Source: Macrostomum lignano (taxonomy: Eukaryota). From it: a stretch of 64,000 nucleotides of DNA. The position numbers and the translations under genes are program-made. This document shows, piece by piece, positions 1-64,000 of this stretch (position 1 is its first letter; every line of letters begins with the position of its first letter). The notes beneath the pieces are model-generated. The model did not search any database, had not been told where the DNA came from, and saw only the letters and a program-made list of their open reading frames with translations. Where the stretch lies: contig NIVC01000870.1 in the NCBI GenBank assembly GCA_002269645.1, positions 186,001-250,000 on the forward strand. The letters are read 5' to 3'.

Positions 1-535
1 AAGGTTGGAAAGCTAGTCTTGCACTTATCTTCTTCCCTAAGAGCTATCTGATAATATCCCGAAAATAGATCTAACGTAGAGAATTGACTGGCTCCATGGA
101 GACATGAAAATGTTTCATTGATATTAGTTATTGGATACGGAAAGTACTCCGATTTATTGTTTAGTGCTCGATAGTCGTTAACTAATCTCAGCGAACCGTC
201 TTTCTTAGGTACTATGACTAATGGAGTCGAGTACTGCGAGTAACTAGGCCTAATTATGCCTCTAGCCAACATGAGATCCAACTGCTCATCTACCTCCTTA
301 ATCCAATGAGGTGGAATCTTCCTAGCTGGTATCTGAACTGGGTTGTTGTCCTTCAAGATAATCTCATGAGTGACTAAATGCGTTCTGCCTAAGTCTAACT
401 CGTGCTGCGAGAAAGCTGCTGAATGTTCCTTGACGACCTCGATCACCTTCTGTCTCTGTTCCTGAGTCAGTTCAGTTCCTATGTTGATTTCACTAATCCA
501 GTCTTCTGACTTCTCCTGCACTGACTGATCTTTTC
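1..535 (-). pseudogene. pol: Gypsy reverse transcriptase N-terminal part, offset by one frame from the protease ORF
   Basis: Manual translation gives ELTQEQRQKVIEVVKEH...LGRTHLVTHEI...STPLVIVPKKDGSLRLVNDYRALN...FSTLDLFSGYYQIALREEDKCKTSFPT, typical of gypsy RT. Confidence 0.9.
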
Positions 536-1555
536 TCTGCTTCCGCAAGACTGCGTGCTCTTATTCTGCTCCTCTTCTGGCTGTTCCTTCAGATAGTTAA
601 GCTCGCTAGCTAAGAGTGGTTTAGCCATCCCAACTAATGCTGATGCTGGTACTCTAGCTTCCTGTGAACTGGTGTTAATCACTTCTAAATAAGCTTCCCC
701 TTGTCTTAGAGTTACTAAACTTGGCACTACGGTTACTTTCTCTGCTCTAGTCTTCAATCCTGATCTGAGTGGCTCAACAACTGATGGCACTCCGAAATTA
801 GTTTCACTACCTGTTGCTAATCTCACCTTGACTAATCCTGAACTATTGGCTGGAACTGTCGTCTTTTCTGCGACATAGATTCTCCTAACCTGAGGCTTAG
901 CTCTGGTTGATCGAAGCGGAATTCTAGTTCCTTGTTTCATGGTTAGCATTCCTGCATCGAAGTCAATAGTAGTACAATAATTTTGGACAAACGTCACACC
1001 TATTACATTGTCTACATCTGCGTCACATAATAGAAACTCAACTTCTTCTTCGAAATCGCCAAATGTTGCCTTAATAACTACGAAACCCTTAATTGGAATA
1101 GGCTCTTCCATAAAAGAAACAATTCTATTGTCCCAATGCTTAATTAGATGCCTATTCTTGCCAGTGAAAAGATGCTTCCAGGTTTCGCGTCCTAAGATAT
1201 TTCTATTACTGCCAGTGTCTAATAGATAAACTATTTCCTTATTTAAAATGCTGCCAGTGATGTACGGATCGTAACTTTGCTTTTTAGTTTGTTCAGTTAA
1301 TTTTGGTTGTTTTAGCTGCTGCTTGCTAGAATAGGGTTGCTGTTGTGGTGCGGTTGAAAAGTGCTGAGAGTAAATGTTTGGTTGATTAAATGATTGATTA
1401 AATGTTTGCGCATGCCTACTGTTATACACTGAAGAATTCAATTCACTATTTACAGAAAAAGTATCGCTGCTATTTACAGGTTGTGAGGCTACAGACTGTG
1501 AGGGATCTACTGCTGGAAAGCGTTGCCTCCGACGCTTCCGTCTACTCCGTTTCCC
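479..1555 (-). CDS. pol: Retropepsin-like aspartic protease region of pol, in the -1 frame relative to gag
   Basis: ORF track 479..1441 contains LLDTGS. The frame stays open up to the slippery site at 1549-1555, and there is no in-frame ATG before the catalytic motif. Confidence 0.85.
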   Translation of the reverse strand, partial: GKRSRRKRRRQRFPAVDPSQSVASQPVNSSDTFSVNSELNSSVYNSRHAQTFNQSFNQPNIYSQHFSTAPQQQPYSSKQQLKQPKLTEQTKKQSYDPYITGSILNKEIVYLLDTGSNRNILGRETWKHLFTGKNRHLIKHWDNRIVSFMEEPIPIKGFVVIKATFGDFEEEVEFLLCDADVDNVIGVTFVQNYCTTIDFDAGMLTMKQGTRIPLRSTRAKPQVRRIYVAEKTTVPANSSGLVKVRLATGSETNFGVPSVVEPLRSGLKTRAEKVTVVPSLVTLRQGEAYLEVINTSSQEARVPASALVGMAKPLLASELNYLKEQPEEEQNKSTQSCGSREKISQCRRSQKTGLVKST

Positions 1556-2550
1556 GAATTCTGCTGCTGAGGGTAATGCGGCTGCGGGTACTGCGGCTGC
1601 ATTTGCTGCTGTGGGTACATCGGCTGCTGATACTGCGGCTGCTGATACTGCGGCTGCTGATACTGCATCTGCTGCTGAGCCGGGTACCTAAGCTGGTTCT
1701 GAGGATGTGGCTGTCTACAATTCTTAGCTAAGTGACCTAGCTTGCCACACCTGTTACACTTTACTGGGGGACGCCCTTGCTGATTCTGGCCTTGCTGCTG
1801 CTGACCTGACGGCTGCTGCTGCTTGACCTTTTGCTCAACGTTCTGGTGGTGTCGGAGTAACTCCTGAAGCACCTTCTGCTGGTTTTCTAGCGCCTCACCC
1901 TGTTTGCGGACTAATTCCTTCAAGCTATTCTCAGCTTCTTCTCCTCCAGTTGCCTTACACTGCTGCGGGTCTCTACCTCGGCGAGACATAGCGTACGCCA
2001 TTTCGATACGTCGCAAGACTCGACGTGTCTCTTGAAGCGAGTTTACCTGAGCTAGTAGTAGCTTCTCTCTAGTCTCTGGGGCAACCCTAACACCTCTAAT
2101 AAATTGTTCCACCACCTCTTCCTGTCTCTGATCGTTAGTTAGATGGGGAAACGCCCTGCATGCTAGCTCTGTCAGCTTTTCAGCGTAGTCATCAGTGCTT
2201 TCAGTTTTGCACTGGAACCTACTACGGAACTCTTCCCTAGCTTCTTGAGCACTACCTACATGCGTGAACCGCTCAATTAGTCTATCCTTAAATTCTGCGT
2301 AGGCTAGATTAGGGTCTAAGTTTAGCCTTGTTACTATAGCAAACGCTGACTGGACATCCAGGTTAGACAGTAGCTCATTCTTCCACTCAGCTGGGGGTAT
2401 CTCATCTGCGATACACCTCTGCTCAAAAGCCTGAATCCACACGTCTATATCCTGATTAGGCGTGTACTTTTGGATCCTAATATGTTTCCTAATGTCTAGC
2501 CTGTCTCTAATGCCTTCAGCCAGTGCTTCTACTACGTCATTAGTTTCCAT
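1507..2550 (-). CDS. gag: Gag with CCHC zinc knuckle and Gln/Pro/Tyr-rich tail
   Basis: 347-aa ORF with capsid-like IDVWIQAFEQRC and QCKTESTDDYAEKL segments and CNRCGKLGHLAKNC. Confidence 0.9.
   Translation of the reverse strand: METNDVVEALAEGIRDRLDIRKHIRIQKYTPNQDIDVWIQAFEQRCIADEIPPAEWKNELLSNLDVQSAFAIVTRLNLDPNLAYAEFKDRLIERFTHVGSAQEAREEFRSRFQCKTESTDDYAEKLTELACRAFPHLTNDQRQEEVVEQFIRGVRVAPETREKLLLAQVNSLQETRRVLRRIEMAYAMSRRGRDPQQCKATGGEEAENSLKELVRKQGEALENQQKVLQELLRHHQNVEQKVKQQQPSGQQQQGQNQQGRPPVKCNRCGKLGHLAKNCRQPHPQNQLRYPAQQQMQYQQPQYQQPQYQQPMYPQQQMQPQYPQPHYPQQQNSGNGVDGSVGGNAFQQ
1549..1555 (-). promoter_or_regulatory. -1 ribosomal frameshift slippery heptamer G GGA AAC
   Basis: Correct phase in gag (TCG GGA AAC). 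A 9-nt spacer is followed by the stem GGAAGCGT/ACGCTTTCC. Confidence 0.7.
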
Positions 2551-2991
2551 ATTAGTTTATTTTTAGGTCGGATTTTAGAATTAACGCTTCTGGTTTAATA
2601 ATTTTGGTCAGTAAATTGGCAAGACTCCGAATTTAGCTGCTAATTGCCTAATGGTAAGACTTTAGTTAATAAAACAGCAGTGACTCTAGTTTTATTACTT
2701 CCGCCTTACTTCTGGTCTTAATTGAGACCTTACTAATCTTCTAGCGAAGAAACTAAGTTAGAATTCCTTTCAGGAGCGTTAATCCGTTCCTAATCCGTTA
2801 ATCCGTTAATCTGTGATTTGACAATCTTAGACCAACTGACTATGTACATTAATCTCTAATTTAGAACCTAATTAGTAATTTTGTGTTAGTTTTGGTTCTA
2901 ATTTCAGCACATAGGAGTTAATCCGTTAATCCCTTACTAATCCTAAGCTCCAGTCTAATGTATGCGCTTCTCGGGTATTCTAATCCTCTAA

Positions 2992-3111
2992 GCTGCCACC
3001 AATTGGAATGGGCGTGTAACCGCGGCTAAGCTACTGGTTTCTATTGCTAAGGATTATGAGTGGATTATTATCTGCGGTACTGTTTAAATGTTTGGTAGTT
3101 CGCTGCCACCA
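2992..3111 (-). promoter_or_regulatory. Two tRNA-Leu-like primer-binding-site motifs
   Basis: Minus strand TGGTGGCAGCG (3101-3111) and TGGTGGCAGC (2992-3001), complementary to the tRNA-Leu 3' end CGCUGCCACCA. Confidence 0.55.
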
Positions 3112-4425
3112 GGTTCCTGCTGTTCCTTAATTCTAGCTTTAGGTTTAAAGAACTAAGTCAGGACACCAATTTGGATTTAGTTAACACAAAAAAAATTTTA
3201 ATAATAGAAAAGTGAATTACGGTACAAAAGTTAGTTTTGCTTTTACATTAATTCCCTATTTCCTTATTCCCGTTATAGTGCTTGGGCAAGACTCCCAGTT
3301 TTTAGAGGCAAGACTCCTCTGTGCAAGCCTATCCCTTATATTTCCCTTTCCTTACCACTTCTTCGTGAACTCTCTAAGTTTAAACAGGAGAAGACACTCC
3401 AACGAAGGTCCGAGTTTTCTTTCCCGAGAGCCCAACTGCTCTGTAGTTCTAAAGGAACCCCAATTTTAACCACTTAACCCCGCTCTAATTATTTCCCCGG
3501 GTTGAAACTACTGATAGTAGGGTAAAAGCATATTTAAACCCACAAAATTTCCCGTTCCTAAAATAATGCCCTACTACATATGCAAAAATCTAACTACGAT
3601 TAAAAACGGACAGAAGCCAGAGGCGTCTGTCGAAATGAAGTTATTTCAATCGAGTGGATCCCTTGGATTTTTGCTGGTAAACATTGAACAGACTGTCTTT
3701 GTCTTGCGGAGCAAATTGTCTGTCTCTACTCAAAGTAGCCGGTTCATACGCTGACCAAGCTCGGTTGCCGCATATTCAAGTAGATACGGACATTTGCAGG
3801 CAATGCCAATTAGTTTTCGGTAGTCTCAGACTTGGACGAAGATTACTCACGCACAGATAGCAAATTGATCAGCTCTTGCCTCCAATCAGCTGCCTCCCCT
3901 AGATGATGTGACTTGCCTATTTTTACAAGATCTGACTGGAGCTTCCCAATAAGTTCTTGCAAGAGCCCACAAGATTTGTACCATTCAAATGTATAAGCAG
4001 ATCTTACATTATCTGCTAAGATCTTACAAGACAAATCGGCTACGATATGCTAAGATCTGTATGCAATAAAACATCATGCTCAACTTAGATTTCCGAGCAG
4101 ATCTGCATGGCCAAATTAATTAGCCTATTTACGAGCGTATGCATGCTTAACTTTCGATGTTTTAAAAGACTTGAAACACAAAAAACTAAAAACGATCAGT
4201 ATCTAAAATAATAAAGTATCTGCAGTGTTGACACAGCAGATTCATCTGCCGATTGATGAGACAGTAGAATCGGTGGCAAACGTTTTTCAATACGTATGGC
4301 GCACGAGAATCAATCTGGCAATCGCGAGACTGTAGTAGCGGCGGCGAGACTGGACTTGGATCGGCGAGACTAGACTGGGATCGGCGAGACTGTAGTAGTA
4401 ATGGATATGTAGGTTTGAGCGCAGA

Positions 4426-4745
4426 GCATACCTTCAAAATTCCCTAAAAATGACTAAAAACAGGTGAAAATGGTCTTAAAACAGTGATTTTAGTGATTTG
4501 TTTTTTCCAATAGTTATTTTGGAATCGTTGGTTCATCTCAATGCCATTTCAGGTGTAAACAATTTTAAACTGTCATCAACTTTGATAATGCTTACTTTTT
4601 TCGTCATAAAATGGCCATCAATAAACCACTATTTCTAGGAACTGCTTTAGACATTCAGTCATCTATAACAAAAAACCTCTGATTATCTCCACTTGCAGAT
4701 ACCCAGGAGAACTTCATATACCATCATACAATTTCGCAGGTCACC
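4426..4745 (+). repeat. Dispersed repeat, diverged copy of about 14963-15290
   Basis: Shared blocks TGACTAAAAACAGGT.AAAATGGTCT and AAAATGGCC.TCA.TAAACCA.TATTTCT. Confidence 0.75.
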
Positions 4746-7024
4746 ATGTGGCCTCAGTGAGGAAGTCAATGTCCTTTGCTAGTCCTCGGGCTTTATGTCC
4801 GCGACCCTCGGTCAATTTCACAAAGCATTTGCTAAATTTTCTATAATAAGAATGGAACAAATAGTACGAGAAATTCTCTTGAAACAATTTGGATATTGTG
4901 ACTCAGCTTTAACGTTGTGCGAAACCCACACTAAGTGAAGCGTATGGTTAAACAGGCTCTCGCAGGAACTCTAACAAGGTCAAGGACAGCTTCCATTACA
5001 CAAAGGTAAATTTTATTTTACTCAAATCAAAATTGCTTCAATGAATATACCATGAGAATTAAAAAAACAACCCCAAGATACTATTTTTCCATTCCATTAA
5101 ATCCGTTCTTAGGTTACACTTCGCATACCTTATGCAAAAAATAATGTTTTTTTAAATATTAAAGTAGTGATTATTAAAAAAAGAAACCAATACTCCTGAA
5201 ACGCTTATGACAAACAAGATTAAAAACATTAGAGCAATATTGACATATTATTCATTGGTCGTCACAAGTCATCTACAAAAATAGTTTTAGTTAGATGATG
5301 GAGCAGCAGTGCCTCGATTGTCAGCAGTGCCTCGATTGTCAGCAGTGACTTCATAGGGCGGTGGAAGGCTATCATCTTCAGCATCCAAATCACCAATCGC
5401 TTGCATGGCTTGAGTTTGGCTTTGATGGGATAGTGCAATCGCTTGCAAGCTTTTTCTTTTTTGACACATTTTCCTTTAGCAGCTGCAAGAGCTTTTCCTC
5501 CTCCGTAAAGGACTTGAATGTATCCATACCTTGTAGCTTATTGAATAGTTTATCAGAATCTTGATCTGCGAATATAGTTAATGGCAGTAGCCTTCGAATC
5601 TTTTGCTTTGTGAGTTCGAATTCCTTTCTATGATCCCTATATCTTTTGCGAAGTTCCTTTTCGGATGGCATGTCTATTAAAGCTTTTGGTTGGTGCAGTG
5701 AATTTTGGAAGAATTATCAGCCATCTCTCAATTCATTCCTGTATTATTATGTGAAAATACGAAAGCAGCACATAACCTCAATTCTCATTGGTTGCCAAAA
5801 CTCGAGCCAAATTCCTTTTAACTTTGGCACGCCATTTCAGAGCAAATTTTGGCAGAATTTTTGGTTTTGGCAACCAATGAGAAAGCGACATCGGGTGAAT
5901 GGAATGCAACTTTGCAGGCTCATGCCAGATGCAGAAAAAAGTCTACCCACATAATTCAAAATTGTAGTTACTTGAGAAGCTCGGCATCGCACTGCACAAT
6001 GCACACTGAAAGAAACTATGTTCCTTTTTTATTTAAAGCAGAATGACTCAACATTCTAGCTTTTCGCATCAAGAATGAAGCAAAGCAACATACCTAACCC
6101 TAACAGTTAAGCAGTTGAGTCAATAATTATTTATTGTTCATTTATTAATAGGTTTTGAATATCAGCATGCTGCAGCAGGAATTGAGCACCTCATAAACCC
6201 CAACTCTAAAGCAGCGGCCATTGTCATTTTTTTCTATTTTCATGACTCAGTGCGCATGTAAGAAGTCGCTTAGGTGGCTGGGGACGATAAACCCACTTTA
6301 GTTTTGGAAGCAATACAACACACGTAAATCAGACAGACTAAAGCAAACAGAGCGAACATATAATTCACACAACTCAGCAACAACGAAAAGGTAAGAAATA
6401 AGAGTTTTCTACTTGTGTTGATTTTGATACTAAATAGTTATAATGCCCTACATTTTAGAATCCCGTATCGAGGCAGCAGTGGCATCAGTCGAATCCGACC
6501 TCAATAGTCTTATCAAGGAGATTTTTTCGTAGTGGGGATTTAAAGCATTGTAAGAAATGGATAGGAGAATATAACAAGGTTGCTAGAAAATTTAATAGAG
6601 GGAAGTTTGCTATTCCAACTTTGCTATTTGCTATGCAAGCTTATAGCTTGCAAATTTATATCAAAATTTGTATTTAATACAGCCTATTATTATTTAGCAT
6701 ATCTAAGAATATATCCAACATTTTTCCAATCCTAATATTTTTAGAAGTCTAGCTTTTCCTTAGCCTTAGTCTTTTTAGAAAAGATACAATTTTTGGCCTT
6801 AATATTTTTTTCAATTTAGTTTTTTTCTAGCTATAATCCTTATTTGAATCTTTTTTAGTTTAAATAATCCTTCTTAGAAGCTACTTTATCCTTAAGCCTA
6901 GACTTAATTTGTCTAACAATGTAGCTTTCCCTTATCTTAATCATAGGCCCCCTAACCTTTAAGGAATCTATCTTCTCTTCTTCTCTATTATCCTAATCCT
7001 CTAAGAAATCACTTCCCTATCTCA

Positions 7025-7410
7025 ATCCTCTAGGAAATTTAGCTGCTTTCTTATCCAAATCCTCTAGGGTATCCAGCCACTTTCCATTCCCAATCCTCTG
7101 GGGAATTCAGCCACCCTACCTTCCCAATCCTTTGGGGAATCCAGCTGCTTTCTTATCCAATCTAGGGAATCCAGCCACTCCCCTTTCCTAAACCTCTGGG
7201 GAATCCAGCCACTTTCCTCTCCCAATCCTTTGGAAAATCCAGCCACTCTCCTTTCCCAATCCTCTGGGGAATCCAGCCCCGCACCTTTCCGAATCCTCTA
7301 GGGAATCCAGCCACTCCCCTTTCCCAATCCTCTGGGGAATTTAGGTGCTTTCTTATCTAAATCATCTGGGGAATCCAGCCACTCCCCTTTCCGAATACTC
7401 TGGGCAATTT
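7025..7410. repeat. About 34-bp minisatellite
   Basis: AATCC(T) motifs recur at 7058, 7092 and 7126; consensus like GGGAATCCAGCCACTCCCCTTTCCCAATCCTCT. Confidence 0.9.
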
Positions 7411-8254
7411 AGTTTTGCTTGTTTAGAAATAAATTTAGATTGGGTACTCCGAGTAGCTAGCTAAGCACGTCTACTATCTCTCAGTAGTTCCCAAATTATT
7501 AAAAAGGAACCGATCATTTTTATGGTGCTAGTCAAAAAGCATAAGTGCACAGGCGTAAGTTAAACCTTTAGTTATATTCCATGTACAATTGCTACAGTAT
7601 ATTGGCATTAAGAAGTTTAACTTACGAGCTATGCATATGTAAGTGCTTAAAATTGGTATAGCATTATTATATTTGGAGGCCTTCTTTTTCATATATATTT
7701 ATCATTGCATGGATGGATATTATATCATTATATTACTTTCGAATTTCAAGGACCATCGTCGAACAGTGTCTGCATGGTATAGGATCAGATCTGGGACATT
7801 TACAATGTGCTTGAAACGATGTGCTCCAGTGGAGAGGGTTATAGAGGGTGCACAGTGGGGCGTATGGCGCTCAACTATAGCCCAAATTCAGAAATCGATT
7901 TTTTTAATTTTTTACTTTGTTTAATGATAAATTCTTCATTAGCCTAAATATTTCATTCTACTTTCACAAATATGACATCTATACGTCGTGTATCACACTC
8001 TTCCAATCAAAAATATTCGCTATATACACTGAAAGTAGAGTTTCCCTGCAGTTCAGGCTGTAAATCCAAACACAGCAAACGATACACAATGTTTACACCA
8101 AAATTTAGGACCTTTTTAGACAACAGCCGTCGTAGGAGACTTTTTTCAGTTCTACTCTGTCTGCAGAAAGAATATGTCTCTGTATCGATTGGTTTTGGAG
8201 CTATTTAAAGTGAAACTTTCCGCCCATTATAGTGTATTTAGATAGGAAAAGTTC

Positions 8255-8600
8255 GAAATCTCCTCTCCTCTCCTCTCCTTTCTCCTCTCATCTCAGCTCC
8301 TCTAACCTCTCCTCTCACCTCTCTTCTCATCTCTCCTCTCCCCTCTCGTCTCCTTTCTCCTCTCACCTCGGCTCCTCTACTTTACTCTCTCATTTCATTT
8401 CCTCTCCCCTCTCGTCTCCTTTCTCCTCTCACCTCGGCTCCTCTACTCTACTCTCTTATCTCATTTCCTCTCCCCTCTCCTCTCTCCTCTCTTTTCTCTC
8501 CCCTGCCTCTCCTCTCATTTCTCCTCTCCGCTCTCCTCTTCTCTCCTCTCTCCTCTGCTCTTATCTTTTTTCTTCTCACTCATCTCTTCTCTCATCCACT
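8255..8600. repeat. CT-rich low-complexity tract with an internal duplication of about 70 bp
   Basis: Pyrimidine-rich. Similar tracts lie at about 10420-10660, 37200-37560 and 41560-42310. Confidence 0.9.
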
Positions 8601-11249
8601 CCCAAAGAAATTCAAATTTCTGGCTGCGTCAAATGTGTTCCTTTTCGAAGCCATTTCATTTCGAAAGCAGCTAGAACTAGAACTAGAACTAAACTACAAT
8701 CTGGGTTAATAGTTATATGGTTGTTTAATGTACGGAAGACTGAATTGGAACAGAAAAAGAAGCATTTCAAAGGCCTGATTGATAGTGGCATTGAGACATT
8801 GAGAGCAAACAAGCGGACTCTCCTCCAAGTCTCTCGAGCCTCTCTTTCCGACTTTTTTATGGCCACAGCTGCCTCCGTCTCGTCATACCCCCCCCCCCCG
8901 ATAAGAAAATGGTTTATTTCGAGCCTCTGTTTGATACAGGCATGGTCCATGCCGGGGTTCACAGACCATGATTAGCCTGCTTTAAAGGGTGGCAAGATTG
9001 CTGTAAAGGGGCTGTAAAGGGGCCGGAGGGCCAACCTCTAGAAAATGCTGATTGGGGGGGGGGGCAGCAATCGTGAGATAGATAGATAGTGCCTAGTTAA
9101 ACTGTTAGTTAAACACTTATTCTTACTTGCTTAATTAAGCGGTTTTTCATGCCGGATGCAAGCTATGCATAAGTATACATTATAGAATTGATAGATACAA
9201 AAAATGCAAATTATTAAATATATGATTTAAGGAACTTGTCAGGCAGCATAAAATGGAAATCATGAGAAGTAAAGTAGACTTTCTAATTACAAGATCGATA
9301 TTTTAGGAAATAATAAAGAATATTATTACCCACCCCCACTAAATCGGTTTTTTACAAAGAGAGAAACAAATGGTTGAGCAGACATTTCAATAACCAGTGT
9401 TCATGAGGTTGTACATTGATGTGGATGGAGCATTAGAAATCTAAAGCTCGAGCTAGGACCAGTATATTCCAGCTACTAGATCTAAACTTCCTTGTTCCTT
9501 GTAAATTTCCCTGGAGCCGAAAATTCTGAACATGGGGAGAAACACCTGTCCGTAAAAGCCTTCCAAAGCCTCCGTTTTTATTGCTATAGCCCCTATCAAG
9601 CTCCGATTCCAAAGGCAGGCTATGGGAGCCTCTTTTGTGTGTTTTTTTTGGCAGGGAGCAGGATTCACAGTATGTATATTGTATATTTATACATATATCA
9701 AATATACTACCACATAATAACCCAACCTTGAATCTATTCTATGATTTCTGTTGATTGTATCACACGGTTGAATAGGCTATAAATTATTAATTTTGTCAAG
9801 ATACGAGCTCTCGTTTTGAAAGTGGCTTATTTCTGTGTAGCAGTAGGAACATTTTTAGCTGACATTTTTTGTGCAAATACCAAAGCAATGACAAAGAAAA
9901 GCAGTTTGTGTAGACTGTAATGTTTTGCATTGACGATAGTCTCCAGTCAGTGTTCCTGCGTCGTGCGTCGGAACCATTCGAGATAAAGCATCGAAAGGAA
10001 GTTCCCAGGCAGCCGATTCAGTTTTATCTGGGGAGGAGGAGTTTGATTGAAATATCAGTAAGCTCTAGAGTATCTCTTAAGAATATAATTGACACATATT
10101 CAGCAGGTTCATATTGGGCCTTGAATGGGCCTAGCCCAAGTCCAACCCATGCTTAAAAAATAACAATTGAATCTTTTTTCTTACCTCTAGTATCCATCCA
10201 TTCGGACAGCTTCAGAGGCGGCAGTGGTCGAGGTGACAGTCAGGCATGAATCCGACAGGCAGTGGACAACAGTAGCTAGCTGCAATGATTAAAAATATTG
10301 ATAATATGATATTATTAATGACGAATTTATTTAAATGAAAACAGCTGAAGTGAAGCAATGCTAAATCTCTTTATCTCACCTAATCGCAATCGCCCCCAGC
10401 CAATGGAACAACATAGAATAGGGTGCTCTCCTCAGCTTCTCTTATCTCTTCTCATCTCATCTCATCTCACCTTCTCTTTTTTCTCTCATCTCTCATCTCT
10501 CATCAACTCTCACCTCCCCTCCTCTCATTCCATCTCCTAACTGTTTTTCTTCTTTTTCATCTCTCTCCTTTCTTCTCTCCTTTCATCTCTAATATTTTCT
10601 ATCATTCTATCATCTCCTCTTCTTCTCCCCATTCCCTCTCCTTTCCACTCTCATCTGGCCCGCAGCAATGATCTAGATTCTTTATCTGACCCTTGAAGTA
10701 AAAAGTTTACCGATCCCTTGGTCTAGACTCTAGGCCTTGAAGCAAAAATATTAAGGTAGAGGTGATTCCAAGTGGTTCTAATTCTATAGGAAATTGCTTT
10801 TATATTGAAAACTGTGATCCCACCGGCATGAGTTTGAAAATGGTACCAGCTTTTATTATATCATTGAGATAAGGCATGTTTTATGTTTCTATACGGGGGC
10901 CTACTATATGAAAAAATATGAAAATAGTGGTAACACTCGTTCTGTATTCAGATATCTTGGATTTCTTTTGTGCAGTCTCTTGCCTGCTCTTTGTTTCAAA
11001 ACGTGTACCAGCGAGCAAAGCTATATTCCCACCACCACCTCCAGTATGAGTATGAAATACAAAGCGCAAAGAACAATAGGGTTAGACAGGGCAAGGAATC
11101 CTCTATACAGGTATACAGGTATAGAGGATTCCTTGGACAGGGAATGTTTCAACTTTCATCTAAGGGAAAGACAGGAAAATTAATAACTAAGTGCTTTGAA
11201 AATCACTCACCGTTAGTATTTAGTAATCATTTCCACACAATGGAATGAC

Positions 11250-12110
11250 TGCAAACTCTTCATCTTGGGGAATCATAAAGCACTTTCCTGTGTGAGTGCC
11301 TTGCACAGCAGTTCGAAAAATTACGTAGATCCTAATTCCAAGTTCTGTCGAATCAGTAGGATAGTTGTATAATGGTCTTCTTAGAATCAAAAGCTGCCCT
11401 GAGACTAGATTGTTGCGTGCTGATCGTATATAAACCACCTTCGAACCGATAGGCAGCAGTTATCGGCATGCTTTTTCGAATGATGATGTGCTCTTGTCTT
11501 TCACGGCAGACTAAAGCTGCAGTAATCAAAACTTGATTGAAGCTGTGGGTCGATGCAAATCTTGTTACTTTAATCCGTCATTTAATTGCAGACAAAAAGT
11601 TCTCAAATGGAAACGTGCTGAAGTTAGATGAACACCCAAAATGTTCTACAAACTGATGCAGATGAAGCAGAGAGTGCATATTGTAAGTCATACAGACTTG
11701 TCCGTAAAGCGATCTTGCTTTTCTTAGAAAGAGTTGCAAGGACAATTGAGCAGTATTCTTGAATTCGTGAAGATTGTAATTATTACAGCTATACACATAG
11801 GTAGCAAAATGAAGAAGCTGAAAATGCCTGTAGAGCTTATCGGATAGAAATTCGCGAAACAATATTGGTGCCAGATACAGGACGAATAGGCGGTACTCAG
11901 TGGCTTTAAAATGCCGTAAATCGGAGTCTATTCTTCTTGAACGCCTCTGAAAGCAACTTGGTGTAAAACATGCTATGCTTTGTACTTTATTAGACAAGCG
12001 CTTAATGACAGCAGGTTTCAGTTTGCACCTGCGTCCTTCATCGCTGAAAAAGTAGCAATAGAAAAGCTTCCGAACCACACCAAGGCAAATAGCATGCTGG
12101 AAATTCAAAG
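11250..12110 (-). pseudogene. CACTA/EnSpm(CMC)-like transposase fragment
   Basis: ORF 11578..12108: FQHAICLGVVRKL, RHFKATEYRLFVLY, YGQVCMTYNMHSLLHL, FSTFPFENFLSAIK. The continuation is disrupted. Confidence 0.8.
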
Positions 12111-12254
12111 GAAAGGACAGTGTTTATTAGGTAGTTTTAACAGTGGTGAAATTTCTCTGCCGGTTTGATTAGATTCCTGGCCCGAGCGATAAGCATCTGG
12201 TGTTCTTGAACTCGCTGCACTTTTGGAATAAATGTTTTTATTAATTCACTGCAG

Positions 12255-13235
12255 CGGGATCTGTACTATGACCTTCGACGAAACAACAACCTCAGCCTGT
12301 ATCGAGAATTTTTAGCTGAAGTCGCACAATTTCCTTCTGTGTGCACTTTATGCCGATCAAAAGATTTGGTGAGACAAAGATAAATGCTTTGTAATGAAAT
12401 TTTTAATGTGAAGAGCTTTTCATTTATCAGAAATATTACAGTCTTTGACTTAGGGACCCATCCTGCACGGCGACGCGCTAATGGGGTGGAGGCGTCGAGC
12501 TGCTGTAGGAGCGGAGATTTTCCAGGACCCTCTGGACGCAGATCTGCCGTTTCCATTTGCGCGTGTTGATCTGTCTGGACAAGCCATTGCACCTGCACGC
12601 GGCGCTTGCCCGAACTGGACTGCAGGAAAAACATCTTAAATTTGTCGTGCATCCTCAAAGCTGGACGTCAAAGTCTTTTTTATTGTTGCCTGTCGCCATG
12701 GGTTAATCTGGTCGTGCTCTGATGTGCGCACTCCTGGAGAGCGGTGTGTTATGTGTTGTTTTTTTATTTTATTGTGCCTTCACGGTAAGAAATGACTAAC
12801 ATAAAATATTTTTGGCTCTTTTAACTGATGCAAATTAGCTTCTTATTTTCTATATTTAGTCTCATCTACCCTACAACTCTACTGCGAGCAGCAGTGCAGC
12901 GTCTTGGCGTCCAGGAGTCCGTGACGTTTGTGTATGATGTCGCGTGTAAAATTGGAAGCAAAGTGAAATCAAAGCTTGCCGTGCCGGTTTTTCACGCTTA
13001 TGGCCACGAGTCTAAATGCCGTGTAAGTTCAGCTAGAAGTGTTTCTTGGTTGTTAAACCTACGGTCGTATCTCTATAATGTAATGAGTAATTACTTAATC
13101 CTTTCCTTCCAATTTAGCTGAACAACTCAATCCGCGTTACCTCTGGAACTGGCATCACCGACGGCGAGATCTGCGAACGCATTTTTTCGTTTTTATGTCC
13201 CTACGGGCGCATATTAAAAGAGATGCGGATCGACC
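12255..13235 (+). pseudogene. Intron-containing KDZ (Kyakuja-Dileera-Zisupton) transposase fragment
   Basis: Exons 12255-12368, 12454-12743, 12860-13022 and 13118-~13235 join in frame over GT-AG introns. Motifs CTLC, LHGDALMGWRR, LDVK..ACRHG, GERLIYP, YDVACK, FHAYGH, TDGEICER. One TAA at 12637-12639. Confidence 0.8.
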
Positions 13236-13843
13236 GGCGAAATCCCATTAAATCCACCCATATTATCCCTGACAGAATCAGAAAAAAGGGGGGACGCACT
13301 TGCTCTGAAAACTTCGAACATAATCCTCCTAAATCGATCCATATTATCCCTGACAGAATCAGAGCATAACAGGTGTCCTACATAATCCACTGACATCCAC
13401 CCATAGCATCTTCGAAACAATAAGAAAATAATCTGCATTCTCCCCACATTCAATTCGCAACGCGAAACCAGATCCCTAAGACTTTAAATCATCAGCGCAG
13501 GGTGCTCATCCTCCGAAAAAAATAAATTCTCGATAAAATTGCTTCCAATCGTCTCCAGGTTCTTATTACAAAGCGCACGATCCTAATTACAGGAGTAAGT
13601 ACCAATGCAAACTAGAATGCAGTGAGTACATGAGAAAATATTGGACCGACCACACAATAAATGTCCCTAATATTAATCTAGCTCTCCAAAGACACTGGTT
13701 TCTTAAGTATGGAGTAACCTACGTAAAAGATTACGACAGCTACTATAACTTTGCAGAAATCATTAAGCAATTGTATTTTTTTCTCACATTCTCTCAGTGA
13801 TCAACGTCAATACAAACTTCACCGTTGAAATCAACACCCATCC
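13236..13843 (-). mobile_element. Inverted second copy of the Polinton-like end (penton 3' tip plus subterminal region)
   Basis: Its reverse complement matches about 50110-50760, including GGTGTTGATTTCAACGGTGAAG of the penton gene and the 81-bp repeat. Confidence 0.85.
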
Positions 13844-13910
13844 TGTTCTGTTCATTAAGGTATGAACAGAAAGCCAGAGCTGCTGCTAGAGAGGAGACCT
13901 GGTGTTGAGC

Positions 13911-14309
13911 CTAGACCTTCTTGATTCCTAGGATCTTCCCGCCCTGTGAGGCAGGAGCAGCCGGAGGACCGGAGACGGTCACTGTCTGGCGCGAGCTGCC
14001 AGCCGATGTTGTGACCACCGTCGAAGCGGGCGTTGTCGGGATAGAGACGCCCACGGTGGCCTGGCTTGCAGCTGCAGCATCAGCAACAAAGCTGCGAATG
14101 CTGTCGAGGGTGGTGGCTTGACTGCGCAGCTGGTTAGCCATTCCAGCCACAACAATCTCTAGCTTGGCCACCTTAGCATCGACTCTGTCGACCTTGTCCC
14201 TAACCTCTTTGGTGAGGGTTAGGAGCTCACTCTCTTCGTCCACATCAACGGGAGGGTACTCCTCAATGTGGCGCTTGACACCACCTGGCTGGGTCCGCAC
14301 CCCAATCCT
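13911..14309 (-). other. Unassigned ORF/exon: coiled-coil followed by an Ala/Ser/Thr/Pro-rich tail
   Basis: 129-aa ORF with heptad-like LTKEVRDKVDRVDAKVAKLEIVVAGMANQL; GC-richer than its flanks. Confidence 0.35.
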
Positions 14310-14409
14310 AGAGAAGATCCTGTCCTCTCTTGGTGTGCCGGACGGTTGCCCTCCAAAGAGGAAGGTCTGGGCAATACGATTTTAAGCACATAACAAAACG
14401 TACAAGCTA

Positions 14410-14643
14410 AAGGCCAAACGGTTCAAGTTGGCAAGTTCCCAAACTTCAAAAATCAGATCACCAATCATGAAGATCTTCGAAGTAATCACCGTTCCGTTGA
14501 ATGCACTTGTCATACCGCATCGGCAGCTCTTCGATCCATCCTAACCACGTGTCTCTAGGAGTCGCTCTGATGAGCCCCTCAACAGCCGTTTGCAGCTCGG
14601 GGAAGCTAGCGAACCTTTTGCCTTTCAGCTGCGCCTTGACGTG
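14410..14643 (-). pseudogene. Mariner transposase C-terminal fragment with probable 3' end
   Basis: Manual translation HVKAQLKGKRFASFPELQTAVEGLIRATPRDTWLGWIEELPMRYDKCIQRNGDYFE; TA at 14408-14409. Confidence 0.8.
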
Positions 14644-14742
14644 AGTAGTAGTATGTTATAAGGGGCTGTGCCACACTTATTGCTCGGGCGCATTGCGCGC
14701 CAGCTCGCTGGATGACTCAGCCCCTTATAACATACTACTACT
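14644..14742. repeat. 99-bp element with perfect 25-bp terminal inverted repeats
   Basis: AGTAGTAGTATGTTATAAGGGGCTG (14644-14668) and CAGCCCCTTATAACATACTACTACT (14718-14742). Confidence 0.85.
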
Positions 14743-15414
14743 ACCAGGAGGTCAGAGTTGCAAGTGTGTGTGATAAATATGAAAATATAAAAATATACAT
14801 ATATCTGTGAGTGAGGGTGTTGAGGGTGAGGGCATGTGGGGGGCATTGGCATGTGGAATATTTCACAGAACACAGATTTTCCGGATTTTTTATACTTTTT
14901 AAAAAGGAGGGTGCCCTCACCCTCATGCCCTCACTCATTTTGAAAATCACTAAAAAGAAGTGAAAAATGACTAAAAACAGGTAAAAATGGTCTGAAAACA
15001 GCGATTTTTTGTAATTTTCAAAAATTTAGAAAAAGTGCATTTTTCACGATTCCAGCTCTAAAACCATGAGAAAAGTTGGATTCACGGGTCAATTCAATGC
15101 AATTTCAGGTATATACAATATGAAAGTGTCATCCAATTAAACGATAGTAAATTTTTTATATATAAAATGGCCTTCAGTAAACCAATATTTCTTGGAAATG
15201 CTTTAGATATTCAGTCAGCTATAACAAAACTACCACCCATCTTCTCCACAGGAAAATATCCTGGCGAATTTCATATTCCAGGGTATTCTTTCGCAAGCCA
15301 ACAGCTCTCAATGCTGATGATGTATCAGATCCCCGTAACGTGGCACATTTTTGTCTATTTTTAGAACTAGAAAAAATGAATGAAGCAAACACAAAAGACT
15401 CTCAGACACATGAC

Positions 15415-17580
15415 AAACGACAAAAGGACGCGCAGAGTGATACGATGGATGAGGCAAAACACAGAACAAGGATGACAAGGTGGATGAGGCAACGAAAGCA
15501 GAGCAGAGGCACGGAACAGAAGCACAGTCCGGACAACTGCGGGCAGACGACGACAAGCGTCAAGGGCGGCGGGACACGGCGCGGCGCGCCAACAGACAGG
15601 CAGGAGGCAACCGGCGCAGGAGCGCCCAAGGCGGAGACACGGCGCGGCGCGCCAAGGCGGGAGAACGGCGCCACGCGCCAGGCAGAGGACGGCGCAGGAG
15701 CGCCCAAGGCAGGAGGACGGCGCAGCGCGCCAAGGCAGGAGACGGCACCACGTGCCAGGCGGAGAACGGCGCAGCGCGCCAGGCAGAAGACGACGCAGGA
15801 GCGCCCAAGGCAGGAGACGCGGCGCGGCGCGCCAAGGCGGGAGAACGGCGCAGCGCGCCAAGGCAGAGGATGGCGCAGCGCGCCCAAGGCAGGAGAACGG
15901 CGCCACGCGCCAAGGCAGAGAACGGCGCAGCGCGCCAAAAGAGAGCGGCGCCACGCGCCAAGGCAGAGAACGGCGCAGCGCGCCAAAAGAGAGCGGCGCC
16001 ACGCGCCAAAGGCAGAGAGAGCGTGCGTGCGGTGTGTGTGTGTATTGCTTACTTTTATCCCACAGAATTTGTCTAATAGCTATATCATGAAATTTGCGAA
16101 ATTTGACCAAAAACTGCACCTAATTTTCGACGAAGGTGACGCTGCTGCACTCGTCAATGAGCTGAGCAGTGTCGCGCTGTACTGAGCTAATGAGCTGAGC
16201 TAGCTATGTTCTTATATATGCATAATTTTTTTCAAGAGTTTTCAATGGCTTTTTTCAGTTTTTCTTTTGTTTTTGAGTTTAAGTTGAGGCTAATGTCTTA
16301 TTTAATATTTATGTTTCTGGCGCCGTAGTGTATTTTATAGACTACGGCAACGCCGACCAGGTGCAGTCGGAGTTGGGTGCTGCGATATTATATATATTCT
16401 TGCGTTAGAACAATATCATATTATGCTGTCGGCATATTATGCTAATTATGCTAGTGTTTTATTTTATTTATTTATGGTTTAGACGTTCTTATACATATTA
16501 TCGACTATGGAAATACCGACCGGGCGCAGTCGGGGTTGGTGCGGTCTACAGGTGCCGCAGGAACCTGTGGCCGACAGGTGCCACAGGAGGTAGTTTTACG
16601 CCTTGCCCGGGGCGTGAGCTTGTGTGGTTTATAGCTATATATTTTACTTTATTTTTTTTAGTTAACTATACATATTATCAAATTGTAATGTCGCTGCAGT
16701 TTATCCCATTGACTACGGTGGTTGGCTGTTGGCTGGTACAGCTGTGGAAGTTGTGCACACTTTAGTATCTGGCAGTGAGTAACAGCTGTGGCTTGTGTTT
16801 TGTGGCTTGCGGCTGGCAGATGCCGCAGGGACCTGTGACCAACAGGTGCCACAGGAGGTAGTTTAACGCCTTGCCAGGGGCGTGAGCTTGCGGTCTACAG
16901 GTGCCACAGGAGGTAGTTTAACGCCTCTCCCGGGGCGCGAGCTTGCGGTCTACAGGTGCCGCAGAGACCTGTGGCCGGCAGGTGCCACAGGAGGTAGTTT
17001 AACGCCTTGCCCGGGACGTGACTAATTAGTGCTTGCTTCCCCACTGCTGGAGCAGGTCGGACACTTGACAGGTCCGGTACCTGACAGGTGGGCGGATGGG
17101 GCGCCCGTATCTGGATCTGGGTTCAGCAGCCGGGACTGGCGGTTCAACTGCTTGCGCAGCGGCTGGGTTCGCAACAGGCTCAGGTGGTTCTATTTGCTCG
17201 GAGGCCGGCAGGGAAGGATCCCCCAAGGAAGCCGTGTACAGCGACTCTGAGCTGTCTTGGCTGCGGCTGGTGGCAGTGTCTGTGCTTGGCTGTGGCTATC
17301 CCTCAATGGCCACAGCATCGCCAGCTTCGGCGAATGGTTGGACTTCTTCAGCTTCAGCTCCCGCCCCCTCTTCAAAGGCGCCTGAAGCTGGCGGTGGTGG
17401 GTTTGGCCCTGGTTCTCTGCGTGGGCTCTCCGGCCGGGCAGAAGGTGGCTGGGGAATGGTGACGAGGCTAAGCTCGCTCGTGGGTCCGCTGGGCGGGTTC
17501 GCACTAGGTGCAGGCGATCTGGCATGGGTGGCCTCACCATACCGGTCAACTACGTCTTGGTAAGTGGGCTGTCTAATACA
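15415..17580 (-). mobile_element. Inverted partial copy of LTR element 2 (integrase tail plus 3' region)
   Basis: Reverse complement of 32637-34805. The ORF-track translations are identical at the integrase end and differ in the GC-rich array. Confidence 0.95.
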
Positions 17581-18272
17581 GTCTTGGACACTAAAGTTAA
17601 GAAAGCTAAGCTAATGAAAAGCTTTGCTAGGCTATATTATACCTATAACTATACTTGGGTTTATAAGCTATGAGCAAAATTTAAAGGCCAGTTGGGCAAA
17701 GCAAATTATAAATATAGAAAGCAATTGCTTTTTTTAAATATAAGACCTAGCATAGCCAAGGCCTGCTCCTTAATATTCCAATTAATAATTGATCATATTG
17801 GCTAAATAACTTAGCTAATTGCTAATATTCCAATAATAATAGGCCTAATAATAATAATAATAAAAATATTATATTAATAATAATATTTTTGCACTTTTTG
17901 CAGCACTATTATTATTATACAAAAAAGTCAATTTAGACCTACCCTACCCACTTGGCTACAAGGCAATAGGCCTAAGGCAAGGCTGCTACCACAGCCAACC
18001 AGGTTATATTAAATTTACAGGTAATATCTTATAAAGCCAGCCTTACATGCCACCTCTCTATCCAATCTATAGTCCATATATAATAGACCAACTCTATGAT
18101 ATAGATTATACTTATAAAGTCATCATATCACACAACAGAGGCACAACACAAGACTAGGCTTAGGTAGGTCTACAATACAATAGGGGCTCCCATACTGCCA
18201 GGTTATGTTGCAGCAACGTTGACATTGTTGCACGTTCGATGCAAAAAATCCAAACGTTGCTGCAATATTGAC

Positions 18273-18448
18273 ATCAACATAAAAATGGCTGTCACGATAA
18301 AAACAAAACAGAAGTTAAATTGATACATAGAGCTTATATATAATATAAAAAGCAAAAGGAAAACTTTTGTTACCTTTAAATTGTATTATATACATAGAAC
18401 TAACCAAAAATTGAAATCGTCAGAAATACATTTTAAATTACATTTTTG
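18273..18448 (+). repeat. Left copy of the 176-bp direct repeat flanking the LINE (right copy 20792-20967)
   Basis: ATCAACATAAAAATGGCTG...AAATTACATTTTTG, identical by eye on both sides. Confidence 0.95.
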
Positions 18449-20791
18449 TATAAAATGGTGGTCTTTATCCCCAAGCCTGGCCGACCGGACTACCGGTCCA
18501 TTAAATTCTTCAGACCAATTAGCCTCACCTCCTCTTTGGTGAAGCTGTTAGAGAGACTGGTGCTCTGGCGCCTCCTCTCTGTGGAACTGAAGAACAAGCC
18601 GCTCAGTGAGAACCAGCACGCCTTTCGGGCAGGCAGGTCCACAGAGAGCGCGCTTCACGTTTTGGTTGACATGCTGGAGAAAGCCATTCTTGGTAATGGC
18701 TACGCTCTAGCTTTCTTCCTTGACATTGTTGGAGCCTTCGATAATGTCCTCTTTGAGGCTTTTGACAGAGCTCTACGTGCTAGAGGAACCCACTCGCACC
18801 TCACCCGGTGGATCATGTATATGATCAGCCACCGTACTGCCACCGCACACCTGTTAAGCCACCAACGGACGGTAACCGTCTGCAAAGGCAGCCCGGGGCG
18901 GTGTCCTCTCTCCAGTTCTCTGGAACATGGTCATCGATGAGCTCCTCCAGGACAGCCATCTTGACCCCATCCTCAAGGTCGGTTACGCCGATGATGTCAC
19001 AGCCGTGGCATCCGGACCGTCACCTGAAACCCTTAGGGATCTTCTGCAAAACTTTATTAGCTTTGCTGAACGATGGGCGGACAGGTGCGGCCTCAGGCTC
19101 TCTGAGACCAAAACTGTCGCGATCATGTTCACCAGCAGGGTAAACTGGCGTATTCGCCCACTAAAGCTTTACGGGGTGGAAATTCCATCCTGCAAGCAAA
19201 CCAAGTGTCTCGGCATTATGCTGGACCACCGGCTGAGCTGGTCCACCCACGTCCAGGCCAAAACCAAAAAAGCCCTCGCGATTCTTGCGCAGCTGCGCAG
19301 AGCCGTCGGCACCACCTGGGGCCTCACACCAAAACGGCTCTGGTGGATCTATACCGCAATGGTCCGACCGGCCGGTACTTACGCCGGCCTGGTCTGGACC
19401 AGCGCCTTGCAGATTAAAACCTGCTACGAAGCCCTCAAAAAGGTGCAGGGACGTGCGTGCTGCATGATCCTGAATGCCCCGCTCTCTGCTCCCTTTGACG
19501 GCCTCAACGCCTTTCTTTGCCTCCCGCCTCTGGACATCTTTGTCCGTCGCGAGGCAGCTAAAACCACCCGCCGGCTCATCGAGGCTGGCGTTAGCTTCAA
19601 GCCACAAAGAGCGATGGCGAAGCGCAAGCTCCTGCCGCACTGACCTGTGCCTTAAAGTTCTGGAGGAGAGTGGGAGTGCGGCTGTCCTTTCGGACGCTGA
19701 GCCGCGCTCCCTCAGTCTCTACCAATGCTTCAAGGTCACTATCCCCTCCAGGGAGAACGCCAACGACAGCTGGGCCCCTCAGGAGGTTCACTGCTTCACT
19801 GATGGATCCTCCAAAGACGGTTTATCCGGCTTTGGAGTCTGCATCCTTATCAACGGCCGCGTGATTGCTACTCACGCCCAGCACACTGGCAGACTCTCCA
19901 GCGTCTTCCAGAATGAAGTCCTTGCCATCAGCTCCTGTGCAGCTGAGCTCCACTGCAGGGACTTCAAGGACAGAATAATCTTCTTCCACTCTGACAGCCA
20001 GGCCGCTTTACAGGCCCTGTGTCACACCACTACGAACTCCCGAACAGTCCGCGACTGTATCGGGCAGCTCAACAAGCTGGCTCGGAGGAACACCGTCCGG
20101 CTTACGTGGATCCCAGGACACGCCGGCTTCAAAGGTAACGAGCTCGCCAACTCCCTCGCTAAGGCAGGCTGTTCCGGCTCGCCCCTTGGCCCCGTGCCCC
20201 TGGCCCCCATCCCCGCCACAGTCATTAATCGTCAGATTAACGACTGGCCGGACATCCTACACTTGCGCAGATGGGATGGTATTTCCAACTGCCGCCAATC
20301 TCGTGTGGCAGTGCCCAATCCGTCCCTCAAGCTGCGGAGAATCCTTTTGAACCAAAATCGAAAAGATATCCGCGCTCTCACTATGACCTTCATAGGTCAC
20401 GGTTGCTTTGCCAGGCACTGTTTCCTCCGAAGTGCCCGCCGGAGCAAACTCTGCCCTTTCTGCAACCTCGAGAACGAAGACGCCAAGCACTTCGTCTGCT
20501 ACTGCCCGGCCTTCAACCGAGACCGGCTCAATCACCTCGGGCCCAACCCGTCCCTGGACGACGTTTGCCGGCCCGAGAACATCCCACGGCTCATCCGGTT
20601 CCTCCGGGCCACCAAGCGAGCCTCCGTCTTCCCCACCGAAGATAACGCTGCAGACAGGACCGGCAGACCTCCCTGACCGGCCCCGCGCCCTAGCCTATGC
20701 GGGTCTTTCAGGGATTAGCGGAATGGGCGACGCTCGCCTCCCCGCTGCGTCTTCGGACCGCCCTGCAGCTAAGTCAAGTCAAGTAAGACAT
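18449..20791 (+). mobile_element. 5'-truncated non-LTR retrotransposon with RT, RNase H and C-terminal CCHC (LOA/Lian-like, I group)
   Basis: VVFIPKPG..FRPISL, VGYADD, GTTWGL, FTDGS..NEVLAI..HSDSQAAL..WIPGH, CPFCNLENEDAKHFVCYC. Frameshifts near 18895 and 19640; AAGTC-repeat tail. Confidence 0.92.
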
Positions 20792-23753
20792 ATCAACATA
20801 AAAATGGCTGTCACGATAAAAACAAAACAGAAGTTAAATTGATACATAGAGCTTATATATAATATAAAAAGCAAAAGGAAAACTTTTGTTACCTTTAAAT
20901 TGTATTATATACATAGAACTAACCAAAAATTGAAATCGTCAGAAATACATTTTAAATTACATTTTTGATAGTTAATTTTTTCACTTGTGAAATAAAAACC
21001 TAGCTCTTAGACTCTTAGAGGAGTATCTAAAATTGACTTCTATAAATGATATTATTGGTCAAACAGGCTATTTTATGCAAGTCAAAACTCTTATTAAACC
21101 TATTGCTTCAAATAAAATGCAGCACAAAATGTAGCACACCATTTTAGCCACTGGAACATAAAATGTTTCACATTTTGTCTGATGTTCCTTGCCCTACTTT
21201 ATTAGAAATTTTTGGCTAAAGTCAAAAATAGTTAGCATTCTCCCTAAAAGATTTTTATAGTGAGCAGTGACCATTTTGTCTTCTAAAATTCTAAAGCTTA
21301 TTATAATGCACTGTCTATTATAGCCTTTTAGTCTCATATTCAATATATATAAGGTTTAACATAGTAACCCCACAGTTTAGGCCATAGGCCTAGGCTCAAG
21401 TCTAGCTATGAATCTTAGTATTGTTGAAAAATTATTTTTTAACTCAATTGCACTAAGAAATGGTGTATGTTTTTTTTCTATTTATACTAGAAAATGTAAA
21501 AACCAATACCATTGGCAATGGCTTTTATAGGCCTATCCATTGGGCCAAATTTTTTTATTATTTCTATTTATAAGCAGGCCTAAGCTTAGCTTTGTCCTGA
21601 AATATGCAATTATTTAACCTAAGGATTGAATTTTTGTTATATAGCAATATTAGCTAGTCCTAGGCCTCTATTTAATCCTAAGTCATTATTGTAGATTTTG
21701 GTATTTTAATAGTTTTTCTACCTTTTTAATTGTCAATAGCAGAGATTTACTTTTTTCTCTTTTCTTTAGCTCTTTATATACTTGGCTTGTTATCTATTGT
21801 CCTTTTATTTCTAATCCTTTTCCTTTTAAAGGTCTCTTTAAAATTTCTTAAATCTTTATGCTTTCTATATGGTATCTCTATTTATTTTTTCTAGGATTTT
21901 ATATTTAAATTTAGTCTTTATTACTAATAAAATAGCAGACTTAGTCTAGTAAATTGTATTGTGAATATGCTATCAATTATAGAAATTCTCAACTTGTCTG
22001 ACAAAAGCACTATTAGTGCTTTATCTGTTTGCCAGACTTTGCATAATTTAATAATTTGTACTTGTTTGTTCCCAATTTTTCAGATGCCATTTGGGCCACC
22101 ATTTGCCATGTCAATGCCAATGCAATTGCAATCAAGCAGGCAATCAGCAATTTCCTATGACATGCCCAGCTAGGGTACGGTAGAGATGGCTTTGGCAACA
22201 ACTACATGTACATATCTAGGCAGAATCAGCAGATAAGGATCCACAACAACAGCAGAGGACAGTAAAGGCAATAAGACGGCAGCATCAGTTGATTTTGAAG
22301 ATGAAGAAGACTGTGATTAAGTGCATTGTCTGCTCACTCACCTACAAACTATTGCTCACATGCTGTGCCATACCCACTACTGTGCCAATCAATAATACAA
22401 GCATTAATAAACACTCACTAATGTTTTGCAGTCTGCACTATACGTTGGTGGGACCACTTAATATAAAATTAAAACCACTTGCCTAAGAAATTGCGCATAT
22501 ATGACTGCTGCTTGTTTCTTTCTTTCATACATGTACCTGTTGCAGCATATGCAGGCATATGCAGGGGGTATGACTTATATGAGTAGGCTCTGGGAAAGAA
22601 ATCAAGGAATGTTGCAACGTCAATGTTGACAATGTTGCTGGTGACAATGTTGAGTGTCAATGTTGCTACATACGTTACACAACGTTGTCATGCAACATTG
22701 TCATTGGTTGACATTGCAACATTGCCTTTTAAAATATCAACATTGCTATAACGTTGCTGCGATGTAACTGGCAGAGTGGGGCTAGGCTACTGAAACTGGA
22801 ATTAAAAGCAATAAAATACTATTATTAGAAAAATTATTTGGTTAGCTTTTACAGGCTTAGCGTTTAATTAATGCTGATTATAAATACTTTATGATGAGTT
22901 CATAACTATTACAAGTCAAGCAGAGAGAGCTATACTTCAGGCCATATGGCTAACTTATGTTTATAGAAAACATGGCGGACATTTTGCAGCATTTTTGCTC
23001 AAAGCAAATCCTAATATATCACTTAAACAAATTATAAACATTTTCCTTAAAAATGCTACTAAAACAAATCTTTACAACATTTGGCTAATTTTATTGCAAT
23101 ATTCCCAATTTCATCACAATCTGGGTGTCTTGGGATTGTTCAAGCCAATCTTCTTTTTAGTGCTGTGCTTCTGATTTTCAGATTTGAAGCAATAAAATTA
23201 TATCCCCATGTTCAGCATTTCAAGCTCTTTCAGGCAATATAATTATCTCATTCCAATCTAAAAAACTTGAAGCACAATCAACGAATGAAAATCATAGCTA
23301 CACTTGAAAGCCTGCAAAATAAGTCATTGAATTTCTCTCCTTGACCATTGCCGAAGCTAAATTTTGACACCACTCCGCAGCTAGGGGTACACACACCTTT
23401 GCACATTGCCAAGTGAGCCAACAAACCCCCATTCCTTTCTGCACACAAATCAGCCTAGCTAAATGAAATACACTAGAGAGATAGGCCAGATTGCTGATGC
23501 AACCTCAATCAAGTCAGCCAAATTGGCAGTCAGGAAGCCTTTCCTTCAACTGACCACGGAAATTCCGTGGCAAAAAGTTGTTTTCTGCTAATTAAATACC
23601 CTTTGCATTATCAGAAATTCTAGCAAAATCTGCCAGAAAATTTGCAAGCTATCAGTACAAGACCTGTGAAGATTGGTCTTGTGGTTCATTCTAAAATATG
23701 AACTTCATAAACAAACAAACAGACATAGTTAATTTTAATTATATAGATTTAGA

Positions 23754-24086
23754 TTTTTCAAAGGGTAAAGACCCTGTGCTGATGATTTAAAGTCTTAAGG
23801 ATCTGGTTTCACATTGGGAATTGAATGTGGAGAGAAGAATGCAGATTATTTTCTGATTGTTTTGAAGATGCTATGGGTGGATGTCAATGGATTATGTAGG
23901 ACACCTATTATGCTTTGATTTTGTCAGGGATAATATAGATAGATTTAGGAGGATTATGTTTGAAGTTTTGGGAGCAAGTGCAACCCCCTTTTTTCTGATT
24001 CTGTCAGGGATAATATGGATGGATTTAATGGGATTATGGAGGATATTAAAAAAATTGTCCCAAAAAGCCCCTTCATGCATTCTACT
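23754..24086 (+). mobile_element. Third, more diverged copy of the Polinton-like terminal region
   Basis: Matches about 50435-51068 with fewer 81-bp units and ends at the same ...ATGCATTCTACT. Confidence 0.85.
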
Positions 24087-24267
24087 TCACAAGGTCATTT
24101 TGAAAATAGGCCAGACAGCTATCCACCATTTTGCAACTTATTCTAATCAGGATAATTTTAAATGCTTCTAAAATCAAAATTCTAATATAGTGAATTAAAC
24201 CCTATAGTAAAAACTATTTTCTATGCCTTATTACTAAGCTAATATCTCTTGGCTAGGGAGCACCCCA

Positions 24268-24495
24268 ACTGCCAGCTGGAAAACTGCCAGCCAACAACTG
24301 CCAGTCAACAACTGCCAACCGACAACTGCCAGCCAACAATTGCCAACCAAGAAAACTGCCAGCCAACAACTGCCAGTCGACAATTGTCAGCTGACAACTG
24401 CCAGCCAAAAAAACTGCTAGCCGGAAAACTGCCAGCAGACAACTGCCAGTCAACAACTGCCAGCCAAGAAAACTGCCAGCTGACAAGTTCTAGCT
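24268..24495 (+). repeat. AACTGCCAGC-type short-unit array; inverted counterpart at 25716-25856
   Basis: AACTGCCAGCTGGAAAACTGCCAGCC is present here and as its reverse complement near 25790-25820. Confidence 0.85.
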
Positions 24496-26039
24496 AATTG
24501 AATCTACTATAGCCTACTTATTACCTAAGTAAAAAGCATGAAACTGTTTGGCTAGCAAAAGGCGTGTGGGGTAGCATTAAATGTCACTCTTCCTTTCCCT
24601 AATTTTTTCAGATTTCCATTAGAAGCATATATGTGAAGGAGAAGGCATTCTGTAATGCCTATTATAAATATTTTTGTATTGAAAGTACTTTATTATTTTA
24701 TTTGCGATTAGAATTGCTATATGACGCAATTCTAGAAAAGTCTATTAAATTACTTTACTTAAATAAAGCTTTCAAAGAAAGAGCAAAGGCTACCTAAAAT
24801 ACGAAATTTGAACCAAGATGTTTGTGCAGGAGCTGAAAGTTGCCAGCTCTGATTGGCGCACATGCCACACAAGCTTACAAACTTTTGTTGGCGATAAAAC
24901 AAAACAACTTGTAGCTAGGCTAACTGATTTCTGTAACAATGTAATGGCAACCTGTTTTTGCTGAATAATTAACCGATTTAATAAATAGTAAACAAAGCTG
25001 TCTACTTTCTAACTAGATCCTGAATGCCATATTATGGAAGGTGTAGTATACACCAGAAAATTCCGGCATACAAATGTTTCAGCTGGCATACATCTGGCAT
25101 ACAAACGCTTTAGCTGGCGTATATATGGCATACAAATGCTTTGTCTGGCGTACATCTAGCGTAAACAGAGGAAATACAACCACCATGCACAATCATTTGC
25201 AAAATTCAATTGAATTTAGATAAATTCTGTTAGTCACACTTCAGTTTATTAAAAGGAAAAGTTCTGCTATGCAAATTTTATACCTATTATAAGTCTGAGC
25301 GTGTAATGTAGACAGTTTATTTTAAGTTTCAAGCACTGAATTACGAGTTGTGCCACTGATATATGAGCTAAAGCCCTGTAGAATAGCTTCTAATACAAGC
25401 TATAGAAACAACATGAACAATAAATTACATTAGCCTAAGAGTTACAGAAATAGGGGCAGTGTCCAATGGCTTGCCGCAGGGCTAGCTAGAGAATGAAGTC
25501 CAACCGCCGGCAGTGTCCAGCGCATTGGCGTCGCACAGTACATGTAGGTAGTCCAGTGAGTCCACATATCGCTGAGTTTGAGCCTGGCCCCGCCTGAACA
25601 GGCCCTGCATGGTGAGCAAGACGTCCTGGACAGGTTGGGGGCAGTAGCTTTTGGCACGGATGACGTAGTCCGAGCTATATTTTTTACAGCTGTCTGCATT
25701 AATATTAGTGGTACTCCAGCTAGCACTTGTCCGGCTGGCAGTTTTCCGACTGGCAGTTTTCTCAGCTGGCAGTTGTTGGCTGGCAGTTGTCGGCTGGCAG
25801 TTTTCCAGCTGGCAGTTTTCTGGCTGGCAGTTTTCTTGGCTGGCAGTTGTCGGCAGGTTTTTTTGCTCGCAGAGTGTGCATATGCACCCTAAATTTTAAA
25901 ATCGCACCCTGAAATTAAAAAAGTAGGTGCGGTTTAGGTGCGGTCTTATAACCATTTTTCTTTAAAGGCTTAACCATGCTTAAGCTATTTTTCATGCACT
26001 GCCTTAAAATATATGAAACAAAATAACTGTATAAGACAT

Positions 26040-26230
26040 CCCGGTGGGACAGCTTTTTGGGGCGCAGGGTGGGGCGCCGTGCGCCCCGCTATACGCCTTC
26101 CCGCCGCCTGGGCGCTAGGTGATTTTCCTATACGCCCCCGCTATACGCCCCCTCGCCGCCTAGGCGCTAGGTGACTTTGCTATTCGCCCCGCTATACGCC
26201 CACCCGCCGCCGAGGCGCAGGGTTTTATTA
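26040..26230 (+). repeat. Probable DNA-transposon end with GC-rich subterminal repeats
   Basis: Starts CCCGGTGGGACAG, followed by repeated CGCCCCGCTATACGCC / GGCGCTAGGTGA units. Confidence 0.45.
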
Positions 26231-26699
26231 ACATCACTTTTCGCGGTTTTTTTAATCTTTTCGTGTAGTACACGTGACTTGTGGTTGCAGAAAAATATTA
26301 TTTTACGTTTAACATGTCTAGTTGCTCTGAAATTTGGCAATATTGTTTGCATTATTTTCAAAATTTTCTACTAAATTTTTAACTTTTTTTTCACGAATGC
26401 GAAAATATTTGGAGGAAGATTAATTCGCTATGTGCTACTATTAGTAGAAACGATAGGATACTGTTTCAGTCATATCCTGTAGCTCATTCCTTCCGAAAGA
26501 CCTGTACATGTAGACTGCAATTATATGACTCTGCATGACAACTTAGTGTAATAGCTAGCCAGTATATAAAACATGGTTGCTTCTAAATTTATATTTCCTC
26601 TACATTTATCATAGAGCATAGGGACTCAAAATTCGTCGAGATCAATCTGGATCAAGGGAGGTCCCAAAATCGATTCCGTGCCTTCCCTAGATTCCCTAG

Positions 26700-26940
26700 A
26701 TTAGTAGGGTGAGAGGGAGATCAGTAGGGTGAGAGGGAGAGCGGGTAGGGTGAGAGGGGGATTAGGTAGGGTGAGAGGGAGATTAGTAGGGTGTGAGGGA
26801 GAGCAGTAGGGTAAGAGGGGGATCAGGTAGGGTGAGAGGGAGATCAGTAGGGTGTGAGGGAGAGCAGTAGGGTGAGAGGAAGTGTGGTAGTGAGATGCAG
26901 TAGAGTGAGAGGAAGTGGGGTAGTGAGATGCAGTAGATTT
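26700..26940. repeat. About 20-bp purine-rich minisatellite
   Basis: AGTAGGGTGAGAGGGAGATC-like units. Confidence 0.9.
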
Positions 26941-27539
26941 CGCAGGTAATCCCGAGATTTAGCCGCTCATCTCAGCTGGCATTGCGAAAAAGAAAGAAAA
27001 CGCCAAGTCTTTAACTTCCAGATTTAACATTCTCACTTAATCCGCAATTCAAAACGCCTTAAATTGAGTCAGAGCGAATGGCTAATTTTACTATTAAATG
27101 AAACTTCTGCCTCGAGTTTGGCACGCAAAAACAAGTAAACAAAAGTGCAAATTCTATCAGACTACCTAGTAAGGGGTCAGACAAAGGGCGCACCCAGTTA
27201 AGCAGGTCAGAAAGCCTCTCACCCAACCAATCAGAGGACCTAACTGCCGGTAGCCAAGGAATCCATAGAGACAGAAGCGCTCGGACAGGATGCTGATGCT
27301 GATCTCAACTGACGAGTGCCGCCGTTACTCTTCACTGCTGGTTGCTGTTGCTCCTCTGACCAGCTACATGTATTCCCTGCACACCGGAGGCGCCGTGGAA
27401 ACAAGGCGGGCCAATCAGCTACACAGCCTAATTTAAAAGCTGTTTTGCAGCTTCCGTGAGATAGCAGCTGCATTATAGAGAAATGATGGGGCTGCCGCCA
27501 GTAGTCAGGAGTTGGATTTAACGCCACTCTATCATCAGT

Positions 27540-27807
27540 GAGGCTTTTCATATTACCAATTCAAGAATCAGAATCGGTTCGGATCTTCCAAGAAAAACGG
27601 CAGTATAACTATTTAATTCTGTTGAATGTTTGACTGCCTTAACAACCTCAACTTAACAACCGCACAATTTTTCACTTTCTTCTTGGCGATTGTCATTCAA
27701 TAATAAAAACTTTATAGCACGTATCTCCCTCTAGTTATGGAAACAAAAAGTTATACTTCACAACTTGGTTCTGGTTCTGGAACCAGAACAAGCAATATGA
27801 AAAGGCC
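27540..27807. mobile_element. MITE copy 1 (copy 2 at 52860-53120)
   Basis: Ends (G)AGGCTTTTCATATT ... AATATGAAAAGGCC; flanks CAGT/CAGT. Confidence 0.85.
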
Positions 27808-28429
27808 CAGTTTCGGCTCTCCATTAACGGTGAGAGCAAAATAACGTCGTTTTTGAATGATTTTGAGCGTACGTCTTTTTCATGCTCAATTTCAGTATCA
27901 GTTTAGTTTCAATTTAAAAATACACTTGCCTCGTTTTGAGGCCTGTTAACCAGTTCCAAGGTCTACTACCTATCTCAATGTAAATGCAAATTCTCAGGCT
28001 TTATTTTAGCCATATTTAGACGGCCACTCCGACATGGTACATGTAATTGGATTGAGCCTTGAAAGTACTCAGCAGCATTATACATAAAGTGGCGCACAAT
28101 GAATTAAGACCATCTAACACAAATTTGAACTTTTAGTTTTATAACCTTCACAGATTGCGGAAGCATTTAATCTAATCAGTTATAGATAACCGTGGTATCA
28201 ATCAGTCAAATTATAGTTATGTGTTGTGTAATTACTCACAATTAATTAGAGCCCTTATCTCACAATCGAATTTGATAAGTCACAGAGTAATAAGACCACT
28301 TAATTAATTGGGCTAAAAGGTGCTACAACAGTGGCCCTGCTGATTCCAAAGTCCAAAACATCCAAGTCCAAGTCCAAAACATCAAATTCAATACAACTCC
28401 AAGCAAAAATTATCTCGAACTCTCCTAGA

Positions 28430-29100
28430 ATGGGAAAGACAAAGCTCTATCGCCTGAATCGTGTAGGAAAATCAGGGCCCTCTTCGACCAAGGAGTTTCC
28501 CAGCGGGCCAAAGTCACGTACGCAGAAAACGTGCGTCCAGCAGCAAGCACTCAGGCGCCACAGCAGCACTGGCTGTGCCTCAAGACCTGGCAGGGCACCG
28601 AAAACTGACCACCGACTGGATCGACGAATTGTGCGAATGCCCGAGTCCAACCGTCGACTCACCGCTGTGGACATCAGCCGTGAACTTCTGGTGTCCAGCT
28701 GCACCACATGACTGTCCGCCACCGTTTGGTAGCTGCCGGACTGCATGGCCACATTGCTAGGAAGAAGCCGTTTATCTCCGACGAGAGCAAATTTTCCCGC
28801 ACTGATTCTGATGGCCGCCAGTATGTGCGCCACCGAGCTGGTGAGGAATTCGATTCCAGTTGCCCCGTTGGTTCCATGAAGCATGGAGATGGCAATGTCA
28901 TGGTGTGGGCTGCATTCTCCAGAGCTGGACCTGAGCCAATAACTCGCATTGAGGGCATCATGGACAGTTAGACGTATCGTGACATCCTCAGCAGCACCTA
29001 CCAGAGGCTGTAGATGCGCTGCCATCGTGCAGTGAACAGCTGCCAGTTTCAGCAGGACAACGATCCGAAGCACAATTCCAAGGCTGTGAAGACATGACAA
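28430..29100 (+). pseudogene. Tc1-like transposase with deletions and frameshifts
   Basis: MGKTK..., RPGRAPKT, TVRHRL..RKKPF, SDESKF, KHGDGNVMVWAAFS, QDNDPKH. Confidence 0.88.
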
Positions 29101-29364
29101 TCCGATTGAGAATCTGTGCTACTGGGTCGAGCGGGACTGGGAGATTTAACTTGACCGAATGACGATATAGCCGCATGTGGATCTAATATCCCCAAGATTA
29201 CTAACCAAAGAAATAAAATGTCTAGCTTTTGATGAGATTGTGAGACTACATGTTCATACAGTATACACATGTATAAACTATACTAGACAAACAAATACAC
29301 TACCAGCGTAGCTCGAATACACGTACACGCTGTGTATACTTCAATCGGTCGAATAAATAGAAAA

Positions 29365-29980
29365 ACCATCCTCCATCAACTCCGCCCCTTCGACCCCCTC
29401 CATCAGCTCCGCCCCTTCGACCCCCTCCATCAGCTCCGCCCCTTCGACCCCCTCCATCAGCTCCGCCCCTTCGACCCCCTCCATCAGCTCCGCCCCTACC
29501 GCCCCCTCCAACAGCTCCGCCCCTACCGCCCCATCAGCTCCGACCCTCCAAAAGGTCCGCCCCCTCCAACAGCTCCGCCCCCTCCAACAGCTCCGCCCCC
29601 CTTATTGCCCCCCATCAGCTCCGCCCCTATTGCCCCCATCAGCTCCGCCCCTACCGCCCCTCCAACAGCTCCGCCCCTAACGCCCCCATCAGCTCCGACC
29701 CTCCAAAAGGTCCGCCCCCCTCCAACAGCTCCGCCCCCTTATTGCCCCCCATCAGCTCCGCCCCTATTGCCCCCCCCATCAGCTCCGCCCCTTACCGCTC
29801 CCTCCAACAGCACCACCCCTACCGCCCCCCTCCATCAGCTCTGCCCCTATTGCCCCCCATCAGCTCCGCCCCTACCGCCCCTCCAAAAGGTCCGACCCTA
29901 CCACCTCCCTCCAAAAGCTCCGCCGCTACCTCCAAAAGGTCCGCCCCTAACGCCTCCCTTCATCAGCTCCTCAGCTCCTC
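29365..29980. repeat. C-rich minisatellite (27-bp units decaying to shorter variants)
   Basis: CCATCAGCTCCGCCCCTTCGACCCCCT repeats that abut the 5' LTR remnant. Confidence 0.9.
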
Positions 29981-30087
29981 CTTCGATTTATTTTGGAACT
30001 ACGACTTACTGCAACTCTCGTCAAAACGGCCCTTTTAAGGGTCATAGCCATAGCTAGCCGCTACATCAAAAATCGTGACATTAATTT

Positions 30088-30104
30088 TGGAGGTCCCACC
30101 GAGA
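30088..30104 (+). promoter_or_regulatory. tRNA-Gln primer-binding site
   Basis: TGGAGGTCCCACCGAGA is complementary to the tRNA-Gln 3' end UCUCGGUGGGACCUCCA and lies 7 nt after the LTR end. Confidence 0.88.
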
Positions 30105-30674
30105 CTCCTGCTCAGCACTGCCGGCTCGCAACTAAGTCAGTGCCACCGAGACACCTGCTCAGCACTGCCGGCTCTCAACTAAATCAGTGCCATCAAGACG
30201 TCTGCTCAGCCCTGCCAGCTCGCAACCAAGCGCCAGCGAGATTCTGCTCAGCTCTGCCGGCTCGTGACTGAGTGCCGGCCTGCCACGTCTGAGTGTCGGT
30301 CCGCAAGGCTGCGAGAGCCTGTGCCTGTGCCACGTCAGGCTCAGGGGTCCTGATCGTCCGGCTGGTCATCGCCCTGAGCAACGCGCGCTGTCAACTGCGT
30401 TGAGCTCGAGCTTACGCTCTGCCAAGATAGCTCCGCTGCGTGTGCCAACCCACGCCAGGTTACGCCGTGCGCTGATTGTTTGTAGGGACTATTGCCTGAC
30501 AGTTAGTCTGGGTGGTTTGCGTGATAGGACTTTCCCCTATACTAGGCTTTTTGTGGTTTGCCCCTGTCAGGCGTATTTTATTACTTGGACGCAATCTCTC
30601 TCACCTCTCTCGCGTCATCAACCTCAATTCGTTTTCTCTGAAATCTTATTTTCATTCACGCTCAATCTTGCACA

Positions 30675-32921
30675 ATGTCCGACAACGGGGACAACCACGC
30701 TGCAGCGTCATTGGCTGACGGAGATGCCGTCGGGCCAGGTCAGGACGCAGATGATGCCGGCGAGCAGCCAGCAGGCGCAGCTGCTGTCGCCGCGCCAGCT
30801 CCCAGTGAGCACTTCTTGCTGACTCAAACCTTAGCCTCTCTTCACCGGATGCTCGAAGAGCGTCTCGCCGTTTCCTCGCCGTCAGCGCCAGATTCCTTGC
30901 CGCCTGCGAAGCCAGATATACGCCTTCGCCCTCCAATAGCTTATCAGCCGAAAATGAACTTCGATACGCTGAAGGTCCAGCAGTCCACCCTGGAGCGCAT
31001 AGCCGAATACGATTTCACTGTCCAGTACCGTCCAGGCGTTGATCACGTGCCTGCTGACGCTCTTAGTAGACTACCAAAGTTCAGAGCTGACCACTTCGAC
31101 TGTCCGACGTGCAGCCAGATTCCAGAATTCAAGGGGAAGTTCCCGAACCAAGATCCAAAGCCCCGGCGTATGCCCCCCTCTAGGGAGCTGCGCCAGGTGT
31201 GTGTCCAGACCACGGGCATCAGCGTCGCGTGTCAGACTGACACCGATGCCCCGGCCGAGCCAGCGCCGAATGTCCGCGCTACTGTTAGTAGTGCTGCTCC
31301 TAACCCAGAGACTCCCGGACACGATACTGAATCCAAGATACCACCTGAGCTCATCTGGGCCCAGAATGCCCAAGACTCTTGTGTTGACATGGCGCCGCTG
31401 ATTGCCAGTGTCCAGGGCAAGGCCGCGCCATTGTCCAAGGCCGAACTGCAGGGTTGTAGCCGGGAAATGCGCTCACTCTGGGCTCAATTCAACGACCTTG
31501 AAGTGGTCGAGGGTCTCTTGTACCTAGCCAAATCTTCCAAAGCCAAAACTGCCAACAGGCGCCTAGTCGTGCCTGAGACCGCAGACGTCAGTCATCTGGT
31601 CCTCCAGTATCATGGCCAGTTGAACCATTGCGGTATCACCAAGACGATGGCCGCCCTGAAGGCACGCTTCGTCATTTCCGACTTAGATACTATAGTCAAG
31701 GGGGTCCTGGCCGAATGCACCGTTTGCGCTAAGACCAAGAAGTCAAAGCGTAAGCTCAAGGCCCCTATGCAGCCAGAACTGTCCGGCTACCCGAACCAGT
31801 TTGTCCACGTGGACCACGCAGGTCCGTTCGAAGAGTGTGACGGGTACAAATACCTGCTGGTTATGATCGACAGGTTCACCGGGTTTGTCGAAGTAGTCCC
31901 TGTTTCCGACGTCAGCGCAGAGACCACTGCCACAACCATCTTGACTGAATGGGTTGCCAGGTATGGGGTGATGGAGCAGTTGGTATCTGATAACGGAACT
32001 GCCTTCATCAACAGCACCATGACAGAATTGACTAGACTCTTACAAATTGACATGGGTCGGATCACAGCCCGTCGCCCTCAGGCTAACGGTAAAGCTGAGA
32101 GGATGATCCAGACGGTGAAAGCCCAGATTAGAGCTATCTGTCTTGAGAGACAATGCGACTGGCCTCTCGCCAGCCGCCTGGCCGCCATGTCAATCCGTGC
32201 CACAGTAGCCGAATCCACCGGATTTACCCCAGCCAAACTTTTCTTCGGGCGTGAATTCGATTTACCGCTCGATCTCTGTCACAATCCACCACCAAATGAG
32301 CACTACCAGCCGGAGAGATACGCCCACCAATTGCATCGTACGTTAGTCGAAACCTCTGCCTTAGCCCGCCGCACTAGGGGCAAAACCCAGGAAAGGCAGA
32401 AGAGGTATTACGACCGCCGCGCTCTCCGCGCTGAGTTCCACGAAGGAGAATTAGTCTGGGTCTTGAACCCGAATCACAAGGGCATTGAACCCACTGTGTG
32501 GTTGGGGCCATACCGAGTAGTGCAGCGCTGCTCAGAGCGGACTTACCGGTTAGTCCCCGAGTATGGACTCCTAAACCCAGCAGATCGGGTGCCCAATCCA
32601 CGCCACAACATTTACAACATTGATCGTCTCAAACCGTGTATTAGACAGCCCACTTACCAAGACGTAGTTGACCGGTATGGTGAGGCCACCCATGCCAGAT
32701 CGCCTGCACCTAGTGCGAACCCGCCCAGCGGACCCACGAGCGAGCTTAGCCTCGTCACCATTCCCCAGCCACCTTCTGCCCGGCCGGAGAGCCCACGCAG
32801 AGAACCAGGGCCAAACCCACCACCGCCAGCTTCAGGCGCCTTTGAAGAGGGGGCGGGAGCTGAAGCTGAAGAAGTCCAACCATTCGCCGAAGCTGGCGAT
32901 GCTGTGGCCATTGAGGGATAG
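30675..32921 (+). CDS. Gag-N-terminus / RNase H tail / integrase fusion protein
   Basis: EYDFTVQYRPG..ADALSR, HHCC (YHGQLNH...CTVC), HVD, SDNG and KAER with exactly 35 residues between the last D and E. Confidence 0.88.
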   Translation: MSDNGDNHAAASLADGDAVGPGQDADDAGEQPAGAAAVAAPAPSEHFLLTQTLASLHRMLEERLAVSSPSAPDSLPPAKPDIRLRPPIAYQPKMNFDTLKVQQSTLERIAEYDFTVQYRPGVDHVPADALSRLPKFRADHFDCPTCSQIPEFKGKFPNQDPKPRRMPPSRELRQVCVQTTGISVACQTDTDAPAEPAPNVRATVSSAAPNPETPGHDTESKIPPELIWAQNAQDSCVDMAPLIASVQGKAAPLSKAELQGCSREMRSLWAQFNDLEVVEGLLYLAKSSKAKTANRRLVVPETADVSHLVLQYHGQLNHCGITKTMAALKARFVISDLDTIVKGVLAECTVCAKTKKSKRKLKAPMQPELSGYPNQFVHVDHAGPFEECDGYKYLLVMIDRFTGFVEVVPVSDVSAETTATTILTEWVARYGVMEQLVSDNGTAFINSTMTELTRLLQIDMGRITARRPQANGKAERMIQTVKAQIRAICLERQCDWPLASRLAAMSIRATVAESTGFTPAKLFFGREFDLPLDLCHNPPPNEHYQPERYAHQLHRTLVETSALARRTRGKTQERQKRYYDRRALRAEFHEGELVWVLNPNHKGIEPTVWLGPYRVVQRCSERTYRLVPEYGLLNPADRVPNPRHNIYNIDRLKPCIRQPTYQDVVDRYGEATHARSPAPSANPPSGPTSELSLVTIPQPPSARPESPRREPGPNPPPPASGAFEEGAGAEAEEVQPFAEAGDAVAIEG

Positions 32922-33199
32922 CCACAGCCAAGCACAGACACTGCCACCAGCCGCAGCCAAGACAGCTCAGAGTCGCTGTACACGGCTTCCTTGGGGGATC
33001 CTTCCCTGCCGGCCTCCGAGCAAATAGAACCACCTGAGCCTGTTGCGAACCCAGCCGCTGCGCAAGCAGTTGAACCGCCAGTCCCGGCTGCTGAACCCAG
33101 ATCCAGATACGGGCGCCCCATCCGCCCACCTGTCAGGTACCGGACCTGTCAAGTGTCCGACCTGCTCCAGCAGTGGGGAAGCAAGCACTAATTAGTCAC

Positions 33200-33680
33200 G
33201 TCCCGGGCAAGGCGTTAAACTACCTCCTGTGGCACCTGCCGGCCACAGGTCTCTGCGGCACCTGTAGACCGCAAGCTCGCGCCCCGGGAGAGGCGTTAAA
33301 CTACCTCCTGTGGCACCTGTAGACCGCAAGCTCACGCCCCTGGCAAGGCGTTAAACTACCTCCTGTGGCACCTGTTGGTCACAGGTCCCTGCGGCATCTG
33401 CCAGCCGCAAGCCACAAAACACAAGCCACAGCTGTTACTCACTGCCAGATACTAAAGTGTGCACAACTTCCACAGCTGTACCAGCCAACAGCCAACCACC
33501 GTAGTCAAGGGGATAAACTGCAGCGATACTACAATTTGATAATATATAGCTGACTAAAATAAATAAACTAAATATACAGCTATAAACCACACAAGCTCGC
33601 GCCCCGGGCAAGGCGTAAAACTACCTCCTGTGGCACCTGTCGGCCACAGGTTCCTGCGGCACCTGTAGACCGCACCAACC
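33200..33680 (+). repeat. Repeated motif with hairpin in the 3' region of element 2
   Basis: Core AGGCGT(T/A)AAACTACCTCCTGTGGCACCTG occurs four times, near 33210, 33291, 33346 and 33611. Confidence 0.85.
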
Positions 33681-34199
33681 CCGACTGCGCCCGGTCGGTA
33701 TTTCCGAAGTCTATGAAATGTACAAGTACGTCCAAACCATAAATAAATAAAACATCAGCATAATTAGCATAATTAGCATTAACATAAATGTGGCGACAGT
33801 ATAAATATGATATTGTCCTAACACAAGAATATAGATAATATCGCAGCAACCAACTCCGACTGCACCTGGTCGGCGTTGCCATAGTCTATAAAATACACTA
33901 CGGCGCCAGAAACATAAATATTATATAAGACATTAGCCTCAACTCAAACTCAAAAACAAAAGAAAAACTGAAAAAGCCATTGAAAACTTGAAAAAATATG
34001 CATATAGGAACATAGCTAGCTCAGCTCATTAGCTAAGTACAGCGCAACGCTACTCAGCTCGTTGACGAGTGCAGCATCGCTTCTCTTTCAAAAATGAGCT
34101 GCAGCTGATCGCCAAATTTCGTAAAGCTCAATAAATATAACCATTAGATAGATATATTTGTGGGGTAAAAGTAAGCAACACATACACACACACCGCACG

Positions 34200-34640
34200 C
34201 ACGCACGCTCTGTTGGGCGCTTCTGCGCCATCTTCTGCCTTGGCGCGCTGCGCCGTTCTTCTGCCTTTGGCGCGTGGCGCCGTCCTCTGCCTGGCGCGTT
34301 GCGCCGTCCTCTGCCTGGCGCGCTGCGCCATCCTCTGCCTGGCGCGCTGCGCCATCCTCCGCCTTGGCGCGCTGCGCCGTTCCTCTGCCTGGCGCGCTGC
34401 GCCGTTCTCCTGCCTTGGGCGCGCTGCGCCATTCTCTGCCTTTGGCGCGTGGCGCCATCTTCTGTTTTTGGCGCGTGGCGCCGTTCCTGCCTTGGCGCGC
34501 TGCGCCGTCCTCTGCCTGGCGCGTGGCGCCGTCCTCTGCCTGGCGCGTGGTGCCGTCCTCCGCCCTGGCGCGCCGCGCCGCGTCTCCTGCCTTGGGCGCT
34601 CCTGCGCCGGTTGCCTCCTGCCTGTCTGTTGGCGCGCCGC
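34200..34640. repeat. GC-rich minisatellite inside element 2 (mirror copy at about 15570-16015)
   Basis: TGGCGCGCTGCGCCGTCCTCTGCC-like units of about 23-26 bp. Confidence 0.9.
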
Positions 34641-35136
34641 GCCGTGTCCCGCCGCCCTTGACGCTTGTCGTCGTTTGCCCGCAGTTGTCCGGACTGTGCC
34701 TCTGTTCCGTGCCTCTGCTCTGTTTTCGTTGCCTCATCCACCTTGTCATCCTTGTTCTGTCTTTGCCTCATCCATCGTATCACTCTGCGCGTCCTTTTGT
34801 CGTTTTTTGAGTTCGCGCGCGCCACGCGCTCTGTCATGCGCTACTTCCGTAATCATTGTTATATTTTTGTTATGTTTTTGTAACGCCACCATGTCGTACT
34901 ACTCATGCTCACCGCGTCCTACTGCCCTGTAATATTCTTTTCCTGTAATATTCTGTAGCCTTTGGAATTTTGTAATTTTGTCCGGTAATCACATACTCCT
35001 ATATACTAACTCAAGCTCCCTGTAATTCGTTCTACTGTAATTTCATAAGCTGCAGTCACGTTGTGTTTTCCTTGCCGTCACCCCGCGTGTTGGTTTTCTT
35101 TAGCGTGACCCTATCCTTTTTCGGAAGGGAGGCGGG

Positions 35137-36021
35137 TGTGACGTTGCCAGTTTAAAGTGGTCCCGAGAGGGGCCGTTGGACTGTAACTCCTTTACAATTT
35201 CTCCAATCGTTTATTTTAACGTTTACTTGTAGTAGTGCCCAATGAATCTGTACCTAATGTCGCTAATTCACTGCGCGTTTTGCTATCCTTTCATGCGACC
35301 GTAGAAAACTTGCACGATCGATAATTTTAAGTTCTTTAGCCAGCCAATGAAAACCACTCGTGCTTCGCGCTACCCCCCCTCTGCGCTCCTTTATTAACCC
35401 TCGCCTGGCGGGCTGGGGGCCTCCACTTGTCTGGTTCTTGTTTTTCTTGTCTGGCTCTTGTTTTTCTTGTCTGGCTCTTGTTTTTCTTGTCTGGCTCTTG
35501 TTTTTCTTGTCTGGTTCTCGCGTTCTTCTCTTGTCTGGCTGCCTCGAGCCTCCTTATCTCTCGCCACGGCCCCCCTGTCTGGGCCAGCCTGTTTACACAC
35601 TGCCTTCACTGTGCTCTGCCACGGCTAACACCAATCTCGCCACTACTCATCTGCCTGCCTACTGCTACTCACTGCCTTCACTGTGCTCATCGCCATTGCT
35701 CATCACGTTGCGTTGCCACCGCATCATTCGCCTGCCACTGACTTCATATTCTAATTATCTTCAAAACCATTGTTGCAGCCGCCAGTGCCCAGAAAGCTAT
35801 AGTTTGTGTATTGACAGTAATAACCAGTTCTAATATTGATCTCAACAATAAAAACAACTACGGCAGTTTCCTGCCTTTATCGCCAAGTGCTCCGCTACAC
35901 AATCCGATTTGCAAGAGTTGACTTCGATTTATTTTGGAACTACGACTTACTGCAACTCTCGTCAAAACGGCCCTTTTAAGGGTCATAGCCATAGCTAGCC
36001 GCTACATCAATAATCGTGACA
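35137..36021 (+). repeat. 3' LTR of element 2
   Basis: TG...CA ends, preceded by the PPT GGAAGGGAGGCGGG, with an internal 20-bp tandem repeat at 35441-35520. Confidence 0.88.
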
Positions 36022-36418
36022 TTTGTTTGTCATTGTGCAGGCAATATGTACGAGTATCCAGCATGCAGTAAAAGCAACCAGCATACAGGATATGCATGTT
36101 TATCGTACCTAAAATTGTGCTGAATTCGCGTATAAACTGCTGACACGGGTGGTCACTGGTCACTCGCTGGTCACTGGGAGGTCACTGGTCAGATCGTCAT
36201 ATTCCATTTCGTCATATCGGATGACAAAGTGACCAGAAGCAAAGTAGCTTCGAAAAATATGACGAAGTGACTAAATATTTAGTTATGCTGAATACCTCGT
36301 CATCAACCAGTCAGTGAAATGGGGAGTGATTTCTCGTCGTTTTAGAGTCGTCTAGAGTCATTTCTTTTCTATTTTACCTGTGCTACCTGCAACGACTCCG
36401 GGGTCCAACACTTTTTAA

Positions 36419-38034
36419 GGGGTCTACGACAATTGACTGCCACAATTTGACTGCGGTCAATTTGACTGCGGACAATTTGACTGCCGAGCAATTTGACTGC
36501 CGACAAAATGACTGCGAACAAAATGACTGCGGTCAAAATGACTGCCGACAATTTGACTGCGGACAAGATGACTGCCGACAATTTGACTGCCGACAAAATG
36601 ACTGCCAACAAAATGACTGCCGACAAAATGACTGCCAACAAAATGACTGCCGACAAAATGACTGCCAACAAAATGACTGCCGACAAAATGACTGCGGCAA
36701 TTTGACTGCCGACAAAATGACTGCGGCAATTTGACTGCCGAGCAATATGACTGCGGACAATTTGACTGCCGAGCAATTTGACTGCCAGCGAAATGACTGC
36801 CGAGCAATTTGACTGCCAGCGAAATGACTGCCGGAAAAATGATGCTCCTAAAGTTTAGCACTCTGTCAACCCTTTTAAGTCTATGCAAGTAGTGAAATAT
36901 TGTATTTACGAGCTAGAATGATGCAGAACAGAACACATAACCTTTATACAACAAGCTGTAACAGCTGTTGTAACCCGCGGATTTTGAACAGTGGGAAATG
37001 GGAATTCCAATCTTAGGAACTACTCTCGTATTTTGCATATATTCTAAAATCTGAAGTTAAACTCAAGCAAAAACTTTTATTATTAGAGTTAAACATACTG
37101 TAACATAGATTACATTCGTGTAAAATTAGGATTGGAGGCAAACTATTGATATTGTTGGCTGGAGTGCGGCGCAGAATGTCAGAAAAACTCTGGCCTCTAC
37201 TTCTGCCTCTCGATCCCTATGTTCCTTGCATCCTTTGAACCTTCTATCTTCTCTTCTGTTTTCTCACTTCTCTCTCGTCTCTGCTCTCTCATCTCCCCTC
37301 TCTCATCTGTCATCTTTACTCTCTTATACTGGTATGTTCTCTCACCTCTCTCCTCTGTACTCTTCCCTTTCCCCTCTTTTGACTCCTCTCTTTCCTTTCT
37401 CCTTTCTTCCCTTTTCTTTTCTTCTCTTCTTTCTTCTATACTCTCTCCCTCTCTTGTCTTTTCTCTTCTCTCTCTGCGCTCTCCTCTCTTCTCTCATACA
37501 TCGTGTTCACTCTCTGACTCTCATCTTTGCTCTCTCATCCCCCTCTCATCTTTACTTTTGAACTTTACTTTTACTTTTGATCCGTTTGAACATTCGTCAT
37601 AACACATGCATGTATTGCTGAAAGGCAAATGTAGCTTGTACGAGCTATCGTTACTCGTAAATAACGAATTTTTAGTCCTGCATAAATACGATCAATACAT
37701 ATATAAAGAGGGTGTACGTGTAGTATTTGAGGCAGTCAAATTGTCCGCAGTCAAATTGCCGCAGTCATTTTGCTGGCAGTCAAATTGCCGCAGTCATATT
37801 GTCGGCAGTCAAATTGCCGCAGTCATATTGTCGGCAGTCAAATTGCCGCAGTCATATTGTCGGCAGTCATTTTGTTGGCAGTCATTTTGTCGGCAGTCAA
37901 ATTGTCGGCAGTCATTTTGACCGCAGTCATTTTGTTCGCAGTCATTTTGTTCGCAGTCATTTTGTCGGCAGTCAAATTGCTCGGCAGTCATTTTGTCCGC
38001 AGTCAAATTGTGGCAGTCAATTGTCGTGCACCCC
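36419..38034. mobile_element. Foldback-type element with TIRs built from 15-bp tandem units
   Basis: GGGGTCTACGACAATTGACTGCC... / ...GGCAGTCAATTGTCGTGCACCCC, with TTTTTAA on both flanks (7-bp TSD). Confidence 0.85.
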
Positions 38035-38253
38035 TTTTTAAGGTATATACTGTAACAATTATGCACAAAAACTAAACCGGAAATTTGTATCCGACCTTCG
38101 TCATCCACCAATCAGAAAGAAATAGCCGAAAATAGTCACCAAGTCTTTTAGATATTAAAAATCTTAGAAAACCTTTTAGTAACATATTCTTTGCCATGAG
38201 TTACAGAATTCTCCACGCAACAGCTTTAAACGCATGCAACGCATATCTTTAAA

Positions 38254-39800
38254 ATGCCGGATATATCCGGCCGATATATCGTTTATAAACGTAGACCGCG
38301 AAAGTGCAAGGGACAATTGTGTGTTGCATGCTCAAAAATAGTGCGCAATGATGATGAAGCCATTTTGTGTGACGCCTACAAGAAATGGCAACATCGCTGT
38401 TGCGGAACAGGTGTGTCAAAAGAAGACTACAAGATGCTAATAATGCAGGATAAATTCACGTGGATATGCACTAAGTGCCGGGTATCCAAAGCAAAATCGC
38501 CGCAATCGACTTCGCGATCAGATCTAGCAACTGTGCTGCCGTTGCCACCGACTTCGCCGCCGCCGACTATACCACACCAGGCCATGCGCCTCAGTTGGAA
38601 ACTGCAGTGCTGCCGCCGCCACCGACTTTGCCGTTAGGTCCTGCGCCTCAGCTGACAGCTGCGCTCTCGCAGTCGCCTCCACTGCCGCCGCCACCGACTT
38701 TTGCCGCCACCAACTTCGCCGCGACACCGACTTCACCGCCACGTACCGACTTCGCTGCAACCGACTTTGCCGTCAGGTTCCTGCGCCTCAGCTGTCATGG
38801 CAGCTGTGCTCTCGCAGTCGCCTCCACTGTACTGCCACCGCCACCGACTTCGCCGCCACCTGCGCCTCATCTGGAAGCAACACTACTGCCGCCACCTGCG
38901 CCTCAGTTAATAATTGAGTATGCATTGCCGCAACCGTTAGTAAACGCGCGTCTATGGCTCAGCCAGCTACCATTTTGGATGAGCTGTATTCCTTCCATCT
39001 TGAACCCGTCCGCCATCCTGCGGCTTTACTGGAAAATCCAATCGATGGTCCTGAGCCGCAACCCGGTAATTTTCCTGCAGATGGTGTTGTTGTTGACGAG
39101 TTTTACTTGATTGAAGGTGGAACATCTAAAGGAAAAAGGTCTCTAATTCATAAGGTTGGCTGCAAAGAGTTTGTGATGTGCTTTAACTATGCAAAAAATG
39201 GCTATCGATACTGGCGGTGCACCAGTCGAAGCATTAGAGGCATATGCCCAGCTATACAGCTGTGGAGGATGTGCAATGAAATTTTTGCAAAGGAAGAGCA
39301 AATCACACTTTGCTCTTGAAGGAAGAGAAAAATGATATATGAAGTAAAAGAGCAGACGAAGCGCCACTGCTTTCGCTCTGCAGCTGCAATAGTAGAGGAA
39401 AAACTTTTGGAGTACAGCGAAGTACGAGTAGGACCAGAAGTTCCAGCCGCAGCTACTTGATCTGGCAGAATATGTTAACAGTAGGTGGCTAACGAATCCA
39501 ATTCACCATCCTTGAAGTGAAATCAGCGTCTTTGGAAAGAGTATTCGAACAAATAATGAAGTCGATGGCTGGCACAGGCGCCTCAAGGAGAGATCAGAGA
39601 GAGTGCAGCTTTCCTTATATCCACTAATCAACCTGTTGCACAGGGAGGCGACTCTCGTGCCGCTTCAGCTTGCCCTGGTTCGGCAAGGTGTCCAAGAGCG
39701 TCAGCACAACGTGAAGTATCGGGATATGCAGGAGAAAGTGGAGCGGTACTGGGCACGCTATGATGCCGGACAGCTCTCGCTAAGAGAATTTCTGCAGGAC
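38254..39800 (+). pseudogene. MULE/Phantom-like transposase remnant (PHD finger, FLYWCH, MULE C-terminus; core deleted)
   Basis: CVAC..ILCD..WQHRCC..WICTKC; GTSKGKRSL..YWRCTSR..CPA; RTNNEVDGWHRRL; LYPLINLLHREA. Confidence 0.8.
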
Positions 39801-40755
39801 AGAATTGATGAGAGAGTGCAGAGTGAGAACTGGTGAGAGAGTGTAGAGTGAGTGAGAATTGGTGAGAGAGTGGGTGAGAATTGGTGAGAGAGTGGGTGAG
39901 AATTGGTGAGAGAGTGCAGAGTGACAATAAGTGAGAGAGTGGGTAAGAATTGGTGAGAGAGTGGGTGAGAATTGGTGAGAGAGTGGGTGAGAATTTGTGA
40001 GAGAGTGCAGAGTGACAATTGGTGAGAGAGTGGGTGAGAATTGGTGAGAGAGTGAGTGAGAATTGGTGAGAGAGTGGGTGAGAATTGGTGAGAGAGTGGG
40101 TGAGAATTGGTGAGAGAGTGGGTGAGAATTGGTGAGAGAGTGGGTGAGAATTGGTGAGAGAGTGCAGAGTGAGAACTGGTGAGAGAGTGCAGAGTGAGTG
40201 AGAATTGGTGAGAGAGTGGGTGAGAATTGGTGAGAGAGTGGGTGAGAATTGGTGAGAGAGTGGGTGAGAATTGGTGAGAGAGTGGGTGAGAATTGGTGAG
40301 AGAGTGCAGAGTGAGAACTGGTGAGAGAGTGCAGAGTGAGTGAGAATTGGTGAGAGAGTGCGGAGTGACAATAAGTGAGACAGTGGGTGAGAATTGGTGA
40401 GAGAGTGGGTGAGAATTGGGGAGAGAGTGCAGAGTGACAATAAGTGAGAGAGTGAGTGAGAATTGGTGAGAGACTGAATGAGAATTGGTGAGAGAGAGAG
40501 AGAGAGCAGAGTGACAATAAGTGAGAGACTGAGTGAGAATTTGTGAGAGACTAAGTGAGAATTGGTGAGAGAGTGAGTGAGAATTGATGAGAGAGAGCAG
40601 AGTGAGAATAAGTGAGAGAGTGCAGTGTGAGAATTGGTGAGAGAGAGCAGAGTAAAAATTGGTGAGAGAGTGAGTGAGAATTGGTGAGAGACTGAATGAG
40701 AATCGGTGAGAGAGAGAGAGCAGAGTGACAATAAGTGAGAGGCTGAGTGAGAGTG
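39800..40755. repeat. 22-bp satellite array
   Basis: AGAATTGGTGAGAGAGTGGGTG units with variants. Confidence 0.95.
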
Positions 40756-43619
40756 AGTTGATTCTACATGATTGAGCAGTACAGACTCCGTTAATTCCTG
40801 GCAATTTGTCCAGACAGCCAGACCCAACGTTGACTCAGCAACTACAGCTATTTGAAATTCTGATTGATACATAATTTGAATATATATGTGGTTATAGTTA
40901 AGGTAGCTGCATGAGCTAGCGAATGCATTTTTTATTCCAAGGTTCTGTGCAGTTGTTGTAGCACTGTATGATTTACTGCCGGTGGGTTGTGAGACAAGCA
41001 ATGTGTACGGGTCTCTTAAACTCAAACAAAATAACGACTTTGCGATAGGAGGGCCCAGATAGAGGAGTTGGGAAAGCGATAAGCTATAACTGAGACTGGT
41101 ATCGAAACTAGTGCGCATATTTTTGTGCAGTTGCTAAGCTGTTTTGTCAAGCACATCCTGCTCTCTATGGAGATCATAAAACACTTAAAAGGCAGCTTAA
41201 TTGCTATGCGCATACGGTAATTGGCAATGCTCATCCAGCATTGTGTAAGTATACGAGTGGGCAAACTAGATCGCAAAATGCTATTGAAATCATGCACAAT
41301 CAAGAGTAGCATACCAATTAATAAAGACCATTGGTCGAAAATGTGTCCTGTTTACCGGTACATGCATGTCTCTATAGCCTTGCATCTTAATCTGTTCATT
41401 CTCCGCTATTCTTGTTTCCCAAAACTTCCTTCCTGACTTCAAATATTTTTAACTCGTATGCACGCAGCAGCAGCTGTTTTCAGTTCTGCAATTTCCAAAT
41501 ATCACCTGCGATAAGCCATTCAGGCTAGCGGTTCTGAAACTTTCCCACTATACCCCCTTCCTTTCTCACACTATCTCACACTATCTCTGCTTTCATTTCT
41601 CATCTCATCTCTATTCTCTCTCTTCTCTCGTCTCGATCCTCTCTCCTATCTATTTCCTGTCTCATCTCTTCCCTCTTATTTCTAATCTCTCTTTTTTAAC
41701 ATCTCTCCTCTCTTCTCTCAACTCTTCTCCCTACTTTCTCTCCTCTACTCTCTTATCTCTCTTCTCTACTCTCTTCTCCCTGTCTCACCTCTCACCTCTC
41801 ATCTCTCTGCTCTCTGTTCTCTGCTCTGCCATCTCTCTTCTCCTTTCTACTCTCTCCCTTTTCCATTTTCTCTTTCCTCTCCTCTCTCTCTCCCTTCCCC
41901 TCTCTCCCTGTCTTCTCGATTCTCCCCCCTCTTATCTCCTCTCTCCCCACTCCATTTCTCTCTCCCATTGTCTCTCCTCTCTGCTCTCACATATTTCTCT
42001 TCTCTCTCTTCTCTCTACTCTCACATCTCTTGTATCTGCTCTCTCATCTCTCCTTTCTTCTCTTTCATCTCTCCCATCTCATCTCACCTCTCTCCCCTCT
42101 ACTCTCCTCTCTTCTCTCTCCTCTCGTATCCTCTCTTCTCTCTGCTCTCCTCTCTCATCACTCCTCTCTCCTGTCTCATCTCATCTCTCTCATCTCTCCC
42201 TTTTCTCACCTCTACTCTCTCCTCCCGTTTCTCTCGCCCCTCTTTTCTCTCTCCCTTCTCTCTCCCCTTCTTCTCTACCCTCTCCTCTCACTTCTCCTCT
42301 CCTCTCACAGTAAATGTATGAAATCTTCCGATGGAATAACCAACGGAGTTTTTTTGACGAGGATCTGCCGGGAAAAGTAATATGAAGTTAAATGAATTCG
42401 TGTTTACAGTATATTACCTTCTTTTCAAAAACCTTCCAATTGCAAAACTATCTAGTAAAAATCCTAAAAAGCATTTTCTTAGGCAAAAACATCTAGAATG
42501 TTAGTTAAATCAATTTAGCTTTTGCATTCAGTCATTGCGAGGTATTTTTGGATGTCATTTTTACTTTTCAGTGAAAATTTGCTTTTACAATAAAAAAAAT
42601 CAATTCGATATGTTGTCCCTTCAGTTTTTACTGGGCCCCAACTGCCCCCCCCCATCCTGAAACCTCTGGACACGCTCCCACCCTCCCCCTCTCCCTCCCT
42701 ATCTTATCCTAGCCACTTACGAATATCCTATACTAACTCCTATACCGATCCTGTTTTATAATATTCGATTTTTTCTTCCAAACATGATGTAAATGTAATT
42801 ATAATTCCTCTCTGGTTTCTGTAAGACAGTTGACTTTCGAACTCAATCAATGTTTGCCCCATACAATACTACATGTACATTTCATCAACTTAATGGCATC
42901 AGTTTAAGCACATTTGTAATTTGTAACTGACATGCGTTAATTCCATGGGAAGCGTGCAACAATTACGAAGTCCACGGGGGTCTGTGTTAGATTCGAGTTA
43001 GTGTAAACTAAAAACATTTTTTGTTTTTATTAACTAGAAGCTGTGGCAAGCAGAACCGATATCGATCGACAGGCTTTATCAATCGAGATAACAAAATGAC
43101 TGGAATTCATTAGGATTCTAAGTAAATATGTTTAATTGCCACATTAATTCACTTGGAAGTTGGAACTAATATGATTGGTGGATGACGAAATGACTCTCTT
43201 CAGGTAGTGCATGCCAATTAAGATGACGAAGTGACCCTAGTCGATGTGGTCACCCCAGACACCCCAGACGATAAAATGGCAGATGACGAAATTACTAGGA
43301 ACCCCGAGGGACACTGGGGAGAACAAAAATAGGTAAAAAAACGGCGGATAACTTAATAGCTACGGTATATTTAGTGACATTGCAAGCTTTAATCGCAGTA
43401 GCAGTGGTCAGGGCAGAAAGTTTATTGCATTAGATTGTTGAATTTGGTTAAAACGTGCCCATTGCCGAAGGTCGTAAGTTTTTGAATTTTTTAACTTGGA
43501 TGATAATTTGGTCTTCGGACCATATGTTCAAGGCGCAAGGGTATAAACTTTAAAAATGTTTGTTTTAAAATGTATTAGACAACGTGGTATCACCAAATCG
43601 TGTGCGCACCTTTGTCAGA

Positions 43620-44940
43620 AAGAGTACGGGAGTAGAAAATGCACGCGCTACGCAGCTACATGTACGCTCGTGGGAGGAATCGACAGTGGGGTATTCCATA
43701 GCAACTGGCAATGAATCAGCAATCAGCAATGAAAAAGAGCAATGAGCAGTGAAAATTGAGCAGAAAATTGAGCAGTAAAAAGGTGCTTTCTGGGGGGGGG
43801 GGGGCAATATGGCAAATTAAACCGATCGAGGGACTCTGTGACATCCACCAGCCTTTTGTTTTTGACGAGGTTTTTCCCCTCCTCTTTCGCTCAGGCCTGG
43901 CATGGAAGCGGCTTGCTTCCGCGTTCAGGTCTGCTGGTGAAGGACGGATCCCCGCTGCAGCTTTTTTTGCAGGGGAAGTGGGTAGTTGGCTCCTGGCTAA
44001 GCGCCAACTACCATACCGACAGCCCATAGTTGCAACTGGTACCACACGGGTTCTCGAGGGTCGCTGCTGCGGGGAAGGGCTCGGGCGTCGGCTGTCAACC
44101 CGACCTGGCGTTTGTGGCCCAAACCTGCAGCCGGACCCCCGCCCCATGATCCTGCAGAGTGTTGACTGTGGGCCTGCCAGAGCCTCGCCTGGGGTAATCC
44201 TGGGGTAAGACGGCAACCCAAAGCTTCTCTGCTGTTTACCGTAGCAGAGGGTAGCTCCTCGGAGCTGGCTGGGGGGTATATCCAGCCTCCGCGCGGTTAC
44301 GCATCCCACTTTTCTACATTTCAATTTTCTCCATTCCAGCCTACTCTGCATGGATACTTCTAAACCACCTTACACGGCTCGGTAACCGACAATTCCCGCG
44401 GCCCCGCGGTGAAGCGGGGGCAAAGTAAGGATAGTGTTCAGCCCCTCGAAAGGGGTTGACGGGTACGCACCTGTGATGGCGCGGCAGATGCTGCCCTGCA
44501 GCTGGTAAAGACGCTCACGGGCGGTCTTCTGCTCCAGCGCGCTAGACCAGATGAGGCTCGCGTATCTGATGCTGGGCCGGATGATGCCGGTGTAAATCCA
44601 ACGGACCGTTCTTGGCGAGAGACCCCAAGTCAGCTTGATGGCTCTGCGCAACTGGGCGAAGCAGCGTTTTGCTCGACCAATGGCGTTTCAAGGTGCTTCG
44701 TCCAGCGCAGGTCATGCGTTAGTCACACCGAGGTATTTGACCTTCTTGAAGGGGATGTTCCTGCCATAGACAGTTGAGGTTTTGCATCTCCCACGCTCGG
44801 CGCTTGGGGAAGACGAGAGCGACAGTCTTCGTGACGCTTATTCTAAGGCCATGCTGCGTGGCCCAATCAGCCGCTTATTAGCGAATTGCTGCATCAGGTT
44901 GCGCAGGGTGGCGGGGTCGGGTCCGCTGACGACCGCGGCA
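43620..44940 (-). pseudogene. Decayed LOA/Lian-like LINE fragment of a second family
   Basis: [43 protein letters not shown] and [11 protein letters not shown], paralleling the LINE at 18449. Confidence 0.8.
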
Positions 44941-45104
44941 AAAAGCTCACTCTCCAAAAATGTTGCACTTTCTGTCTTAAGGAGGGAGCTACTGCTTAAT
45001 CTAATAGCCACATTTTTGAGCTGCTCACTTCTAAGTTTAGAATTTTATCAAGTAGTCCTTCCACCTGCTGGCAATTTCTATCGCTTACGCAATAGCACAA
45101 AACA

Positions 45105-45390
45105 ATTGTCTCTTTTATGCTACTTCTTATCCAATACTGCCCCCTACTCAGTCATGTATTGTGCAGTTGAAAGATGGTAGTTTCTGCAAAGTAGTTCATT
45201 TTCTGAATGGCACCAATATTTTAGCTGATGTAATTTTTTTAGATGTCTGCAATTTACAAGACTTTTTGAATCCGTCCAATGTACCTATTGCTGCTGATAT
45301 ATTATGTTTAGCAAATACTTTCTTGTTTATCTGCCGCCCATCTTCTAACACCTGCACTATTCCAGTGGGATGTAATTTTCTGCATTAGTT
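45105..45390 (+). pseudogene. Possible CACTA-like transposase downstream remnant
   Basis: VQLKDGSFCKVVHF and DFLNPSN resemble the C-terminal region of such transposases; heavily decayed. Confidence 0.3.
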
Positions 45391-45949
45391 TGTTTCAGTC
45401 AATAATATTTTTCCCGATAAGGACTTGTGTCTCGTTATACTGGATTCTTGCTGCCATGAATATGGCTAAATTTGGGATGACTTGAAGCTGAGTAGGAACT
45501 GTTAAAACTGAGTAAGCACTACTAAGAATTGTATCTGTTGCAGATCATTTTCAAAATATAGATCACTTGAACCAATTGCCATACAATAATTCGCTTATTG
45601 CTTGCTAGTTGTGTATCTTGTTTGATTTTTGTTGACTGTTGTATAGTAAGAAAAAAGTAAAAATACGGGAAAACATTTTGTATGTATTCAAATTTCAATT
45701 TTAATGACTTTTAACGTTTCACTTTCTGTCCAGCTTTAATTTGAGTGTTATATAAATATAGTAATAAAATGCCATCGTGCATATTGTACTAATTGTACAT
45801 AAACTGCTCAATAGTAATCAAGTCTGGTCAGAAAAACATCCTCTCATGTGTTTATTGTCTTCCTTACATTAATTTTCTAATCTAAAAATTCAGAACATCG
45901 GCAAAAGCCATACATGCTACTTAGAGTAAACTGTGTGTCTATCCACCGA

Positions 45950-46174
45950 AAGTAATTGCAATCGGATTGCGCCAGAAATTGCATAAATTACAATTCAATT
46001 GGTCTAAATTGCAAAACTTACAATCCGCGTGTGCAAAATTGCTAAAACTGCAATTTCGATTGTAATCAGCTTATCCAAAATTGCAATTGATGTGCACGCA
46101 ATTGGCAATTATTGTACAATTTCGGCAAGTAGATTGCAATTTTCGACAATTTCTTGTAATTTCGGTCGACTAGG
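45950..46174. repeat. AATTGC-rich repeat that truncates the Polinton-like segment
   Basis: Repeated AATTGCA/TTGCAAT motifs ending ...CGACTAGGG at the junction. Confidence 0.55.
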
Positions 46175-46731
46175 GAATGCTTTCTCCCCTTTTCTGGCTC
46201 ATCTGGTTGGGGTAGAAGTTTGGTCTTTGGATCCACCTGTGGATCTCCATAGGTGAACACTTTGATGTTCTGCCATTTTTCATTGTCTTTGAGGTGCTTT
46301 GCATATTCAGCAGCTACAATTTCTGGGTTACTGGGAAGGTTTTGTTGGTTATTAAAACATTGAATAATGTCCTCTTTGATTAATGTGGACATTAATCCAA
46401 TAATGTCCACACTGTCTGGATTTGGGGCCAGCGGAGCCAGCGGGGCCAGTGGAGGTTGAATCTCTTGTTTAGGTGTTACAGTGTCCTTTATCTTTTTGGC
46501 TGCTGTGGCTACACTGCCGGCCGCTTCGGCAACGTTCTTGATGTTCTCTTTGTTCTCTCCAATGACCTTAAAAATCTTGGCCCCCTGAGCGATCAAATCG
46601 GCAAGGCCATTCCCAGAGCGTTCTTTTCTTGGATAGTGGCCTGCAGGGAAAAGTCCAGATCCACGTTTAATGAGATTAAGTTCCTCTTTGTCATAGTATT
46701 TGTCAATGTCTTTTTCGAAAATAAGTGGCAT
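46175..46731 (-). CDS. Polinton-like small protein with GxG motifs (3' end replaced by the adjacent repeat)
   Basis: KRGSGL and RSGNGL followed by amphipathic LADLIAQGAKIFKVIG; starts 2 bp after the upstream stop. Confidence 0.6.
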
Positions 46732-46733
46732 TT

Positions 46734-47966
46734 TTACTTGAAATAAATTATTTTTTGTTGAACCGCGAAAGCAGAAGCTCTCGCCCTCTTATCGATGTAT
46801 TTTCTCTCAAGCATTTTGTCTAGGATGTTGACAAATTCTTTTCTATTCTCATCTTTCATTCCGGTCTTTGCCGCTCCTAGAAGAACCGCTACTCGCTTGT
46901 AGAATTCAGGCATGCCTTTTCCAGTTGAAGGCGGTTGGTCTTGAGGTTGTGGAGTTGGTTGGGCTTGTGGCTGCTGGGGAGGTGATGCAAAAGACTGCTC
47001 ACTTTCAGAGATGGAACTGTCATGTGGCGCCTGTCTTTGTTGAGGTGTGAAAACTCTTTGCTTGATTCTGTTCATTCGATCTGGAGAGTGTTGTTCTAAG
47101 TGTTGCCAGTCTGTTGGGTGATCATTTTTATATTTAGCTACTTTCAAAGGGTCTAACTGCTCGAGTTGACTGAGTACTTGTTCTTCTGTGGAATGTTGCT
47201 GCTGTGGTTGTGGTTGTTGTTGTTGCTGTTGTTGTTGTTGTTCTAGATATTTTATGACTTCCGCCTGATCTGGCAAATCGAACCATTGTTTAAAGTGGTT
47301 GTACTTTTTGAATCTAGTCAGGTTGACAGCGTTATCATACATAAGCCTCAGGACTTCTGGGGCCTTTAGTATTTCTATATCTCTAGCAAGAGCAAAAGTC
47401 ACTAGATCTCTATAGTTCTTTAGCTGTTTGTCCGAGATTCTCTCTTGGTTCTTGGTCATAAAATTCAGTAAGGTTTCTGTGAAAGGAATGCTCTTAGTTT
47501 CCGAGCCTTTGACAACAGAAATATGTTTCTTATTTATGTCGATATAATATTCCACTGGTTCATTATAAATATTTTTTCTCCACATACTTATTCCAAATAC
47601 ATATTTCCCATCATGTTCTACACGCTCTACTGGTCCAAAAATGTTATCTGTCACTTTTAGTTGCTGTTGTTGTGGTTGTGATTGTTGTGGTTGCGGTTGT
47701 ATCTGTGGTTGCGGCTGTATCTGTGGTGCTTCTGGAATTTTGCCCAAAGCCTTTTGCACCTGGGTTTCCTGTATGTCGTCGATAGTTTCTTTGACCTGAT
47801 CAATATTTTTCTTAGCTTCTCCATACCCGGGTTTATGAAACTCTGTGGCTGCTTGGACAAACTCATTGTAGGATTGTTGCTCCTTATTTATTAGCCCGGT
47901 AACTCGTTTCTCTGCTTGTGCTAGCTTCTCCAATTCAGATATCTGCTGTGTACTTTTTCGCTTCAT
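46734..47966 (-). CDS. Polinton-like conserved core protein, 410 aa
   Basis: Intact ORF. The C-terminal TGKGMPEFYKRVAVLLGAAKTG..EFVNILDKMLERKYI resembles the RLxLLxGxxxAG..E..IL motif I associate with Polinton/adintovirus ORFs; contains polyQ tracts. Confidence 0.6.
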   Translation of the reverse strand: MKRKSTQQISELEKLAQAEKRVTGLINKEQQSYNEFVQAATEFHKPGYGEAKKNIDQVKETIDDIQETQVQKALGKIPEAPQIQPQPQIQPQPQQSQPQQQQLKVTDNIFGPVERVEHDGKYVFGISMWRKNIYNEPVEYYIDINKKHISVVKGSETKSIPFTETLLNFMTKNQERISDKQLKNYRDLVTFALARDIEILKAPEVLRLMYDNAVNLTRFKKYNHFKQWFDLPDQAEVIKYLEQQQQQQQQQPQPQQQHSTEEQVLSQLEQLDPLKVAKYKNDHPTDWQHLEQHSPDRMNRIKQRVFTPQQRQAPHDSSISESEQSFASPPQQPQAQPTPQPQDQPPSTGKGMPEFYKRVAVLLGAAKTGMKDENRKEFVNILDKMLERKYIDKRARASAFAVQQKIIYFK

Positions 47967-47996
47967 TTCTTATTTTATTTTATTTTTAGTTAAAAA

Positions 47997-49283
47997 ATGA
48001 ACGACCCACTGACACCAGTTTTCTACAGAATTAACAAGCCTATTTTGAGTGATGATAGCACAATCAAAGCGACTCAGGTAAGAGTTCCCAGTCAGGAAAA
48101 TCAGAATGAAACTAATCTTGGTCCTGGCCAAACACTGACATTTACATACAATGGATGTACGTCTTTGGTTAGTGTGCACAGTCTTAAGAGCGGCTTCCAT
48201 ATGAAATTTCAATTCAAGACAAAAGGTGGTGCGGATGCGGCTCGTGTTAACGTTGACAAGCATGATGCGGATGTGGCTCTGATCAGTAACTTTTGGGCGT
48301 ACATGTTCAAGGAGTTTAGTGTATCGAATGGGAGCATAGAGTTGGAGCGAATCGCCAACTTTGGAATTGTCTATGACGCTCATTGTTTGATCGAGAATCC
48401 TGATTTTATTCAGTTGGGAAGTGGTGCCGGTTTTATTGCAGATGAAAAAGAAGGAGACATCAATGACAGTGGCTATAAAAAGAGGAAGAAGAGATACAAC
48501 TATGCATTGCAAGGTGCTGATGATGCTGCTAAGAACCCGCTGTATCGGTCTGTTGATGTATTTGTACCACTGAGATTTATGAGTGGATTCTGTAATACAT
48601 TTAATCGACTGACTAGTAACTTTAGCTACACTTTTAAGATGACTAGAGATGATCGCAGTAGAGTGTTGTGGACTGGGGCGGACCACACAAGGATGGATGT
48701 GAAGCTAACCGGAATTGAGCTGTATTTGGAAGTCATTGAGCCAAATACCGCACTAAAAGCAGACTATCTTAAGGCAATAGAGAAGGACATTGATGTTGCA
48801 TACACAGCCTACATGTGTCGAGATGAGCGAAACGAAACTAGAACAAACATCTGCATCAAAGAGGGATCATGCAGCAATCCAAGGTATATTATTATTAACA
48901 TGAGAAACCCAAATAGCATTATACGCTACATGCATGGAGACGTGCGGTCCATTCAGCATGAAATCAGTGATAATCTTTACCCTGCACTGCCACAAAATGG
49001 AAATTTCAGTCAGAACAAGATTAGCAAATTTTACAGCGAGTTGGTCGACTTGGCTGTGAAAGAGAACAATGGAATTGCTATCACTGCTCTTCAATATGGA
49101 ACTCTATATCCGATGTTTGGCGCTGATGTGTCTGCCAGACAAATGCCTACTGATAACAGCCCTGTGAATATCGTGACTAACATTGAAAGGACTACCGCAA
49201 CACCCGTGGACCTGTACATTATCTATGCATTTGAGAGGAAGGTGAAGCTTAACATGATCAACAATTCATCCAGTAAAGTTTAA
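47997..49283 (+). CDS. Major capsid protein (double jelly-roll, hexon-like)
   Basis: Intact 428 aa: DDSTI, FVPLRFMSGF..LTSNFSYTFKMTR, PRYIII and LYPMFGADVS match the pattern of Polinton/adintovirus major capsid proteins. Confidence 0.78.
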   Translation: MNDPLTPVFYRINKPILSDDSTIKATQVRVPSQENQNETNLGPGQTLTFTYNGCTSLVSVHSLKSGFHMKFQFKTKGGADAARVNVDKHDADVALISNFWAYMFKEFSVSNGSIELERIANFGIVYDAHCLIENPDFIQLGSGAGFIADEKEGDINDSGYKKRKKRYNYALQGADDAAKNPLYRSVDVFVPLRFMSGFCNTFNRLTSNFSYTFKMTRDDRSRVLWTGADHTRMDVKLTGIELYLEVIEPNTALKADYLKAIEKDIDVAYTAYMCRDERNETRTNICIKEGSCSNPRYIIINMRNPNSIIRYMHGDVRSIQHEISDNLYPALPQNGNFSQNKISKFYSELVDLAVKENNGIAITALQYGTLYPMFGADVSARQMPTDNSPVNIVTNIERTTATPVDLYIIYAFERKVKLNMINNSSSKV

Positions 49284-49295
49284 ATATTTTTTTTT

Positions 49296-50186
49296 GTGAA
49301 AAAAATGGAAGCGATTTCTGAAAGACTAAATAATATTGTTTCTCACTCTAAGGAGAGCATTCCTATTACAATAACTGGGCGAATTAATGACTCAAACGGG
49401 ATATTTGTTGAAAAATTAGAGCAGGCGATTCGCCTGGATCCAGGTGCTAATTACCATGTCTATCTTAATGACTTCACTGGTTGGTCAAACGTTCCCAATG
49501 TGATGGCAGCAAATAATAAGTTTTATTACAAATGGAAAGGTGCAGCAGCAGAACCTGTGGTATTCCCTGTGAGCACGCAAAGTGTGGATACCTACAATTA
49601 CTTTCTAGAAAACGTTTTTACTAAAAGAGGCCATTTTGAGACACCTGATGCGAGTAAGCCAGATAAAAAACTGTTCCCTGTCAAACTATCCTATGATCTC
49701 ACTGTAATGAGAGTGGTCATGCAAGTTCACAAAAATGCGGAGGTTGAGTTTAAAGATGACACTTGGTATAGGGAATAAGGATTCGAGAAGAAAGTTTATA
49801 AGGCAGAATCCGCGGCGCGGACTGTCACTCAAGCAACGGGGGCTGTTATCATGGCCCGGGAAAGTGTACGCGGTTTGTTCTTAGCACCCAATATAGCAGA
49901 CATTGTAAAGGGTTTGAATATTCTAATCAGAACTAATCTCAGTCTTGATTGGGTATTTAAGGGAAAGCGAACTAATATTTTGTACAACATCTCCAACTCT
50001 GTAGCTGGAGGACAGATGGTGGTAGAGAAACCAAATCCAGTCAAAAGAGTTGTATTGAGTAATAAGGAAATTCACGAGATTGTGCTACAGTTTGAGACTG
50101 AAGATGGGGTAGGTGTTGATTTCAACGGTGAAGAGTTTGTATTGACGTTGATCATTGAGAGAATTTTAGAAATCACAATTGCCTAA
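49296..50186 (+). pseudogene. Minor capsid (penton-like) gene with one premature stop
   Basis: IRLDPGANYHVYL..WSNVPNV..NNKFYY and VDFNGEEFVLTLII. ORFs 49296..49778 and 49851..50186 are in the same frame, separated by TAA at 49776-49778. Confidence 0.8.
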
Positions 50187-50639
50187 TGATTTCTGCAAAG
50201 TTATAGTAGCTGTCGTAATCTTTTACATAGGTTACTCCATACTTATGAAACCAGTGTCTTTAGAGAGCTAGATTAATATTAGGGACATTGATATCAATGC
50301 CGGGCCAATATTTTCTCATGTACTCGCTGCATTCAAGTTTGCATCGGTACTTACTCTTGTAATTAGGCTCGTGCGCTTTGTAATAAGAACCTGGAGAGAC
50401 AGCTGGAAACATTTTTTATTAAGAATTTATTTTTTTTCAAAGGGTAAGGACCCTGCGCTGATGATTTAAGTCTTTGGGATCTGGTTTCGCTTTGCGAATT
50501 GAATGTGGGGAGAAGAATGCAGATTATTTTCTGATTGTTTTAGAGATGTTATGGGTGGATGTCAGTGGATGATGTCAGTGTCAGTGAGCATAACAGGTGT
50601 TAGTGGACACCTGCTATGCTCTGATTCTGTCAGGGATAA

Positions 50640-51020
50640 TGCTCTGATTCTGTCAGGGATAATATGGATGGATTTAGGTGGATTATGGAGGATGTTTTGT
50701 GAGCGAGTGCGACCCCCCTTTTTTCTGATTTTGTCAGGGATAATATAGATGGATTTAGGAGGATTATGTTCGAAGTTTTCGGAGCAAGTGCGACCCCCCT
50801 TTTTTCTGATTCTGTCAGGGATAATATAGATGGATTTAGGAGGATTATGTTCGAAGTTTTCGGAGCAAGTGCGACCCCCCTTTTTTCTGATTCTGTCAGG
50901 GATAATATGGATGGATTTAGGTGGATTATGGAGGAGGTTTTGTGAGCGAGTGCGACCCCCCTTTTTCTGATTCTGTCAGGGATAATATAGATGGATTTAG
51001 GTGTATTATGGAGGAGGTGA
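50640..51020. repeat. 81-bp tandem array in the Polinton-like terminal region
   Basis: CAGGGATAAT recurs with the marker A at 50659, 50740, 50821, 50902 and 50982. Confidence 0.92.
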
Positions 51021-51134
51021 AAAATTTTAAAATTAATTTGTCCCAGAAGCCCCCTCATGCATTCTACTGCTCATAAATTCACGTTCTGTATGCGAAATAA
51101 ACATGCGGAATAAATTAATGATTCATCAACAGTA

Positions 51135-52450
51135 TTATCGATTATCATCAGTAGGTACATGTATCATTGCGCCCTGCCATGGAATGGCACCATTGGGGCT
51201 GACGAAGAAGTCCCTCAGCAGCATCTGTTGCTCCCGAGCGGAGGCGCTGCTTCGATTTCCACCCAGATTCCGGGCTGGCATTACCCCGACGCTGCCTGTC
51301 ACGGTGGATCTCCATGAACCCTCCTGTACCTGGCCGGTGGGCAGTTCCTGGTCAACACTTCCAGGTGGCATGTAGGACCGAGCTGCTGTAATGTTGGCCT
51401 CGTCCTCTATTCGCATGAAGTTATGCAGTACGAATGCGCACCGAATAAAGGCCTCAACGTGATCGATTCTCGCTATGACAGGCCGCAGAAAGAGTCGCCA
51501 GCGAGTCACCAGGATTCCAAACGCATTCTCAATTGTGCGTCTTGCTCGAGACAGCCGGTAGTTGAACACTTGCGTCTTGTAGTCCAATGGTACCATTCCG
51601 CCGCGCCCAGGGAATGGGCGCATGAGATAATTCTTCAGCGGGAAAGCCTCATCACCGAAAATTGCAAATGGCATGACGAGGCTGCTGCCAGAAATGCAGG
51701 AAGGCTCCGGGACTTTCACCGATCCAGACTCCAATCCAGCGTACAAGGCTGAACGTGAGAAGACTCCAGCGTCTCCTTCTCTCCCTGCGCTGCCACTCTC
51801 TATGTACGTGAAGATGTAGTTACTGTCGCACATGGTGAGTACCAGTGAGCTGAACTGTTGCTTGTAATTGAAGTACTGGGAGCCGGTGTTTCTTGGACAA
51901 TGAACTTTGAAATGCTTGCCGTCAATTGCACCGAGGCAGTTCGGAAAATGCCACTTTTCCCAGAATCCACCAGCGATTGCTTTCCATTCTTCTGCAGATG
52001 CAGGAAACTTTAGATATGTTGACGCCAGCTTGTCGTAGATGGCAATCGCAGTCTCGAACACGACCCCTGACACAGTAGAGCGTCCTCGGCCAAATCGAAA
52101 CGACAAGTCGGCTTGGCTGCAACCCGAAGCCAGGTAGCAAAGCGTCATCATTAGCTTCTCCTCTGCCGGAACGGCCTCTCTTCTTGCACATGGCCTGGAG
52201 AGTTTGGTTGCAACCAGTGAAAGCAGATGCTCAAACCGAGCCGGGCGCATGCACATATACTTGAAGTACATCTCCTATCTCTATCTCGCAGATGTGGGAT
52301 CAATCCGGCAAACTCGCCAAGCTCTTCTCTTCGTTGATGACTCGGTCTCCGCCACCATCGCCTAGGGCGGCGGCCTTGCCTGATCAGCCTACGATGTTGC
52401 AGTATCGTTACGATTGCCAGTAGCAGTAGCTTCTTGGCTCGTGAAAGCAT
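51135..52450 (-). pseudogene. PIF/Harbinger DDE transposase with a single 1-bp frameshift
   Basis: GAIDGKH, GDEAFPL, RRTIENAFG. The N-terminus MLSRAKK..RRWW is in another frame, joined near 52270-52275. Confidence 0.92.
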
Positions 52451-52733
52451 GTTTGAAATCTGAAAGCTGGTCACGGCTTTCTGGTCAAGATTTCTTAGAT
52501 TGAAAACGCCCTGTCCGAAGCACAGATAGGGCTAGCACTAGACTGAATTACTTTATATACTCGTAACAGTGGCCAAGGGTCAAATATTGCCTATTATCTT
52601 CGCGGGTTAAATTGAACTGCATGGCGCTGCATCTATTTGAGGCCGATAGTAGCACCCGCTAGTAGTGGTCGCGCTGAGCTAGTAGATTTCCGAAAATCAG
52701 CTATTAGCTGTGAGCGTCAGCTATTTGCGGAAA

Positions 52734-52746
52734 TGTGAACCAGGCT
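52734..52746 (-). repeat. Harbinger-type terminal repeat
   Basis: AGCCTGGTTCACA on the minus strand, flanked by TTA at 52747-52749. Confidence 0.6.
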
Positions 52747-52859
52747 TTAGAGTGCAATAAAACTGCACGAGCCCAGTAGATTATCGGAGCACTTCGTAGC
52801 AAGCTAATCAATGCCACCCGCCGTCTCCGAGCTGCCACTCCATTCATCACTGCTAAATA

Positions 52860-53120
52860 GAGGCTTTTCATATTACCAATTCCAGAATCAGAATCGGTTC
52901 GGATCTTCCAAGAAAAACAGCAGTATAACTATTTAATTCTGGTGAATGTTTGACTGCTTTAACAACCTCACTTAGCACAATTTTCCACTTTCTTCTTGGC
53001 GATTGTCATTCAATAATAAAAACTTTATAGCACGTATCTCCCTCTAGTTATGGAGACAAAAAGTTATACTTCACAAATTGGTTCTGGTTCTGGAACCAGA
53101 ACAAGCAATATGAAAAGGCC
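52860..53120. mobile_element. MITE copy 2
   Basis: Near-identical to 27540-27807; flanks AATA(G)/AATA(G). Confidence 0.85.
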
Positions 53121-53618
53121 AATAGACTGCACCATATGAGTCGATTCGACCCTAAATTCTGAGCTAAATTTACGTTTGTTCGGGTTGCGTTCGCGTTTCT
53201 TTGGGACCCTCTTCACGTGTCTCCACGCATCCTCGCCGCCTCATCGCCTCACCTACTCCCCTCCTTACTCACCTGCACTCTTTGATTGGCTTGGAGTGTC
53301 TGTACGCCCCGACCCATCCCTCACCTCGCCTCTCGCTTCCTCATTCACCTCGGTGACTCCCGGGCCGGCTCCGAGTGGCTTATCCGCTCCGCTGCCCGCG
53401 GCCGTCTCCCGAGTCCTCCGTGACCGAGGAGTGTCTGTGCGCTCCCGACTCGCATCTCTCCCTCTTCCCCTCGGAGTGGCCACCCACCTCGAGGAGCGCC
53501 GGTCTTCCGCCCTCTGTCTATCCCTCCGCCGTGCATCCGGGGCAGTCCCGCACCAAACCCGCTACCTGGGGATAAAAACGACCGGGCTAGACGAGATCGC
53601 AGCCCGCGAGTACAACAT

Positions 53619-53636
53619 TGGCACCCAAACAGGGAC
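53619..53636 (+). promoter_or_regulatory. tRNA-Lys(UUU) primer-binding site
   Basis: TGGCACCCAAACAGGGAC versus canonical TGGCGCCCGAACAGGGAC, 1 nt after the LTR CA. Confidence 0.85.
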
Positions 53637-53737
53637 TGCTCAGCTTAGCTTGCAATGGCGAATGTAGACGATCCTTTAATGCGTACTGTGACTTGGCCGA
53701 GATCGTTGAATAACATCGTCGTGAGCATCTTCTAAGC

Positions 53738-54580
53738 ATGCTTGATCTGTCGACTGCCTATGCCGCTGTCGCGAATCTCAACCTGCCCGGACCAGAGGAT
53801 GAGAATCCACTGACCTACGAAGAGTTTACTGACAGGCTGGCGGCTCGCTTCTCAAGATACCAGACCGACCAAGACAGTAAGGTCGAGTTGAAGACCCAAG
53901 ACCAGAAGGAGGGCGAATCGTTAGAGACCTACGCTGACGTCCTGTTAGAGTTGGTACGCTGCGCCTACCCAACTGCCACCGCCGAGCTGCAGGATGACCT
54001 CGCCAAGGATCGCTTCATGCAAGGGGTGAGACTAACGGACCTTCAGTGGGAGAAGCTGTACCTGGAGCAGCCCAATGACCTTGTCGCTGCGCAACGGGTC
54101 GTCAGATAGCTCGAGGCCGCAGCAGCAAAGGCAGCCAAAGGACCGCGGCCGGCAGGAGCGACTGGTGGTGGTCATCGAGGGGTCTTCGTTGTCAGCGACA
54201 CTGACAGTCCAGCGCCACCAACGGGCGGAGCCTACTATGGAGACCACGACAAGAATAAGGAGCTAGAACAACTCCGGAATCAGCTAAAACAGCTTCAAGG
54301 CAAAGTAGTGCAACTCGAATCACAAAGGAGGACGCCGAAACAGGAGACCTTGCACCAATCGACAACTCAGCAATCGGAGCCTGCTCAAGAAGCTACCACA
54401 GGAGGTGCCAGTGGCCAAGAGCCAAAGCGCAACGCCAGTGACTCAGCGCCGAGAACCGAGATCCGCTGCTTCTTCTGCAAGGGCCCTGGACACATTGCTG
54501 CCAATTGCCCAAGCCGAGGACAGTCGGGAAACGCTAAGTGGGACTTCCGCAGGGGCAAGGATGTCCCACCCCGTCAGTAG
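53738..54580 (+). pseudogene. gag: Gag with one in-frame TAG (54107-54109)
   Basis: The two ORF-track pieces lie in the same frame; QKEGESLETYADVL and a CCHC knuckle are present. Confidence 0.85.
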
Positions 54581-56680
54581 CTGCTGCCCCGCAATGTGGA
54601 AAATCAGTCTCAGAGCACTATCCGTCCGCGAAGTCACAAGTAAGCTGTCGACCAAGAGAGGAGCATCCTGCTGAAATATTCTATCCAGTCTCCATGTATG
54701 TGTCTGTGAAGATTGCTGGAAAGGAACTATCGGCTCTGCTGGATTCGGGTTCGGGTTCATGTCCTTGGTGAACGAGAAAACCTGGCGACAGTTAAACAAG
54801 TCGTTAAAATTTGAGCTCAGCCCGCTGGACACTGACCTCGTCTCTGCCAACGGGACACCAATGAAAGTACTGGGATGCGTCTCGCTGCCTCTACAGCTGG
54901 GCCCTGAGGTGCTGCACACCCCCATCGCTGTTGTTCAAGGAGTCGGCTATGAGCTGCTGCTCGGCACTGATTTTCTGCGTCGGCATGGATGCCTGATCGA
55001 CTTCGCTGAAGGAGTCTTCCTCGCCAACGGTTCAAAAATTCCGATTCGCGAAACCAAACACAAACCAGTGGTGTGTCGGTTGTATGTGAACGAGAACATA
55101 GTCATCCCGGCCAATCACGAGATGACAGTATCAGCCAAAATTCGCAAGGCCGCTATTCAGAACTCCGGAGTGCTAGGACTCGTGGAGCCCGAAAATCGAA
55201 CAGGAAGCGACGACCGGCCTCTGATGGCCAGAAGTATGTGCCACCCTACCAGTGCGCTTCGCCAATGTCACCGACAGGGAACTGCGCCTTCGCAGAGGCT
55301 CACCAATCGGCTGGTTCCGTCCGGCTGACCCTACTCATAAGGTGCTGGTTGTCAGCGTCGGCGATGAAGTGGCGGCACCCACCTCGAAGAATCTTGACCC
55401 ATGGGATCTTGAAGCGGCGCTGATTAAACATGGATCCAAGAAGCTTACGGATGTCGATAAAAGAGACTTTCTTGATCTTGTTGGCCGCTACGCAGATGTC
55501 TTTGCTGAGGAAGCATCGCAGCTTCGAACAACAGACGTCGTGCAGCACGAGATCGAGACTACAGGGCCAGCAGTAAAACAACCCCACGTCACTTGCCGCC
55601 GCACTGGCGTGGTGAGGTCGACCGACAAATAGACGAACTGCTAGCAGCAAAGAAAATCGAACCGACTCAATCGCCGTGGAGTTCACCAGTGGTGTGCGTG
55701 CAGAATAAAGACGGCGAGCTATGACTATGCGTCGATTACCGAGAATTGAATCAGCGGACCGTCAAGGATGCGATTGCGATCCCACGCGTGGACAACGCCC
55801 TCGAAGCACTGAGAGGTGCCGCTGTGTTCTCAACGCTCGAACTTTTCTCCGGTTACTGGCAGGTCGCGGTGAAGAAGGAAGACCAACACAAGACGGCTTT
55901 TGTGATTCCACACCGAGGACAATTTGCATTCAAGGTCCTACCATTTGGGCTGACAAACGCACCGGCGACGTTCACCCGATTGATGAGTATGGTGCTACAC
56001 GATCTTCTATGGAAAATTGTGCTTGTGTACATTGATGATATCATCATCTGGTCTCGGACGGTTAGCGAGCATCTATCCAGCCTCGAAGCAGTGTTTCAAC
56101 GCCTGCGGACGGCCAATCTAAAGTTAAAACCATCGAAGTGCCGATTTCTGGCAGACAAAGTCAAATTATTGGGACATGTCGTCTCGGAAGACGGCATAGA
56201 CGTTGACCCTGACAAGATCAAGGAAGTGAAAGACTGGAATGTTCCAAGAAACGTGAAAGAGCTGCAATCGTTTCTAGGACTGGCTGGTTACTACAGGAAC
56301 TTCATACCAGACTTCTCGCTCGTCGCCGCGCCGCTTTTCGACCTGACAAGAAGGGACAAGAACTTAAACTGGAGCACAGAACAGGATGAAGCCTTCTGGA
56401 AGCTGAAAGAAGAACTGACAGGATGTCGCGTTATGGCCTACTCGAATTTCGATGACAAAGCTGGAGACTTTATTTTGGACACCGATGGAAGCACCCGGCA
56501 GGGCCTTGGAGCGGTTCTGTCGCAAATTCAGGACGATGGATCCGAACGAGTCATCGCGGATGGAAGTCGACGTTTACAGGGTGCGGAGTTCAACTGTTGC
56601 ACGACGAGAATCAAGCTTCTGGCCTTGGTAACATTCGCAGAGAAGTTTCGCTACTATCTGCTTGGTCGGAAGAGCGATCA
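54538..56680 (+). pseudogene. pol: pol (PR-RT-RNase H) with frameshifts
   Basis: ALLDSGS; LPFGLTNAPATF; YIDDIII; LQSFLGLAGYYRNFI; GLGAVLSQ. Confidence 0.92.
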
Positions 56681-56699
56681 ATCCACTGTCAAAACGAAT

Positions 56700-56970
56700 T
56701 ATATGGTACAAATAATAACTGTTTCTTACCCACTGTTTCACCCACTGTTTCTCACCCATTGTTTCTCGGAGAGTAGGGAGAGAGAGTTTGAGTGGAGGGA
56801 GGCTGAGAGTAAAGAGAGGGTGAGAAGTGGAGAGATGCCGAGAGTTGAGAGAAACTGAGAGTAAAGAGAGGGTGGGATTGGAGAGATGCTGAGAGTTGAG
56901 AGAGACTGATATTAAAGAGAGGGTGAGAGTGGAGGGAGGCTGATAGTGGAGAGAGGGTGAAAAGAGAGAC
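56700..56970. repeat. GA-rich degenerate tandem repeat at the truncation point
   Basis: GAGAGTAAAGAGAGGGTG-like units. Confidence 0.75.
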
Positions 56971-57464
56971 TTCTGAGAGATGATTTCCTGATCCAATTTA
57001 GCTGTACAGAGCATGGATATATACCTATCACACGTACAATGTGCATACTGTATACCAGGTCGATCATTGCGAATTGATGGCATGGTAAATTAAAAGCAAG
57101 TGTAGCGATATACTGTCCGTCTGTTGTATGGTATAGACCAGAACTGCATGTACATGCACGAGTACACTGGTACCCAATGTGATGTACAAATGTACAATTG
57201 TAGCTATTTATTCGTGCAAATAGTTTTAGAACCTATTTTTTAATGAACAGGGAGAACATCCGAAATCAAAGTAAACAATTACATGTACACGTATATGCAC
57301 TTTCGTGCCATAAATTTTGAATACATTAAGATCGAGCGATCACAGTAGTAACTTTTGAGTGAGTGATCAGTGTGCGAGTGAGTGAGTGAGTGAGTGAGAT
57401 AGAGGGTGAGAGAGTGAGTAGTGAGTTAGTGATTGAGTGATTCAAAAGTGAGTATGAAAACTGC

Positions 57465-58218
57465 TGTCACGGTTTTGTAGTCGTTGTAGTCCCAAATTAA
57501 TGGTGAAGTCAAACTCTTGCGGAGTGGGTTGTGTAGCGGAAGCACTTGGCGTATGATGGCAGAGGACTGCCGTAAACCGTTTATTGTCGTTATCAATATG
57601 ATTAATGTCAATACCAGAGTTATAGCGTTCTGGGGCACTGGCGGCTGCAACAATGGGTCGATGTAATTGAAGTTATGAAGTCAAGCAGATGATGAAGGAT
57701 GATGGTGAAGCAAAGTAGCAAGTGGTGGCGCTGAGTACGGTGGTAGCAGTGACTAGCAAGTAGACAAGTAGTGGCGTGATTGGGCGCTAGCCCGTGGCAG
57801 TACAAGGTGGAGCACACGAAGGCGTAAACAAGTCTGGCCCAGACAGGGTGGGCCGTGGCGAGAGATAAGGAGGCACGAAGAAGGGAAGAAGGAACGCACG
57901 AACGGGATAGGAGAGGCAGCCAGATAACCCCCAGCCCGCCGCCAGGCGGGGTTAATAAAGGAGCGCAGGAGGGTTAGCATAATATATGCGGGGAGTTTTT
58001 ATTGGCTGGCGGGGGAAAAGCGAGAACTGAAATTATTGATCGCGCGAGACCCTACAGACGTACGCAGAGCTTACAAAGTACGCAATGATTAGCAATTGAT
58101 ACAGATTCGTTGGGCGCTACTACAAGTAAACGTGAGAATACACGATTGGAGAATATTAAATGAGAAATTGTAGTCCAACGGCCCTTTTGCGGGACCACTT
58201 AAAACTGACAACGTTACA
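57465..58218 (-). mobile_element. Solo LTR related to the element 2 LTR
   Basis: TG...CA ends. Collinear, diverged match to 35137-36021 (e.g. CCTCCTTATCTCTCGCCACGGCCC, CATTGTTGCAGCCGCCAGTGCCC). No TSD seen. Confidence 0.82.
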
Positions 58219-58314
58219 GAAACATTTTATTAATAAATACGATAGTATAACTTCTTGTGGTTCTTGTCATAGTAGCTCACTATAGGTAATTGTTAACTAT
58301 TACCTTGTAATTTA

Positions 58315-59343
58315 CAAGGACTTCTAGACTAACAGGACGTAAAACTCAAAGATCGTGCAATTTTTTGGAGGCCACGATTTCCTGGAAAAAATACACTGCG
58401 AAGATAGGAAAAAATCTGTTTTTCGTCACAAAATCTGTGATTGTATTTGATCTGGGGCAGTGAAGACTACCATTCTTTTAATTTACCATGCACAACATGT
58501 TACTCTATTATATTTTCATATAGCTATGTAATGAAGTTTTAATTTTCATATTGTTTTCACTTTATTTCATAAGCCCAAAGTTGCAAACTCACAAGTGGCA
58601 TTAGCCAAATATCAAATTCAATAAAAGAAAAGCTATTCAAATTTGTAATATAATAATATTTTTAGCCTTTAAAATAAAAATTATAAAAGGACTAATCAAT
58701 GTTTTTTCTTATAGATACCTAGTAAAAATGGTTAGGGCCTATTTTTGTGATTAAGTCTATTCTTCTTAAATCTTAGTCTTAAATATAGGCTTAGCTTAAA
58801 AACTGATAATACAGCTTTCTCAAGCCTAGGTAACCAACCATATGAAACTATGTATTGGTAATCTATATATAATAAAAAAATCATTGTCTAAATTTAATTA
58901 CTTATTAGGCTAGATAGTGTAGTGATAGGTCTAGTTCTAGTAGGCCTAGGAATTAGTATAGTTACTAAACCTACAATAATAGCTTAAGACTAAGAGTACC
59001 TACTTGCAATGTTTTTATACTTTATTTTAAAAAGAACAACACAAAAAGTTTGGCTAATGCCACTTGTGAGTTTGCAACTTTGGGCTTATGAAATAAAGTG
59101 AAAACAATATGAAAATGAAAACTTCACTACACAGCTATATGAAAATATAATAGAGTAACATGTTGTGCATGGTAAATTAAAAGAATGGTAGTCTTCACTG
59201 CCCCAGATCAAATACAATCACAGATTTTGTGACGAAAAACAGATTTTTTCCTATCTTCGCAGTGTATTTTTTCCAGGAAATCGTGGCCTCCAAAAAATTG
59301 CACGATCTTTGAGTTTTACGTCCTGTTAGTCTAGAAGTCCTTG
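58315..59343. mobile_element. Non-autonomous P-superfamily-like element with 295-bp TIRs
   Basis: CAAGG...CCTTG; arms 58315-58609 and 59049-59343 differ at 3 positions by eye; TSD GTAATTTA on both sides. Confidence 0.85.
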
Positions 59344-59704
59344 GTAATTTACCAGAAATTTCTTCCACATGACGTAAATATAGCCGTTTTGTTATTTATA
59401 CCGTCACCGACTCAGGTTTTTTTATGCAGAAGTTTGGATTTGCACCCACTTTTTTGACACTGGATGCAACTTGTGCATCTCATTTTTTGAGATCAAGATG
59501 CATGCAAGTCATTTTTTTAGCAAAAGTTACAAACAAAACATCATGCATTAATATATTGTTTCAATACTTTTTTGAATTTTCATTGAATACTTTCCCTAAA
59601 TTTCTACTTGTTTTTCTTCCTATGATTAAAAATGCATTTCTTAGTTTTTGCGCGAATTTGAATTTGAAATAGTTTATCGAATGGTAAGCAAATAATAATA
59701 CAAT

Positions 59705-60161
59705 GGGAGTTGTTATTTGTCCGGTGACCGGACGATTAGCCTTTCTGCTATTTGTCCGGTTAAATTGCTAACACAAGTATCTATTTGTTTTGTGATGAAT
59801 ATTCTAGATTTTTTAAAACCTTTTCTCGTATACTGATTAATATTTTGTTGTTTACTAGTGTAAGCAAAGCAGTATATTCATTCAATTCGGCATTATTTGG
59901 TGTATAAGACACATACTAGTATAACAAAATAATAATCAAGATACGAGTAAGAAGTCTCTTTGAAGTCTAGGAATACTCACCCTTGTAGATTATATAAAAT
60001 AAATATTTTAGCATTATCAATTTAACCGGACAAATATCAAAATGCCTATTTGTCCGGTATTAACCGGATGAATAGGAAAGCATGGCCATTTTCCAATAAC
60101 CGGACAAATAACCACATCGCTATTCGTCTGGTCACTGGACAAATAAATGAAATAACAACTG
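59705..60161. mobile_element. MITE-like element with TTTGTCCGG subterminal repeats
   Basis: GGGAGTTGTTATTTGTCCGGTGACCGGACGA mirrored near 60124-60161. Confidence 0.55.
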
Positions 60162-63131
60162 CCTAATACAATATATACTTAATTCAAGTTAATGCCACTT
60201 TAGCTATGTAACTATGTACATTGTACAATAAGATAATTAATTATTCATCCCAACAAAATTTGCAAATTTAGACCTAGATGCAAGTCGCATCCTGGTTTTC
60301 ATATTTGCATCCATTTTTTAAGCTTGAGATGCAAGTTGCACATCCACTGATCCACATTTTTGGCAGAAAAAAACAGTGGTCACTGTAACAATAACAACTG
60401 CCTAAAATTTATTTCTTTGGCCTTAAGGGAGCTTTAGCAAATTAATATTGGTGCTGTTATTACTATTAACTAGGTCCCCTACATTAAATATAATAATGCA
60501 TGCTCTTCTGGCTAAAAATTGATTGTTCTATATGCCCTTCTTGGTCAAAATTTTTTGGTCTATGCGGTTGATATATGAAGTATACCTTGGCTAGCTTAGA
60601 CCTATTATCATTCTTAGATGACTTAAAATCAGTTAGTTTTTGATTTGGTAATTTTCTATGTTTATAATTTTGTTTGTCAAATAATTTACCTATTTGTTTG
60701 AAATGAAACAATTATATTATTATAAAATGATAGAAAATTATATATAAAATATTTTTAACACTAGGCCTACTTAGAAAAAATGTTCAAAATTGTATTTGAA
60801 GTTACTAATGCTTTTATGTTCTACTCAATAATAAAAAGCAACTGATTGCCATTCTCTGCTTTTAAGGTGTATAATTTACAATGATAAAAATTGTACAAAA
60901 TATTAAATATCACATATTAGATATCATTGTTAGAAATACATGGTATTTAATATCTAGCCCTATTTCCTTTAGCAACCCTTTACCAATAAGCCAATATCTA
61001 GTTTTTATCCAATAAAATATGCCGAGACCAAATGCCAACCTCATCTTTCTTAGTTTGTGGGAACTAAAATTTGTGGAATTCTGGTTGTTTTGCCCCCAAA
61101 CTGTTTTGGCCATGGACATTTCATCTCAGACCATTTCACCCATATTCCATTTTACCCATAAACCAGTTTGGCTACCACAGCCAGGAAGACGGTAGAATCC
61201 TCGGAATTTTCCGGCGCAAATCAGCAATTTGCCGGCGCACGGCGCACACTTCACTGCGCCGCGCGCATGGGCTCGGCGCATCGGCGCATGGCTCGGTGCA
61301 TCGGTGCATGGCTCGGCGCATGGCGCACAAGGTACGTCAGTGTACGTGACAATATAATAATGAATAATAAAAAAACGTATATTAAATGTCAATCAATCAA
61401 TAAAATAAACGATAGTCGATACGATAGTCGTTATTTCCAATGTTGTTTCTATTTCAAATTTCATTAATCGACTTAACAAACTTAACAAATTTGCGCCTTT
61501 CGCGGCTTTTGTTGCGTCTTTTTGCTTATATTTTGCAAATAGAAGCCATGATTGAACTGCTTGAACTTCCATTGTTATTGATTCAATTTAGATACTTAAT
61601 ACTTGATGGTGCTTTTTCAAGTGGGGTCGTTCTCAAAATCAGGCACTGCTTATGCTTCCGTTTTTTTTCTTTAAAAATTCGTGACTCAATCTTTACCTAA
61701 GAACGAATTATAGATGCAACAAACGTATTTTGTGTCGTAAACCACAACAAAATGTCAGGACAGCATGGAATGCCGCTTTGTTTAAATATTATTATCGGAA
61801 TTATTTTATTGCACGAAAACTAGAAATACACCAGCATATCATCGTCAAATTCTATAGAGTAATTTATTCTTTTAAAATAGATAATAATTTCATTTAATTA
61901 GTTTTCTGTTTACGGAGCGCCGAACCATTAAATAAACATATTTTGTTATAATATGACTGTATACCTATGATACGCATTCGTTTAACTTTGAACAATTTGT
62001 GCGTCGCGCAACCTGAGGGTACTATCTCAAGTATTACATTGCTTTGTTCGTGACATTTTCTAGCTATTTACAAATTAATTACAATGCGCATTGCGTTGGA
62101 TAACGCAAATATAGTAATTCAAAACATTATCTGAAAATTGTTAGCTACATTTCTTAGCGTGAACGACTGATATGTGCATTTATGCGCGAAATTTAGTATC
62201 CCGCTAGGCGCTAATTCATATCTGTGGTTACAAGAATGATTGCAAAGTTTATGTATCACATAATCCTTTTGGATGATTCAAACATCCATAGGAAGATCTA
62301 TATGTACTCATATTTTAACTCAGAAGTCTGCTTCAGACGGAAAAAGAATATATTTATACATCTACAGCAAAAATTAAAGCATGAGTGTATAATAGAGAAG
62401 CTTTATAGTAAGTATGAAATTACAAAGGCAGTTTAAATATAGCACACATGGCATATAAAGAGCTGAGAAAATTCGTGTGCATTGTGTATAGTCTCAAAAA
62501 GTTCAAGAAGATGCAAAAACTGGAAAGAAGAGACAAAACAAATCAAGCACAGAAATGAAATATGATTGCAAAAAGCTTTGTTGCATTGTAAATATGCATG
62601 GAATATTGGAGTTTGGACATCTTAATATATGGTACATATGAATGCAGCCTGATATTCTGTAGAATTATCTATGTTTGACTCTAAATGTAATTATTTATTA
62701 TAAATAAGACATTTTCTTGTCTTATATTTTTTATTCTTGCAAGAAATGTAGTCTTGCAAACAGCTATATACTCTAGTCTGCTATGAATGGATACAATATT
62801 ATTAAACAAGAAGAAATTTAAAAAGTACATGTATACTGACTGGTTTATGCTAAAGTATTACAATCCAAAAGGATTTACAAACGTTACTGCAGGACAAAAA
62901 CAACTGAAAACAATTTGATGAAATGGGTAGATTAAAAAACATTTATCTGTATATGTAGGCATGAAGGAACTATATAATGAAGCTATCGAAACAGTCATGC
63001 TTGGACTTGACTGCCCCTGAATCAATAAAAATAGTGCATGAAGAATGATAGTATTTTAAACATAGTGTGCATTTAACACTAGTTTAAAGAAATGTAACAG
63101 GATGTGATGGACCGAGTTTTGACATCATGGG

Positions 63132-64000
63132 TGTCGGATTATAATCCTCCAATACTTCGCCTCTTTTGGGCCTTCACCTTCGACTTACGTTTTCATGTAC
63201 TTTTAGTCCCTTTAACATATTAATTAGTTGCAGCTAACCTTATTTATTGTCTATGACCTCATCCCTACCGTTTAGCCAAGCAATTCCAGCAATAGTGACC
63301 TAGCTCATCCTTTGCGTTTACCACTTTTATATCTATGTACAAGACCTCCTCTCCGTTATAGGTTTCTCTTAGCTTTGCTCCCCTCAGGCGCGTCCATGTT
63401 CCTTTCTTTCTGCTTTACCTTTTGCTTCCACTGCCACGAAATACACTCCATCTACTAACTGCTCATTAGTTTGTTGTCCAAGCGACAAATTTGGTAGCAG
63501 AGCGTTCACAACTCTTCAAATAATTCATGGTTATTATGCGTTCGATGGATGCCGGCGACACCACCTCCACTTCTGCAACCACTACTGCTCTGGCGCATAC
63601 CATGCCGCCCACTCCGACCGCTGTTGCTGCCACCGCTGGCACTAGTTCTGGAGCCCCCACTGGTCCTGATGCCTCTTTGACACCCAACTTTAACGACCGC
63701 TACGACCTCGCCGGGACCGACCGGGGCCCACAACAACTGGCTGCTACTCCTACTGCGCCGGTCACTGCTGCCACCCTCACCCCGACAACTCCTGGCATCG
63801 ATGTCAACGCATTGATGACCGCGAAGATGCAGCAGAACCAACAGCTAATACAACAGCTCGCTGCCGCAGTCCATCCTGCTGCAACAGCGGAGCCTGCTGC
63901 ACCACCCACCTCAACGCCGCTGGAGATGCCGACTCCAAGGAGGCCATACTCCCTTGTCTCTGCCGCAGCCGATGGAGGCCTCGTTCCGCATTCGGATTTA
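63132..64000 (+). mobile_element. LTR retrotransposon 4: 5' LTR, PBS and start of gag
   Basis: LTR 63132-63487 (TGTCG...CGACA); TGGTAGCAGAG at 63492-63502 is complementary to the initiator tRNA-Met 3' end. Confidence 0.75.
63545..64000 (+). CDS. gag: Probable Gag N-terminus (open to the window end)
   Basis: An ATG about 40 nt after the PBS opens 152 stop-free codons (MDAGDTTS...DVNALMTAKMQQNQQLIQQLAAA...). It is absent from the ORF track because there is no stop. Confidence 0.65.
   Translation, partial: MDAGDTTSTSATTTALAHTMPPTPTAVAATAGTSSGAPTGPDASLTPNFNDRYDLAGTDRGPQQLAATPTAPVTAATLTPTTPGIDVNALMTAKMQQNQQLIQQLAAAVHPAATAEPAAPPTSTPLEMPTPRRPYSLVSAAADGGLVPHSDL

What the first reader, a model, noticed from the sequence alone, without database searches (positions are those of the whole stretch)
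46175..51068. Endogenous Polinton/adintovirus-like virus end with near-intact virion module
Seen: four intronless genes packed with 2-, 30- and 12-bp gaps in a divergent layout; intact 428-aa capsid-like and 410-aa ORFs; a penton-like gene with one nonsense change; an 81-bp tandem array; and a terminus ...ATGCATTCTACT at which two independent copies (51068 and 24086) both stop matching. Known: Polintons encode a double jelly-roll capsid and penton and have AG-starting TIRs. Inference: a recently active virus-like element of a probably uncharacterised lineage. Its pPolB, ATPase, integrase and protease are not in this window.
Basis: partly seen in the sequence, partly recalled or inferred. Interest (0 to 1): 0.75.

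Follow-up and report, generated by a model that had tools for sequence, protein, structure and literature searches.

The report
Decayed end of a Maverick/Polinton element
This is the broken 4.9-kb end of a Maverick/Polinton, a known kind of virus-like jumping element in animal genomes; it belongs to a many-copy family whose capsid comes from a branch with no named relative in the searches made, but the kind of element is well known.

Summary
47997-49283 encodes a double jelly-roll capsid and 49305-50186 a penton (folds, Pfam, profile match to the penton of a 15.6-kb polinton-like contig). The end at 51068 reads 5'-AGTAGA inward, 5 of 6 letters of the Maverick motif. It is a true terminus: a second window copy and public contigs change flank there. 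Corrections: the '221-aa gene' is a chimera of a small amphipathic protein and the middle of the packaging ATPase. It lacks the Walker A part and is cut at 46176, so an ATPase remnant is in the window. The 410-aa ORF is out of frame at its end, the penton stop is private to this copy, and the gap before the penton is 21 bp, not 12. Summed contig depth in three runs is tens to over 100 times that of the flanks, so the family is many-copy. The capsid sits in a 9-member clade, at most 28% identical to the other listed hits. Its nearest sampled group carries rve integrase and an A32 ATPase. No full element, second TIR, TSD or polymerase could be tested. New member of a known kind.

The parts
46176..51068 (.). 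Remnant of one arm of a Maverick/Polinton element (4.9 kb, 40.8% GC); left end is a break inside the ATPase gene, right end is the true terminus
   Evidence: Depth step at both ends in runs X1, X3, X9; gene content; GC
46176..46410 (-). Middle piece of an A32-like genome-packaging ATPase, without the N-terminal Walker A part and cut just before Walker B; in frame with the small protein upstream
   Evidence: Best of 348 six-frame pieces of the window against a 3-sequence ATPase profile (E 0.006; match 46198-46398 to profile 75-138); 13.4 bits, reached by 0 of 1000 shuffles (823 scored, best 6.7); pairwise 23% over 73 aa; hhalign E 0.0037, probability only 9
46474..46731 (-). N-terminal 86 residues of a small protein, homologous to the small ORF beside the capsid gene of the nearest sampled group; position of pm in vertebrate Mavericks (assignment by gene order only)
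   Evidence: 32% over 96 aa, E 7e-11 to L003:5459-5944; gene order in PMC8097293 section 7
46734..47966 (-). 410-aa Q-rich ORF, probably PZ-like; last ~14 residues out of frame in this copy (break near 46777)
   Evidence: 4 homologues, 37-43% identical, conserved C-terminal block; indel listed; PZ match to L004 inconclusive, E 0.23
47967..47996 (.). 30-bp spacer between the divergent start codons, 93% A+T, with a T-tract and an A-run before the capsid ATG
47997..49283 (+). Major capsid protein, double jelly roll, 428 aa, open frame
   Evidence: Pfam PF21738 E 2.3e-5, under the cut-off; homologues P0001 and P0007 pass it; Foldseek and VIA-align
49305..50186 (+). Penton (minor capsid) gene with one in-frame stop at codon 158 (49776-49778) and an ~18-residue insertion relative to homologues
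   Evidence: Read with X at the stop; 13 homologues; fold matches mavirus, Sputnik and adenovirus pentons; hhalign probability 98.4 to the L004 penton
50187..51068 (.). Non-coding terminal region, candidate terminal inverted repeat (partner arm not in the window)
   Evidence: Shared with two other window copies; depth about 1.3-3 times that over the genes in X1, X3, X9
50643..51015 (.). 81-bp tandem array, 4.6 units here, about 1.5 units in the two other window copies
   Evidence: joints that skip or repeat 79-271 bp in public contigs
51063..51068 (-). Terminal motif, 5'-AGTAGA read inward; 5 of 6 letters of the (AGT)2 Maverick end
   Evidence: motif from PMC8097293 section 7; 6 contigs of X14 go on with unlike sequence after 51068, and an X9 contig begins at 51069
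23754..24086 (+). Solo terminal fragment of the same family, ending at the same terminus with another flank
   Evidence: 75-93% identical pieces; alignment
13241..13838 (-). Third fragment: last ~25 penton codons to the middle of the array; terminus missing
   Evidence: 81% over 658 columns

Best explanation
This is a decaying, left-truncated copy of a many-copy Maverick/Polinton (polintovirus, adintovirus-type) family in an animal genome. SHOWN: capsid and penton folds; an ATPase remnant; a true terminus with a Maverick-like motif; many similar copies in four runs from four studies; lesions in this copy. INFERRED from the family's known biology: an intact ancestor of roughly 13-25 kb was copied by a protein-primed polymerase starting at the AGT end. 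An rve integrase inserted it, here just past the 3' end of a Harbinger transposase gene. It could make an icosahedral particle from capsid and penton, filled by the ATPase. The PZ-like, small-protein and ATPase genes form one module and capsid plus penton the other, on opposite strands and pointing apart. After insertion this copy lost everything beyond 46176, lost the ATPase N-terminus by an in-frame deletion, and gained a stop and a frameshift. It cannot move or package DNA by itself; at most it could supply capsid protein.
For: Capsid: all 23 Foldseek PDB rows shown are double jelly-roll capsid chains, best Sputnik MCP E 1.8e-10; the top 9 VIA rows are too, best Z 10.3, rmsd 6.3, 310 aligned; top BFVD row is an Adintovirus sp. 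protein. Penton: mavirus penton E 6.9e-8, then Sputnik and adenovirus penton base; Z 9.9, rmsd 9.7, 222 aligned; probability 98.4 to the penton of L004, a 15.6-kb contig with capsid, A32 ATPase and rve integrase. The nearest sampled capsid group (P0033; 28-row clade, SH-aLRT 98) lies on contigs with rve integrase (E 2e-13), A32 ATPase (E 5e-9), a weak pX-like hit (E 0.0019) and a homologue of the small protein. The order 410-aa ORF / small protein / ATPase matches the pz-pm-atp adjacency of vertebrate Mavericks, and modules pointing apart are described there for the cane toad. Terminus. Many copies: summed depth 25,000-232,000 inside against 800-1,400 on the flanks in X1, with a like step in X3 and X9; the ATPase piece, small protein and capsid have like depth in X1 (75,000, 63,000, 69,000). 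Decay: the stop position reads otherwise in all contig depth of X1, X9 and X14 and 99.5% of X3; 4 of 5 listed capsid differences change the residue, and at 3 of these no homologue shares the window's residue.
Against: No polymerase, integrase, protease, second TIR or TSD could be tied to this family: no genome is held, and no contig of the family was found in IMG/VR or JGI. The capsid model is weak (mean pLDDT 51) and the fold scores are middling. The ATPase match is short and weak on its own. The PZ label failed to reach significance. The polymerase of reference L004 rests on motifs read by eye; Pfam and the PDB sequence search did not confirm it. Run X14 shows no depth step. Summed contig depth is not a copy number. 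The lesions could in part be assembly errors rather than mutations.
Confidence: 0.78

Rival explanations
1. The typical member of this family is itself a short non-autonomous element: it keeps the virion genes and ends but has a dead ATPase (small protein fused to an ATPase without Walker A) and no polymerase or integrase, and is moved by a helper Polinton.
For: No high-depth loose end or joint at the fusion point (about 46410-46470) is among the rows shown. All close capsid homologues lie on contigs of at most 5.8 kb. Earlier unchecked notes of this scan describe capsid-only mini-Polintons in other genomes (leads only).
Against: One search shows only 24 of about 1000 loose ends and 15 of 34 joints, so the absence means little. 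One X9 contig continues left of 46176; its 30 shown letters, read by hand in the ORF's frame and assuming they abut the junction, give a Walker-B-like motif (hydrophobic residues, then two aspartates) where the L003 ATPase has one. Three records of a ~85%-identical copy stop aligning at 46474-46486; two run on for 214 and 534 letters unlike the window, as expected if other copies are not fused. Short contigs are expected for repeats. This copy has other private lesions.
Confidence: 0.12
2. The capsid module is Polinton-type, but the element is a Polinton-like virus with another replication or integration module (helicase-primase, tyrosine recombinase), so it is not a Polinton in the strict sense.
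For: The replication end is missing here. Swapping of replication and morphogenic modules is reported as common (abstract of 10.64898/2026.10.13.758929; passages of PMC11296320). No polymerase lies on the three sister-group contigs, which are 5.2-8.8 kb fragments.
Against: The AGT-type end is the described Maverick end. The sister group has rve integrase. Insertions at several different flanks end at the same base.
Confidence: 0.07
3. The capsid gene has been kept by the host for a function of its own, or the stretch is a free virus joined to host DNA by misassembly.
For: The capsid frame alone is open over 428 codons.
Against: Private non-synonymous changes at conserved sites. Many copies with different flanks. 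Presence in runs of four studies of the same organism label. No intron or host-family match.
Confidence: 0.03

Closest known systems
Mavericks/Polintons of animals (Barreat and Katzourakis 2021, PMC8097293; section 7 and passages read)
   Same: Intronless double jelly-roll capsid and penton, A32-like ATPase, two gene modules on opposite strands, a small gene between the ATPase and a PZ-position gene, an AGT-type end, and mostly degraded copies.
   Different: End reads AGTAGA, not AGTAGT. Penton lies next to the terminus with no pw gene between capsid and penton. 81-bp array in the terminal region. pPolB, integrase, protease, paired TIRs and TSD are not present in the window.
Adintoviruses (Starrett et al. 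2021, PMC8502044; section 8 and passages read)
   Same: Tightly packed virion module with hexon-like capsid, penton, packaging ATPase and small accessory genes; endogenous degraded copies in animals. Top BFVD fold hit is an Adintovirus sp. protein.
   Different: No PLA2X, GasderminX or pX domain was detected in the window ORFs. Alpha or Beta class cannot be given without PolB. Four short family motifs were not found in the one supplement file held as text.
Unnamed metagenomic group of P0033 (loci L001-L003)
   Same: Same 28-row capsid clade; homologous small protein and ATPase; A-run before start codons.
   Different: Capsid only about 24% identical. Gene order differs: small protein, capsid and ATPase lie in tandem on one strand.
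Mavirus and Sputnik virophages
   Same: Best solved-structure matches for penton and capsid.
   Different: Fold likeness only (10-14% identity); it reflects which structures are solved, not membership.

Membership tests
Maverick/Polinton | Double jelly-roll major capsid protein | tested here: met
Maverick/Polinton | Single jelly-roll penton (minor capsid protein) | tested here: met
   gene broken in this copy
Maverick/Polinton | A32/FtsK-like packaging ATPase | tested here: met
   Remnant only, weak but above controls; no Walker A in this copy
Maverick/Polinton | 5'-AG(T) terminal motif | tested here: met
   5 of 6 letters of (AGT)2 at a terminus fixed by different flanks
Maverick/Polinton | Paired terminal inverted repeats | tested here: inconclusive
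   No partner arm in 42800-53000 or elsewhere in the window, as expected for a truncated copy; the depth rise over the terminal ~950 bp fits two arms or solo ends
Maverick/Polinton | 6-bp target site duplication | not testable with these tools
   Other end missing; no matching junction in the window; no genome held
Maverick/Polinton | Protein-primed family B polymerase | not testable with these tools
   None recognised among the window's ORFs of 150 aa or more (read by eye); no full element of the family found
Maverick/Polinton | rve integrase | not testable with these tools
   Not in the remnant; present in the nearest sampled group
Maverick/Polinton | Adenain-like maturation protease | not testable with these tools
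   Not in the remnant; no full element found
Maverick/Polinton | PZ protein | tested here: inconclusive
   hhalign to the like-placed L004 ORF aligns only the C-terminal motif, E 0.23; the label rests on gene order and on my recall of the motif
Adintovirus Alpha/Beta classes | PolB class and accessory genes (PLA2X versus GasderminX/Cupiennin) | tested here: inconclusive
   No PolB; no Pfam hit for the small protein or the 410-aa ORF; no named reference sequence was compared
Virophages (mavirus, Sputnik) | Virophage-clade capsid and dependence on a giant virus | not tested
   Only fold likeness seen; capsid homologues belong to PF21738

The most novel reading that the evidence does not exclude
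The family is a very high-copy, helper-dependent virion-module element of an unnamed polintovirus lineage: most copies carry capsid, penton, PZ-like gene and a small protein fused to a Walker-A-less ATPase, with genes packed head to head across a 30-bp A+T spacer and A-run start contexts that suggest virus-type rather than host promoters. It would then spread in an animal germ line with the enzymes of a helper element or virus.
Probability: 0.1. Interest if true: 0.6.

Novelty: new member of a known kind. Interest (0 to 1): 0.3.

Why it matters
As it stands it adds one divergent, unnamed capsid branch and one many-copy animal family to a large, known class; degraded Mavericks are the norm in animal genomes (PMC8097293, passage). 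Its use is as a probe: the capsid is at most 28% identical to listed hits outside its 9-member clade and falls under the Pfam cut-off, so surveys with standard profiles may miss it. A host with this many similar copies, and laboratory runs over several years, would be a good place to ask whether animal Mavericks ever make particles, which I recall as still unshown.

Tried and rejected
Full elements or context of the family itself: none in IMG/VR with the capsid alignment, the 410-aa alignment or the terminal motif; none in JGI metagenomes. Sister-group queries P0033, P0035, P0038 and the L003 ATPase found nothing in IMG/VR. Alignments A4 and A2 had no stretch conserved enough to search with. 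None of five window proteins is in the protein collection by exact sequence. The 410-aa family has no convincing Pfam, NCBIfam, PDB-sequence or Atlas match. The terminal 150 nt do not fold better than shuffles (z 0.72), so no hairpin end. Expression: no RNA holder is listed on record; X14 is only guessed to be RNA and contigs cannot give levels, so nothing is concluded. A 10-bp inverted match between 43235 and 46166-46175 might mark a transposon abutting the left break, but has no clear TSD and could be chance. Start-context idea: all 4 window ATGs have a T-rich tract and 2-6 A before them, but L003 and L004 genes do too, so it is not special to this lineage. Two paper searches listed 3 papers each, none by title on animal Polinton promoters (listings only). 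Earlier findings: none for this genome or this sequence. Four short motifs of the family were absent from the supplements held as text for PMC8502044 (1 file, about 4.0 million characters, perhaps cut) and PMC11071296 (6 files). Exact motifs find only close relatives, and other supplements and Repbase were not seen, so the lineage may already be catalogued.
Full report
Setting. The window is repeat-rich eukaryotic DNA with retroelement-like ORFs (read by eye) and a Harbinger/PIF-type transposase at 51135-52271 (Pfam DDE_Tnp_4, E 1e-22). An animal host is my inference from this content and from the family found. No genome is held, so everything outside the 64 kb comes from public runs and protein collections.

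Observation. The ORFs, the 30-bp divergent spacer, the penton stop, the 81-bp array and the shared terminus are there. Four details are wrong. The penton starts at 49305, 21 bp after the capsid stop. The 410-aa ORF leaves the frame of all 4 homologues about 14 residues before its end, where contigs of all 4 runs list an indel (33-100% of depth). The 221-aa ORF is not one gene. A third partial copy lies at 13241-13838.

Capsid. The 428-aa protein hits PF21738 at E 2.3e-5, under the cut-off; homologues P0001 and P0007 pass it. The word-index search gave 9 relatives among 3872 candidates, 43-76% identical, all unnamed or 'hypothetical' and on contigs of at most 3.7 kb. The model is weak (pLDDT 51). 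Still, all 23 Foldseek PDB rows shown are double jelly-roll capsid chains (best E 1.8e-10), the top 9 VIA rows likewise (Z 10.3, rmsd 6.3, 310 aligned), and BFVD ranks an Adintovirus sp. protein first and a MELD virus protein fourth. The Atlas, queried with homologue P0001, lists a PF21738 cluster first, with a recognition value under its bar.

Lineage. The profile search found 536, 174 and 23 representatives at E 1e-3, 1e-10 and 1e-30. Among the listed hits of 380 residues or more, identity falls from 42-76% (8 proteins) to 28% or less. A quick IQ-TREE tree of 99 of 159 candidate rows (those of 380-520 aa; shorter and longer ones dropped) puts the window in a 9-row clade (SH-aLRT 100, stem 0.64) inside a 28-row group (98). 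The tree has no named reference and no root, so 'unnamed lineage' means only that these searches gave no name.

Penton. Read with X at the stop, the gene has 13 relatives among 419 candidates, 39-64% identical. The model (pLDDT 68) matches mavirus penton (E 6.9e-8), Sputnik penton and adenovirus penton base (VIA Z 9.9, rmsd 9.7, 222 aligned). The alignment matches the penton of L004 at probability 98.4. Matching contig lengths suggest that capsid, penton and 410-aa homologues share contigs in relatives (3702, 3512, 3560 and 2695 bp); this is inferred from lengths only.

Context from relatives. P0033, in the 28-row group, lies on three JGI contigs of 5.2-8.8 kb. They carry a weakly pX-like ORF, a small protein, capsid and A32 ATPase in tandem, and L003 also an rve integrase. 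A more distant capsid, P0058, lies on a 15.6-kb IMG/VR contig (L004, 13.9 kb fetched) with penton, A32 ATPase, rve integrase and a long ORF with polymerase-B-like motifs that I read by eye; Pfam and the PDB sequence search did not confirm the polymerase.

The fourth ORF. Residues 1-86 match the small protein of L003 (32%, E 7e-11). Residues ~112-178 match the middle of the ATPases: best of 348 six-frame pieces of the window, E 0.006, and 13.4 bits against at most 6.7 in 1000 shuffles, of which 823 were scored. I cut the shuffled piece after seeing the likeness; the six-frame scan does not have that bias. The match starts after Walker A and stops just before Walker B. Family-level depth begins in the bin that holds 46176, and one X9 contig has a loose end there whose shown letters read, by hand, as a Walker-B-like motif in the same frame. 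So the left end is a break inside the ATPase gene, and the ORF's last 36 codons are flank DNA. The order 410-aa ORF, small protein, ATPase equals the pz-pm-atp adjacency of vertebrate Mavericks (PMC8097293 section 7). The direct PZ test was inconclusive.

Terminus and copies. Read inward, the end is 5'-AGTAGA, 5 of 6 letters of the common Maverick motif. Three lines fix it at 51068: the copy at 24086 with another flank, 6 contigs of X14 that go on with unlike sequence, and an X9 contig that begins at 51069. Twenty of 24 listed runs, from 6 studies with one organism label, hold the stretch or part of it. In X1, X3 and X9 summed contig depth inside is tens to over 100 times the flanks; X14 shows no step. 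The tool warns that this is no copy number; I take it only as a sign of a large family. Of the records laid on 44500-52500, 4614 of 6128 in X1 are at least 95% like the window. The array varies in unit number.

State of this copy. It has a penton stop found in almost no other contig, a frameshift near 46777, loss of the ATPase N-terminus and the left truncation. Four of the 5 capsid differences among the 40 of 360 rows shown are non-synonymous, and at 3 of them no homologue has the window's residue. These may be mutations of a dead copy or in part assembly errors; either way the window copy does not represent the family.

How it works. Shown: structural genes, ATPase remnant, terminus, many copies, decay. 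Inferred from the known biology of Mavericks (PMC8097293; passages of 10.1101/2023.08.22.554363): protein-primed replication from the AGT ends, insertion by an rve integrase with a short TSD, and possible packaging into an icosahedral particle. None of these steps was tested for this family. The main open point is whether the small-protein/ATPase fusion is private to this copy (my reading) or common to the family (about 1 in 10), which would make it a helper-dependent element like the capsid-only mini-Polintons in two unchecked earlier notes.

Papers seen. PMC8097293: section 7 and passages. PMC8502044: section 8, passages and a motif search of one supplement. PMC11071296: motif search of six supplements only. 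10.1101/2023.08.22.554363, PMC11131425, PMC11296320 and PMC11161782: passages. 10.64898/2026.10.13.758929: abstract and outline. Others: listings only. Supplements not seen may hold this lineage.

Verdict. A real endogenous Maverick/Polinton-type remnant; new member of a known kind with a divergent capsid. Strict membership waits on the polymerase, integrase, paired TIRs and TSD.

Noticed in passing
window 51135-52271 (-): Open 378-aa Harbinger/PIF-type transposase (DDE_Tnp_4, E 1e-22); the Polinton terminus sits 66 bp past its stop codon, and contigs cover it with few differences.
   Followed up: partly
window 13911-14381 (-): 156-aa GC-rich ORF with a coiled-coil-like middle (only NPV_P10, E 0.06) between what looks like a mariner end (read by eye) and the third Polinton fragment; origin unexplained.
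   Followed up: partly
window 47967-47996 and starts of all four genes; L003, L004: T-rich tract then an A-run directly before each ATG; 7 of 8 L003 genes checked have TAA or TAAA just before the ATG, which recalls poxvirus late starts (recalled).
   Followed up: partly
window 43235-43244 and 46166-46175: 10-bp inverted match whose right copy abuts the left break of the element; possibly the ends of a 2.9-kb transposon that caused the truncation; no TSD seen.
   Followed up: partly
window 44500-45033: A separate very high-depth repeat in all four runs, with reverse-transcriptase-like remnants like those at 18437-20676 (read by eye).
   Followed up: no
window 15181-17563 and 32654-34932: Two inverted copies of a multi-kilobase repeat with 24-26-bp and 55-bp tandem arrays; one 164-aa frame is identical in both.
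   Followed up: no
window 49800-49870 (penton codons ~166-187): About 18 extra residues in the penton relative to its homologues; not known whether private to this copy.
   Followed up: no
L003 2-2713 (-): The sister group's rve integrase is the C-terminal part of an ORF of at least 904 aa whose N-terminal part resembles the PLA2-like ORF that is separate in L004 (read by eye).
   Followed up: no
window 11578-12123 (-): 181-aa frame that looks like a CACTA-type transposase remnant (recalled likeness; no Pfam hit at E 0.1).
   Followed up: partly
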